64,000 bases of DNA from Eledone cirrhosa. Taxonomy: Eukaryota. Below, in pieces: positions 1-64,000 of this stretch. The notes beneath the pieces were generated by a model. That model was given only the letters and a program-made list of their open reading frames with translations. It had not been told where the DNA came from and did not search any database. Made by a program: the position numbers and the translations under genes. Location of the stretch: positions 234,546,001 to 234,610,000 of the forward strand of contig OZ024740.1 in the NCBI GenBank assembly GCA_964016885.1. Reading direction: 5' to 3'. Numbering within the stretch: position 1 is the first letter of the stretch; every line of letters starts with the position of its first letter.

Positions 1-468
1 TATATATATATATATATAAGAACAACGTTAAGAAAGATGATGTGATTACACAAAGCGTTCATTCATTATAATTATGTCTATGGCTGCCCTTATGCAATCC
101 AAGATGAAGTATTTGCATTTTGTCGCTGGTATGCATCTTGGATTGCATACAAGCGATAATATTGGTGGCCATAAAAATAATTATAATAAATAAACGCTTT
201 ATGTAATCACAGCATCATTCTTAACGTTATTCTTATAGTGAATCTCCATGGTAACTACACACTAAGAATGTAGAGAGCTTTATCCTGCTTATTCCTGTTT
301 TTACCCCAACAATATGTTTAATGAACACACACACACACACATACACACACACACATACACACACACACATACATACACACTGCACACCTAGCCTTTCCTC
401 ACACCACCTATCATACCAAATATTTATCTCGCGAAGTAGCTCTTACATCATGCTGCTTCTCACACCAA

Positions 469-543
<75 letters not shown>

Positions 544-1553
544 ACTCACTCACTCACTTATTCACTCACTCTCTGTCTATCTATCTCTATCGATCTATCT
601 CCCCCTCACTCTCTCACTCACTCATTCACTCACTCACTCATTCACTCACTCTCTGTCTATCTATCTCTATCGATCTATCTCCCCCTCACTCTCTCACTCA
701 CTCACTCACTCACTCACTCACTCATTCACTCACTCACTCTCTATCTATCTCTATCGATCTATCTCCCCCTCACTCTCTCACTCACTCACTCACTCATTCA
801 CTCACTCACTCTCTGTCTATCTATCTCTATCGATCTATCTCCCCCGCACTATCTCACTTTCTCTCTCTCTCTATCTATCTATCTATCCACATATATTGAT
901 CTATCTATCTGCCCCCTCTATCTCTCTCTCTCACTCTTTCTCTGTGTTCTTCTTCCAATGTGTGTGGAATGTTATGGGGGGGGGGGGGACAGATGGAATG
1001 GAACTTAAAATAGTGAAAGGAAGAGTATTCTAGATAGAGTGGAAAAGAAAGTAAGAGAGTGAAGGAATGAAATAGATAGTGTACGAAAGAGAGAGTTGTT
1101 ATTACAGCATGTGTTGTTTGTCTGTGTAGTTTGGCAATCGATATTTTCTCCAATATAAGGTGGTTACAGTGATCCGTGTTGTGTCAGTGCAATAAATACT
1201 TGATTGATATCCAGTTTATGGCTTGCCTACACGTGGCCGCTTAACCTATTTGAGATAACACCCAAATTTCTCTCACATCACATCATATCATCTTAAATTG
1301 GGAAAAGTTACATTGAACAAGGAAAAAAATTATAAGGGCCCCATTCCTATAATGATTGATCAGTCTTATAGATAAAAAAGATGAGATGGTCACGGCTGGA
1401 ATCTACAATGGTAGGTCTATTCCATGAGAACTGATCAGAGGTTAAACAACAACAACAACCGACTTTATCTAGATACCAGTAACATTCAATTCATTAATGG
1501 TGCACTGAACAGCGTATATTGCAAAATATGAAGTGTGAGGTATATTTAATAAT

Positions 1554-1741
1554 TGTTTCTACTTTTGGCACAAGGCCAGCAAATACCCAGTGTATTACTG
1601 GTACTTTATTTTATCGACCCCATAAGGATGAAAGGCAAAGTTAACCTCGGCGGGATTTGAACTCAGAATGGCAAGGGCCGTAACTCTATACGTCAAAGCA
1701 TGGCGTCCGACCCTCTACCGATACTGCCAATCCACCGCCCT
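1554..1741 (-). mobile_element. tRNA-derived SINE, family A, full length with 13-bp TSD
   Basis: A box TGGCAGTATCGG, B box GTTCAAATCC, conserved body GCCTTTCATCC..GGGGTCGATAAAAT. TSD TATATTTAATAAT at 1541-1553 and 1742-1754. Confidence 0.88.
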
Positions 1742-1894
1742 TATATTTAATAATAAGGATCAATGATAAAGATCCCATAACTCCTTGTGGAGTCATAGAG
1801 GCACCATCATACGGCGTGTCTAGGGTACTTTTAAACCTGGCGGAGCCCAACTCTCTCCAGGTCCGAACACAGCCGATTTTTTCTATAGAGGAAA

Positions 1895-2035
1895 ATTCAA
1901 CCCCAGTACTGGACTGGTACTTTTTTTTATCGACCTCGAAAGGATGAAAGGTAAAGTTGACCTCGGCGGGATTTGAACTCAGAGTGCGCAGTGATCATTC
2001 TATTCGACATCTTAACGACTCTGTCAATTCGTCGT
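1895..2035 (-). mobile_element. SINE family A fragment
   Basis: Same body and B box as the 1554 copy. Confidence 0.7.
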
Positions 2036-2929
2036 CTATATTTAATAATACGTAATACAAATGTTAACAATCAATGTGATCTGTGATCTAATACACGTGA
2101 ATAAGTGTAAACAAATGTCTTTTTTATCTCTAGGTGGAAGAAAAAGGTGGGATTGGAGTTTCGATTCAATTGGAATACTCATAAGAGACCATGTCTCCAT
2201 TCCATCTATCTGTTCAAGAAGAGAAATATAGTTTATAGCTACTTGTATTCACAAACTGGGACTTTGTTGAATGAATTAATCTGATTTGTATAATAGTGCT
2301 TTCGTTGGCAAAGTAGTCAATTAATTATGTACTTAACAGAGTATGTTGCATAATCTGAAAAGTAAAATAAGGTATATCTAATCATAAACAATACAAAGTT
2401 TAACCATTGTTGTGGTACGAAATCTAACACGCGAAGATGAATGAAAACAAATCTCTTTTTTTATATCTACAAAGAAAAAGGTTTGGATTAGCCTAACTTT
2501 TCCAACTTAATTGGAGTTTTCATGAGAGACTGTGTATTACACATTAACTCCTATGTTCGCTTTTATGAAGAGGTGTTGTTTGTAATAAATTCACTGAAAT
2601 TTCATTAACTGAACTTGATTTTCTTTATAATAATTCTGTTCGAATATCATCATATATCATCATATCATCATATATCATTTGGGCTTAATTAGTGATAATG
2701 CTCAGAAATGAAGCTTAGGTCAGGTCGACAAATAATATGCACTCAAAAAAATAACCGTGTCAGGTCGACAAATAATACGCAGTCTGAAACAAAAAGTAGG
2801 TCAGGTCGAAGTTTCAGGCTGTTGATGTAACACTATCAGCTGCTATTTACAGTAGTTAATCTTACCTTTTTTATATAGCAGAATTTGTTGACGTTGATGT
2901 TAAATACATACAAATGTGGTTTTTAGCAC

Positions 2930-4085
2930 ATAATCAGGTGTGTGTAACTATTGATATTGATGTTCATAAAAACCATCACGATGCTCATCAGTAACCAAGA
3001 TTGTGGCTTTATAAAGCTCATAGTAGGAAACAGTAACTCCCATATATAAATGGATAAACAAAAAGTGATTTTATTTTGTATGCTGAATTTTTAGAAATGA
3101 AACCTTGCTCTAACAATCTAATTTTAATTCCAATAAAGGTTTTAAGCACAATGTCATTCTGAAGATCCAAAATCTCCAGTCCCCAATCTTCTGTTTTTAC
3201 TTGAGTAAGTCTCCCGATGGATGAAATTAGATCTTTTACATTAAAATATAAAATAATTTATATTAAAAAGATATTCATTGGTTCCATGGCAGTTAAAGTT
3301 AAACATTTCTTTTCAAATTGTTCTTGAAGCACTTGAAGGTTGATAATGAGGATTAAAGCCACTATCACATACCATTTTCTTCATATTAGGTACATGTTTG
3401 ACAGACTTTATCGTCAACCGAAAAACCCACAAAATCAGGTTTGCTTTAAATAATTTCATAACGCTTATCATTACAGCTATAAGGCAATCTTTTCTTTGAA
3501 GACCTAACTTTAAAGAATTCAATTTGTCCTGATATCTGAGAAAAAACAATCCAATCCACTTAGTTGATCAATGTTTACAGATCTGAGGAAACTTTATATA
3601 TCTACAATTAACCTTTTGATACCAAGTCGTCTTGGAGCCGCTCCTGTCTTTATAACATAAAACTGCTTGAAAATAAAGTGCTTATATTTATCTAGAAGCA
3701 CATCAACACAATTTTACGTTAGAAAATGTGATATGCTATACTCTAAACATAAGGTTAATAATGAGAAAGTTAACTTTATTACTGAATCCCTCTAAATTCT
3801 TTGTTGATTTCAAAATTATTTGAAAATTATAGGTAGTAATCTTTCATTGGTAACGAATAGTTTATACTTTAAAATCTTGTAAGAAACTTACCTTTATTGA
3901 TTCTTCGTACTTCTGAAACGCCGGAGTTTCGAAGGTGCAGCTGACATGTTCAAAATTAAGTATTTTAGCACACAAAGTTTCTTGAAAGATAGCACAATGG
4001 AAAGGATATTTTTTACAGGGGATACTACATCTTTTGATACTACCAACATTTACTGGGCCCCATCAGTAGCATTCACAGATAGCAG
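2930..4085 (-). pseudogene. hAT (Buster/SPIN/Charlie-type) transposase fossil
   Basis: Manual minus-strand translation gives ATDGA, FHCAIFQETLCAKILNFEHV, KLNSLKLGLQRK..FKANLILW and YIWELLFPTMSFIK..TDEH (hAT dimerisation-like). TCAGGTCGA repeats three times at 2720-2810. Confidence 0.75.
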
Positions 4086-4513
4086 GTGTGGAGGCATATC
4101 TATGGATTTCTGATTTAGTAAGGAGATTAGTAAATTTAACGGAAGGGCAGTTAATTAAATCAACCCCAGTATTTGACTGGTACTTTGTTTTGTCGATCCG
4201 AAAGACTGAAATAAAAAGTTAAGTAAAGAGCCAGAAAAAAAATGTCAATGACGTCTTATCCGATGCTCTACCAATTCTTCCAATCCACCACCCCTATAGA
4301 AGCATATCTATTGACATTGCATATAGTTTGAATATATTATAAATATCTTCATTTGTTGTTCGCCATTTCATTCGCAATATTTTCAAAAGTTCGTCTTTTG
4401 TAGTGAAATCTCTACACCAATGGCAGATTAATGAAAATAACGTTGCTAGTCTCACTCTCTATCCTTCCTCTCTCTTCTCAAAACAAGCTGCTTATTTGGA
4501 GATAGATTAAATG

Positions 4514-4568
<55 letters not shown>

Positions 4569-4700
4569 ATATATATATCCAGGGAGTGTAACGTGAAATT
4601 ATTGTAGGTTCACCCAGGTGAACACTCGGTGTTTAGGTTCACGTCAGTGGCGAGATGTAGAGCTCGTAATGAAGGCTTAACAAATCGTTCTTGTATCATT

Positions 4701-4747
<47 letters not shown>

Positions 4748-4959
4748 GAAGGTGAAGCCACGCTTCTTATCGGCTCCAGCTTTGTTTCAACATTTTACTT
4801 CGTTTTCAACCGTTCTTAACCTTTTATTCAAGTTTTAAACTTGATAAAAGTTTAGAAGTGACCCACCTAATGCAAGGGTTCACTCGTAAATAATACGACA
4901 CCCCTTTACGGGGTGTCGTATTATGTAAAAATATTATTTGAAAAAAAGAAATTTCTTTC

Positions 4960-6968
4960 AACACGGATAACACAAGAAAGAGAGAGAGCGCTGTCAGACA
5001 ATACAGAGAGAGGGAGACTTTGTCAACATATCAACAAGACAGCGTTCTAGCGAAGGTAAATATAAAAGAAAATATTACGAAGAAAAAGATGAATAATATC
5101 CTTTTTAATGATATTGTTACAGATTTAAAATTACCAAATATTTCTAACACAAACACACCAACAATAACACCAGCAACAACACCATCAATAACAACAGCAA
5201 CAACAAAAATAACAGCGGTAAGGTCGAGAACGACAATAACAATGACAATAACAACAGCCATAACAACAATAATAGTAGGAACAGTATCAACAAAAGCAAC
5301 AATAATAACAACAGCCACAATAACAGTAAGAACAGCAACAGTATCAACGAAAACAACAACAAAAACAGCAACAACAGTACCAACGAAAATATCAACAATG
5401 ACATCGATACCTGTAACAGCAATCTCAGCACCACCAGCAAGACCAGTAGCGGCAGCAATAGTGGTGCCGCTGAAAAAGGGACCACTTCTTTTGCAGGTGT
5501 CGCCCGAAATATCGAAACAGTGTTAGTCACAGAGGAGGAGATGGCAGTCGCAAGGGCCATGGTGACAAGAAGCGCCAATAGAGTTTCCCTGAAACCTCCA
5601 CCCGATTTTTTCAAGCAGCTACGGACGGTAACTTACCGCACCGTAAGCAAAATGTCACATCGGGTGGAGAGAGCCACGGAGGCTCAAATCCAAAAGGCCT
5701 TGGGTGCGTCTGGGCGCGCAAAACCCACATCACCCGAGGCAGAAAGTATGCCACAGTGGACGTACTTTTCGCTACCTCCCAAGACGCGAAGTCTCACTCT
5801 TTGGTAAACCTAAAGAGTGGGGAGATAGTCTTGGTGCCCTCCTAATGCGGGCAGAAAATTGTGAGTCAGAAATCGCGTCAGTCTTTGCTGGAATCGAGGA
5901 CAGGACGACCATGCTGCAAGTAGAGAAAATAGGGAGAGAGAACTGGTCAGGTATAGGCATGCAAATGCTTATACAAACTGACCAGGAGTGTATCGACGCT
6001 ATCCCCAATATCATAGACCTTGAGGAAGCACTCCAACGCCTTATAAACGTGGAAGGAAGACGGCCAAAATGTTATCTCTGTGGGTCAAAGGGTCACCTCA
6101 GGGCCTTTTGCCCGCAGAAGACAGCGAAGAAGACCCCCCCCCTCCTTCCAATGCCTGGTCCGCTGCTACCAAGAGCAGGGCGGGCAATAAATGCAGAAGA
6201 CCCTTGCACGGTGAGTAGGAGGGCAACGTCCGTGGCACCCGTACCAAGGCCATGGACAACTAAAGCAGCAGTATCAGTGGCGGCAACACCAGTAGCTACA
6301 TTTGCAGTAGCTGCATCAGCAACAAAATCGCCGGAGAGGTCTCACTACCACCACCAACAGCAGTGGAGCACATACCCCTCCCAGACGCCACGGAATCCGA
6401 CATGGAGTCTGAAGCAGGAGGGAAGTGGCAAACGGTCTGCCACAAAAAAGAAAAAAGAAAAAACCCTTAGCTTCACCCTCTAAAAGCGAAGGCAAACAAA
6501 GAGGGGTAAAGGCTGCAAGGCGACTTGCAGCAACACCACCACCATCACCACCAACAACCACCACACCACCACCACCGGTATCACTACAAACATCGCAAAC
6601 ACAACAAGACAAAAATACACAACAACAACAACAACAAGACAGCAACAAAACCAAACCAAACCCCAAAATATTACACAACCATAAACTTGGCAAATAAAGA
6701 ACTCTAAGAACATATAAAGCAGCACAAAGATATTACGGGCAAAAATTACTACACCCCACCAACACCAAGAACTCTCCCGAAAAATATAAACATTATTGAA
6801 ATTAAAATAGAACATTACAAACATTTTAAAGAAAAATTCCCCAACGCAGTTGGAGACTTCAGAGGATCAGATACCAAGAGGATATACACCGACATCACCT
6901 TGGATCCACTCATGACCAGCCAAAGGGACGGTTCAACTGTCCCTTCCCCACACGATCAGGGTAGGTGA
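4960..6968 (+). pseudogene. Frameshifted ORF1 of the old Tx1 copy (5' limit approximate)
   Basis: RVERATEAQIQKALG, CYLCGSKGHLRAFC knuckle, and FPNAVGDFR...STVPSPHDQGR* ending at TGA 6966-6968. Confidence 0.85.
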
Positions 6969-7000
6969 TCCTTTCTCACTTACTCCATTCCTCACCGAAC

Positions 7001-10000
7001 ATGGCCGTACTTAGAATAGGCAGTATAAATGTACGTGGCCTGGGGGTTATCTTGGAAGCAGTGCCACCTGCTTAACGATCTCAGGTCACTAAACATAGAT
7101 GTAGTGGCCATCAGCGAGACCAGAATCTCCGAAGCACGAGCCTTCGCACCGATCTTCGGCGGCTACGATGTATACACATCTCCAAGCCGTCCGGAAGCGG
7201 GGGACGGAGTTGCTGTGCTTTTTCGGAGAGGCTTGGATCTCGCCATACGGGCCATCTTCCTGGACCCAGAAGGTAAGTCGGTGGTGCTGGACGTGACCGG
7301 CAGCGAAGGCAATGCTTTCAGGCTAGTAGCCGTCTACGCCCCAGCAGGGGCAGGGCGGCCAGATTTCTTTAGGCGTCTAGAGGCCTTTCTTGGAACGTCC
7401 CGCTCTTTAGTGTTAGTGGGTGACTGGAACGCTATCTTCGATGTACGCTGGGATGATGTGGGGCTAGTAAATAAGTGAGGAGAATGTAAAAGCCTCACCA
7501 ACCTGCTCAGACGTTTTCAACTGTCTGACTGGATTATCCGAATCGACTGGATTTTCCGAATGTGGACATGGGAAACCGCAATGTGTCATCCAAATCGTAT
7601 CTAGATAGGGTATTGTATAAGGATACAGATAAGGCTAAGGTAGGTTGTCCACAATTTAAAGTAGTCGACTACTCGGACTACAAATTTGTGATCTGTGAAG
7701 TCGACTGAGATAGACTTCATAGGCAAGGACCTGGTTACTGGAAGCTGAACGCGTCTTTCCCAGCGCGCAAAGCTTACAGAGACCGGATAAGCGAATTAGT
7801 TAAGCGTGCGTTGACGGGTGCGATCGTCAACAACAGGTGGTGGTTTACACTGAAAAGGGCAATTAGAGTAAAATCAATAAGGTTTAGCAAATGAGTAAAG
7901 ATAGAGGAAAATATAGTAGAAGAAGAGCTAGTTAGAAAGCTAGAAGAGGCGTTTAGGACAGGCATCGCAACCGACGTGCTTGCGGCGAGATTGACACTCG
8001 ACCAATTCTTCAATGCAAAACACGAAGGCTGCGTTGTCAGAGCTAGAGCGCGTGCTCTAAGACACGAGGGGACGAAAGCTGTCCAATGGGCCCGGGTGGT
8101 GGAGGCGCGACGTGGCAACAAAGCCACAATTCAATTCTTGTCTGACCAAAACGGGCACATGATACGCGAACCCGAGCAGATGTTTGCGGCTTTTCAGCAG
8201 CACTTTGCTCAACTGTTTGGGAGCGGTGGCGGGCCGGATCAGAGAATGAACTTCAGTGCATACCTCGAGGGACTGTCGCAGCTCTCGACATCCACAGTAC
8301 AGTATTGCGAAAAGCCGATAACAGCTGGGGAAATAGGGGAAGCGATGTCTGACTGCACAAGGTTTGGGTGGTCTGCCCTACGAGATTATGCGTATATGCC
8401 AGACTTGTTCGGCGACCTCTTGGCAGATGTCTACTGCAACTGGCAGCAAAACGGGAGCTTCCTAGTTTTGTGAGCCGAGGAGAAGTGGCGCTGCTGAGAA
8501 AAGACCCGAACAAAGGGGACGTTATAGACAACTTCAGGCGCATAACTCTTATAAACGCAGAGTTTAAGATTTTGGCCAAGGTGTTAGCAAAGAGATTGGC
8601 GCTTGTCGTCGGTGATCTGGTGGGAGAGGCGCATATATGCACCATTCCGGACAGATCCATCCACGACAACCTCCATCTCATGCGATACATCATAGAGAGG
8701 GGGTTAAGCAACCTGGCACGGGTGGGGCTCTGATAAACTTAGATCAATCTAAAGCATTTGATAGGGTCGACCAACGGTACCTGGCTGCGGTCCTCGAGGC
8801 GGCCGGCTTCGGGCCCGTTTTTAGGGGCTGGATCGCTGCGATGCACAGCGACATCTGCTCGATTGCGAGGGTGAATGTTCACCTGTCGCAGCCCTTCAAT
8901 ATCATGCGTTTGGTCCGCCAGGGTTGTCCCCTCTTCCCCCTCTCATAGGTACTGGCCCTAGGGCCGTTACTGCACAAATTGTAGACGATGAGAGGGGTCC
9001 CACGCGAACTGGGATGCGGGAGATCCGTGTCAGCTTACGCCGACGACGTCACCGTGGTGGTGTCGAGCACCAAACACGTCCAGATGCTCGGCACCGCTCT
9101 CAAGGAATACGAAGCGGTGACAGGAGCAAAGATAAACCAGGAAAAGTCGGTGGGCTTGCAACTCGGCGCCTGGAGAGGCAAGTCCATGCCGTCCGACAGC
9201 GTCGTGGGGAGCTGGACGGAAGGACCCGTTAAATTACTCGGGGTCTGGTTCCGTCCGGACCTCCAGATGGAGAAAAACTGGAGCGAGGTGACGAGCAGGG
9301 TAGCCTCTCTCACCCAGCAATGGGCCGAGAGGAGGCTGTCTTTGAAAGGTCGGGCGGAGGTGGCGAATGCGTACATAGTGTCCGTTATCTGCTACCTCCT
9401 GACCGTCGTACCTTGCCCCCCAACAACTCTGACCAAAATGGAGCGCCTTCTCTTCCGCTTTTTGTGGAAGGGACGTGCTCCCATGGTCAGATTTGCTATC
9501 AACACCCGTTGTGTGGAGGACTAGGCATGCCGTGGCTGATGATGCGCAATCATGCGCTGAGGTGCTTCCTTGACGGTGAACAGGTGTGGTCGCCGTTTGC
9601 CAGACGCGCTTTTCCCCAGCTCGTCTCCTTAACGGAGCTGCAGTCCTGGATCAGGAAAAGACCGAGGGATAGCGCTTGGAAGCTGGAATGTCTCCAAGTG
9701 CTCACCGCCCTCTACCAGCTGGGTACTAGTATCGGTGGAACATCCACCTCGGCGTTCTATAGAGGGCTAGTGGGGGAAAAGAGCGACGACGTTCTCGGGG
9801 AGACCCTGGGCGTCGAAGACGATCAGCTGTTCACTCTCTTCAAGAGAACTTTCAGACCGGGGCCTATGGACAACTTCCAGAAATCCCTGGCCTAGCAGTG
9901 CTACCGGGGAGCGTTACCGGTTCGAGATAAGCTCTACAGGTACTGAGGTGCTGTCAGCCGAGCCTGTCCGAGATGCGCGCAGGGCGATGAAACCGTGCTG

Positions 10001-10300
10001 CACGCACTCATTCAGTGCCCGAGGATTGCTGACTTGTGGAGCTATGTTGAACAGCTGGTGTCGCGTGTAGGACGGATCCGGTTATCGACTGAGTCCATTG
10101 TGCAGATAGCCCCGCCATCCTCCTTTAAAGAGGAGGAAGGGCAAGCAGTTTTCATCTGCCTGGTGGCCATGGCGAAACAGATTGTGTGTTCGACAAGGTT
10201 GAAATGGTTAAAGACGGACACTTTCCTCTTCGGCCAATCCCTGATTAACTTTTTCAAGTTTCACTTGAAGAGGAAAATCAAGGTGGAGAGGCAAGTGTAG
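7001..10300 (+). pseudogene. Disrupted ORF2 (APE-RT) of the old Tx1 copy
   Basis: ATG at 7001 gives MAVLRIGSIN. AISET, GDWN, LDQSKAFDRV and YADD are spread over several frames with stops. Confidence 0.92.
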
Positions 10301-10826
10301 AGAAACGATTGTAATATGTCTAATAAATCTTATTCGTCGGAGAATCAGTGGTGCGACGAATAAGATTTATTAGACATATTACACATCCACACCACATATA
10401 AACACAAACACACACGCGCGTATCCCCACATACACACACCCAGCCTCCGGACCAGTTTATTCGAATAGGAATTAACTATGGAGATATAAAAGATACAGAA
10501 GCGAAAGCCAAACAAACAGTGAGTGTGTTCCGTTATTATTTCTGGCAATATTATTACAACAATATGACCCTCCCTAAGTATAACAATATTTGTTTCGACA
10601 CACGATTTCATATCAAAAACCTTGCAAAACAAATTCATCGCCGTCATGGCATTAGCCTGTGCTAAGCTGAAAGGTTATTGAAAGACACTGTTTTCTGTTA
10701 TATAAAAACTACAAAAACAACAGAACAAATTCGCTTCTTAAAACGCTGTTTCCTTCAAAATATACACGACAAACATATCACATACATACATACATACATA
10801 CATACATACATACATACATACATACA

Positions 10827-10913
<87 letters not shown>

Positions 10914-11364
10914 CTTCCTTTTTGAATTTGTTTTACAAGATTTCTTATCTGAAAACGTGTGTTGAAACAGATATTGTTATACTTTGGGAGGCTCATACTG
11001 CCAATAAAAAGACACACACTTGTTTGTTTTCACTTCGATGTATTATAAATTTCCGGTTTGTTGGTTGGTTCGATAATCGGATGGTTGTTTATATATCGTC
11101 ACTGAGGACGAAAGAGCTTTGACAATGTATAAACACATCGGGTTATCGAACCAACCAACCAACCGGAAATTTATAATAAATTGAAGTGAAAGCCAACAGG
11201 TGTGTGTATTTTATTGGCAACATGACACTCCCAAAGTATAACAATATAAATATATATATATATATATATGTGAAGTAATTCCGTCGGAAAAGTCCAGGAA
11301 AAAAGAGTGCTCTATGTAGGTAACAGAGATTAATAGTTATGTAATAAACAACATAAGGCAATTA

Positions 11365-11424
11365 TTCCATTTACCAGTGGTTTCTTAAAAGCAAAAAATT
11401 TTGCTTTCAATCATCAGAATGAAA
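11365..11424 (-). ncRNA. Type I minimal hammerhead ribozyme (PLE-type)
   Basis: TTTCATT-CTGATGA-[TTGAAAGCAAAA/TTTTGCTTTTAA]-GAA-ACCACTGGT-A-AATGGAA: intact core, palindromic stem III, GUA site. Confidence 0.85.
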
Positions 11425-11534
11425 AAATCCTGGTCTATTTATTGATATTGGATTCTAAAAACAAAAATGCAATCTATATGAAAGTGAGGCTGGAGAAGGA
11501 AGAAGGAAAGGGAAAATAAAATAAAAACACACAT

Positions 11535-11573
<39 letters not shown>

Positions 11574-12249
11574 TATATACATACACACATATATACATAT
11601 ATATATATATACATACACTCATACATACACACACACATATACACATATATATGTGTATATATATACACACATACACATACATATACACATACATACATAC
11701 ATACACACATAAATATCAACATATCCATACATACACATACATATATACAATCACACACACATATATACACACATGTATATAGAAGTATAAATATATATAT
11801 ATATATATGCATACACATACACATACATAGCCATACACACATAATATACATACATACATACATACACACAATCATACCTATATACACACGTACATACATA
11901 CACATACATAAATGCATACATATACATGCACAAAATTAGAAAAATATACACACACCTCTACATATTCACACACGCAAATACATATAAGAAAAAATATATA
12001 TAAAATAATAAAAGAAAATAAAGACTATTATAAAGTTGACAGCGATACAGGCAACAAATAAATGAACAAACACACGTGGTAAGCAATACACACAAATGCA
12101 CGTACACATACATACATAAAAATAAATACATACACACACTCTCACACATAAATATACATATACAAATACATAAACACATACATACGCATACACAAATACA
12201 TACACAAACACACACACACATATACATATATACACACACATATATACAT

Positions 12250-12295
<46 letters not shown>

Positions 12296-12311
12296 ATATA
12301 CACACATACAT

Positions 12312-12354
<43 letters not shown>

Positions 12355-12550
12355 TACATACATAGCCATACAATTATACACATACAAATACGTACATATC
12401 ACAAACACGCACAACCAAATACAAACACACACACATATATATATATATATGTGTGTGTAAAACTCAATCTTAGATAATTCATATGAACCTTATTTAACTC
12501 TAAAATATACATATATATATAGTTATGTAATAAACAACATAAGGCAATTA

Positions 12551-12610
12551 TTCCATTTACCAGTGATTTCTTAAAAGCAAAAAATGTTTCTTTCAATCAT
12601 CAGAATGAAA
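12551..12610 (-). ncRNA. Hammerhead ribozyme, copy 2 of the 11365 motif
   Basis: Same fold with a few stem substitutions. Confidence 0.75.
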
Positions 12611-13150
12611 AAATCTTGGTCTATCTATCTATATATATATACACATATATATATATATATATATATACATACACATACATACACATACATACTTACTAAC
12701 ATACACATATATACCTACACACACATATATATACATACACATACGTATGCATACATACACACACACACACATACACATACATATACATATATAACTCGAT
12801 ATATATATATATATATATATATGAGAAAGAACATGAATATTATAAAATAAATATTTTATATATACAAATAATAAATAAAAATATATATATATATTTAGAA
12901 AAGGGTATAAATGCCCATAGCAGACCTAGAGCACTCAACAAGTTCATGGAGCAAAAGATCAATGAAAATGATCATCAAATCACTATATATAATGATACAC
13001 ATACATACACCCTTATACATATATACAAATACACACACACACATACACACACACATAAATATATATACATACACACACACAAAAAAAACCCAACCACAGA
13101 AATACAAACACACATACAAAAACGTATATATACATATATATATACATATT

Positions 13151-13273
<123 letters not shown>

Positions 13274-13761
13274 AGTGTAATTTTCTACACAAAACGAAGG
13301 TTATAGAGAAAATTGAGGTTGGTAATGGCACATGGAATATATAAGAGACAGAATACTTTTTTGTGAAAAAACATAATTTTATAAGGTAAGGAAATAATAA
13401 AGGGTATAAAAAATGACCGGTTTCGATGGGTCTGCAAAAGCCATCTTTTCAAATGTTGATTAATATTAAGAAAAATTAATAATACGAAGAGTTAAAATTT
13501 GAGATTTGAAAATTCAAGTATAAAATTCATTGTGGGATTTCATAGCAGTTTTCATCTAGGTAGCAACAACAGGTTGACTGCTGCGTCCCTTTCTGGTAGT
13601 GAATGAGAAGTTATTTGGGGTGTGGGTTATTTTATAAAGGTCAGATTTAGCAATCACCAACTGGCCAGCTGCTGGTCAGTGAGGGGTGGAAGCAATATAC
13701 ATACACATATCTTCCTGTGGTGGGTAGGAGAGTGGAGCGTGATAGAAAGGGATTTAGTGCA

Positions 13762-13815
<54 letters not shown>

Positions 13816-14122
13816 TAGGAAAAAGCCTGACCCTACGGCAAGGCTCAAACCTTTTCTGAGGCTATTATATAAAAAACACACAAAACCATTATATAAAAAA
13901 TTAATATATAAAAAATTAAAATATAAAAAATTAATATCTAAAAATAAAAAAAATGTTGGTATGTGAAGGGTAAGGAAAAAAAATAGGGAGGAAAAGGAGG
14001 GGGGGATGATATAGGAAAAGGTTAAATATAAGGGGAGATAAGGGAGAAAGAGAATACAAGAGTACAGAACGTGGATTCAGCAGGTAAAAATCCGTAGTAG
14101 AAGTAAAGAGCAGGAAAGGAGT

Positions 14123-14790
14123 TCAAGGCGGTTGAGTTATCATAGGAATGTCAATCCAGTTACAGATCAGATGTGATTTCAGATGAGGACAACATCTGAA
14201 GATCTCGGTCTTTGAGTTCAGGCAAGCAGAAGTGGCTTTCAAGTTTAGCAAAATCCTATATTTTTCTTTGTGCCCCTTTGGTACTCTCTCGAATGGTCTA
14301 AAATAGACCAATCGATAGAGTACGGGATGTTATTATCCTTGAATTCCCACACCTTACTTGCGCGGGCCGTTGTTGTTCGTTTATCGGAGTGCTTAAAAGA
14401 AGCGACATGTGAGTAAAACCTGATTTTAAACCTGTCCTGGGTCATGCCGACATATCACTCACTCCTGACTGGCTGGTTGTTGATTAAAGGTGTTATTTTA
14501 GCCTCATAAACAACAGACTTGGTGTTACATTTGCCCTGCAATGGGCATTCATCCGGCTTCCTGTAACTGCATCCTGGATTTGTTCTCGTATGATTTGAAC
14601 TAGTGATCTTGGACTTCATAGATGGGCAACAAGAGTAACTGATCTTAACTACGTTCCTATTAAATATCTTATAATATCTATGATTAGGAGGAAAATGTTT
14701 ATCTAAGAGTTCAAGGAATTTCCTTCCTACATTAGTTTTGACAGTTAGAGAGAAGGGGGGTGTGAACCAAATATTTTCCTTTTCTTGTTA
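14123..14790 (-). pseudogene. Neptune-type PLE C-terminal linker + GIY-YIG endonuclease fragment
   Basis: IWFTPPFSLTVKTNVGRKFLELLDKHFPPNHRYYKIFNRNVVKISYSC, CPLQGKCNTKSVVYEA, YVGMTQDRFKIRFYSH, LNSKTEIFRCCPH. Confidence 0.85.
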
Positions 14791-15187
14791 TTGTGCACGT
14801 ACACATACATACATAAAAATAAATACATACACACACTCTCACACATAAATATACATATACAAATACATAAACACATACATACGCATACACAAATACATAC
14901 ACAAACATACACACACACATATACATATATACACACACATATATACATACACACATATATATATATATATATATACACATACATACACATATACATAGCC
15001 ATATAATTATACACATACAAATACGTACATATCACAAACACGCACAACCAAATACAAACACACACACATATATATATATGTGTGTAAAACTCAATCTTAG
15101 ATAATTCATATGAACCTTATTTAACTCTAAAATATACATATATATATATATATATATAGTTATGTAATAAACAACATAAGGCAATTA

Positions 15188-15246
15188 TTCCATTTACCAG
15201 TGGTTTCTTAAAAGCAAAAATTTTTCTTTCAATCATCAGAATGAAA
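15188..15246 (-). ncRNA. Hammerhead ribozyme, copy 3 of the 11365 motif
   Basis: Same fold, intact core. Confidence 0.8.
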
Positions 15247-15441
15247 AGATCTTGGTCTATCTATATATATATATATATACACACATATATATATATATAC
15301 ACATACACATACATACACATACATACTTACTAACATACACATATATACATACACACACATATATATACATACACATTCGTATGCATACATACACACACAC
15401 ATACACACACACACACATACACATACATATACATATATAAC

Positions 15442-15484
<43 letters not shown>

Positions 15485-15844
15485 AAGAACATGAATATTA
15501 TAAAATAAATATTTTATATATACAAATAATAAATATAAATATTTATATATATTTAGAAAAGGGTATAAATGCCCATAGCAGACCTAGAGCACTCAACAAG
15601 TTCATGGAGCAAAAGATCAATGAAAATAATCATCAAATCACTATATATAATGATACACATACATACACCCTTATACATATATACAAACACACACACACAC
15701 ACACACACATAAATATATATACATACACACACACACACAAAAAAACCCAACTACAGAAATACAAACACACATACAAAAACGTATATATACATATATATAT
15801 ACATATACATGCACAAAATTAGAAAAATATACATATATATATAC

Positions 15845-15877
<33 letters not shown>

Positions 15878-16195
15878 CGCACACACACAGGAAAAAGCAT
15901 GACCCTACGGCAAGGCTCAAACCTTTTCTGAAGTTATTATATAAAAACACACAAAACCATTATATAAAAAATTAATATATAAAAAATTAAAATATAAAAA
16001 ATTAATATCTAAAAATAAAAAAATGTTGGTATGTGAAGGGTAAGGTAAAAAAATAGGGGGGAAAAGGAGGGGGGGGAATGACATAGGAAAAGGTTAAATA
16101 TAATGGGAGATAAGGGAGAAAGAGAATACAAGAGTACAGAACGTGGATTCAGCAGGTAAAAAAACCGTAGTAGAAGTAAAGAGCAGGAAAGGAGT

Positions 16196-16450
16196 TCAAG
16201 GCGGTTGAGTTATCATAGGGATGTCAATCCAGTTACAGATCAGATGTGATTTCAGATGAGGACAACATCTGAAGATCTCGGTCTTTGAGTTCAGGCAAGC
16301 AGAAGTGGCTTTCAAGTTTAGCAAAATCCTATATTTTTCTGTGGTACACAAAGAACAATTCTTTGTGCCCCTTTGGTACTCCCTCGAATGGTCTAAAATA
16401 GACCAATCGATAGAGTACGGGATGTTATTATCTTTGAATTCCCACACCTT
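16196..16450 (-). pseudogene. Second copy of the PLE endonuclease C-terminus
   Basis: WEFKDNNIPYSIDWSIL..CSLCTTEKYRIL..CCPH; retains a segment deleted in the 14123 copy. Confidence 0.85.
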
Positions 16451-16676
16451 ATCTCCCCTTATATTTAACCTTTTCCTATGTCATTTTTCCCCCCTCCTTT
16501 TCCCCCCTATTTTTTGCCTTACCCTTCACATACCAACATTTTTTTTAATTTTTAGATATTAATTTTTTATATTTTAATATTTTATATATTAATTTTTTAT
16601 ATAATGGTTTTGTGTGTTTTTATATAATAGCCTCAGAAAAGGCTTGAGCCTTGCCGTAGGGTCAGGCTTATTCCTA

Positions 16677-16745
<69 letters not shown>

Positions 16746-17133
16746 ATATATATATGTATATATACGTTTTTGTATGTGTGTTTGTATTTCTGTGGTTGGG
16801 GGTTTTTTTGTGTGTGTGTATGTATATATATTTATGTGTGTGTGTGTGTATTTGTATATATTATAAGGGTGTATGTATGTGTTTTGCAATTGACCAGCTT
16901 GGAACCTTAATCAATACCAGAATCGAAGCTGATTGTTATCGATTAAGGCTCCGAGCTGATCATTTGTGAAACACGTATTACGCGTGATTGCATGTAACAT
17001 ATGTTAAACTGAAACTTCAATCCTTCATTCTTAATATGAGCACTCTGCATATTACGCCCATAACAAACAGATAGTGTTCAAACAGCTGACATCTATAGTA
17101 ATATATTACTCACCACACTAACTGGCACTCTCG

Positions 17134-17286
<153 letters not shown>

Positions 17287-17880
17287 CGCACGCACTGCTA
17301 ATCATGTACATTATAAAACAAAGGCCTAATTAAAAACAATTGTCAAAATGATAACCTCATTTATTTGTAGAGAAAAAAATTACTTTAAAAAAAATGACCA
17401 ACTGTTTTTGTAATTAACTATTATATATTTAACAAACCTTTTAAGTTGTTGAGATTTAATGGTAGGTCATATATTAACTCACTCATCAAACAACAAAGAC
17501 CTACATATAGTCATTGTGGAAATAGAATATTTTACTGTTGCTCAAGTATCCTATTATTTTACTTTTATTTTACAGGGGAAATGAAATACTAGGTTGACTT
17601 CAGTAAAACAGTGCATTTTAAATGCTCACAGCTTAATACTTGCATTGAATAAAATAAAAACATTATTTACAGCCAGTTAATTGTGAGCACGTGCAAAAGG
17701 ACTGATTAGGGCTGTGGCGCTTTCGGTCAGTGGGTTATGGTATTTCTGGCGCAGAGCTTTTATCGTTGACTATGGGAGGTAATTTTGTAGAATACAGACT
17801 TGTCAACCTCTAACGGGGAGCACCAGGGGAAAAAGTGACCCCAAAATGGGGAGAAATGAGGCAAAATAAGGAGATTTTAT

Positions 17881-18067
17881 ATAATTGTTTCTACTTTAGG
17901 CACAAGGCCAGCAATTATCCAGTGCATTACTGGTACTTTATTTTATCGACCCCGTAAGGATGAAAGGCAAAGTCGACCTCGGCGGGAGTTGAACTCAGAT
18001 CGTAAAGAGACGTAACTATGCTGGAAAGCATGGCGTCCAACCCTCTACCGATACTGCCAATCCACCG
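17881..18067 (-). mobile_element. SINE family A
   Basis: Near-identical to the 1554, 22236 and 43090 copies. Confidence 0.88.
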
Positions 18068-18367
18068 TTCACAAGAGAAGACAAGTGGATGGAAGATGTC
18101 CCCGTCGGACGGGGAGAGTTGACAGGTGTGAGAATATGTTTTGTGTAAGTTGTGCTATAGTATTTGGAATGTGAATGTTTGGAATACATTGCGTGGATTG
18201 TGTAATGATATTGGGATGTGATTGTATAAAATGTATGATATTAAAGTTGAATTATAGTATTAAAGGATGAATTATGTAGAATATCTAATGTGTATATTGT
18301 GTTAATGTTAGGGAAAGTAATTATGAAGAATGTGTTGTGTTAGTTGTGTAATATTATGAGGGGGTGG

Positions 18368-19058
18368 GGGGGTGAATTGAGAGAATCGTTAAAGCGTTGG
18401 ATAAAATAATGTGTGGCTTTTATTCCAGCTCCTTACATTCTGAATTCAAATTCCGCCGAGATCAGCTTCGCTTTTCATCCTTCTGGGGTCAATAAAATAC
18501 TGTAAAATACTGTTAAATACTGGATTCGATTTAATCGACTTTCCCTTCGCCACGAATATCAGACCTTGTGCCTAAATTAGAATCATTATAAGGGGTGGAG
18601 AACGGCAGGGGATTGGCAGTATCGGCAAAGCGTCGGACAACATGCTTTTCGGTATATAGTTACGGCCCTTTACGCTCTGAGTTCAAATCCCGCCGATGTT
18701 AGCTTTGCTTTTCATCCTTATGGGGTTTATAAAATAATGTACCAGTAACGCACTGGGGTACATTTAATCGCCTTTCCCCTCCCCAGATTGGCTGGCCATG
18801 TGCCTAAATCAGAAAACATTAATAGGAGTGAGGAGCAGCGGATTGACAATATCGGTAGGGCGTCAGACAACATACTTTGTGGCATGTAGTTATGGCCCTT
18901 TACATTCTGAGTTCAAAGTCCGCCGAGGTTAGTTTTGCCATTCATCCTTACGGGGTCGGTAAAATAAAATACTAGTACCCGGCTGGGGGCGATTTAATCG
19001 ACTTTCCCTTTTTCCTCAAAATTGCTGTCCTTGTGCAAAATGAAGAAACACCATTATT
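18368..19058 (+). mobile_element. Three head-to-tail SINE family A copies
   Basis: Units at ~18368-18590, ~18604-18823 and ~18832-19058, each with A/B boxes and a 3' CCTTGTG..AGAA..ATTA-type end. Confidence 0.8.
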
Positions 19059-20780
19059 TTGAGATGGGTGTAAACACAATCGGACACGGACCCAAATATT
19101 CATATATGATGGATTTCTGCACAGTTTCCGTCTATCAAATTCCACTCAAAAAAGTACTGGCTATAGTAAAATATATTTGCCTGACATACTGCGCAGTTGA
19201 ATTGAACCCAAGCACACTACTTAATCACACAGTTATGCTTGTGTACACTGGTTAAATATTCCAACGAGAAATTGGAGTCTCCTACACGCTAGCAGCTTTG
19301 AAATGTAAATTCTTCGCTGGTACATTTTCATTACATAAACTAGCAGAAAAACCACCCTTCGGGTTGTTTTCTGCTAGCATGTGTAGTGTGTATATTGATA
19401 TTATACGCAAGTATATATACATGTAGATATGATACATCAAATAAAATCGTAATTGGCAATATAAACAGAAATTGAACGAAGACCTTGTTACACTGTCTTA
19501 CGTAATCAGGAACGTAATCCATGTTACATTAAAAAAAGACGATATCTAATATATATTTGTGAAATGGGTGGTGGTTGAAATTCAGATGTGCACGGTTAAA
19601 TGTTAGTAGACGTGGTCGGACTGACATGAAAATTTACACACCTATGTAAAAAGTGCCAAGGAAGCAGATAGACGAGGTTTCAAATCTCTAACTTGAAAAA
19701 TGTGGTCCCTGGGGCCCCAAAACTATCGCGTTCGGTGAGTTATTTTCCCCTGTTCTAATACTTTTGTCTTATTTACAATTTCATACAAATAAAGCAGTAA
19801 ATAAAGGATTATGAGAAAATATCAACTGTAATGTATGTATGCCTGTATTTATGTGTTTATATGAGCGGGACTATGCAAGTAAATCTTACTTTGTGGACAG
19901 CTTATCCTTAGCATAATATTCGTGCTAGAACAGCATATATTTGAAAGTATTCAGGGAGTTGAATTACTGATTTGGGATCGGCAGCTTTAGCTTTGAAAAA
20001 ATGAAATGTGCAGTGTAAACATTTTTATTATTCCTCCGGGGATGAATCTTCTCTGCATTGTTCCATCTCTTTCTTTCTCTCTGGAAGAAATTAGCCGTAG
20101 TAAGACCTAAAAAAATGGTTAGATACACCATGACGCACCGTGCATCACGGTGGAGTTGAAAAGCAGACTCAGAACATGACGTTGTGTGGGGGTGGCTCGC
20201 AGCCCAATGTTCCAGGGAGAGCAAAAGAAGAAGAAGGAGAAGAAAAAGAAAAAGAAGTGAGCTGGAGTCCTATCAAATATGTAGGTTGTGTCTTAAATTG
20301 AAGGTTTAGTAGAAACAATTCATGTATAGCTTTGTACTTTTCTTTTTGTCATTCATATATAAACAAATCAACTATATTAATTGGAAGTGGTCGGACGTTG
20401 TATATGTAGGTGTAGTCGGATAAACGTCGAAACGGCTTGGCGGAATGCAGCGAAAATGTACACAGTTATGCAGAATAACCCGAGGAGGCGTTGGGTCGAC
20501 TTTCAAGCTACAATCTTCCATGGTTACGGAAAAAATCGATGAAACAGGAATTTCCCATTCAAATTGAACTGAGAGTAATCTGTGAACGCAGAAGTAATTA
20601 TTTCGAGAAACGTTGCAACCGAACGAAAACAGGAAGACGATATTTTGGTTCGTGAAGACGTTCCCTGGCAATGAACAGGAAAAAAGCGAGGATAATACGT
20701 CGTTATGTGGAGTGTGAAGAATAATTTCATGCAAAGACAAGACCAAGTTTATGGTATAAATGGAGTCGTTAGATTAATAT

Positions 20781-21441
<661 letters not shown>

Positions 21442-22235
21442 TTATATATAAACTGCATTAGGAGAAAATTAGTGACAGAAAATTAGTATGTTTATTTAAG
21501 TGATCGCCACCGGAAGTGTTGACATCACACACTCTCTCTTTCCATATATATAGTAGTTGAAGTGGTGGTGGTGGCAACGATATACCGGAAGTGCAACTTT
21601 GAAAAGAAGTCAATTTTAAATTATTTATTTTTACGAAATTATTTTTGTTTACGAAATTTAGTAGATAAATTATGTAATATTCATTCATTATTTATTCAAA
21701 GTAATCCAACTTATTTTACTACCGGTATAAAAAAAATAAACCGTACGCAGTCCCGCAGACCTTCCTTTATTATAGTTTAGATTCTACTGGTAAATGCTAT
21801 ATTATTGATGAGGTTACAACTCACAACGCCTAGGTTTAGTTGACTTCCTATAAACTTGCATCTCATATTAGTTTTTTAATAGTGGTTTAATGACATAGGC
21901 TTTAGACTTATGATGTCAGCACTTTTCAGCTAACATTTAGCGGGAGTTGAATTCCGGATGTACAGAGATAGAACAAATACCACTAAACATCCTACCTAAC
22001 GCTCTAAAAATTCTAAAAATTCACCACCCTGGATTGTATTTTATTTATCAACCTCGAAAGGATGAAAAGCAAAGTTGATCACAGAGGAACTTGAACTCTA
22101 AAAGCCAGAAGAAGTACTGCAAGACTTTCAGTTTGCCGTATATATAGGTATAAGGACAGTCGTTTGAACTTTCCTTTCACTTCCTTTTCTTGTTTTCATA
22201 ATAGATGCTTCCCTTTCTATTTCATTGAGTAATAA

Positions 22236-22425
22236 TTGTTTCTACTTTTGGCACAAGGCCAGCAATTATCCCAGTGTATTACTGGTACTTTATTTTATCG
22301 ACCCCGTAAGGATGAAAGGCAAAGCTAGCCTCCGCGGGATTTGAAATCAGAACATAAAGGGCCATAACTCTATGCTGCAAAGCATGGTGTCTAACGCTCT
22401 ACTGATACTGCCAATCCACCGCCTT
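22236..22425 (-). mobile_element. SINE family A with 15-bp TSD
   Basis: TSD TTCAYTGAGTAATAA at 22221-22235 and 22426-22440. Confidence 0.88.
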
Positions 22426-22907
22426 TTCACTGAGTAATAACGGATCTTGTGTTGCTGTTGTTGTTGTCAGTTGTGTGTATTTCATTTCCGCGTTGTTTGC
22501 AAGCTTTGGTGAGTAAACGCCTTACTCAATGAAGAAGGGTGGTGTCGCAGCCTCCCTCGATAGTATCCTTTTGAACATGTTTTTAGTCATATAAAGAATG
22601 AGCTACGCCCCTGACCACCGCAAGCTATCCGAAAATCGTGAGAAATTAATGTTCAACTTAAGCAATTGTAAGTAAATGACTGTAGTAAAATTGTATGTGA
22701 ATCGGAAGGGAATTCTTTTTATTTGATATCCAATGGGACATAGATAGGAGATAAGGGTTAGAAATAGGTGACCCTGAGTTCATAGAGTATTCACCTGGTT
22801 GATCTAAAGAAATAGATGCTATTGTAGTAGCCATTGAAGAAGAGAAACGTACAGCACGTCTGAGAACTAGAAATTTAAGCACGATACCAATCAGTCAAAT
22901 AGATTTC

Positions 22908-22981
<74 letters not shown>

Positions 22982-25376
22982 GGGGTATGTGTGTGTGAGA
23001 GAGAGAGTGTGTGTGTGTATGTGTGTGTGTAACAGCAACATTATCTTAACTGTGGAAGCTGTGCTTTATTGTGGGTTTGTGGGTTGCTCTTAGTTTTGAA
23101 GGAGGTTTCTATATACTCATGGCTGAATACTTTTCTGGTTTTAATGACACTTGTTGGAGAGCAACAGCACTATCCGGGATGTGGAGCATTGATGCTCTCA
23201 TTTGACATTTTTGTCTAAGAATCAGCAATAGTTTGCAGATAAAGTAGAGTTGGCCCTCAAGAGGAAGGTTTACAGGAAATCAGTAGAATTTTGATAGTCC
23301 TAAACATTAAAAATAGTTATAAAAACACATGGATTATTTATTCAATGAATAGCTACATAAAACAAATAACAAATCAATTGTGTACCAGAAAGTAAGATCA
23401 CGTTGATTTGTTGGAAGTATGAAATTACAAAACTTCTGCGGTTTTGAAATGCTAATCTTTTGCAAGAGTAACAAAACATGTGGTGTATCATATCAGTCAT
23501 TATAGACTGCAGCAAATTCGTCTTGACAGCGGTTAAAGGAAGTTTCAAATACAAATGTCTATGCCTATGAATTCGGCGATAAAATGAGATTAGATCATCT
23601 GTTGAAAATTTGTCAGCTGTTGATGTGATTCAAATCCGTTATCTTTTGTATCGAAGATAGAATAAAGACTAACTTATTAATATTCACAAGATGGTAGGCT
23701 GTAAAAAAGAAAAGTTGGCGTAGTTTGGTTAGCCTGATTTCTTGTTGCTTTCGCAGCAGGATTCCATCCATTCACACTTTCGTTGGCATATTTATAATGA
23801 ATTATTTGTATTTGAATAATTATAAAGAATTTAGAACACTTTACTAAAATAATCAATTATTTCATTATCAAGATGGTTTTTGTAATATAATTTAACAAAA
23901 GGTTTTTTTTTTATGTCAGATTATGTTGGAAGATTTTAATTTAAATAGAAACACTTTAAAATAGGTGGTTGTTTCAACCAGATGCGGGTTTGGGTGAGTT
24001 GGTATCAAAAGGGTTAAATTCTGACACTTCATAATTTAATTTCACCCAATTCGTTTCGTGTTCAATCTGTTCTGAGTGAAAGTTCTTTAACGTACCATTA
24101 TGGTCTGTCATTTCCTTCTAGTTTTATGTTAATGTACGTTAGATATAGGAAGAGGGCATTTTTTTGTCGATGATTATCATTTTCAGACGACTCTGCTTCG
24201 TAGCAGGGTCGTATTAAACCCACACTATAGCATTTCTCATAAAAACTAGGTCTATATGTGGACGCAGCATGTACGAATGGTTAAGAAGTTCGCTAGTTCG
24301 ATCCCATTGTGTAGTATTTTGGACAAGTGTCATTTACCATAGCTTCAGGTGTAATACATGCATTTTGAGTGAAATTGAGTAGACAAAAACTGTTTGAGAG
24401 CCCGTAGGATGGACTGTACCTGAAATTCACAGGGTCATCTTAGCCACACATTGTGTCACGCTGAATCTCCCTGAGAATTACGTTAAAGTTACATGTATTT
24501 GCGTAATACCCAATCATTTACGTTAATTTCATGAGCAAGCTGTTCTGGAACACTCATCGTTGAAGCCGACAGAGATCCATCCCAGGCTTATAAGAATTGT
24601 TTTGTTTTTCTTGTTTATATTGTTGGTCATTGTTGATGCGTATATTGGCCCGGTTTTATTGTTAACTTTCTAAAACTGATTCGTTCTGCTTTGTTTCTAT
24701 GTCTCGATCTTGATTCATATAATCAAATAATGTTATTGGTAAACTATTGTTGTAAATACATTTTAATTAATTAAAATGACATCCATAATTTCTAAATAAG
24801 GCACAAAGCCAGTAATTTGAGGGAGGATCAAGTCGGTTAAATTCAACCTAGTACTTGACTAGCGCTCTATTTTTTATAAGGACAATTATTTCTTAAATGA
24901 CTAATTCTGCTAGAAAAAAAGGTAAGTGGAACAACTCAGAAATTCTAATTAATTAAAATTAATTAAATAGGGAATGCAGAGAAGTGCGACTTCTAAGTGA
25001 TCATTAGCATTTAGTTGACAACGCTGGTCATGTTTCAGTCTTATTTGTCCTCATCGGTGATGCATAACCCTAATGTCACTGCTTGATCTTAGAATAACTT
25101 GTAGGTTTTTTTCTTGAATAAATGAGGAATAGCGTGGGGAAAGCTGCGTATTCAGAGTAAACTCATTCAACCAGGTCATACTCCAATAAATGACAGTACC
25201 TTCCGCTCAACCCTCACATTCTTCTCCAAGAGATGCTCGAAGTTAAAGGCTTGACCAAAAGAGAAATTGTCCACCCTCACTCCTTTCAATCTTCTCCACC
25301 ACATATTCCTGTGTTTTACGTTACAATAATACACACGAAGACATAACTCACACGAGTAGTGGCGTATAGGTTAATG

Positions 25377-25518
25377 CAAGGTTTCCCAAACCTTTTCAAA
25401 CGCGGAACCCTTTTTGCTTCAGAAATACTGTTATATTGTCGTAATATCAATATACTCTTTTACATTTTCTCACGGAACCACAGACACTCCTTTGCGGAAC
25501 CCAGTTTGGGAATCACTG
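25377..25518. mobile_element. hAT (Buster/Charlie-type) MITE
   Basis: TIRs CAAGGTTTCCCAAAC / GTTTGGGAATCACTG; perfect 8-bp TSD GGTTAATG (NNNTANNN). Confidence 0.85.
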
Positions 25519-27896
25519 GGTTAATGTGTATGTGTGCGTGAATGTATGTATGTGAACGTGAAAGTGTTTGTGTATGTAAATGTGAGTGTATGTTTGTTTT
25601 TGTCGTTTAAACACAGGTCAGATCTGATCGAACAAACCTATAATCAAAATTGCTCCCACCGTGTTCAACCCGTCATTTTATATATCTAAGACTTGTATAT
25701 CTAACATTGTCTACTGTTCCTTCCTGTTTAATACAAGGAGAGTGTGATTTGAAAATGATATGGCTACTGTGCCGTTGTTGTTTAGTCTAGGTTAACCTCG
25801 AAGAAATAGACATAGAATCAAAAGGCATTTCGATATCATCCAAACTTTCTCTCTGATAATCTATGATTTTGATTGCTATTTTTAACTGGTTAGGTTACCA
25901 CATATAGGCTTCCCTCTTATTGTCTAGCCTTAGACCAGCCCTGATTTAGAAGACCTTTGATCAAAAGCATTCCAATCATGGCCCTCCGGTCTTTTTCCCA
26001 TGTACATGGAACTCAGTACCATATTATCCAACAAGGGTGTGATTGAGAAATATTTGGTTGCTATTTCTAGCAGGTCAAGAGACCACGTACAGGTTCCAGC
26101 TCGTGGTTGATGTAGCAATGCAGCAGTTCTTTCCAGATTATCCCTGATCGAGCTGCCCTCTGTGATTAAAACCGTTCAAATGGTGATCATCTTGTCCATT
26201 TTTTTTTCTTTCATATAGTTCACTACATTATGACAATATGTCCTTCTCCTTTTTATGACAGTAAGTTATCTTGGGTGATAAATTTAGTTAGATACCTGGT
26301 TTAACACTACCACATGTTACTTGGATAGTCTTAGTTGCAAACATTCAGAGCATGTCTCCAGTCTTGGATGTTCTGAAAAGGATCATAAGCAGTGACCTTC
26401 TAGCAGTAATATCAGAGGGGAGGGGGGCCACGGTGCATTGGTATCCTTTGGATAGGGGCATCATTTGGGGAAAAGAACTTAATAAATTTGACTGTTTTAT
26501 ATTAAAATCGAATAAAGCGTTTATTTTATGTTTCATCTATGTTTATATATTCAAAATGTTTTGCTTTCTCATAATATTTCTCAGTATATTAGGCCTTATA
26601 CTTGAGTCTTTTGGGCATACAATCAAGATTTGTCCCGGGCATCACCAGAGTTCTGCACGCCGCTGCCTTCTAGGTTTGAAGATACGTTCCTCTTTCCCTC
26701 CCACCAGTTTGAATTCCTTAGAAAGGGTCATAAGTAGTCACCATCCCTTCATGAATAAAAAGTAAAAATTAAATGAATAAGAATTTGTCGGGATATGGCT
26801 GCTATTTTTAACAAATCGAGCGACTGCGGCGTAGAGGATCAATAGCTGCTCGTTGGCTCGAGGCTGCTGTATTTTTAATTGTGTTGAGTGTGTGTGCTTA
26901 CACATTACAGAGAGATATAGAATTTTTGAACGAAGTGTCGATCACGTAAACATACACAGACAGAAAGCCAAACAGTCAGAACGATAGACACACCGATAGA
27001 CGGACAGACAGACGGACAATTTGGCTGGTGTTAAGCGTCTATGAACAGGCATGTGCTAAGATTCAAATAAAAGAAAGTAACGCACCAACAAACAAACAAC
27101 ATAAGTTAGAACCAACAGGAAAGCCGATACGTGGTCACTCGACCTGCTAGAAATAGCTGTCAAATCTTCCTCAAATCCTACCCTACCGTCTTTTAAAATG
27201 TGGCCCTGAGTATTCTGAAGATAAAAAAAGGGACAGTCACGACTGCAATTACATGTTTGCTCAGTCAGAGCTAATTAGGGGCCAAACAACAACATATTTG
27301 AAAAGTAACAGCAACATAACAAAGGAATCATCACATGGCTGTCCGAACTGCTAGAAATAACAGCCAAATCGTCTTTAAATTACGCTTTATAAAAGGATAA
27401 GCCACAGTAGATAATATAGTCGACCATGAGTAGAACACCTTTAGTTCACCTGAGGTTAAACAGCAACAAAGCAGGAAGATTAAGAGCAACAACACCAGTA
27501 GCATCACATACTTGCTCGACCCGCGGGAAATAGCAGCCAAATGTTATTCAAATCTTAAAGAAGGAAGAAAACATTATATAATGTAGTCCAATATATTAAC
27601 ACTAACCTTGATAAATGACAGAACCGTCATAACTGCTAATCTTCTCAATTAAAGATTAAAGTCAACCTTGGGCTACACAACCACCAATAGCAATACAACA
27701 ACAATAACAAGACAACGGCATTAACAACTACTACAATATTACAAGCCAAGAGGGAGTCTATATATGATCGGTTTACCTGTTAGAAATAGCAACAAATCTT
27801 CCTTCACATAGCATTCAACAAACTTTTAAAACGAAGGATACGTAGTACATTTAGCACAACATTATACTGTCTGAAATCAAGATACGATTGTTTATA

Positions 27897-28682
27897 CGGG
27901 TCAGCTGAAAAGTTCATAGGCTGACCAAGATACTCTCATGGAATGACCAAATGAAGTTTATTTTTCAACATAGTCCATGGAAAGAAACAATGCAGTTATT
28001 AATAATTGACTAAGATACTCTCATGGAATGACCAAATGAAGTTTATTTTTCAACATAGTCCATGGAAAGAAACAATGCAGTTATTAATAATTGACTAAGA
28101 TACTCTCATGGAATGACCAAATGAAGTTTATTTTTCAACATAGTCCATGGAAAGAAACAATGCAGTTATTAATAATTGACTAAGATACTCTCATGGAATG
28201 ACCAAATGAAGTTTATTTTTCAACATAGTCCATGGAAAGAAACAATGCAGTTATTAATAATTGACCAAGATACTCTCATGGAATGACCAAATGAAGTTTA
28301 TTTTTCAACATAGTCCATGGAAAGAAACAATGCAGTTATTAATAATTGACTAAGATACTCTCATGGAATGACCAAATGTAGTTTATTTTTCAACATAGTC
28401 CATGGAAAGAAACAATGCAGTTATTAATAATTGACTAAGATACTCTCATGGAATGACCAAATGCAGTTTATTTTTCAACATAGTCCATGGAAAGAAACAA
28501 TGCAGTTATTAATAATTGACTAAGATACTCTCATGGAATGACCAAATGAAGTTTATTTTTCAACATAGTCCATGGAAAGAAACAATGCAGTTATTACTAA
28601 GAAGGGTTGAAATTAAAGCATGCAAGATAGCTCTAGAACCACTCCTTAATAGTCAGCCTATGAACTTTTCAATCCACCATCG
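27897..28682. mobile_element. Tc1/mariner-type MITE with internal tandem array
   Basis: TA-flanked inverted ends TGAAAAGTTCATAGGCTGAC / GTCAGCCTATGAACTTTTCA. Confidence 0.75.
27923..28596. repeat. 85-bp tandem repeat, ~8 near-identical copies
   Basis: Units start at 27923, 28008, 28093, 28178 ... 28518. Confidence 0.95.
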
Positions 28683-30219
28683 TATGTCTGCTCAATGAGG
28701 ACAGACTTGAAGCTAAACAATAATTACAATGGCAATAACTACAATAATAGTTACGGCAACAATAATAACAAAACCTCATACATGTACTATTCTTATTATG
28801 ACCAACGTGTTGGCAAAACTTTCCGACTTTATTACTCGCCAAACACCACCGTAAGGGAACACAAAACACTGGCTAGCAAACGATACGTCAACCACCAACC
28901 ATAACAAATACTGCACGGACCACATGCGCAAAAATATTTAAAATATCAAAAATTAAACGTAATTTGAACGTCTGATGGGCAATAATATTCACCCCTAGTA
29001 GTACATGTACCCAGAGCCAACGCCTGGATATTTATCTCCCTAAGCTAGTTCTAAATTGTGCGACCTCACCCCCAGTTATGTGCTCCATTTTTCAAAATAA
29101 AAAGATTCAATGTATATACTGTTATATATCGTAAACTGGTGGACTTTGATTTTGACACTAAAGAAATTACTAATCCTACATGTTCCATTACATAGTCCAC
29201 ACTTACGCACGCCAAAACACACAACCCTCTCCACAGTTTTGCATAATTTCACTACACTGCAACACGGCAATAATGCTCGTAGGAAATTATATACGTAATT
29301 TAATTAGACAAATTTGTATAAAACAGTGATCCTTTAATGTTCAGTGATATGCCTCTTTAAGTTCTACACCCTAGGCGAGTGCCTGGTTAGCCTAAACGGT
29401 AGCGCGGTCCCTGTCAGTCAGTATATGGAAATTGACTCCAAACCTCCTAGAACACTAGATCTCCGATTTAACCAGGCCATGCATGTAGAACACATAGAGA
29501 TAGAAATAGCTGCAACACCAATAACCTCAAAAACCTTAAATACCATAAACCAGCAGCAATAAGTGCAGAGGAGCAGTAACTATCCTACTTTGAGCGAGTC
29601 CACTTTGCCCACCTCCGTACATACAAGAATAGACTGGACAGTGAAGTGAGTGCAATATATTCAAACCACCACATTGCACAGATTGTCGGAGTGTGCAGTG
29701 CGATCCTTAGCTAGACGGAGACATGGTATAAGCGTGAAGATTGAACTATGAGCTGCACCACACACGCAATTCTGTCGACTATCTGCATGTCATAGGACCA
29801 CTTGATCAGTCTGACCTAGGGTTATAAAACAACAAAAACAAAATAAATTTTTAAAATATACATATATAAATAAGAAAATAACAGATGCAGCGGCGGCGGC
29901 GGCGGCAGAAGAAGAAGAAGAAGAAGAAGAAGAAGAAGAAGAAGAAGAAGAAGAAGAAGAAGAAGAAGAAGAAGAAGAAGAAGAAGAAGATGTGATGAAG
30001 AAGGACATGGAGAAGAGAGTAGTGATAGTATTAGAACAACCTAATAGGCAACCAATGAGAAGACGACATCTGATGAACTCAACGAAAAACATGTTATAGC
30101 ACACGTGACTACCTCTCTCTCACTCTCCCTCCCTCTCTCTCTTCCTTTCTCTGTATAACTGATGTCAACATGGCGGCCACCTTTTAACAGACATCAACTC
30201 ACGTGTTTATACAGTATGG

Positions 30220-31181
30220 AGAGTGATGGTGGTGTTTCTTGTTACTGGTGTTGTTGTTGTTGATGATGATGGAGGATGATGGTGGATTAAGTAGTTTTGG
30301 TGGTTGTAGTGGTGGTGGCGGTGGTGGTGGTGGTGGTGGTGGTGGTGGTGGTGGTGGTGGTGGTGGTAGTGGTGGTGGTGATGGTAGTGGCGGGGTTGCT
30401 GGTTGTGGTGGTGATGGTGATGGTGCTGGTGGGGGGGGGGGGGGGGGGGAGATACATGTGGTGGTGGTGTTGCTTTGGGTAGTAGTGGTGATGCTGGTGG
30501 TGGTGATGGTGCTGGTGCTGGTGTTGGTGCTGGTGATGGGGTTGATGGTGCTGGTGCTGGTGATGAGGGTGATGGTGGTGGTGATGGTGCTGGTTATGAG
30601 GGTGATGGTGCTGGTGATGGTGCTGGTGCTGGTGCTGGTGATGGGGTTGATGGTGCTGGTGGTGATGCTGCTGCTGCTGCTGGTGATAGTGGTGATTATG
30701 GGGGTGATGGGAGAGGTGATTGTGGTCGTGGCGGTGGTGGTGATGAATGTGATGGTGGTGGTGGGGCTGGTGGTGATAGTGGTAGTGGTGTTGCTGGTAG
30801 TGCTGGTGGTGGTGATGACGGTGGTGGTGGTAGTTTAAATAGTGTTGCTCTTAGTGGAGGGGTATTGTTGTTGGTGGTGGTGGTAGGTTGATGATGATGA
30901 TGTTTGGGTATTTTCTTAGGTGGTGGTGGTGGTGTTGGTGATGGTGATGGTGGTAGTGGTGATGATGGTGGTGGTGGCGGTGGTGATGGTGATGGTGGTA
31001 GTGGTGATGATGGTGGTGGTGGTGGTGATGGTGGTGGTGATAGTGGTGATGGTGATGGTGATAGTGGTAGTGGTGATGATGATGGTGGTGGTGGTGGTGA
31101 TAGTGGTGGGAGAGATGATGGTGGTGGTGGTGATAGTGGTGGAGGAGATGGTGATAGTGGTAGTGGTGATGGTTTAAATAG

Positions 31182-31212
<31 letters not shown>

Positions 31213-31316
31213 GGTGGTGGTAGTGGTGGTGGTGATAGTGGTGGGGGAGATGATGGTGGTGGTGGTGATAGTGGTGGGGGAGATGGTGATAGTGGTAGTG
31301 GTGATGGTTTAAATAG

Positions 31317-31347
<31 letters not shown>

Positions 31348-32110
31348 GGTGGTGGTGGTAGTGGTGGTGGTACGTTGTTGATGATGATGGCGGTTAGGTA
31401 ATCTCTGTGGTGGTGGTGGTTGTGGTGGTGGTGGTGGTGGTGGGGGTACGTTGTTGATGATGATGACGGTTAGGTAATCTCTGTGGTGGTGGTGGTGGTG
31501 GTGGTGGAGGGAGAAATGGTGTTAGTGATAGTGATGATGATTTAAATAGTGTTGTTGGTGGTGGTGGTGGTGGTGGTGGTGATGGTGGTGGTGATAGGTG
31601 GTGGTTGTGGAGGTGATGGGGGGTGATGGGAGGTGATGGGGAGTGTGATAGTGGTGGTGGTGGTGATAGGGGGGTGATGGTGGCGGTTGGGGGGGGGGGT
31701 TGATAATGATGGTGGTTGGGTATTCTCTGTGGTGATGGTGGTGATGGTGGTGGTGGTGATGGTAACGAAGTTGATAATGATGGCGGTTGGGTATTCTCTG
31801 TGGTGATGGTGGCGGTGGTGGTGGTGGTGGTGGTGGTGGTGATGGTAACGAAGTTGATAATGATGGCGGTTGGGTATTCTCTGTGGTGATGGTGGCGGTG
31901 GTGGTGGTGGTGGTGGTGATGGTAACGAAGTTGATAATGATGGCGGTTGGGTATTTTCTCTGGGGATGATGGTGGCGATAGTATTGCTGTTGTTAGGGTG
32001 GTTGTGGTAGTGGTATTGTCAGTGAGAATAGGGGGTATAGGTGGTGTACATATGGCTGTGGTGGCGGGGAAAGTGTAATGGTGGTGGAGGAATGGTTGCG
32101 GTGGTGGAAA
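30220..32110. repeat. (GGT/GAT/GCT)n low-complexity trinucleotide region with internal duplications
   Basis: Visible directly; explains the poly-G/V ORFs. Confidence 0.9.
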
Positions 32111-32393
32111 GTTTGTGTAAGTGCATGTTTCAGTCGAGCGGTTGTATGTGTGGGTGTGTATGTATGTATGTATGTATGTATGTATGTATGTATGTATGTA
32201 TGTATGTATGTATGTATGTATGTATGTATGTATGTCTTAGTGTACATGTGAATGTTTTTATATGTGCATGCATGTGATTGTGGGCTTTCTTATTAGTGTA
32301 CATGGTATTGTGTAAGTATATGTATATGTGTGTGTGTGCGTATATATATATATATATATATGTACACACACAAACACACAGACGCACACACGC

Positions 32394-32447
<54 letters not shown>

Positions 32448-32759
32448 GTATACATATATACATATATATATATATTTATACAATAACACACAGACACACG
32501 CACGCATATATATATATATACACACACAAACTCACACACACACACACACACACATACACGCACACGCACACACACGCACGCACACACATAGATGTGTGTA
32601 TATGTGCGTGTGTGTTTGAAGTAGAATTTTTTTTCATTTCTACCGGCTCACGTGTATAGCTGATTGTTCGTGTGTGTATGTGTGCATATGTATAACTATG
32701 TGTGTATGGAAGGCTGTTGGGTGCTTTACCTGGCTGTACACACAATCATATGTATATAT

Positions 32760-32793
32760 ATGTGTGTGTGTGTGTGCGCGTGTGTGCGTGTGC

Positions 32794-32834
<41 letters not shown>

Positions 32835-32998
32835 TATCCACTTACCCTTCTCCGTACGCACGCAACAGCTATCCACTCAAATAGGTAGACAAACTCACAC
32901 ACACACACACACACTCACACACACACACATACTGTATATGCAAGTATATGTATGCGTGTGTATATATAAGTGAGAGTATGCACATATCTATGAGTATA

Positions 32999-33039
<41 letters not shown>

Positions 33040-33103
33040 ATGCGTGCGTGTGTGTGTGTGAGCACGTGTGTGTGTGTGTGTGTGCGTGCGTGTGTGTGTG
33101 TGA

Positions 33104-33146
<43 letters not shown>

Positions 33147-33223
33147 TGTGTGTGTGAATGTACGTATGCACTTACCCTTCGCCGTACGCACGCAACAGCT
33201 ATCCACTCAAATAGGTAGACAAA

Positions 33224-33262
<39 letters not shown>

Positions 33263-33358
33263 TGTATATGCAAGTATATGTATGCGTGTGTATATATAAG
33301 TGAGAGTATGCACATATCTATGAGTATATAAGTATATAGATATAGATATATATGTGTG

Positions 33359-33432
<74 letters not shown>

Positions 33433-33726
33433 TGCGTGTGTGTGTGTGTATATAAGTGAGAGTATGCACATATCTATGAGTATATCATTATATATGAGTA
33501 TATCATTATATATTCATCCCTATCGACCCCGTAAGGATGAAAGGCAAAGTCAATCCCGCCGAGGTTGACTTTGCCTTTCATCCTTACGGGGTCGATAAAA
33601 TAAAGTACCAGTAACGCACTGGGTAATTGCTGGCCTTGTGCCTAAAGTAGAAACAATTATATAGATATATATATATATGTGCATGTGTGTGTGTGTGTGT
33701 GTGAATGTGTGTGAGTGTGTGTGTGT

Positions 33727-33775
<49 letters not shown>

Positions 33776-33836
33776 TATCCACTTACCCTTCTCCGTACGC
33801 ACGCAACAGCTATCCACTCAAATAGGTAGACAAACT

Positions 33837-33867
<31 letters not shown>

Positions 33868-34020
33868 TGTATATGCAAGTATATGTATGCGTGTGTATAT
33901 ATAAGTGAGAGTATGCACATATCTATGAGTATATAAGTATATAGATATAGATATATATATATATATGTGTGTGTGTATGCGTGCGTGTGTGTGTGTGAGC
34001 ACGTGTGTGTGTGTGTCTGC

Positions 34021-34055
<35 letters not shown>

Positions 34056-34140
34056 TGTGTGTGTGTATGTGTGAATGTACGTATGCACTTACCCTTCTCC
34101 GTACGCACGCAACAGCTATCCACTCAAATAGGTAGAGAAA

Positions 34141-34177
<37 letters not shown>

Positions 34178-34277
34178 TGTATATGCAAGTATATGTATGC
34201 GTGTGTATATATAAGTGAGAGTATGCACATATCTATGAGTATATAATTATATATATATATATATATATATATGTGTG

Positions 34278-34340
<63 letters not shown>
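32760..34340. repeat. Composite minisatellite: four copies of a unique core separated by (GT)/(CA)/(TA) tracts
   Basis: Core GTACGTAT(C/G)CACTTACCCTTC..CACTCAAATAGGTAG at ~32830, 33160, 33771 and 34077. Confidence 0.9.
33521..33660 (+). mobile_element. 5'-truncated SINE family A with fold-back inverted duplication
   Basis: 33-bp perfect arms at 33521-33553 and 33565-33597, then the normal 3' end. Confidence 0.8.
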
Positions 34341-34341
<1 letters not shown>

Positions 34342-34647
34342 CCCCTCTCAGATTCACACACTTATTGTGTTCAACACCCACTATAAAGGTAACTAGTCTA
34401 TCTTTTCGCGATACTATTAAGCCAGGAACTTTTCAGTACCCTGGTATATATACTGTATATATACTGTATATATATATATATATATATACTGTATATATAT
34501 ATATCTATATATATATATCAATGATATTAATATTTATCAATATCATTAATATCATTGATTATATACTCCAGAAAAGTTGTAGAGTGCTTCGAATCTGTTA
34601 TAAATAAATTTGTTGAATAACCAACAAATTAAATATCTCTTAGCTGA

Positions 34648-34692
<45 letters not shown>

Positions 34693-34894
34693 AACGAGTA
34701 GGACCCCGACGGCTGAGCTCAAGCCGTTTCGACGGCTAATTCTGGACTAAAAATTTTAGTCCAGAATTAGCCATCGAAACGGCTTGAGCTCAGCCGTCGG
34801 GGTCCTACTCGTTCCTATTACCCACTCTACTACCCTAAGTATTGAGTACTTTGGTGCGTTATGGTCCACCTGGTTCCTTACCACATTTCCTCCG

Positions 34895-34976
<82 letters not shown>

Positions 34977-35075
34977 TGAGTGTGCCACAAAATTATAAAT
35001 ACTTGATTAGAATGCTGTTGAAGTGTGAATATATTTTGGGGGACACAATGTGTATATATATATATATATATATTT

Positions 35076-35156
<81 letters not shown>

Positions 35157-35196
35157 GTATATATATATATAAAAATATATATATATATATACATTT

Positions 35197-35255
<59 letters not shown>

Positions 35256-35623
35256 TAAAAATATGTTGACAATCTTTTAATAATGTCTTCCTTGTGAAGT
35301 TTGTGGTCTTCTTTTTCTTAACTAATGAATATATATATATATATATATATATATAAGCAAATATATATATATATATGCAAAAGTTCTATTTAAAATTGTT
35401 GGGATACAACAAGTAAATATTTTTATAACTGATATGAAGCACTCGACAAGTATTTGGAGTAGATATACGATATTAATAAATGGAAACTATATTTATAAAA
35501 CCATATTTATTTCATTATACATATTTCAGGGATACCAAATTAAATTATGGTATGCCTTCCAAAAACAATGGTTGCATTTTAATAGGGTACCCCAAAGTTT
35601 ATTTGTAAAACTGTTATATATTG

Positions 35624-35688
35624 TATTTTATCTGAAGAAAGCACACCATAATTTAACTTGGTATCCCTGAAATATGTATAATGAAATA
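35624..35688 (+). ncRNA. Hammerhead ribozyme motif
   Basis: TATTTTAT-CTGAAGA-(imperfect stem II)-GAA-ATATGTAT-A-ATGAAATA. Confidence 0.65.
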
Positions 35689-35727
35689 AATATGGTTTTA
35701 TAAATATAGTTTCCATTTATTAATATC

Positions 35728-35822
<95 letters not shown>

Positions 35823-35982
35823 TATGTATGTTTGTATGTCTTTACTTGCATGTGTGTATATGCATACATTAGGTTTTTTAATATAATATGCGGGTTATTG
35901 CTTGTACAGAGACGTACGTGTGCATCAGGAGGTTGCTGCAGTCTTATGTATATATGTGTATATGTATATATATATATATATT

Positions 35983-36075
<93 letters not shown>

Positions 36076-36104
36076 GTATATATATATATGTATATATATA
36101 TATG

Positions 36105-36244
<140 letters not shown>

Positions 36245-36340
36245 TGTATGTATATATATGTATATATATGTATATATATATATATAAATTAATAAAATAA
36301 TGAATAAACAAAGAAACAGTTCCTTATATTAAAAAAATTC

Positions 36341-36478
36341 ATCATTTTACGATCGTTTCTAGTATATATATGTGTTAGAGTTGGTATGCATATTCTATAG
36401 ATCTATGTACAATATTTATACAAACTATCAGAGGGAATATACATACCTACACATATATATGCTGTCTTCAGAAATAAT
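36341..36478 (-). ncRNA. Hammerhead ribozyme motif with ~105-nt extended stem II
   Basis: ATTATTT-CTGAAGA-long hairpin-GAA-ACGATCGT-A-AAATGAT. Confidence 0.65.
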
Positions 36479-36621
36479 ATATATATATATATATTTTTTT
36501 TTTTTTAATACAAATATTAATAAAATACAAATACTAATATATATATATAATATATATATATATAATATATATATATATACAATATATTAATAAATGGAAA
36601 CTATATTTATAAAACCATAAT

Positions 36622-36687
36622 TATTTTATTATATATATTTCAAGGGTGACCAGGGTAAATTATGGCGCGCTTTCATCAGATAAAATA
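36622..36687 (-). ncRNA. Hammerhead ribozyme motif
   Basis: TATTTTAT-CTGATGA-AAG..CTT-GAA-ATATATAT-A-ATAAAATA; perfect 8-bp stem I. Confidence 0.75.
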
Positions 36688-37220
36688 CAGATTTGTTTTA
36701 TAAATAAATATTGACATACCCGGAAAAAAGACAACCTCAACGGTTGAAATTCGCTGGATATATTTATTAATATATTGTATATTTACTCTACTAACTTGTT
36801 GAGTGCTTTATATCAGTTATAAAAAATGTTTAAGCTTGTTGAATCCCAACAAATTAAATATAACCTCTGCATATATATATATATATGAAAAAAGTTTGTC
36901 CTTCATCAGTGATCTTCCAACCATCATAGGCATTTCATCGCTTTAAAGACCATATACATCCGGTTGGTGCGAGCAACGGCTAAAAAAAGTCGTTGGGACA
37001 CGTAAATAAAGGGGACGCGAGGGTAAACAAACAAAATGGTGAAGCAACAGAAAGTGAAGAAGAAGGAGAGAAGTCCCAAATTTCTATGAATTTAAATTCG
37101 GTGAAATCGTGAACGAGAGAATAAAGACCATCAAACCTGGTTGAAATGTGAGCAAGGAAGGAATTTCGCACAGGTCTAACGGGAGGATGCATATATATAG
37201 TGTGCATTTATGTATATATA

Positions 37221-37264
<44 letters not shown>

Positions 37265-37457
37265 TGTATTTATGTAGCTCTGGTTGATTTGAAATTTTTG
37301 AAAATCTAGTATTCCCAAATACAAGAAGTAACTCTAATAACAGTCTATCGCTATAAATAATAGCTTTGAAAATCTGGTAAAATGCCTCTATTGTCTGAGT
37401 TTGGAATTCCTACATTTCATATATATATGCGTGCGTATGCGTATATATATATGTGTA

Positions 37458-37518
<61 letters not shown>

Positions 37519-37601
37519 TTGTGTGTGTATGTGTTTGTGTATGTATGTGTATGTATAAATACGTATATATATGTGTATGTGTATATACGTATATATATGT
37601 A

Positions 37602-37659
<58 letters not shown>

Positions 37660-37660
<1 letters not shown>

Positions 37661-37878
37661 TACAGTCGATCGACTTTTTTGTCAAATCGGACCGAGGAAA
37701 CGATGTTTCCATTGGTCTTTCTAATTGCTAATACTCTCGGTCGCAACTCCAGGTAGAAGGAGCAACGTGAAATAAAGTGTCTTGCCTAAGGACATAACGC
37801 ATCGCCTGGTCCAGGAATCGAACTCACAACCTCACGATTGCGAATCCAATTCTCTAACCCCTCAGCCACGCGCCTTCA
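37660..37878 (-). mobile_element. tRNA-derived SINE family B (CORE-like body) in (TA)n
   Basis: A box TGGCTGAGGGG, B box GTTCGATTCC, TGTCCTTAGGCAAGACACTT; homolog at 44167. Confidence 0.8.
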
Positions 37879-37902
37879 TATATATATATATATATATATG
37901 TG

Positions 37903-37958
<56 letters not shown>

Positions 37959-38009
37959 AATATATATATATATGTATATGTGTGTGTGTGTGTGTGTATA
38001 TATGTATAT

Positions 38010-38081
<72 letters not shown>

Positions 38082-38959
38082 CTTTTTGTGTGACTAGGGC
38101 AAAGATCAATTTAGAGGTCAGAGACTGCTAGTCGATATTGGTGTGATCTGGTCATATTCTTAGCAGTTAGTGTAGGAGTACTACATATGGTGTAGTACGT
38201 GGTGTATAGTGGCGTGGTGGTTTGTGTTGTAGAGTGACAGTGCGCAGTAGAATCTCGTGTTGTGTAGTGTAGTGAGGTGGTTTATAGAAGAGTCTGTGTG
38301 GTGTGGTGTGGTGTGGTGTGGTGTGGTAACGTGTACTGCAGGGTGTTATTGTTTGGTATAATGTGATGTGACGGAGTGTAGTTTGGTAGATTGCTGCTGT
38401 TTAACCCCTGGTCAGCCCTGATGAAGCCAACCTACGATGAAAAACATTCCAGCCGTGATAGTCCCGTCGTTTAGGTCTATCTTGCAACGCATCATACCAT
38501 GCACCCTTTCTATATTAAGACTGTCGATCGTTAAACTTGAAGGTGATTTGGTTGCTGTTTTTAGCAAGTCGTGCGTCTGTATAGAGGTTTCCTTAAGCGT
38601 ACAGGGTAATGTGCTGTGGTGGAGTCTTCAGTTATGTCGTAGTGTTATATGAAGGAGTGCAGTTTCATATAGTGATATGGTGCAGTGTAGCCACTGGCAA
38701 GCCTTGATTGAACAGACCTGTTTTCAAAGGTGTTCCACCCATGATTATCACACCTTTCTTTTAAAAAAACCATACAGGGAGATTTGAGGGATATTTGGCC
38801 GCTATTTCTAGCAGGTTGACCCAGCACACTGAGATCTTCTCTGCGGTTTAGTGCAGTGTACTGTAATATAGTGGATATAGGTATTGCTGTTATTTAGACA
38901 TATGTCGGTCCTAGTGGGCAGACCTATAATCAGAACCCAAAAGTTCTAAAGCCTATAAC

Positions 38960-39545
38960 CATCCTGCCACCACACGACACCACACCATACTACAGCACGT
39001 AACACAACACCATACCACACTACATCCCACAACATCAAACCACAATACACAACACTACATTACACTACACCACACTACATCCCACAACATCAAACCACAA
39101 TACACAACACTACACCACACTACATCCCACAACATCAAACCACAATACACAACACTACATTACACTACACCACACTACAATATACCACATTACACCACAC
39201 TACATCCCACAACATCAAACCACAATACACAACACTATACCACACTACATCCCACAACATCAAACCACAATACACAACACTATACCACACTACACCACAC
39301 TATACCACATTACACTACACCACACTACACAACCTTGCACCACACTGCATCACGCCATACGTCACACTACAGCACATTACACTGCATCTCGTTACATTAG
39401 ACTCCAGTACACTACCCTACGCCACACAACAACTCACTATACTACACCTCACAACATTACACTAGACGACGCCAAATAATACTACACTGCAGCACACGAC
39501 ATCACACTATACCACACAACACAACACCGCTATACACCATACCAA
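38960..39545. repeat. CACTA/CACCA pentamer-derived minisatellite
   Basis: Repeated CACTACATCCCACAACATCAAACCACAATACACAA units. Confidence 0.85.
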
Positions 39546-40059
39546 ACGGTTGGGGATGTAGTGTAGTGCAATGTGGCATAGTAATGTGGGTGGTGTAATG
39601 TGGTGTGGTGTGATTTTGGGTGGTGTTTATTGGGATAGTGTGCTGCAGAATTACAGTGTTGTCAAGATACAGTATGTCCGAGAACAAAGACGAGATGATC
39701 GTGGCTAGAATGACTTTGAATTTTGGTCTGATCAACCAGGCTCGGCCTGGAGCTAAACAATGTATTCCACGGTCGAGACTCACTGTTTTTATGGGGTCGC
39801 TTGACTTCCAAATGGCACCCAAATCTCTCACGAATTACATTGTCAAGATTATCAACACACTCTGCTCTGAGAAGCTCTCGTCTGTTCTGAATTCCAGTAT
39901 GAACTTCTGTTTTGTGATGTGATGATAATATGTAAGCGCAAGTGGACTTACCATACAGGCATTTGAATAATGTTCAGAGAGCCGTTGGTCTTGGTAATAG
40001 AAAAATATCACGAAACACACAGGTCATAGCCGCTGCTCAAAGATTGAAAATGGAATGCG

Positions 40060-41080
40060 TCAAACCTTCTTCTTCTCCCACTTATACCTGGGAAGATCGT
40101 GCGAACAGAGTCCTGAAGCACACTTTCCAACGGGCCCTGTTAGAAGCAACAGTCTCTAACTGATCTGGCTGAATCCCAAGCGAAACCAGCCGAGCTCGAG
40201 GATGTTATCCAATCATCTTGCTCGATGTCTACCCATGAGCCTTCTGCCGGCTGGTTTTGCCCGTGAAATCTATCCAGCGATTATTTCTTTAGACATTCTA
40301 ATCACATGACCATAGTATCGGAGCTGTGATCTCTAAATTCGGAGAAGTAGCAGCTCTACCTGAAGCGACTCTCTTATCTCCGAGCTACGCACGCTATCGA
40401 ATAACGTTACTCCAAAGACCCTTCGCAGGGAACCCTATTTCGACCGCTTGTATTCACGATTGTATTCTTTCAGTTATTACCCAAGTTTCATTAATAGCTA
40501 GTTTGGCTTCTACACCTACCTCTTTTCTTCTGATTACCGAATGCTGAAGCTGCCGCATTACTGCACAAGCTTCTGCAATTCTTGAACTTAATACTGCCTC
40601 CTGCGATGCATCACTTTTGTACACAGCCACGAGAAACTTGAACTTCTTCGCCTACTTCAAGGGAACTTCACACACATGTAGAATGCACTTCGCAGGCTTC
40701 TTTAAAGGGACGATTGTCTCAGTATTCGCTGCAATGATTTTCATTCCTTTCGTACAGCAGTCGACAGCAAACTTATCAAGTGCAAGTCGGAGATCACCTG
40801 ACGAGTTACGTAATGCCATGTCTTCCGCAAATTTGTGCATCATAGCTGAGAATTAAAAATAAACAGACCTCTGGCCCCCCAACAGTCAGCAATCTATCAG
40901 TCTGTCTCATCCGGAAGCTCCGGTTGGTTTAAGGGCCCACCCGCTTTTGTGTATAACAGTAACCAACAGTCTGTTAGACTGTTTCTCCCAGATGTTCAGG
41001 ACAGTTTTAAGAACCAGTCAGCATTCTTTTAATCTGTCAGCCGGATGCTCGGGCAGGTTTGAAGATCCAGTTAGCTTTTA
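40060..41080 (-). pseudogene. Decayed RTE-like LINE reverse-transcriptase C-terminal fragment
   Basis: FAEDMAL (degenerate YADD)..LALDKFAVDC..GMKI..TETIV; EKFKFL; SRIAEA; ETWVIT..RIQAVE; SQLRY.GHVIRM. Confidence 0.6.
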
Positions 41081-41735
41081 TGTAAGCATAAAAAATATCA
41101 TCATCAGTGTAGTGTGGTATAGTGTAATGTACTTTGAAATTGTGTGTCAGTGTGTGTGTGTTTGTGTCTGTGTGTGTGCGTGAGTGTGTGTGTGTGTGTG
41201 TGTGTGCGTAAGTATGTGTGTAAGTGTGTGTGCGTGTGTGTGTGTTTAGTCCTAGCTAGGACTTGACTAAGAAGACCAATGACTAAAGGAGTCTTATATT
41301 TTCGTATGGCAGGAGGTTGTTGCACTCTCATGCTCTTTCTCACTCGCCCCTCTCCCTATCTCTCTCTCCCGCTCTCTCTCTCTCTCTTTCTCTCTTTTTG
41401 TATACACATACATACAGGCAAATATACATACATACATACATACAAACATACATATAAGAGTGCGTCTGAGTAAATGGATGTGTGTCAATGAACATATATA
41501 TGTGTGTGCGCGTGTGTCTACTTCATACAGAATGCGAAGTTAGTGTTATCCCAATCATCTAAGTAGTGAAATAATAATGAAACATACCATCACCACTATC
41601 ACACTATAATTACTAGCATACTTCGCACCAGATGCAATCTCAGTTGGAAGCCATTGAAAGGCGTGTGGTGACAGTCTGTCTAAAATCTCAATCTTCCAAT
41701 ATAGGTAGATATTTATCTGGGTCCTGATATGGCTA

Positions 41736-42011
<276 letters not shown>

Positions 42012-42477
42012 TATGTACACGTACATACATATAGGTATACAGACGTACAGTAGTATGTATAAATATATATATATATACATACATGCACACATATATATAT
42101 ATATGCACGTATGGATTCACCGAACATTTATTATAATGCTTGGTGTGTTTGTAAACAAACATCCCGTATTAAGCCGTAGTGTCTAGCAACCATCGTTGCT
42201 CGTTTGTTCAACACTGACAAAGGAACGCTGCACTAGATTCAAGCTTATTAGCTATCGTCAGCAACGTATACCTTCCTGCCAGATTGTTGAACGTATATAC
42301 TTACCTTATGCATATTAACGGCTGAGTAGCCCAATTTGCATATCGAGTGGGTTAATCCCGCCGGGTGCACCGATTAACCCACTCGATATGCAAATTGCGA
42401 ATTCCTGTCCGTCTGTTCGCGTCCGCGTCTCTTTCTAGTTTATAGACGAAGCTATTTGTACTATATATATATCTATC

Positions 42478-42545
<68 letters not shown>

Positions 42546-42546
42546 C

Positions 42547-42624
<78 letters not shown>

Positions 42625-42651
42625 GTATATATATATATACATATATATATT

Positions 42652-42794
<143 letters not shown>

Positions 42795-43089
42795 ATATAA
42801 GAGTAACCAATCTTAAAGAGAGAGATGGAGATAGTAGAGGAGATATGAGAGGAGAGATTGGTGAGTTAGTTAGAAGCCAAAGCGTAAAGGCATGTGCTCA
42901 ATGTGCAATATGCAGTAGAAAGCAGCTAGGTGGCTGGGTTCATGCAGAAGTTAGGTGCGCAGAGCTGGAAATATTCATTAGTTAAGCAAAACAAGACCAC
43001 AAATTTCACAAGGAAGACATTATTAAAAGATTGTCAACATATTTTAGTTTGATGTAAGGAATGTAGAGAATAATAATAATAATATTAAT

Positions 43090-43276
43090 AATAATTGTTT
43101 CTACTTTTTGGCACGAGGCCAGCAATTACCCAGTGCATTACTGGTACTTTATTTTATCGACCCCGTAAGGATGAAAGGCAAAGTCAACCTCAGCGGAATT
43201 TGAACTCAGATCGTTAAGGGACGTAACTATGCTGGAAAGCATGGCGTCCGACCCTCTACCGATACTGCCAATCCAC
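43090..43276 (-). mobile_element. SINE family A with (ATT)n tail
   Basis: Same family; (AAT)n at 43068-43095. Confidence 0.85.
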
Positions 43277-43283
43277 AATGTCC

Positions 43284-43403
43284 GTTTACAATTGTTTCGC
43301 TACTCCATATAATATTTCTGGATCAGATGACTATATATCATAATTGATCTGGTTCAGTTGAAAATAATTAACATATTTAAAAAACAGAGTGGCTCATCGG
43401 AAC
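43284..43403 (-). ncRNA. Variant or degenerate hammerhead motif with long stem II
   Basis: GTT-CCGATGA-GCCACTC...GAGTAGC-GAA-ACAATTGT-A-AAC; core U4-to-C change. Confidence 0.5.
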
Positions 43404-43569
43404 TTCAAAGGAATATAAATTAAAATAATGGGATAATGTTACATAATAATGTTCCATATATTGGTTTTTACTGTGGTGTCTTGGTTGCATCAGTTGTCAG
43501 CCATAATCAAGCAGTATTCATCTGTCGAGGCTGCATTGTATGAGATCTGCCTATGGGTAACCATGGGTA

Positions 43570-43572
<3 letters not shown>

Positions 43573-43622
<50 letters not shown>

Positions 43623-43671
43623 TGTATATATATATATATATATACTGTATATATATATATATATATATATA

Positions 43672-43751
<80 letters not shown>

Positions 43752-43767
43752 TGTATATATATATATA

Positions 43768-43815
<48 letters not shown>

Positions 43816-43860
43816 TATATATATATATATATACATACACAGTATATATATATATATATA

Positions 43861-43948
<88 letters not shown>

Positions 43949-44001
43949 TATATATATGTATATATATATATACTGTGTATGTATATATATATATATATAT
44001 A

Positions 44002-44037
<36 letters not shown>

Positions 44038-44070
44038 TATACATATATATACAGTATATATATATATACA

Positions 44071-44160
<90 letters not shown>
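43573..44160. repeat. Long (TA)n/TACTG/(GA)n microsatellite, representative of many dinucleotide tracts in the window
   Basis: Visible directly. Confidence 0.95.
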
Positions 44161-44164
<4 letters not shown>

Positions 44165-44166
44165 GG

Positions 44167-44350
44167 TGAAGGAGCGTGGCTGGGTTTGTTAGAGAATTGG
44201 ATTCGCAATCGTAAGGTTGTGAGTTCGATTCCTGGACAGGGCGATGCGTTATGTTCTTGAGCAAGACTCTTTATTTCATGTAGTTCCTTCTACCTGGAGT
44301 TGCGACCGATAGATAGTATTAGCAATTGGAAAGTCGATCGACTGTCAGTA
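44167..44350 (+). mobile_element. SINE family B
   Basis: Homologous to 37660-37878. Confidence 0.8.
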
Positions 44351-45378
44351 TATATATATATTTATTATTTTTGTTACATAAAACAATACAACGTGGCTGG
44401 TGAATTTTCAAATCACAGTACCCCCGATTACCTATATATATATGGCATGGTTGGCCATAGGCAAGTCCCTGACAGGACTAAATAGTCAAGTATCAAGCGA
44501 TGGCATTTCTCGAAATCGAATGGTATATATATATAATATATAGAGAACGAAACATTGAGGTTTTTATTGATTAGGCTCAGTTATAAATGTTTCACAGATG
44601 GGTGACACAAGATCCATATTTGTCTTATTGACCCTACTCCAGCACCACTAATCTGCTCAGATAACCTAGTAAAAATTATTTACATAATTAACCCTCTAGT
44701 TATGGTAGCAGGTAGAAAAACTGTGGCACATATTCAGTAACAGTGATCATATCAGGACCTTCTGTCCACAACAAAAGAGATAGCACGCACTAATGCCAAC
44801 ACACAACCACAGAAACAACAACACCAACAGCAGTGTACAATTATAATAACAACAGCAGCAGCAACAGAATCGACACCCTCAGAATGAGAAGCCCTACTAC
44901 AAAGTGGAACATTAGAGAATATAGTTCCTAATATACACAAAAGTGGATGGTCACGACTGAAAATATTTCATCATAGATCTATTCCAGCTAAAAATAACAA
45001 CCCAAATTTCCCTCAAATCAACATCTTAAACGTCTTAAAGAAAAAAAGTACACCTTCGATAGTCTAAGTTTAAAGTCTAAAGTCTAAAGATTATTCCCCC
45101 TGGACAGGACGCCAGTCCATCGTATGTTTAAACCCTCAGCTATTGTTGGTACTTATTTTCAGCTGAGTATACTGGAGCAGCGCGAAAAATTATACCATAT
45201 TGTATATGTCTTATCTTAAAATAATTTATTTTCTATCTGGTTGTACAGTGCATGTGCGGAAGAGTTAAAATAAAAAGTAAAAAGTGTGAGACACTGGGGT
45301 TTTAAAGCTGACTTAAAACATATGAAGAATTGAAAGAAGAAAAAAATATCTGGAAGCCGAACAGATGAGTGTGTGTGG

Positions 45379-45507
<129 letters not shown>

Positions 45508-45892
45508 TGTGTGTGTGTGAAAGGATGGTGTGATGCTAGAGAGATATTACATATTTATAAGCAGTATTAGAGAAAGTAATTATTCTCTCAAAATCTAATG
45601 TTAGTAGAGTATGTGTGGGAAGAGAAAATATGAGTAGAAAGAATAATAACGAAATATACAGGAGTGGGGTTTAAAATACTGCGAATGGAAAGGAAAATAA
45701 CGGAGGAATAATATATATTCATGTGTGTGTGTGTGTGTGTGTGTTTTGTTTGTATATACATGTATATATATATAAGATGGCCGACTGAATGCGTTCGTGT
45801 GGGTTTTTTCTCTCCTTTTTTTTTCTTCTCATTTTCCCCGTTCCTTCCTCTCATCACTCTTTACTTTCTATTTATCTTCTATTTCTAACTCT

Positions 45893-45930
45893 GTCTTCTG
45901 ATGAAGGATTGGTGCCCGAAACGTTAAGAC
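45893..45930 (+). ncRNA. Minimal hammerhead ribozyme in a solo pLTR-like repeat
   Basis: GTCTT-CTGATGA-AGGATTGGTGCCC-GAA-ACGT-T-AAGAC. Confidence 0.7.
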
Positions 45931-46415
45931 TCTCTTCCTGCTATTTCAAGCGTTAAATTAATATATTTCTTCCATGTTCTGTGCCGTTTCTTTTTTGGTT
46001 ATTACTGTTTACGTTATATATATATATATATATATATTGGTAAAAGGAAAAGAAAATGCTGACAAATTGTTCCCAATTATATATATATATACTTATATAT
46101 ATAAATACATACATATATACATACATACATACATACATACATACATACATGGTGGCTGCCAACTCGTTTTCGAGTACGGCCACTACTTTACATCCATGTA
46201 GGAGAACCCCTACCGATGGGCTGAACGAGTGTGACTTTTTAGTCCAGCCAACGACTTGAAAACTCTGGTACAAACACTACACTTGTGACAATTACTGACA
46301 CATAGTGCTGGGCCCATACATACATACATACATACATACATACATACATACATGATGGCTGCCCCCTCGTTATCGAGTATGGCCATTGCACAATAAAAAA
46401 AAAAAAAAAAAAAAA

Positions 46416-46459
<44 letters not shown>

Positions 46460-46720
46460 TTTCTTTATTAACCACAAGGGTTTACATAAAGTAGACATTA
46501 AGGACAGTGCAGGACAATGCAGGACGGTACAAATGGGCATTTCTGCGTGTAAAAAAACAAAAACAGAGGATGTAACAAAAATAACAATGAAAATAACAAT
46601 GAAAAAATTCCCCAATAGGGGGGAGACTTCGGAGGGACATTTGTGGAGAAAGCCCAGTAAAAAGCCACAATGACCCTGACCACCAAGGCAAGTGCCCTCT
46701 CCCAGTTTTCCACCTTTAGT

Positions 46721-49700
46721 TTACAGATATATACTCAGAGTCGGCCCATTCACTCGGGCCATTCTTGCTTCTCTCACCCATCTTTCAACAAAATGCTGGG
46801 AAGAGAGCACTTCCTTCTCTACTCTGATTTTCCTTTTCAAATGAAATTTGAAAAAGTCAATCAGAGCATCACCGAAGAGGTAAGTGCTCGTCTTCAGCCC
46901 TTTCAAACGTGTCCACCATACTATCTCTTTCGCCATGGCCACCAGACAGATAAAAACTGCCTGCCCTTCCCGGCTAAAGGAGGAGGGCGGGGCAATCCTC
47001 ACGATAGACTCAGATGATAGCTGGATCCGTCCTAAACGCGACAGCAGGTGTTCGACATAAACCCACAAGTCAGCAATTTTCGGACACTGGACGAGTGCGT
47101 GCAGGACGGTTTCGTCGCCCTGCGCGCATCTCGGACATGCCCGGCTGACGGCACCTCCATGCCTGTAGAGTTTATCCCGAACTGGCAAGGCTCCTCGGTA
47201 GCACTGCCAGGCCAGAGATTTCTGGAAGTTGTCCATAGGCCCTGGCCCGAAAGTTCTTCCGAAGAGATTGGCTAGTTGATTTTCGTCGACGCCTAGAGTT
47301 TCCCCAAGTACGTCGTCGCTCTTCCCCTCCACTAATCCTCTATAGAACGCCGAGGTGGAGTTTCCACCGATCACATTGCCCGATTGGTCGAGGGCTGTGA
47401 GCGCCTGAAGACATTCCAGTCTCCAGGCGCTCCCTCTCGGTCTTCGCTTGACCCAGGACTGCAGCTCCGTCAAGGAAACGAGCTGGGGAAAAACGCGTCT
47501 AGCAAACGGCGACCACACCTGATCACCGTCGAGGAAGAGGTGGAGATGTCGTAGCCTGAGCGCGTGCCTGCGCATCATCAGCCACGGCATGCCCAGCCCT
47601 CCACGTAGCGGGTGTTGACAACAGATGGACCGCCTGACCATCGGAGCACGTCCCTTCCACAAAAAGCGAAAGAGCAAACGCTCCAGCGCAGTCAGGCGAG
47701 GCTTAGGACAAGGTACGACGGTTAGGCGGTAGCAGATGACAGACGCGATGTACGCGTTAGCCACCTCCGCTCGACCTTTCAGGGATAGCTTCCTCTCCGC
47801 CCATTTCTGGGTGAGAGAAGCCACCCTGCTCGTCACCTCGTCCCAGTTTTTGTCCGTCTGGAGGTCCGGACCGAACCAGACCCCTAGCAATTTAACCGGT
47901 CCGTCCGTCCAGCGCCCGACGACGCTGTTGGACGGCATGGACCTGCCTCTCCAGGTGCCGAGCTGCAGGCCCACTGACTTTTCCTGGTTGATCATTGCTC
48001 CTGTCACCGCTTCGTATTCTCTTAGTGTAGTGCCGATCGCCTCGATGTGTTTGGCGTTCGACACCACTACGGTGACATCGTCCGCATATGCTGACACGGA
48101 TCTTCCGCATCCTAGTTCGCGCGGGACTCCCCTCAACGTCTCCAGTTTGTGCAGTAATGGCTCGAGAGTCAATACGTACAAGAGGGACGAGAGGGGACAT
48201 CCTTGGCGGACCGAGCGCATGATGTTGAACGGTTCCGACAGGTGACCGTTCACTCTCACCACAGAGCAGATGTCGCTGTGCATGGCAGCGATCCAGCCTC
48301 TGAAGACGGGCCCAAAGCCAGCCGCCCTCAGGACTGCCGCTAGGTAACGATGGTCGACCCTATCGAAAGCTTTCGACTGATCTAAATTGATCAAGGACCC
48401 ACCCGTGCCAGGTTCCCTAGCTACCCTCTCTACGATGTATCGCATGAGGTGGAGGTTGTCGTGGATGGATCTGTCGGGAATGGCGCATGTCTGCGCCTCT
48501 CCCACCAGACCACCAACGACAAGCGCCAACCTCTTTGCTAGCACCTTGGCCAAAATCTTAAACTCTGTGTTTAGCAGAGTTATGGGCCGGAAATTGTCTA
48601 TGTTATCCCCCTTGTTCGGATCCTTTCTCAGCAGTGCCACCGCTCCTCGGCTCACAGAACTGGGAATTCTCCCGTTCTGTTGCCAGTTGCAGTAGACGTC
48701 CGCCAAGAGGCCTCCGAACAAGTCTGGCATCTGTACGTAAAGTTCATAGGGCAGACCATCCAAACCAGGCGATTTACCCCTTGTGCAGCCAGTCATTGCC
48801 TCCCTTACTTCAGCGGCTGTTATCGGCTTTTCGCAACACTTCGCCTCAGTGGCCGAGAGCCGCGGCAGTCCGTCGAGGTAGACACTAAAGTCCATCCCTC
48901 TACCCGGCCCCCCGCTGCCCCCGAACAGCTGAGCGAAGTGTCGCTGAAAAGCTTCACACATTTGCCCGGGATCGAGTAGCATGCGCCCGTCGTGGTCCAC
49001 CAAAGACCGGATCGTGGCTTTGTTGCCACGACGCGCCTCCGCCACTCGGGCCCATTGAACGGCTTTCGTCCCCTCGTGTCTGAGAGCACGCACCCTAGCT
49101 CTGACAACGCAGCCTTCGTGCTTTGCATTGAAGAATTGGTCAAGGGCCAATTTCGCCGCAAGCACGTCGGTCGCAATGCCTTTGCTAAGCGCCTCGTCTA
49201 ATTTTCTAACTAGTTCTCCCTCTGCTCTATTTTTCTCTATTGCTAAAGCCTTACTAAACCTAATCGATTCTATTCTAATCGCTCTTTTCAGAGCAAACCA
49301 CCACTTGTTGTTGACGATGGCCCCCGTCAACGCCCGCTTAACTAGTTCGCTAATCCGGTCTCTGTAGGCCTTGCGCGCTGGTAAGGACGCGTTTAGCTTC
49401 CAGTAGCCGGGTCCTCGTCTATGAAGCCTATCTAAGTCAAGCACACAGATCACGAATTTGTGGTCCGTGTAGCTGACTATCTTGAATTGTGGACAGCCTA
49501 TGCTAGACCTATCTATTTCCCTACAAAATACTCTATCTAGATATGATCTGGATGACCCTATGCGGTTTGTCCAAGTCCACATTGGCACATTCGGGAAATC
49601 CAATCGGTACCTGTCAGACAGTTCAAAACGCCTGAGCAGGTTGGTGAGGCTCTTGCACCCTCCACCCCTATCCGCTAATCCCACACAGTCCCAGCGTGCA

Positions 49701-50140
49701 TCTAAGATCCCGTTCCAGTCGCCCACTAACACTAAAGAGCGCGACGTTCCAAGAAAGGTCTCCAGACGCCGGAAGAAATCAGGCCGCCCTGCTCCTGTCG
49801 GGGCATAGACGGCCACTAGCCTGAAAGCTTGCCCGTCTCCGCTGGTCACGTCCAGCACCACCAGCTTACCCTCTGGGTCCAGGAAGATGGCCCGTATGGC
49901 GAGATCCAAACCTCTCCGAAAAAGCACAGCAACTCCTCCACCCGATCCAGGACGGCTGGGAGATGCGTACACATCGTAGCCGCCGAAGATCGGTGCGAAG
50001 GCCCGTGCTTCGGAGATTCTGGTCTCGCTGATGGCCACTACATCTATGTTTAGTGACCTGAGGTCGTTGAGCAGGTGACCCTGCTTCCATGACGACCCCA
50101 AGCCACGCGCATTTATGCTGCCTATTCTGAGTGAGGTCAT
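46721..50140 (-). CDS. ORF2: AP-like endonuclease + reverse transcriptase + C-terminal CCHC zinc finger (1139 aa, intact)
   Basis: APE motifs GSINARG, AISET, VYAP, GDWN, YLDRV, TDHK. RT motifs KSPGLDG, FRPITLLN, LDQSKAFDRV, VRQGCPLS, YADD. C-terminal CPRC-x8-H-x4-C. Confidence 0.96.
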   Translation of the reverse strand: MTSLRIGSINARGLGSSWKQGHLLNDLRSLNIDVVAISETRISEARAFAPIFGGYDVYASPSRPGSGGGVAVLFRRGLDLAIRAIFLDPEGKLVVLDVTSGDGQAFRLVAVYAPTGAGRPDFFRRLETFLGTSRSLVLVGDWNGILDARWDCVGLADRGGGCKSLTNLLRRFELSDRYRLDFPNVPMWTWTNRIGSSRSYLDRVFCREIDRSSIGCPQFKIVSYTDHKFVICVLDLDRLHRRGPGYWKLNASLPARKAYRDRISELVKRALTGAIVNNKWWFALKRAIRIESIRFSKALAIEKNRAEGELVRKLDEALSKGIATDVLAAKLALDQFFNAKHEGCVVRARVRALRHEGTKAVQWARVAEARRGNKATIRSLVDHDGRMLLDPGQMCEAFQRHFAQLFGGSGGPGRGMDFSVYLDGLPRLSATEAKCCEKPITAAEVREAMTGCTRGKSPGLDGLPYELYVQMPDLFGGLLADVYCNWQQNGRIPSSVSRGAVALLRKDPNKGDNIDNFRPITLLNTEFKILAKVLAKRLALVVGGLVGEAQTCAIPDRSIHDNLHLMRYIVERVAREPGTGGSLINLDQSKAFDRVDHRYLAAVLRAAGFGPVFRGWIAAMHSDICSVVRVNGHLSEPFNIMRSVRQGCPLSSLLYVLTLEPLLHKLETLRGVPRELGCGRSVSAYADDVTVVVSNAKHIEAIGTTLREYEAVTGAMINQEKSVGLQLGTWRGRSMPSNSVVGRWTDGPVKLLGVWFGPDLQTDKNWDEVTSRVASLTQKWAERKLSLKGRAEVANAYIASVICYRLTVVPCPKPRLTALERLLFRFLWKGRAPMVRRSICCQHPLRGGLGMPWLMMRRHALRLRHLHLFLDGDQVWSPFARRVFPQLVSLTELQSWVKRRPRGSAWRLECLQALTALDQSGNVIGGNSTSAFYRGLVEGKSDDVLGETLGVDENQLANLFGRTFGPGPMDNFQKSLAWQCYRGALPVRDKLYRHGGAVSRACPRCAQGDETVLHALVQCPKIADLWVYVEHLLSRLGRIQLSSESIVRIAPPSSFSREGQAVFICLVAMAKEIVWWTRLKGLKTSTYLFGDALIDFFKFHLKRKIRVEKEVLSSQHFVERWVREARMARVNGPTLSIYL

Positions 50141-50175
50141 GTTTAAAATAGAGTGGAAAAGATGGGAAAGACCAC

Positions 50176-52276
50176 TTACCGTATTTTTGGTAGAGGAGGG
50201 ATGGTTTTTACATCCCTTTTCACTTGATCGTCTGGTGAAGGGACCGTTGAATCGTCCCTTCGGCTGGTCGTCGGCTCTTCTAAGAGAATGTCTGAATATA
50301 CTCTTCGATTAATGGTTCCTCCTAGGTCCCTGAAATCACCAACTGCGTTGGGGAATTTCGTTTTAATGTTTGTGTATTGTTTCTGTGCTATTTTTAGCAG
50401 TCTTATGTTAGTTGGCGTTTTGATTGGTGCTGGTATTATGTAGTCCTGTTGTGAAATGTCTGTGTGTTCAATTATGTAAGTCATTAGTTTCTTGTTGTGT
50501 GTGTTTATTGCCGTGCATTTGTTTTTCTGGGGGTGGGGTGTGGTTCTGCTATTTTCTTGTCGTTGTTGCTGGGTGTGTGTGTTTTGTTGTTGTGTTTGCG
50601 ATGTTGGTGCTTGTGGTGGTGGTGTTGAAGGTGTTGTTGGCGGTGGGGTTGTCGCCGGTGGTGATGGTGGTGCTGGTGTGGGTGGTGATGGTGTTGGTGG
50701 TGTTGCTGCTGTGGGTCTCTTTGCAGTAGACTTTACCCTTTTCTCATTTCTTTCCTCCCTTTTCAAAGGCGACGATGCGCTGCTTCTGCGTTTGTGCCTT
50801 CTTGAGACCTTTTGCCATCCCTCTCCCACCTCACACTCCATGTCTGATTCTGTAAGGTCGGGGAGGGGTACCAGCTCCACTCTTTCACTTGTTGTTGTTG
50901 GTGATGTTTGCACTGGAGTCTCTGTTGCAGCTGCATTTGGTATTGCTGTTGTTGTTGTTAATATTTCCACTGCTGCTGCTGTCTTTGATTTCCGTGGAGT
51001 GGGTATGGGTGCCACGGACCTATCGTTCCTGGTTGCCGCTTGTCCTGTTGCTGGTAGCCGTGGAACCGGATTCGGGAGGAGGGGGGTTTTCTCCTTTCTC
51101 AGGGTCTTCTCGTTGCAGAAGGCCCTGAGGTGAGTCTTCGATCCACAGCGAAAGCATTTCGGGCGTTTGCCCTCAACACTTATGGGCAGTTGAGTGCCGT
51201 TATCGAAGTCTATCACATCCGGGATAGCTTCGATGCACTCCTGGTTGGTTTGGATTAGCATCTCAATGGAGGAGCCGACCCAATCTTCTCTTACTTTTTT
51301 CTGTACTTGCAGTACAGTTGTTTTGTCCTCGATTCCGACGAGGACAGACGCGGCCAGCCAAGAAGGGGTCATTCCGGGGGGGACGTGGGTCAGTTTGACC
51401 CTCACAATTTTTTGCCCGCAGTAGGAGGGCACCAACACCATTTCCTCGCTCCTTAGGGTCACTACTGATTGGGCCTTTGCCTCCTGGGGTGTGGCAAAAA
51501 GTACGTCTACGGTGGCGTATTTTTTGCCTCGGGTGATGTGCGTTTTCCTCTGCCACACAGACCCCAAGGCTTTTTGTATTTGGGCCTCTGTGGCTCTTTC
51601 CACCCTACGGGATTTTGTACTTACTGTACGGTACGTGACCGTACAGTGCTCTTGGGTTTCGAAAAAATTTTTCGCTGCCTTGCAGATTGCTCGGTGTCCG
51701 TTCTTTGTCACCATCTTCTTCGCTTCCTCTAATTCCTCATTTGTTATGAGGATTGTTTCCAGGTTTTTCGCAATACCTGCAAATGAGATTGGTTTTTCTC
51801 TGCTGTTGTTGTTGTCGTCAGAGCTGCTGGTACTTTTGTTGTTGCTGCAGGTACTACGACTACTGCCTCCGCCGCTGTTGCTGTGGTTGTTGTTGGTGTT
51901 GCTGCTGCTAATGCTGTTGTTGTTTATGCTGCTGGTGATGCTGTTGCGGCTGCTACTGTTGTTTTCATTGTCACTGTTGCTGTTGTTATTACGGCTGCTA
52001 CTGCTATTATTCCTGACGTCAGACGAATGAACTGGGTTTTCGTATTTCCCGCACACCTGTTTCGTCGCTGTCGTCGTCGTCGTGGAGAAACCTTGCACGC
52101 TTTGCACGAGACTTTTCTTTTCTTTCGTCGCTTGCGAAAGAGAAGGTAGGGAGAGAGACACATTTAAAGAAGGGAGGGAGAGAGACAATCTTCTCTCTCC
52201 TGTAGTGATGATTGAGGAAGAAGAAGACGGAATGAGTGGGAGTGACGTATGAAATTTTTTTTTTTTTGGTAGCCAT
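50176..52276 (-). CDS. ORF1, gag-like nucleic-acid-binding protein with CCHC knuckle; apparent frameshift in an A-run just after the ATG
   Basis: CFRCGSKTHLRAFC knuckle, plus S/N-rich and P/T-rich tracts. The ATG at 52276 (MATKKK) is out of frame because a 13-nt homopolymer replaces the 9-nt stretch seen in copy 2. Confidence 0.85.
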
Positions 52277-52489
52277 GTTTTTTTGTTTAAAATGAAATTT
52301 TGGGTACAAAACCCCAATAACTGGCTATTTAACCCCGAAGGGCCAAATAACGGACAGAAAGACCCCTCTCACGAGGAGGAGGGTGTCTTTATCAACAATT
52401 TGGTTCAAGTTTTAAACAATTTACAATTGTTTTAACGGTTAAAAATTACTATACCTTACAGAGCCGAGCCTCCGTCAACCATGGCATTC

Positions 52490-52522
<33 letters not shown>

Positions 52523-52549
52523 AAAAAAAAAAAAAAAAAAAAAGGGAAA

Positions 52550-52586
<37 letters not shown>

Positions 52587-52994
52587 TATACATATATATA
52601 TATATACACGTATATATACACACACACATACATACACATACATACATATATACACACACACATACATACACATACACTCACACATATATACACACATACA
52701 TTAATAACAATAATAATAATAATAATAATAATGATTTCTTTATTAACCACAAGGGTTTACATAAAGTAGACATTAAGGACAGTGCAGGACAATGCAGGAC
52801 GGTACAAATGGGCATTTCTGCGTGTAAAAAAACAAAAATAGAGGATGTAACAAAAATAACAATGAAAATAACAATGAAAAATTCCCCAATAGGGGGGAGA
52901 CTTCGGAGGGACATTTGTGGAGAAAGCCCAGTAAAAAGCCACAATGACCCTGACCACCAAGGCAAGTGCCCTCTCCCAGTTTTCCACCTTTAGT

Positions 52995-55900
52995 TTACAG
53001 ATATATACTCAGAGTCGGCCCATTCACTCGGGCCATTCTTGCTTCTCTCACCCATCTTTCAACAAAATGCTGGGAAGAGAGCACTTCCTTCTCTACTCTG
53101 ATTTTCCTTTTCAAATGAAATTTGAAAAAGTCAATCAGAGCATCACCGAAGAGGTAAGTGCTCGTCTTCAGCCCTTTCAAACGTGTCCACCATACTATCT
53201 CTTTCGCCATGGCCACCAGACAGATAAAAACTGCCTGCCCTTCCCGGCTAAAGGAGGAGGGCGGGGCAATCCTCACGATGGACTCAGATGATAGCTGGAT
53301 CCGTCCTAAACGCGACAGCAGGTGTTCGACATAAACCCACAAGTCAGCAATTTTCGGACACTGGACGAGTGCGTGCAGGACGGTTTCGTCGCCCTGCGCG
53401 CATCTCGGACATGCCCGGCTGACGGCACCTCCATGCCTGTAGAGTTTATCCCGAACTGGCAAGGCTCCTCGGTAGCACTGCCAGGCCAGAGATTTCTGGA
53501 AGTTGTCCATAGGCCCTGGCCCGAAAGTTCTTCCGAAGAGATTGGCTAGTTGATTTTCGTCGACGCCTAGAGTTTCCCCAAGTACGTCGTCGCTCTTCCC
53601 CTCCACTAATCCTCTATAGAACGCCGAGGTGGAGTTTCCACCGATCACATTGCCCGATTGGTCGAGGGCTGTGAGCGCCTGAAGACATTCCAGTCTCCAG
53701 GCGCTCCCTCTCGGTCTTCGCTTGACCCAGGACTGCAGCTCCGTCAAGGAAACGAGCTGGGGAAAAACGCGTCTAGCAAACGGCGACCACACCTGATCAC
53801 CGTCGAGGAAGAGGTGGAGATGTCGTAGCCTGAGCGCGTGCCTGCGCATCATCAGCCACGGCATGCCCAGCCCTCCACGTAGCGGGTGTTGACAACAGAT
53901 GGACCGCCTGACCATCGGAGCACGTCCCTTCCACAAAAAGCGAAAGAGCAAACGCTCCAGCGCAGTCAGGCGAGGCTTAGGACAAGGTACGACGGTTAGG
54001 CGGTAGCAGATGACAGACGCGATGTACGCGTTAGCCACCTCCGCTCGACCTTTCAGGGATAGCTTCCTCTCCGCCCATTTCTGGGTGAGAGAAGCCACCC
54101 TGCTCGTCACCTCGTCCCAGTTTTTGTCCGTCTGGAGGTCCGGACCGAACCAGACCCCTAGCAATTTAACCGGTCCGTCCGTCCAGCGCCCGACGACGCT
54201 GTTGGACGGCATGGACCTGCCTCTCCAGGTGCCGAGCTGCAGGCCCACTGACTTTTCCTGGTTGATCATTGCTCCTGTCACCGCTTCGTATTCTCTTAGT
54301 GTAGTGCCGATCGCCTCGATGTGTTTGGCGTTCGACACCACTACGGTGACATCGTCCGCATATGCTGACACGGATCTCCCGCATCCTAGTTCGCGCGGGA
54401 CTCCCCTCAACGTCTCCAGTTTGTGCAGTAATGGCTCGAGAGTCAATACGTACAAGAGGGACGAGAGGGGACATCCTTGGCGGACCGAGCGCATGATGTT
54501 GAACGGTTCCGACAGGTGACCGTTCACTCTCACCACAGAGCAGATGTCGCTGTGCATGGCAGCGATCCAGCCTCTGAAGACGGGCCCAAAGCCAGCCGCC
54601 CTCAGGACTGCCGCTAGGTAACGATGGTCGACCCTATCGAAAGCTTTCGACTGATCTAAATTGATCAAGGACCCACCCGTGCCAGGTTCCCTAGCTACCC
54701 TCTCTACGATGTATCGCATGAGGTGGAGGTTGTCGTGGATGGATCTGTCGGGAATGGCGCATGTCTGCGCCTCTCCCACCAGACCACCAACGACAAGCGC
54801 CAACCTCTTTGCTAGCACCTTGGCCAAAATCTTAAACTCTGTGTTTAGCAGAGTTATGGGCCGGAAATTGTCTATGTTATCCCCCTTGTTCGGATCCTTT
54901 CTCAGCAGTGCCACCGCTCCTCGGCTCACAGAACTGGGAATTCTCCCGTTCTGTTGCCAGTTGCAGTAGACGTCCGCCAAGAGGCCTCCGAACAAGTCTG
55001 GCATCTGTACGTAAAGTTCATAGGGCAGACCATCCAAACCAGGCGATTTACCCCTTGTGCAGCCAGTCATTGCCTCCCGTACTTCAGCGGCTGTTATCGG
55101 CTTTTCGCAACACTTCGCCTCAGTGGCCGAGAGCCGCGGCAGTCCGTCGAGGTAGACACTAAAGTCCATCCCTCTACCCGGCCCCCCGCTGCCCCCGAAC
55201 AGCTGAGCGAAGTGTCGCTGAAAAGCTTCACACATTTGCCCGGGATCGAGTAGCATGCGCCCGTCGTGGTCCACCAAAGACCGGATCGTGGCTTTGTTGC
55301 CACGACGCGCCTCCGCCACTCGGGCCCATTGAACGGCTTTCGTCCCCTCGTGTCTGAGAGCACGCACCCTAGCTCTGACAACGCAGCCTTCGTGCTTTGC
55401 ATTGAAGAATTGGTCAAGGGCCAATTTCGCCGCAAGCACGTCGGTCGCAATGCCTTTGCTAAGCGCCTCGTCTAATTTTCTAACTAGTTCTCCCTCTGCT
55501 CTATTTTTCTCTATTGCTAAAGCCTTACTAAACCTAATCGATTCTATTCTAATCGCTCTTTTCAGAGCAAACCACCACTTGTTGTTGACGATGGCCCCCG
55601 TCAACGCCCGCTTAACTAGTTCGCTAATCCGGTCTCTGTAGGCCTTGCGCGCTGGTAAGGACGCGTTTAGCTTCCAGTAGCCGGGTCCTCGTCTATGAAG
55701 CCTATCTAAGTCAAGCACACAGATCACGAATTTGTGGTCCGTGTAGCTGACTATCTTGAATTGTGGACAGCCTATGCTAGACCTATCTATTTCCCTACAA
55801 AATACTCTATCTAGATATGATCTGGATGACCCTATGCGGTTTGTCCAAGTCCACATTGGCACATTCGGGAAATCCAATCGGTACCTGTCAGACAGTTCAA

Positions 55901-56414
55901 AACGCCTGAGCAGGTTGGTGAGGCTCTTGCACCCTCCACCCCTATCCGCTAATCCCACACAGTCCCAGCGTGCATCTAAGATCCCGTTCCAGTCGCCCAC
56001 TAACACTAAAGAGCGGGACGTTCCAAGAAAGGTCTCCAGACGCCGGAAGAAATCAGGCCGCCCTGCTCCTGTCGGGGCATAGACGGCCACTAGCCTGAAA
56101 GCTTGCCCGTCTCCGCTGGTCACGTCCAGCACCACCAGCTTACCCTCTGGGTCCAGGAAGATGGCCCGTATGGCGAGATCCAAACCTCTCCGAAAAAGCA
56201 CAGCAACTCCTCCACCGGATCCAGGACGGCTGGGAGATGCGTACACATCGAAGCCGCCGAAGATCGGTGCGAAGGCCCGTGCTTCGGAGATTCTGGTCTC
56301 GCTGATGGCCACTACATCTATGTTTAGTGACCTGAGGTCGTTGAGCAGGTGACCCTGCTTCCATGACGACCCCAAGCCACGCGCATTTATGCTGCCTATT
56401 CTGAGTGAGGTCAT
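52995..56414 (-). CDS. ORF2 APE-RT-CCHC (1139 aa, intact)
   Basis: Same motifs as copy 1; Y-to-F change in GGFDV. Confidence 0.96.
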   Translation of the reverse strand: MTSLRIGSINARGLGSSWKQGHLLNDLRSLNIDVVAISETRISEARAFAPIFGGFDVYASPSRPGSGGGVAVLFRRGLDLAIRAIFLDPEGKLVVLDVTSGDGQAFRLVAVYAPTGAGRPDFFRRLETFLGTSRSLVLVGDWNGILDARWDCVGLADRGGGCKSLTNLLRRFELSDRYRLDFPNVPMWTWTNRIGSSRSYLDRVFCREIDRSSIGCPQFKIVSYTDHKFVICVLDLDRLHRRGPGYWKLNASLPARKAYRDRISELVKRALTGAIVNNKWWFALKRAIRIESIRFSKALAIEKNRAEGELVRKLDEALSKGIATDVLAAKLALDQFFNAKHEGCVVRARVRALRHEGTKAVQWARVAEARRGNKATIRSLVDHDGRMLLDPGQMCEAFQRHFAQLFGGSGGPGRGMDFSVYLDGLPRLSATEAKCCEKPITAAEVREAMTGCTRGKSPGLDGLPYELYVQMPDLFGGLLADVYCNWQQNGRIPSSVSRGAVALLRKDPNKGDNIDNFRPITLLNTEFKILAKVLAKRLALVVGGLVGEAQTCAIPDRSIHDNLHLMRYIVERVAREPGTGGSLINLDQSKAFDRVDHRYLAAVLRAAGFGPVFRGWIAAMHSDICSVVRVNGHLSEPFNIMRSVRQGCPLSSLLYVLTLEPLLHKLETLRGVPRELGCGRSVSAYADDVTVVVSNAKHIEAIGTTLREYEAVTGAMINQEKSVGLQLGTWRGRSMPSNSVVGRWTDGPVKLLGVWFGPDLQTDKNWDEVTSRVASLTQKWAERKLSLKGRAEVANAYIASVICYRLTVVPCPKPRLTALERLLFRFLWKGRAPMVRRSICCQHPLRGGLGMPWLMMRRHALRLRHLHLFLDGDQVWSPFARRVFPQLVSLTELQSWVKRRPRGSAWRLECLQALTALDQSGNVIGGNSTSAFYRGLVEGKSDDVLGETLGVDENQLANLFGRTFGPGPMDNFQKSLAWQCYRGALPVRDKLYRHGGAVSRACPRCAQGDETVLHALVQCPKIADLWVYVEHLLSRLGRIQLSSESIVRIAPPSSFSREGQAVFICLVAMAKEIVWWTRLKGLKTSTYLFGDALIDFFKFHLKRKIRVEKEVLSSQHFVERWVREARMARVNGPTLSIYL

Positions 56415-56449
56415 GTTTAAAATAGAGTGGAAAAGATGGGAAAGACCAC

Positions 56450-58546
56450 TTACCGTACTTTTGGTAGAGGAGGGATGGTTTTTACATCCCTTTTCACTTG
56501 ATCGTCTGGTGAAGGGACCGTTGAATCGTCCCTTCGGCTGGTCGTCGGCTCTTCTAAGAGAATGTCTGAGTATACTCTTCGATTGATGGTTCCTCCTAGG
56601 TCCCTGAAATCACCAACTGCGTTGGGGAATTTCGTTTTAATATTTGTGTATTGTTTCTGTGCTATTTTTAGCAGTCTTATGTTAGTTGGCGTTTTGATTG
56701 GTGCTGGTATTATGTAGTCCTGTTGTGAAATGTCTGTGTGTTCAATTATGTAAGTCATTAGTTTCTTGTTGTGTGTATTTATTGCCGTGCATTTGTTTTT
56801 CTGGGGGTGGGGTGTGGTTCTGCTATTTTCTTGTCGTTGTTGCTGGGTGTGTGTGTTTTGTTGTTGTGTTTGCGATGTTGGTGCTTGTGGTGGTGGTGTT
56901 GAAGGTGTTGTTGGCGGTGGGGTTGTCGCCGGTGGTGATGGTGGCGCTAGTGTGGGTGGTGATGGTGTTGGTGTTGTTGCTGCTGTGGGTCTCTTTGCAG
57001 TAGACTTTACCCTTTTCTCATTTCTTTCCTCACTTTTCAAAGGCGACGATGCGCTGCTTCTGCGTTTGTGCCTTCTTACGACCTTTTGCCATCTCTCTCC
57101 CACCTCACACTCCATGTCTGATTCTGTAAGGTCGGGGAGGGGTACCAGCTCCACTCTTTCACTTGTTGTTGTTGGTGATGTTTGCACTGGAGTCTCTGTT
57201 GCAGCTGCATTTGGTATTGCTGTTGTTGTTGTTAATATTTCCACTGCTGCTGCTGTCTTTGATTTCCGTGGAGTGGGTATGGGTGCCACGGACCTATCGT
57301 TCCTGGTTGCCGCTTGTCCTGTTGCTGGTAGCCGTGGAACCGGATTCGGGAGGAGGGGGGTTTTCTCCTTTCTCAGGGTCTTCTCGTTGCAGAAGGCCCT
57401 GAGGTGAGTCTTCGATCCACAGCGAAAGCATTTCGGGCGTTTGCCCTCAACACTTATGGGCAGTTGAGTGCCGTTATCGAAGTCTATCACATCCGGGATA
57501 GCTTCGATGCACTCCTGGTTGGTTTGGATTAGCATCTCAATGGAGGAGCCGACCCAATCTTCTCTTACTTTTTTCTGTACTTGCAGTACAGTTGTTTTGT
57601 CCTCGATTCCGACGAGGACAGACGCGGCCAGCCAAGAAGGGGTCATTCCGGGGGGGACGTGGGTCAGTTTGACCCTCACAATTTTTTGCCCGCAGTAGGA
57701 GGGCACCAACACCATTTCCTCGCTCCTTAGGGTCACTACTGATTGGGCCTTTGCCTCCTGGGGTGTGGCAAAAAGTACGTCTACGGTGGCGTATTTTTTG
57801 CCTCGGGTGATGTGCGTTTTCCTCTGCCACACAGACCCCAAGGCTTTTTGTATTTGGGCCTCTGTGGCTCTTTCCACCCTACGGGATTTTGTACTTACTG
57901 TACGGTACGTGACCGTACAGTGCTCTTGGGTTTCGAAAAAATTTTTCGCTGCCTTGCAGATTGCTCGGTGTCCGTTCTTTGTCACCATCTTCTTCGCTTC
58001 CTCTAATTCCTCATTTGTTATGAGGATTGTTTCCAGGTTTTTCGCAATACCTGCAAATGAGATTGGTTTTTCTCTGCTGTTGTTGTTGTCGTCAGAGCTG
58101 CTGGTACTTTTGTTGTTGCTGCAGGTACTACGACTACTGCCTCCGCCGCTGTTGCTGTGGTTGTTGTTGGTGTTGCTGCTGCTAATGCTGTTGTTGTTTA
58201 TGCTGCTGGTGATGCTGTTGCGGCTGCTACTGTTGTTTTCATTGTCACTGTTGCTGTTGTTATTACGGCTGCTACTGCTATTATTCCTGACGTCAGACGA
58301 ATGAACTGGGTTTTCGTATTTCCCGCACACCTGTTTCGTCGCTGTCGTCGTCGTCGTGGAGAAACCTTGCACGCTTTGCACGAGACTTTTCTTTTCTTTC
58401 GTCGCTTGCGAAAGAGAAGGGAGGGAGAGAGACACATTTAAAGAAGGGAGGGAGAGAGACAATCTTCTCTCTGCTGTAGTGATGATTGAGGAAGAAGAAG
58501 ACGGAATGAGTGGGAGTGACGTATGAAATTTCTTTTTGGTAGCCAT
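56450..58546 (-). CDS. ORF1 (698 aa from ATG MATKKKFH), CCHC knuckle
   Basis: Open from the ATG at 58546; contains a CX2CX4HX4C motif. Confidence 0.9.
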   Translation of the reverse strand: MATKKKFHTSLPLIPSSSSSIITTAERRLSLSLPSLNVSLSLPSLSQATKEKKSLVQSVQGFSTTTTTATKQVCGKYENPVHSSDVRNNSSSSRNNNSNSDNENNSSSRNSITSSINNNSISSSNTNNNHSNSGGGSSRSTCSNNKSTSSSDDNNNSREKPISFAGIAKNLETILITNEELEEAKKMVTKNGHRAICKAAKNFFETQEHCTVTYRTVSTKSRRVERATEAQIQKALGSVWQRKTHITRGKKYATVDVLFATPQEAKAQSVVTLRSEEMVLVPSYCGQKIVRVKLTHVPPGMTPSWLAASVLVGIEDKTTVLQVQKKVREDWVGSSIEMLIQTNQECIEAIPDVIDFDNGTQLPISVEGKRPKCFRCGSKTHLRAFCNEKTLRKEKTPLLPNPVPRLPATGQAATRNDRSVAPIPTPRKSKTAAAVEILTTTTAIPNAAATETPVQTSPTTTSERVELVPLPDLTESDMECEVGERWQKVVRRHKRRSSASSPLKSEERNEKRVKSTAKRPTAATTPTPSPPTLAPPSPPATTPPPTTPSTPPPQAPTSQTQQQNTHTQQQRQENSRTTPHPQKNKCTAINTHNKKLMTYIIEHTDISQQDYIIPAPIKTPTNIRLLKIAQKQYTNIKTKFPNAVGDFRDLGGTINRRVYSDILLEEPTTSRRDDSTVPSPDDQVKRDVKTIPPLPKVR

Positions 58547-59043
58547 GTTTTTTTGTTTAAAATGAAATTTTGGGTACAAAACCCCAATAACTGGTTATTT
58601 AACCCCGAAGGGCCAAATAACGGACAGAAAGACCCCTCTCACGAGGAGGAGGGTGTCTTTATCAACAATTTGGTTCAAGTTTTAAACAATTTACAATTGT
58701 TTTAACGGTTAAAAATTACTATACCTTACAGAGCCGAGCCTCCGTCAACCATGGCATTCAATAATAATAATAATAATAATGATTTCTTTATTAACCACAA
58801 GGGTTTACATAAAGTAGACATTAAGGACAGTGCAGGACAATGCAGGACGGTACAAATGGGCATTTCTGCGTGTAAAAAAAACAAAAATAGAGGATGTAAC
58901 AAAAATAACAATGAAAATAACAATGAAAAATTCCCCAATAGGGGGGAGACTTCGGAGGAACATTTGTGGAGAAAGCCCAGTAAAAAGCCACAATGACCCT
59001 GACCACCAAGGCAAGTGCCCTCTCCCAGTTTTCCACCTTTAGT

Positions 59044-62000
59044 TTACAGATATATACTCAGAGTCGGCCCATTCACTCGGGCCATTCTTGCTTCTCTCAC
59101 CCATCTTTCAACAAAATGCTGGGAAGAGAGCACTTCCTTCTCTACTCTGATTTTCCTTTTCAAATGAAATTTGAAAAAGTCAATCAGAGCATCACCGAAG
59201 AGGTAAGTGCTCGTCTTCAGCCCTTTCAAACGTGTCCACCATACTATCTCTTTCGCCATGGCCACCAGACAGATAAAAACTGCCTGCCCTTCCCGGCTAA
59301 AGGAGGAGGGCGGGGCAATCCTCACGATAGACTCAGATGATAGCTGGATCCGTCCTAAACGCGACAGCAGGTGTTCGACATAAACCCACAAGTCAGCAAT
59401 TTTCGGACACTGGACGAGTGCGTGCAGGACGGTTTCGTCGCCCTGCGCGCATCTCGGACATGCCCGGCTGACGGCACCTCCATGCCTGTAGAGTTTATCC
59501 CGAACTGGCAAGGCTCCTCGGTAGCACTGCCAGGCCAGAGATTTCTGGAAGTTGTCCATAGGCCCTGGCCCGAAGGTTCTTCCGAAGAGATTGGCTAGTT
59601 GATTTTCGTCGACGCCTAGAGTTTCCCCAAGTACGTCGTCGCTCTTCCCCTCCACTAATCCTCTATAGAACGCCGAGGTGGAGTTTCCACCGATCACATT
59701 GCCCGATTGGTCGAGGGCTGTGAGCGCCTGAAAACATTCCAGTCTCCAGGCGCTCCCTCTCGGTCTTCGCTTGACCCAGGACTGCAGCTCCGTCAAGGAA
59801 ACGAGCTGGGGAAAAACGCGTCTAGCAAACGGCGACCACACCTGATCACCGTCGAGGAAGAGGTGGAGATGTCGTAGCCTGAGCGCGTGCCTGCGCATCA
59901 TCAGCCACGGCATGCCCAGCCCTCCACGTAGCGGGTGTTGACAACAGATGGACCGCCTGACCATCGGAGCACGTCCCTTCCACAAAAAGCGAAAGAGCAA
60001 ACGCTCCAGCGCAGTCAGGCGAGGCTTAGGACAAGGTACGACGGTTAGGCGGTAGCAGATGACAGACGCGATGTACGCGTTAGCCACCTCCGCTCGACCT
60101 TTCAGGGATAGCTTCCTCTCCGCCCATTTCTGGGTGAGAGAAGCCACCCTGCTCGTCACCTCGTCCCAGTTTTTGTCCGTCTGGAGGTCCGGACCGAACC
60201 AGACCCCTAGCAATTTAACCGGTCCGTCCGTCCAGCGCCCGACGACGCTGTTGGACGGCATGGACCTGCCTCTCCAGGTGCCGAGCTGCAGGCCCACTGA
60301 CTTTTCCTGGTTGATCATTGCTCCTGTCACCGCTTCGTATTCTCTTAGTGTAGTGCCGATCGCCTCGATGTGTTTGGCGTTCGACACCACTACGGTGACA
60401 TCGTCCGCATATGCTGACACGGATCTTCCGCATCCTAGTTCGCGCGGGACTCCCCTCAACGTCTCCAGTTTGTGCAGTAATGGCTCGAGAGTCAATACGT
60501 ACAAGAGGGACGAGAGGGGACATCCTTGGCGGACCGAGCGCATGATGTTGAACGGTTCCGACAGGTGACCGTTCACTCTCACCACAGAGCAGATGTCGCT
60601 GTGCATGGCAGCGATCCAGCCTCTGAAGACGGGCCCAAAGCCAGCCGCCCTCAGGACTGCCGCTAGGTAACGATGGTCGACCCTATCGAAAGCTTTCGAC
60701 TGATCTAAATTGATCAAGGACCCACCCGTGCCAGGTTCCCTAGCTACCCTCTCTACGATGTATCGCATGAGGTGGAGGTTGTCGTGGATGGATCTGTCGG
60801 GAATGGCGCATGTCTGCGCCTCTCCCACCAGACCACCAACGACAAGCGCCAACCTCTTTGCTAGCACCTTGGCCAAAATCTTAAACTCTGTGTTTAGCAG
60901 AGTTATGGGCCGGAAATTGTCTATGTTATCCCCCTTGTTCGGATCCTTTCTCAGCAGTGCCACCGCTCCTCGGCTCACAGAACTGGGAATTCTCCCGTTC
61001 TGTTGCCAGTTGCAGTAGACGTCCGCCAAGAGGCCTCCGAACAAGTCTGGCATCTGTACGTAAAGTTCATAGGGCAGACCATCCAAACCAGGCGATTTAC
61101 CCCTTGTGCAGCCAGTCATTGCCTCCCGTACTTCAGCGGCTGTTATCGGCTTTTCGCAACACTTCGCCTCAGTGGCCGAGAGCCGCGGCAGTCCGTCGAG
61201 GTAGACACTAAAGTCCATCCCTCTACCCGGCCCCCCGCTGCCCCCGAACAGCTGAGCGAAGTGTCGCTGAAAAGCTTCACACATTTGCCCGGGATCGAGT
61301 AGCATGCGCCCGTCGTGGTCCACCAAAGACCGGATCGTGGCTTTGTTGCCACGACGCGCCTCCGCCACTCGGGCCCATTGAACGGCTTTCGTCCCCTCGT
61401 GTCTGAGAGCACGCACCCTAGCTCTGACAACGCAGCCTTCGTGCTTTGCATTGAAGAATTGGTCAAGGGCCAATTTCGCCGCAAGCACGTCGGTCGCAAT
61501 GCCTTTGCTAAGCGCCTCGTCTAATTTTCTAACTAGTTCTCCCTCTGCTCTATTTTTCTCTATTGCTAAAGCCTTACTAAACCTAATCGATTCTATTCTA
61601 ATCGCTCTTTTCAGAGCAAACCACCACTTGTTGTTGACGATGGCCCCCGTCAACGCCCGCTTAACTAGTTCGCTAATCCGGTCTCTGTAGGCCTTGCGCG
61701 CTGGTAAGGACGCGTTTAGCTTCCAGTAGCCGGGTCCTCGTCTATGAAGCCTATCTAAGTCAAGCACACAGATCACGAATTTGTGGTCCGTGTAGCTGAC
61801 TATCTTGAATTGTGGACAGCCTATGCTAGACCTATCTATTTCCCTACAAAATACTCTATCTAGATATGATCTGGATGACCCTATGCGGTTTGTCCAAGTC
61901 CACATTGGCACATTCGGGAAATCCAATCGGTACCTGTCAGACAGTTCAAAACGCCTGAGCAGGTTGGTGAGGCTCTTGCACCCTCCACCCCTATCCGCTA

Positions 62001-62463
62001 ATCCCACACAGTCCCAGCGTGCATCTAAGATCCCGTTCCAGTCGCCCACTAACACTAAAGAGCGCGACGTTCCAAGAAAGGTCTCCAGACGCCGGAAGAA
62101 ATCAGGCCGCCCTGCTCCTGTCGGGGCATAGACGGCCACTAGCCTGAAAGCTTGCCCGTCTCCGCTGGTCACGTCCAGCACCACCAGCTTACCCTCTGGG
62201 TCCAGGAAGATGGCCCGTATGGCGAGATCCAAACCTCTCCGAAAAAGCACAGCAACTCCTCCACCCGATCCAGGACGGCTGGGAGATGCGTACACATCGT
62301 AGCCGCCGAAGATCGGTGCGAAGGCCCGTGCTTCGGAGATTCTGGTCTCGCTGATGGCCACTACATCTATGTTTAGTGACCTGAGGTCGTTGAGCAGGTG
62401 ACCCTGCTTCCATGACGACCCCAAGCCACGCGCATTTATGCTGCCTATTCTGAGTGAGGTCAT
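59044..62463 (-). CDS. ORF2 APE-RT-CCHC (1139 aa, intact)
   Basis: Same motifs; L-to-F change in ECFQ. Confidence 0.96.
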   Translation of the reverse strand: MTSLRIGSINARGLGSSWKQGHLLNDLRSLNIDVVAISETRISEARAFAPIFGGYDVYASPSRPGSGGGVAVLFRRGLDLAIRAIFLDPEGKLVVLDVTSGDGQAFRLVAVYAPTGAGRPDFFRRLETFLGTSRSLVLVGDWNGILDARWDCVGLADRGGGCKSLTNLLRRFELSDRYRLDFPNVPMWTWTNRIGSSRSYLDRVFCREIDRSSIGCPQFKIVSYTDHKFVICVLDLDRLHRRGPGYWKLNASLPARKAYRDRISELVKRALTGAIVNNKWWFALKRAIRIESIRFSKALAIEKNRAEGELVRKLDEALSKGIATDVLAAKLALDQFFNAKHEGCVVRARVRALRHEGTKAVQWARVAEARRGNKATIRSLVDHDGRMLLDPGQMCEAFQRHFAQLFGGSGGPGRGMDFSVYLDGLPRLSATEAKCCEKPITAAEVREAMTGCTRGKSPGLDGLPYELYVQMPDLFGGLLADVYCNWQQNGRIPSSVSRGAVALLRKDPNKGDNIDNFRPITLLNTEFKILAKVLAKRLALVVGGLVGEAQTCAIPDRSIHDNLHLMRYIVERVAREPGTGGSLINLDQSKAFDRVDHRYLAAVLRAAGFGPVFRGWIAAMHSDICSVVRVNGHLSEPFNIMRSVRQGCPLSSLLYVLTLEPLLHKLETLRGVPRELGCGRSVSAYADDVTVVVSNAKHIEAIGTTLREYEAVTGAMINQEKSVGLQLGTWRGRSMPSNSVVGRWTDGPVKLLGVWFGPDLQTDKNWDEVTSRVASLTQKWAERKLSLKGRAEVANAYIASVICYRLTVVPCPKPRLTALERLLFRFLWKGRAPMVRRSICCQHPLRGGLGMPWLMMRRHALRLRHLHLFLDGDQVWSPFARRVFPQLVSLTELQSWVKRRPRGSAWRLECFQALTALDQSGNVIGGNSTSAFYRGLVEGKSDDVLGETLGVDENQLANLFGRTFGPGPMDNFQKSLAWQCYRGALPVRDKLYRHGGAVSRACPRCAQGDETVLHALVQCPKIADLWVYVEHLLSRLGRIQLSSESIVRIAPPSSFSREGQAVFICLVAMAKEIVWWTRLKGLKTSTYLFGDALIDFFKFHLKRKIRVEKEVLSSQHFVERWVREARMARVNGPTLSIYL

Positions 62464-62498
62464 GTTTAAAATAGAGTGGAAAAGATGGGAAAGACCAC

Positions 62499-64000
62499 TT
62501 ACCGTATTTTTGGTAGAGGAGGGATGGTTTTTACATCCCTTTTCACTTGATCGTCTGGTGAAGGGACCGTTGAATCGTCCCTTCGGCTGGTCGTCGGCTC
62601 TTCTAAGAGAATGTCTGAATATACTCTTCGATTAATGGTTCCTCCTAGGTCCCTGAAATCACCAACTGCGTTGGGGAATTTCGTTTTAATGTTTGTGTAT
62701 TGTTTCTGTGCTATTTTTAGCAGTCTTATGTTAGTTGGCGTTTTGATTGGTGCTGGTATTATGTAGTCCTGTTGTGAAATGTCTGTGTGTTCAATTATGT
62801 AAGTCATTAGTTTCTTGTTGTGTGTGTTTATTGCCGTGCATTTGTTTTTCTGGGGGTGGGGTGTGGTTCTGCTATTTTCTTGTCGTTGTTGCTGGGTGTG
62901 TGTGTTTTGTTGTTGTGTTTGCGATGTTGGTGCTTGTGGTGGTGGTGTTGAAGGTGTTGTTGGCGGTGGGGTTGTCGCCGGTGGTGATGGTGGTGCTGGT
63001 GTGGGTGGTGATGGTGTTGGTGGTGTTGCTGCTGTGGGTCTCTTTGCAGTAGACTTTACCCTTTTCTCATTTCTTTCCTCCCTTTTCAAAGGCGACGATG
63101 CGCTGCTTCTGCGTTTGTGCCTTCTTGAGACCTTTTGCCATCCCTCTCCCACCTCACACTCCATGTCTGATTCTGTAAGGTCGGGGAGGGGTACCAGCTC
63201 CACTCTTTCACTTGTTGTTGTTGGTGATGTTTGCACTGGAGTCTCTGTTGCAGCTGCATTTGGTATTGCTGTTGTTGTTGTTAATATTTCCACTGCTGCT
63301 GCTGTCTTTGATTTCCGTGGAGTGGGTATGGGTGCCACGGACCTATCGTTCCTGGTTGCCGCTTGTCCTGTTGCTGGTAGCCGTGGAACCGGATTCGGGA
63401 GGAGGGGGGTTTTCTCCTTTCTCAGGGTCTTCTCGTTGCAGAAGGCCCTGAGGTGAGTCTTCGATCCACAGCGAAAGCATTTCGGGCGTTTGCCCTCAAC
63501 ACTTATGGGCAGTTGAGTGCCGTTATCGAAGTCTATCACATCCGGGATAGCTTCGATGCACTCCTGGTTGGTTTGGATTAGCATCTCAATGGAGGAGCCG
63601 ACCCAATCTTCTCTTACTTTTTTCTGTACTTGCAGTACAGTTGTTTTGTCCTCGATTCCGACGAGGACAGACGCGGCCAGCCAAGAAGGGGTCATTCCGG
63701 GGGGGACGTGGGTCAGTTTGACCCTCACAATTTTTTGCCCGCAGTAGGAGGGCACCAACACCATTTCCTCGCTCCTTAGGGTCACTACTGATTGGGCCTT
63801 TGCCTCCTGGGGTGTGGCAAAAAGTACGTCTACGGTGGCGTATTTTTTGCCTCGGGTGATGTGCGTTTTCCTCTGCCACACAGACCCCAAGGCTTTTTGT
63901 ATTTGGGCCTCTGTGGCTCTTTCCACCCTACGGGATTTTGTACTTACTGTACGGTACGTGACCGTACAGTGCTCTTGGGTTTCGAAAAAATTTTTCGCTG
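62499..64000 (-). CDS. ORF1, partial (truncated by window edge)
   Basis: Matches the copy 1 ORF1 C-terminal region, including the knuckle. Confidence 0.9.
   Translation of the reverse strand, partial: AKNFFETQEHCTVTYRTVSTKSRRVERATEAQIQKALGSVWQRKTHITRGKKYATVDVLFATPQEAKAQSVVTLRSEEMVLVPSYCGQKIVRVKLTHVPPGMTPSWLAASVLVGIEDKTTVLQVQKKVREDWVGSSIEMLIQTNQECIEAIPDVIDFDNGTQLPISVEGKRPKCFRCGSKTHLRAFCNEKTLRKEKTPLLPNPVPRLPATGQAATRNDRSVAPIPTPRKSKTAAAVEILTTTTAIPNAAATETPVQTSPTTTSERVELVPLPDLTESDMECEVGEGWQKVSRRHKRRSSASSPLKREERNEKRVKSTAKRPTAATPPTPSPPTPAPPSPPATTPPPTTPSTPPPQAPTSQTQQQNTHTQQQRQENSRTTPHPQKNKCTAINTHNKKLMTYIIEHTDISQQDYIIPAPIKTPTNIRLLKIAQKQYTNIKTKFPNAVGDFRDLGGTINRRVYSDILLEEPTTSRRDDSTVPSPDDQVKRDVKTIPPLPKIR

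Follow-up and report, generated by a model that had tools for sequence, protein, structure and literature searches.

Organization of the array

The window (the whole stretch of 64,000 nucleotides that was analysed) was found to contain, on the minus strand, a head-to-tail array of L1-group (APE-RT) LINE copies of 6.03 kb each, with (ATT)n on the flanks of every copy (Table 1). The array runs past the window, where two more copies were present, and ends at extended coordinate 77154. The three copies of the window were 99.5-99.9% identical, and among the five co-oriented copies there were 5-24 substitutions between copies 1, 2, 3/4 and 5. An earlier note on this DNA had described at least three co-oriented copies of about 6 kb with intact ORF2, (AAT)n tracts abutting their termini, copies 2 and 3 separated only by (AAT)7 and an old relative starting right after (ATT)15, and all of these were borne out at the positions in Table 1.

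Table 1. Features of the window and of the array beyond it (ext., extended coordinates)
Feature	Position	Strand	Remarks
(ATT)15	4703-4747	+	Directly ahead of the old relative
Decayed sister-lineage LINE (old relative)	4748-10297	+	76% identical, many stops/frameshifts, 3′ end missing
(AAT)14 = (ATT)14	46416-46457	-	At copy 1 3′ end; T-run and host DNA next, in element orientation
LINE copy 1, full length	46458-52489	-	6032 bp
Copy 1 ORF2	46721-50140	-	1139 aa, open, RT motif YADD
Copy 1 ORF1	50176-52276	-	RNA-binding-like region and one CCHC knuckle; A13 run shifts it out of frame relative to first ATG
Host spacer S	52490-52732	no strand	243 bp, between copies 1 and 2, ATT tract at either end
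(AAT)8 tracts	52490-52513 and 52709-52732		
LINE copy 2	52733-58759	-	6027 bp; 21-24 substitutions vs other four copies
Copy 2 ORF2	52995-56414	-	Open
Copy 2 ORF1	56450-58546	-	698 aa, open
(ATT)7 / (AAT)7	58760-58780	-	Sole DNA separating copy 3 3′ end from copy 2 5′ end
LINE copy 3	58781-64000, on to ext. 64812	-	
Copy 3 ORF2	59044-62463	-	Open
LINE copy 4	ext. 64834-70865		Identical to copy 3
Spacer S, second occurrence	ext. 70866-71122		Between copies 4 and 5
Spacer S, third occurrence	ext. 77155-77424		After copy 5

The three copies of spacer S were identical except for run lengths, and their tracts differed in unit number. Copies 3 and 4 were the only identical pair among 1225 pairs compared, and the A13 run was common to four of the five array copies and to none of 45 copies elsewhere. 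The identical pair and the private run point to copying after insertion, or to an assembly or polishing effect, and the reading of spacer S as a pure long target duplication was weakened by the private A-run common to the array copies. The array is likely to represent at least three separate insertions together with local copying or unequal exchange. Three sets of contigs and a Hi-C run yielded no record across the array stretch and no empty allele.

Coding regions and class of the element

The ORF2 of copies 1-3 was found to be open over 1139 aa and to contain an APE endonuclease, a reverse transcriptase and a C-terminal zf-RVT (Pfam domains Exo_endo_phos, RVT_1 and zf-RVT). Its best solved relative was human L1 ORF2p (E 3e-52; R2, E 1e-21), with which the catalytic APE and RT motifs were aligned. 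The ORF1 contained one CCHC knuckle (CX2CX4HX4C), as in the 698-aa ORF1 of copy 2, and zf-CCHC and RNA-binding domains were found in the look-alikes of ORF1. Both ORFs were intact only in copy 2 among the five array copies; copies 1, 3, 4 and 5 contained one extra A in the A-run near the ORF1 start, which may be a homopolymer error. Of 50 full-length copies in the genome, 22 had both ORFs open, and among 7315 dispersed copy pairs there were 24 at most 4 substitutions apart.

A separate nucleic-acid-binding ORF1, no LTRs and 5′-truncated copies with a common 3′ end were found, as in L1-group non-LTR elements, and the family is an L1-group non-LTR retrotransposon. A zinc-knuckle ORF1 is a necessary feature of the Tx1 clade and is not exclusive to it. 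Among the matches from the protein searches and the Atlas no named Tx1 reference was present; the nearest named protein matches were from Argonauta (74% in the RT), whereas turtles and fish gave unnamed proteins at ~40%. A link between ZCCHC3 and the Tx1 ORF1 was looked for in a literature check and not found. Membership of the Dong / R4 clade, with its single ORF and C-terminal restriction-like endonuclease, was ruled out by the two ORFs and the N-terminal APE, and Kibi or Koshi proper by junction tracts of ATT, not (TC)n or (TTC)n.

The 5′ UTR was found to fold better than shuffles (z -2.9), from which no function follows. No ribozyme was found by an Rfam scan of the junction region 58400-59100, which gave three weak chance-level matches only.

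Placement at (ATT)n in the genome

In an exact-pattern count of the whole genome, (ATT)3 was found in phase directly before 1564 of 1604 intact 5′ ends (97.5%), and (ATT)3 was present directly after 2972 of 3582 3′ termini (83%). The 5′ counts were made with an exact 26-mer, by which young subfamilies only are covered. The sister family was found to contain (ATT)3 before 1356 of 1450 5′ ends. The background was 29 of 165,000 host strand-positions (~0.0002) and the ATT placement is therefore not due to chance. Placement, orientation and phase were observed directly, always on the same strand relative to the ATT repeat, and strand-specific, strict, in-phase siting at (ATT)n across the genome is supported. 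The placement at (ATT)n proposed in the earlier note is thus upheld genome-wide, and the contrary outcome that it had named, most copies lacking 5′ (ATT)n, was not seen.

In the passages of PMC4494074 on target choice, a family is called target-specific when over 20% of its copies have a single type of repeat in the flank, a threshold that the present family exceeds by far at both ends. Kibi in (TC)n, Koshi in (TTC)n and the Tx1 families of crocodilians in (TTCC)n/(TTTC)n, as described in parts of PMC4494074 and PMC3812793, are likewise APE-type L1-group LINEs in one microsatellite. The present family differs from them in the (ATT)n target, the mollusc host, probably an octopus, and ~1,600 near-intact 5′ ends dispersed genome-wide.

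Junctions and target duplication

Of 67 copies tested, three were found with an interrupted tract repeated on both sides (34, 42 and 42 bp), and in further arrays interrupted tracts of 39, 24 and 59 bp were duplicated around copies. Since such tracts (24-59 bp) were duplicated on both sides, the flanking ATT is largely target DNA. The ATT following the 3′ end was indistinguishable from target in pure tracts and was equal to target in the marked cases, so that the element's own (ATT)n tail, as the earlier note had it, proved to be mostly target. At two junctions a GTT variant unit of the target directly followed the 3′ end, without any ATT in between, and a copied ATT tail is therefore not needed. 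TTC runs were seen to adjoin some ATT junction tracts.

The 70 3′ ends examined included 24 5′-truncated copies, of which only 8 contained (ATT)3 at the 5′ junction and 16 were without a 5′ ATT tract, so some insertions do not rebuild the target on both sides. Microhomology of 1-4 nt was found at truncated junctions inside tracts. Of the earlier idea that insertions rebuild their target on both sides and so build arrays, the doubling of the target was shown for the marked tandem junctions, and 16 of the 24 truncated copies did not agree with it.

The elements found in the flanks

The flanks beyond the tracts were often other elements bearing ATT tracts (38 of 60 upstream flanks), and in 14 of 55 downstream flanks the first sequence was the 3′ end, in antisense, of a LINE with a restriction-like endonuclease. 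These neighbours, which we take to be Dong-like from their motifs and a weak R2 match, contained a C-terminal restriction-like endonuclease and lay on the opposite strand to the LINE family. The flank matches of three loci (L070, L144 and L159) were rejected as long duplications, their 96-99% identity fitting separate young Dong-like copies. Sister LINEs, Dong-like LINEs and a SINE were mixed in the arrays.

Dong (R4 clade) is described as TAA-specific in silkworm, mosquito and snail (parts of PMC3812793 and PMC3774820), and in the passages of PMC4494074 and PMC3812793 on target repeats the (ATT)n target, as TAA, is given for Dong only. The microsatellite is common to Dong and the present family, to which Dong-like elements lie directly adjacent in this genome; the present family differs from these neighbours in its N-terminal APE, two ORFs and strand.

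Relationship of adjacent copies

A same-strand neighbour within 7.5 kb was present at 31 of the first 100 listed 5′ ends (expected 0.6%), and an opposite-strand neighbour at none, a same-strand clustering of ~50 times expectation. Similar arrays were present on seven contigs, and on contig C4 the presence of six junctions within 79 kb suggests an array of much greater length. The tandem clustering, the duplicated marked tracts and the distinct sequences of most neighbours (mostly 16-250 substitutions apart, as different as dispersed copies) were observed directly, and head-to-tail stacking is likely to follow from duplication of the landing site by each insertion. The earlier picture of arrays built by insertion is only partly supported, given the truncated junctions, the mostly-target tail and the local copying or recombination also present in the window's array.

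Among 45 adjacent pairs, identity with the downstream neighbour was anchored at the 5′ end in 10 and at the 3′ end in 2, the corresponding numbers for 7315 control pairs being 39 (0.5%) and 321. Sharing was skewed to the 5′ end (10 vs 2, p 0.04). The upstream copy contained the neighbour's 5′ part in 8 of 23 discovery pairs and in 2 of 22 held-out pairs, the latter counting all pairs (p about 0.007-0.01 vs control). Under the preset criterion (pairs with at least 15 substitutions), 5′ sharing was 0/10 and 0/6, with no replication and one 3′-shared pair per set, and the prediction of at least 20% 5′ sharing in (ATT)15-spaced pairs failed by its stated criterion. At one locus (L087) an 888-bp spacer was duplicated, yet the sequence departs from the downstream neighbour from base 26 onward.

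Proposed insertion route and alternatives

The family is probably a young L1-group LINE family in (ATT)n, of fixed orientation and phase, whose likely target-primed insertion would duplicate the tract and leave sites for the next copy. Target-primed reverse transcription would start at a nick in the (AAT)n strand, and part of the tract would be duplicated on both sides, thereby providing the landing sites. The 5′ end would be joined through annealing of the cDNA to the target: an RNA starting in the upstream tract would give a full-length cDNA ending in (AAT)n and so the near-invariant in-phase junction, and a truncated cDNA would join by chance microhomology, often losing the tract. If the insertion site is close upstream of a resident copy, annealing to this copy may sometimes take place, which would duplicate the spacer and the neighbour's 5′ part.

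Joining of the 5′ end by cDNA-target annealing is described for R2/R1 in parts of PMC3774820 and PMC2718515, and templated (SDSA-like) human L1 insertions in part of 10.1101/2024.08.27.596794. Uniform full-length junctions, microhomology at truncated ones and occasional duplication of nearby DNA are common to these systems and the present family, whose template would differ in being a same-family neighbour, copied over 0.5-5.8 kb, as suggested by weakly replicated sequence comparisons. Completion of a truncated cDNA in this way is offered tentatively, the chances being rather against it: the APE-type LINE would be anchored at either end in one trinucleotide repeat and, on landing just upstream of a sister copy, would copy the neighbour's 5′ end and spacer.

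A reading with somewhat less than an even chance keeps the same route and has the site chosen mainly by base pairing: AUU at the 3′ terminus of the RNA would pair with the strand that is nicked, and AAT at the terminus of the cDNA with the top strand, while the preference of the endonuclease would be for a short ATTA-like motif only. It is favoured by the contrast between full-length (97.5%) and truncated (8/24) 5′ junctions and by the uniform R2/R1 junctions attributed to target sequence on the RNA (parts of PMC3774820 and PMC2718515). It is also favoured by a SINE with a similar 3′ end, found with ordinary 8-20 bp duplications, of which 13 of the 21 non-pure ones began with ATTA in otherwise non-repeat DNA; however, use of the LINE family's enzyme by this SINE is suggested by tail similarity only, and the two GTT junctions were joined with no added ATT. 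The reading is compatible with target-primed insertion into (ATT)n and would lessen the support for a sequence-specific nuclease.

It is unlikely that the arrays grew chiefly once the copies were in place, through unequal crossing-over or gene conversion among co-oriented copies and among ATT tracts, with the hybrids and duplicated spacers as recombination products. The triplicated spacer S, the identical copies 3/4, the private A13 in four copies and the six junctions on C4 fit such growth, as do two held-out pairs that have 1.5-3.4 kb of 3′ sequence in common and three pairs only 2-3 substitutions apart; but neighbours mostly differ from each other as much as dispersed copies do, there is an overall 5′ bias in sharing, the L087 neighbour differs beside its duplicated spacer, and the ATT flanks of solitary copies are left unexplained.

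An element that brings ATT tracts at both ends and inserts with little preference would fit the 16 truncated copies without 5′ ATT and the pure tracts assignable to neither element nor target, but is very improbable against the locus-private interrupted tracts duplicated around copies, the flanks strongly enriched in tails or heads of other ATT-bearing elements and the same-strand clustering. Equally improbable is an origin of the five-copy array in assembly error, through merging of haplotypes or over-expansion of a repeat, to which the identical copies 3/4, the triplicated spacer, the shared homopolymer length and the missing spanning record lend some weight, but against which stand the 5-24 substitutions between copies, the differing unit numbers of the spacer tracts and the similar arrays on seven contigs; at most the doubling of copy 3/4 is doubtful.

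Significance of the (ATT)n family

The site-selective habit is known already, and the (ATT)n target is new for it. Target-regenerating tandem arrays are likewise known from R1 in Drosophila rDNA, SINEU-3 and double-insertion tandems (parts of PMC2718515, PMC4494074 and 10.1101/158386), which also contain head-to-tail copies with duplicated target between them and are open to unequal exchange after repeated insertion; in contrast to R1 and SINEU-3, the present family occupies a dispersed simple repeat, with duplications of tens to ~900 bp and arrays of mixed elements. Its use as an integration tool would be limited by the dispersed target and by truncated insertions, which often lose the 5′ tract.

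The family is a young, multi-copy APE-type LINE with very strict microsatellite targeting (97.5% of 1604), a process the molecular basis of which is called "not well understood" in a passage of PMC3812793, and the sister lineages on the same repeat make the question of enzyme versus RNA tail testable by swaps. In this cephalopod-type genome one repeat is used by two unrelated classes of retrotransposon as well as by a SINE, which together form mixed arrays. If copying from the neighbour is true, 5′ truncation would be mended within arrays, many copies would stay full length, ORF1 / 5′ UTR haplotypes would be shuffled, and host DNA of up to ~0.9 kb would be duplicated, at a repeat that an unrelated endonuclease family also occupies, on the opposite strand.

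Placement of the LINE family in ATT tracts

The LINE family was found to be a young, strictly ATT-placed builder of head-to-tail arrays and a real feature of the genome. An earlier note had proposed (ATT)n targeting, to be abandoned if most 5′ flanks lacked (ATT)n; on tabulation, the 26-base 5′ terminus was found 1604 times in the 3.0-Gb genome, 1564 of them directly after (ATT)3 and in phase. The 3′ terminus was found 3582 times, followed by (ATT)3 in 2972 cases; the background for (ATT)3 was 29 in 165,000 in host DNA surrounding the array. In a sister family, whose ORF1 is homologous but whose 5′ end differs, 1356 of 1450 5′ ends lay after (ATT)3. The upstream tract of the first 60 listed copies had a median of 8 units (at least three in 59 of 60) and the downstream tract a median of 14 units in the 55 of these with a 3′ end.

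Array layout and coding capacity

Of the at least three co-oriented copies described earlier, three (c1 to c3) were found in the window and two more (c4, c5) beyond it; all coordinates of the earlier note were correct on re-examination. The array copies were 6.03 kb long. Six (AAT)n runs of at least four units were found in the whole window, four belonging to the array and one preceding a decayed relative. The order in element orientation was host, (ATT)17, S, c5, S, c4, (ATT)7, c3, (ATT)7, c2, S, c1, (ATT)14, host, where the spacer S, a piece of host microsatellite DNA some 200 bp long, occurs three times with differences in run length only. No read or contig spanning the array stretch was found among the records examined.

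Positions of the features in window numbering ("extended" continues it past 64000 into neighbouring genome DNA)
Feature	Position	Strand	Remark
LINE copy c1	46458-52489	minus	both ends touch (AAT)n
LINE copy c2	52733-58759	minus	both ends touch (AAT)n
LINE copy c3	from 58781 onward	minus	ends touch (AAT)n
LINE copy c4	extended 64834-70865		neighbouring genome DNA
LINE copy c5	extended 71123-77154		neighbouring genome DNA
Decayed relative	4748-10297		preceded by one (AAT)n-type run
213-base 5′ UTR	52260-52489	minus	several predicted hairpins, folding z -2.9
SINE copies	1552-1737, 17884-18067, 18433-19008, 22235-22421, 43094-43276		also at loci L032, L034, L070
High-copy repeat, 232-bp copies flanking array	46122-46353, extended 77634-77865		99.6% identical to each other; other nearby copies about 94%
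Tandem repeat	27922-28600		eight 85-bp units, 98% identity
Short decayed fragment	25191-25334		similar to ORF2 C-terminus, 38% over 52 aa

ORF2 (1139 aa) was found to contain APE, RT and zf-RVT domains and was aligned over 850 residues with human L1 ORF2p, YADD and the catalytic residues of the endonuclease being conserved. ORF1, of 698 aa in c2, contained one CCHC knuckle and was similar to zf-CCHC and RNA-binding proteins. Judged by its sequence, the array element is an L1-group LINE. A zinc-knuckle ORF1 is a feature of Tx1, and on this ground the Tx1 name is plausible; the protein searches contained no named Tx1 reference among their matches. Named matches came from Argonauta and Octopus and point to an octopod host. 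Among 50 full-length copies (five from the array, one other, and 44 from a set of 60 retrieved through their 5′ end, of which the 16 partial ones were left out), ORF2 was open in 36, ORF1 in 24 and both in 22. Within the array both were open solely in c2; c1, c3, c4 and c5 contained A13 at a place that was an in-frame A12 in all 7 of the 7 related copies from other loci. The 5′ ends of the family were very uniform, and no Rfam match was found for the 5′ UTR region. A subfamily at loci L133, L147, L153, L164 and L181 matched at about 95% from element position 2266 to the 3′ end, but its ORF1 region, which lies ahead of that seam, was a different one.

Target DNA and 5′ joining

Exact flank duplications were sought in 67 copies, of which three contained interrupted tracts on both sides (34, 42 and 42 bp); the remainder contained pure ATT tracts, uninformative as to target versus element. 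Further arrays contained interrupted-tract duplications of 39, 24 and 59 bp. Because interrupted tracts were duplicated on both sides, the ATT tracts around the copies are largely target DNA. In two marked duplications the LINE 3′ end was joined directly to a GTT variant unit, so the (ATT)n tail ascribed to the element in the earlier note is at least sometimes no tail. Longer duplications around one copy were of 888 bp (locus L087), 868 bp (locus L105), 232 bp (array B, a further array of the family) and, in the window array, S. The next downstream element was another family copy in all long and all marked short duplications.

The 70 loci fetched by 3′ end comprised 24 5′-truncated copies, 17 set aside for internal deletions or for belonging to a subfamily whose ORF1 is different, and 29 full length or running past the locus edge. 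Rebuilding of the target on both sides, as claimed before, does not hold for every insertion: at their 5′ junction only 8 of the 24 truncated copies kept (ATT)3, and of the 13 with an identity of at least 95% only 4 did. Most truncated 5′ junctions contained 1-4 bases of microhomology. Since (ATT)3 was kept by so few, full-length and truncated copies are joined differently at the 5′ end. The LINE transcript would start inside the upstream ATT tract. In R2 and R1, according to the accessible parts of PMC3774820 and PMC2718515, target sequence on the RNA gives uniform 5′ junctions and truncated copies use microhomology; the LINE family is like them in its uniform full-length and microhomologous truncated junctions.

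Elements sharing the tracts

Beyond the tracts, other retroelements were found in 38 of the 60 upstream flanks of the first 60 listed copies, namely 3′ ends of the family itself or of its sister, the tail of a SINE, and antisense fragments of two LINE families. These two families, which we take to be Dong, contained a C-terminal restriction-like endonuclease that weakly matched the nuclease region of R2. Fourteen of 55 downstream flanks opened with the antisense 3′ end of a restriction-like-endonuclease LINE. Both families were young; they occupied these tracts in antisense orientation, and their 3′ ends carried (AAT)n. Mixed arrays of them and the ATT-placed family were found at L087, L105, L119, L066 and other loci. 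The SINE was about 190 bp, abundant and in places tandem, with a final motif close to the last 25 bases of the LINE. At least 8 shared bases (ordinary duplications) were found in the flanks of 30 of 36 full-length SINE copies, and 13 of 21 non-pure duplications started with ATTA. The SINE was likely mobilised by this LINE lineage.

Formation of the arrays

Of the 5′ ends listed, the first 100 were checked for neighbours within 7.5 kb: 31 had one on the same strand and none had one on the opposite strand (expected 0.6%). Direct junctions of exactly 8 units numbered 30 and of exactly 15 units 10, on seven contigs. The arrays are built mainly by separate insertions, since most neighbours were 16-250 substitutions apart and in this resembled dispersed copies (median 63, 1225 pairs). 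On another contig (G000 C4, 357962762-358041602), the spacing of five direct (ATT)8 junctions, in multiples of about 6.06 kb, points to at least 14 copies in one array; the one pair compared was 9 substitutions apart.

In the window array, c2 and c5 were 20-24 substitutions from the other copies, c1 was 5 from c3/c4 and no closer to them than dispersed copies L117, L083 and L084, and c3 and c4 were identical. The first 290 bases of c5 contained c1-type alleles with the private A13 of the array, followed by another haplotype. In the simplest history, the two tracts flanking S received three or more insertions, S was afterwards copied along with the 5′ end of the resident element, and c3/c4 arose by a single plain doubling, either a real one or a fault of the assembly.

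Copying from the neighbour during insertion was examined in a discovery set of 24 adjacent pairs (13 arrays; not all independent), 23 with differences. Identity from the 5′ end ran improbably far (521-2917 bp, p<0.01 each) in 8 of 23, and identity from the 3′ end in 0 of 23; control pairs from different loci gave 15 of 2927. Two held-out sets were picked by spacer length. The (ATT)8 set contained two near-full copies at 13 of 19 junctions, with 5′ sharing in 0 of 10 and 3′ sharing in 1 of 10 pairs of at least 15 substitutions. At (ATT)15, where 9 of 10 were usable, more 5′ sharing than at (ATT)8 had been predicted beforehand; this failed, with 0 of 6 such pairs (3′ sharing 1 of 6). Among all held-out pairs with any difference, 5′ and 3′ sharing were each found in 2 of 22 (controls 39 of 7315 and 321 of 7315, respectively), so 5′ sharing was still enriched (p 0.007-0.01) and 3′ sharing was at control level. 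Because 5′ sharing was far rarer in held-out than in discovery pairs, neighbour copying during insertion would be no more than a minority route, and the same structure also results when alleles undergo unequal exchange. For human L1, the accessible part of 10.1101/2024.08.27.596794 proposes an SDSA-like step behind templated insertions. The boldest reading, in which truncated insertions repair themselves on a copy next to them, is conceivable, and we lean somewhat against it.

Comparison with known systems

The accessible parts of PMC4494074 and PMC3812793 describe Kibi, Koshi and crocodilian Tx1 families as microsatellite-specific APE elements and list a TAA target for Dong. Tandem arrays with duplicated target between copies are described for R1, SINEU-3 and double insertions generally (PMC2718515, PMC4494074 and 10.1101/158386, in part). 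Recently active L1-Tx1 and Dong-R4 families are reported in octopus, with no target preference stated in the accessible parts of PMC13282606, PMC10294476 and PMC9115989, and the literature text searched yielded no report of a Tx1-type family specific for ATT. The LINE family works like Kibi and Koshi in its microsatellite placement and like tandem R1 in its head-to-tail arrays; unlike those of Kibi and Koshi, its ATT target did not appear among the targets given for elements with this class of endonuclease in the text available. As far as these sources extend, this way of working is already known, and what is new is the ATT target for an APE-type LINE.
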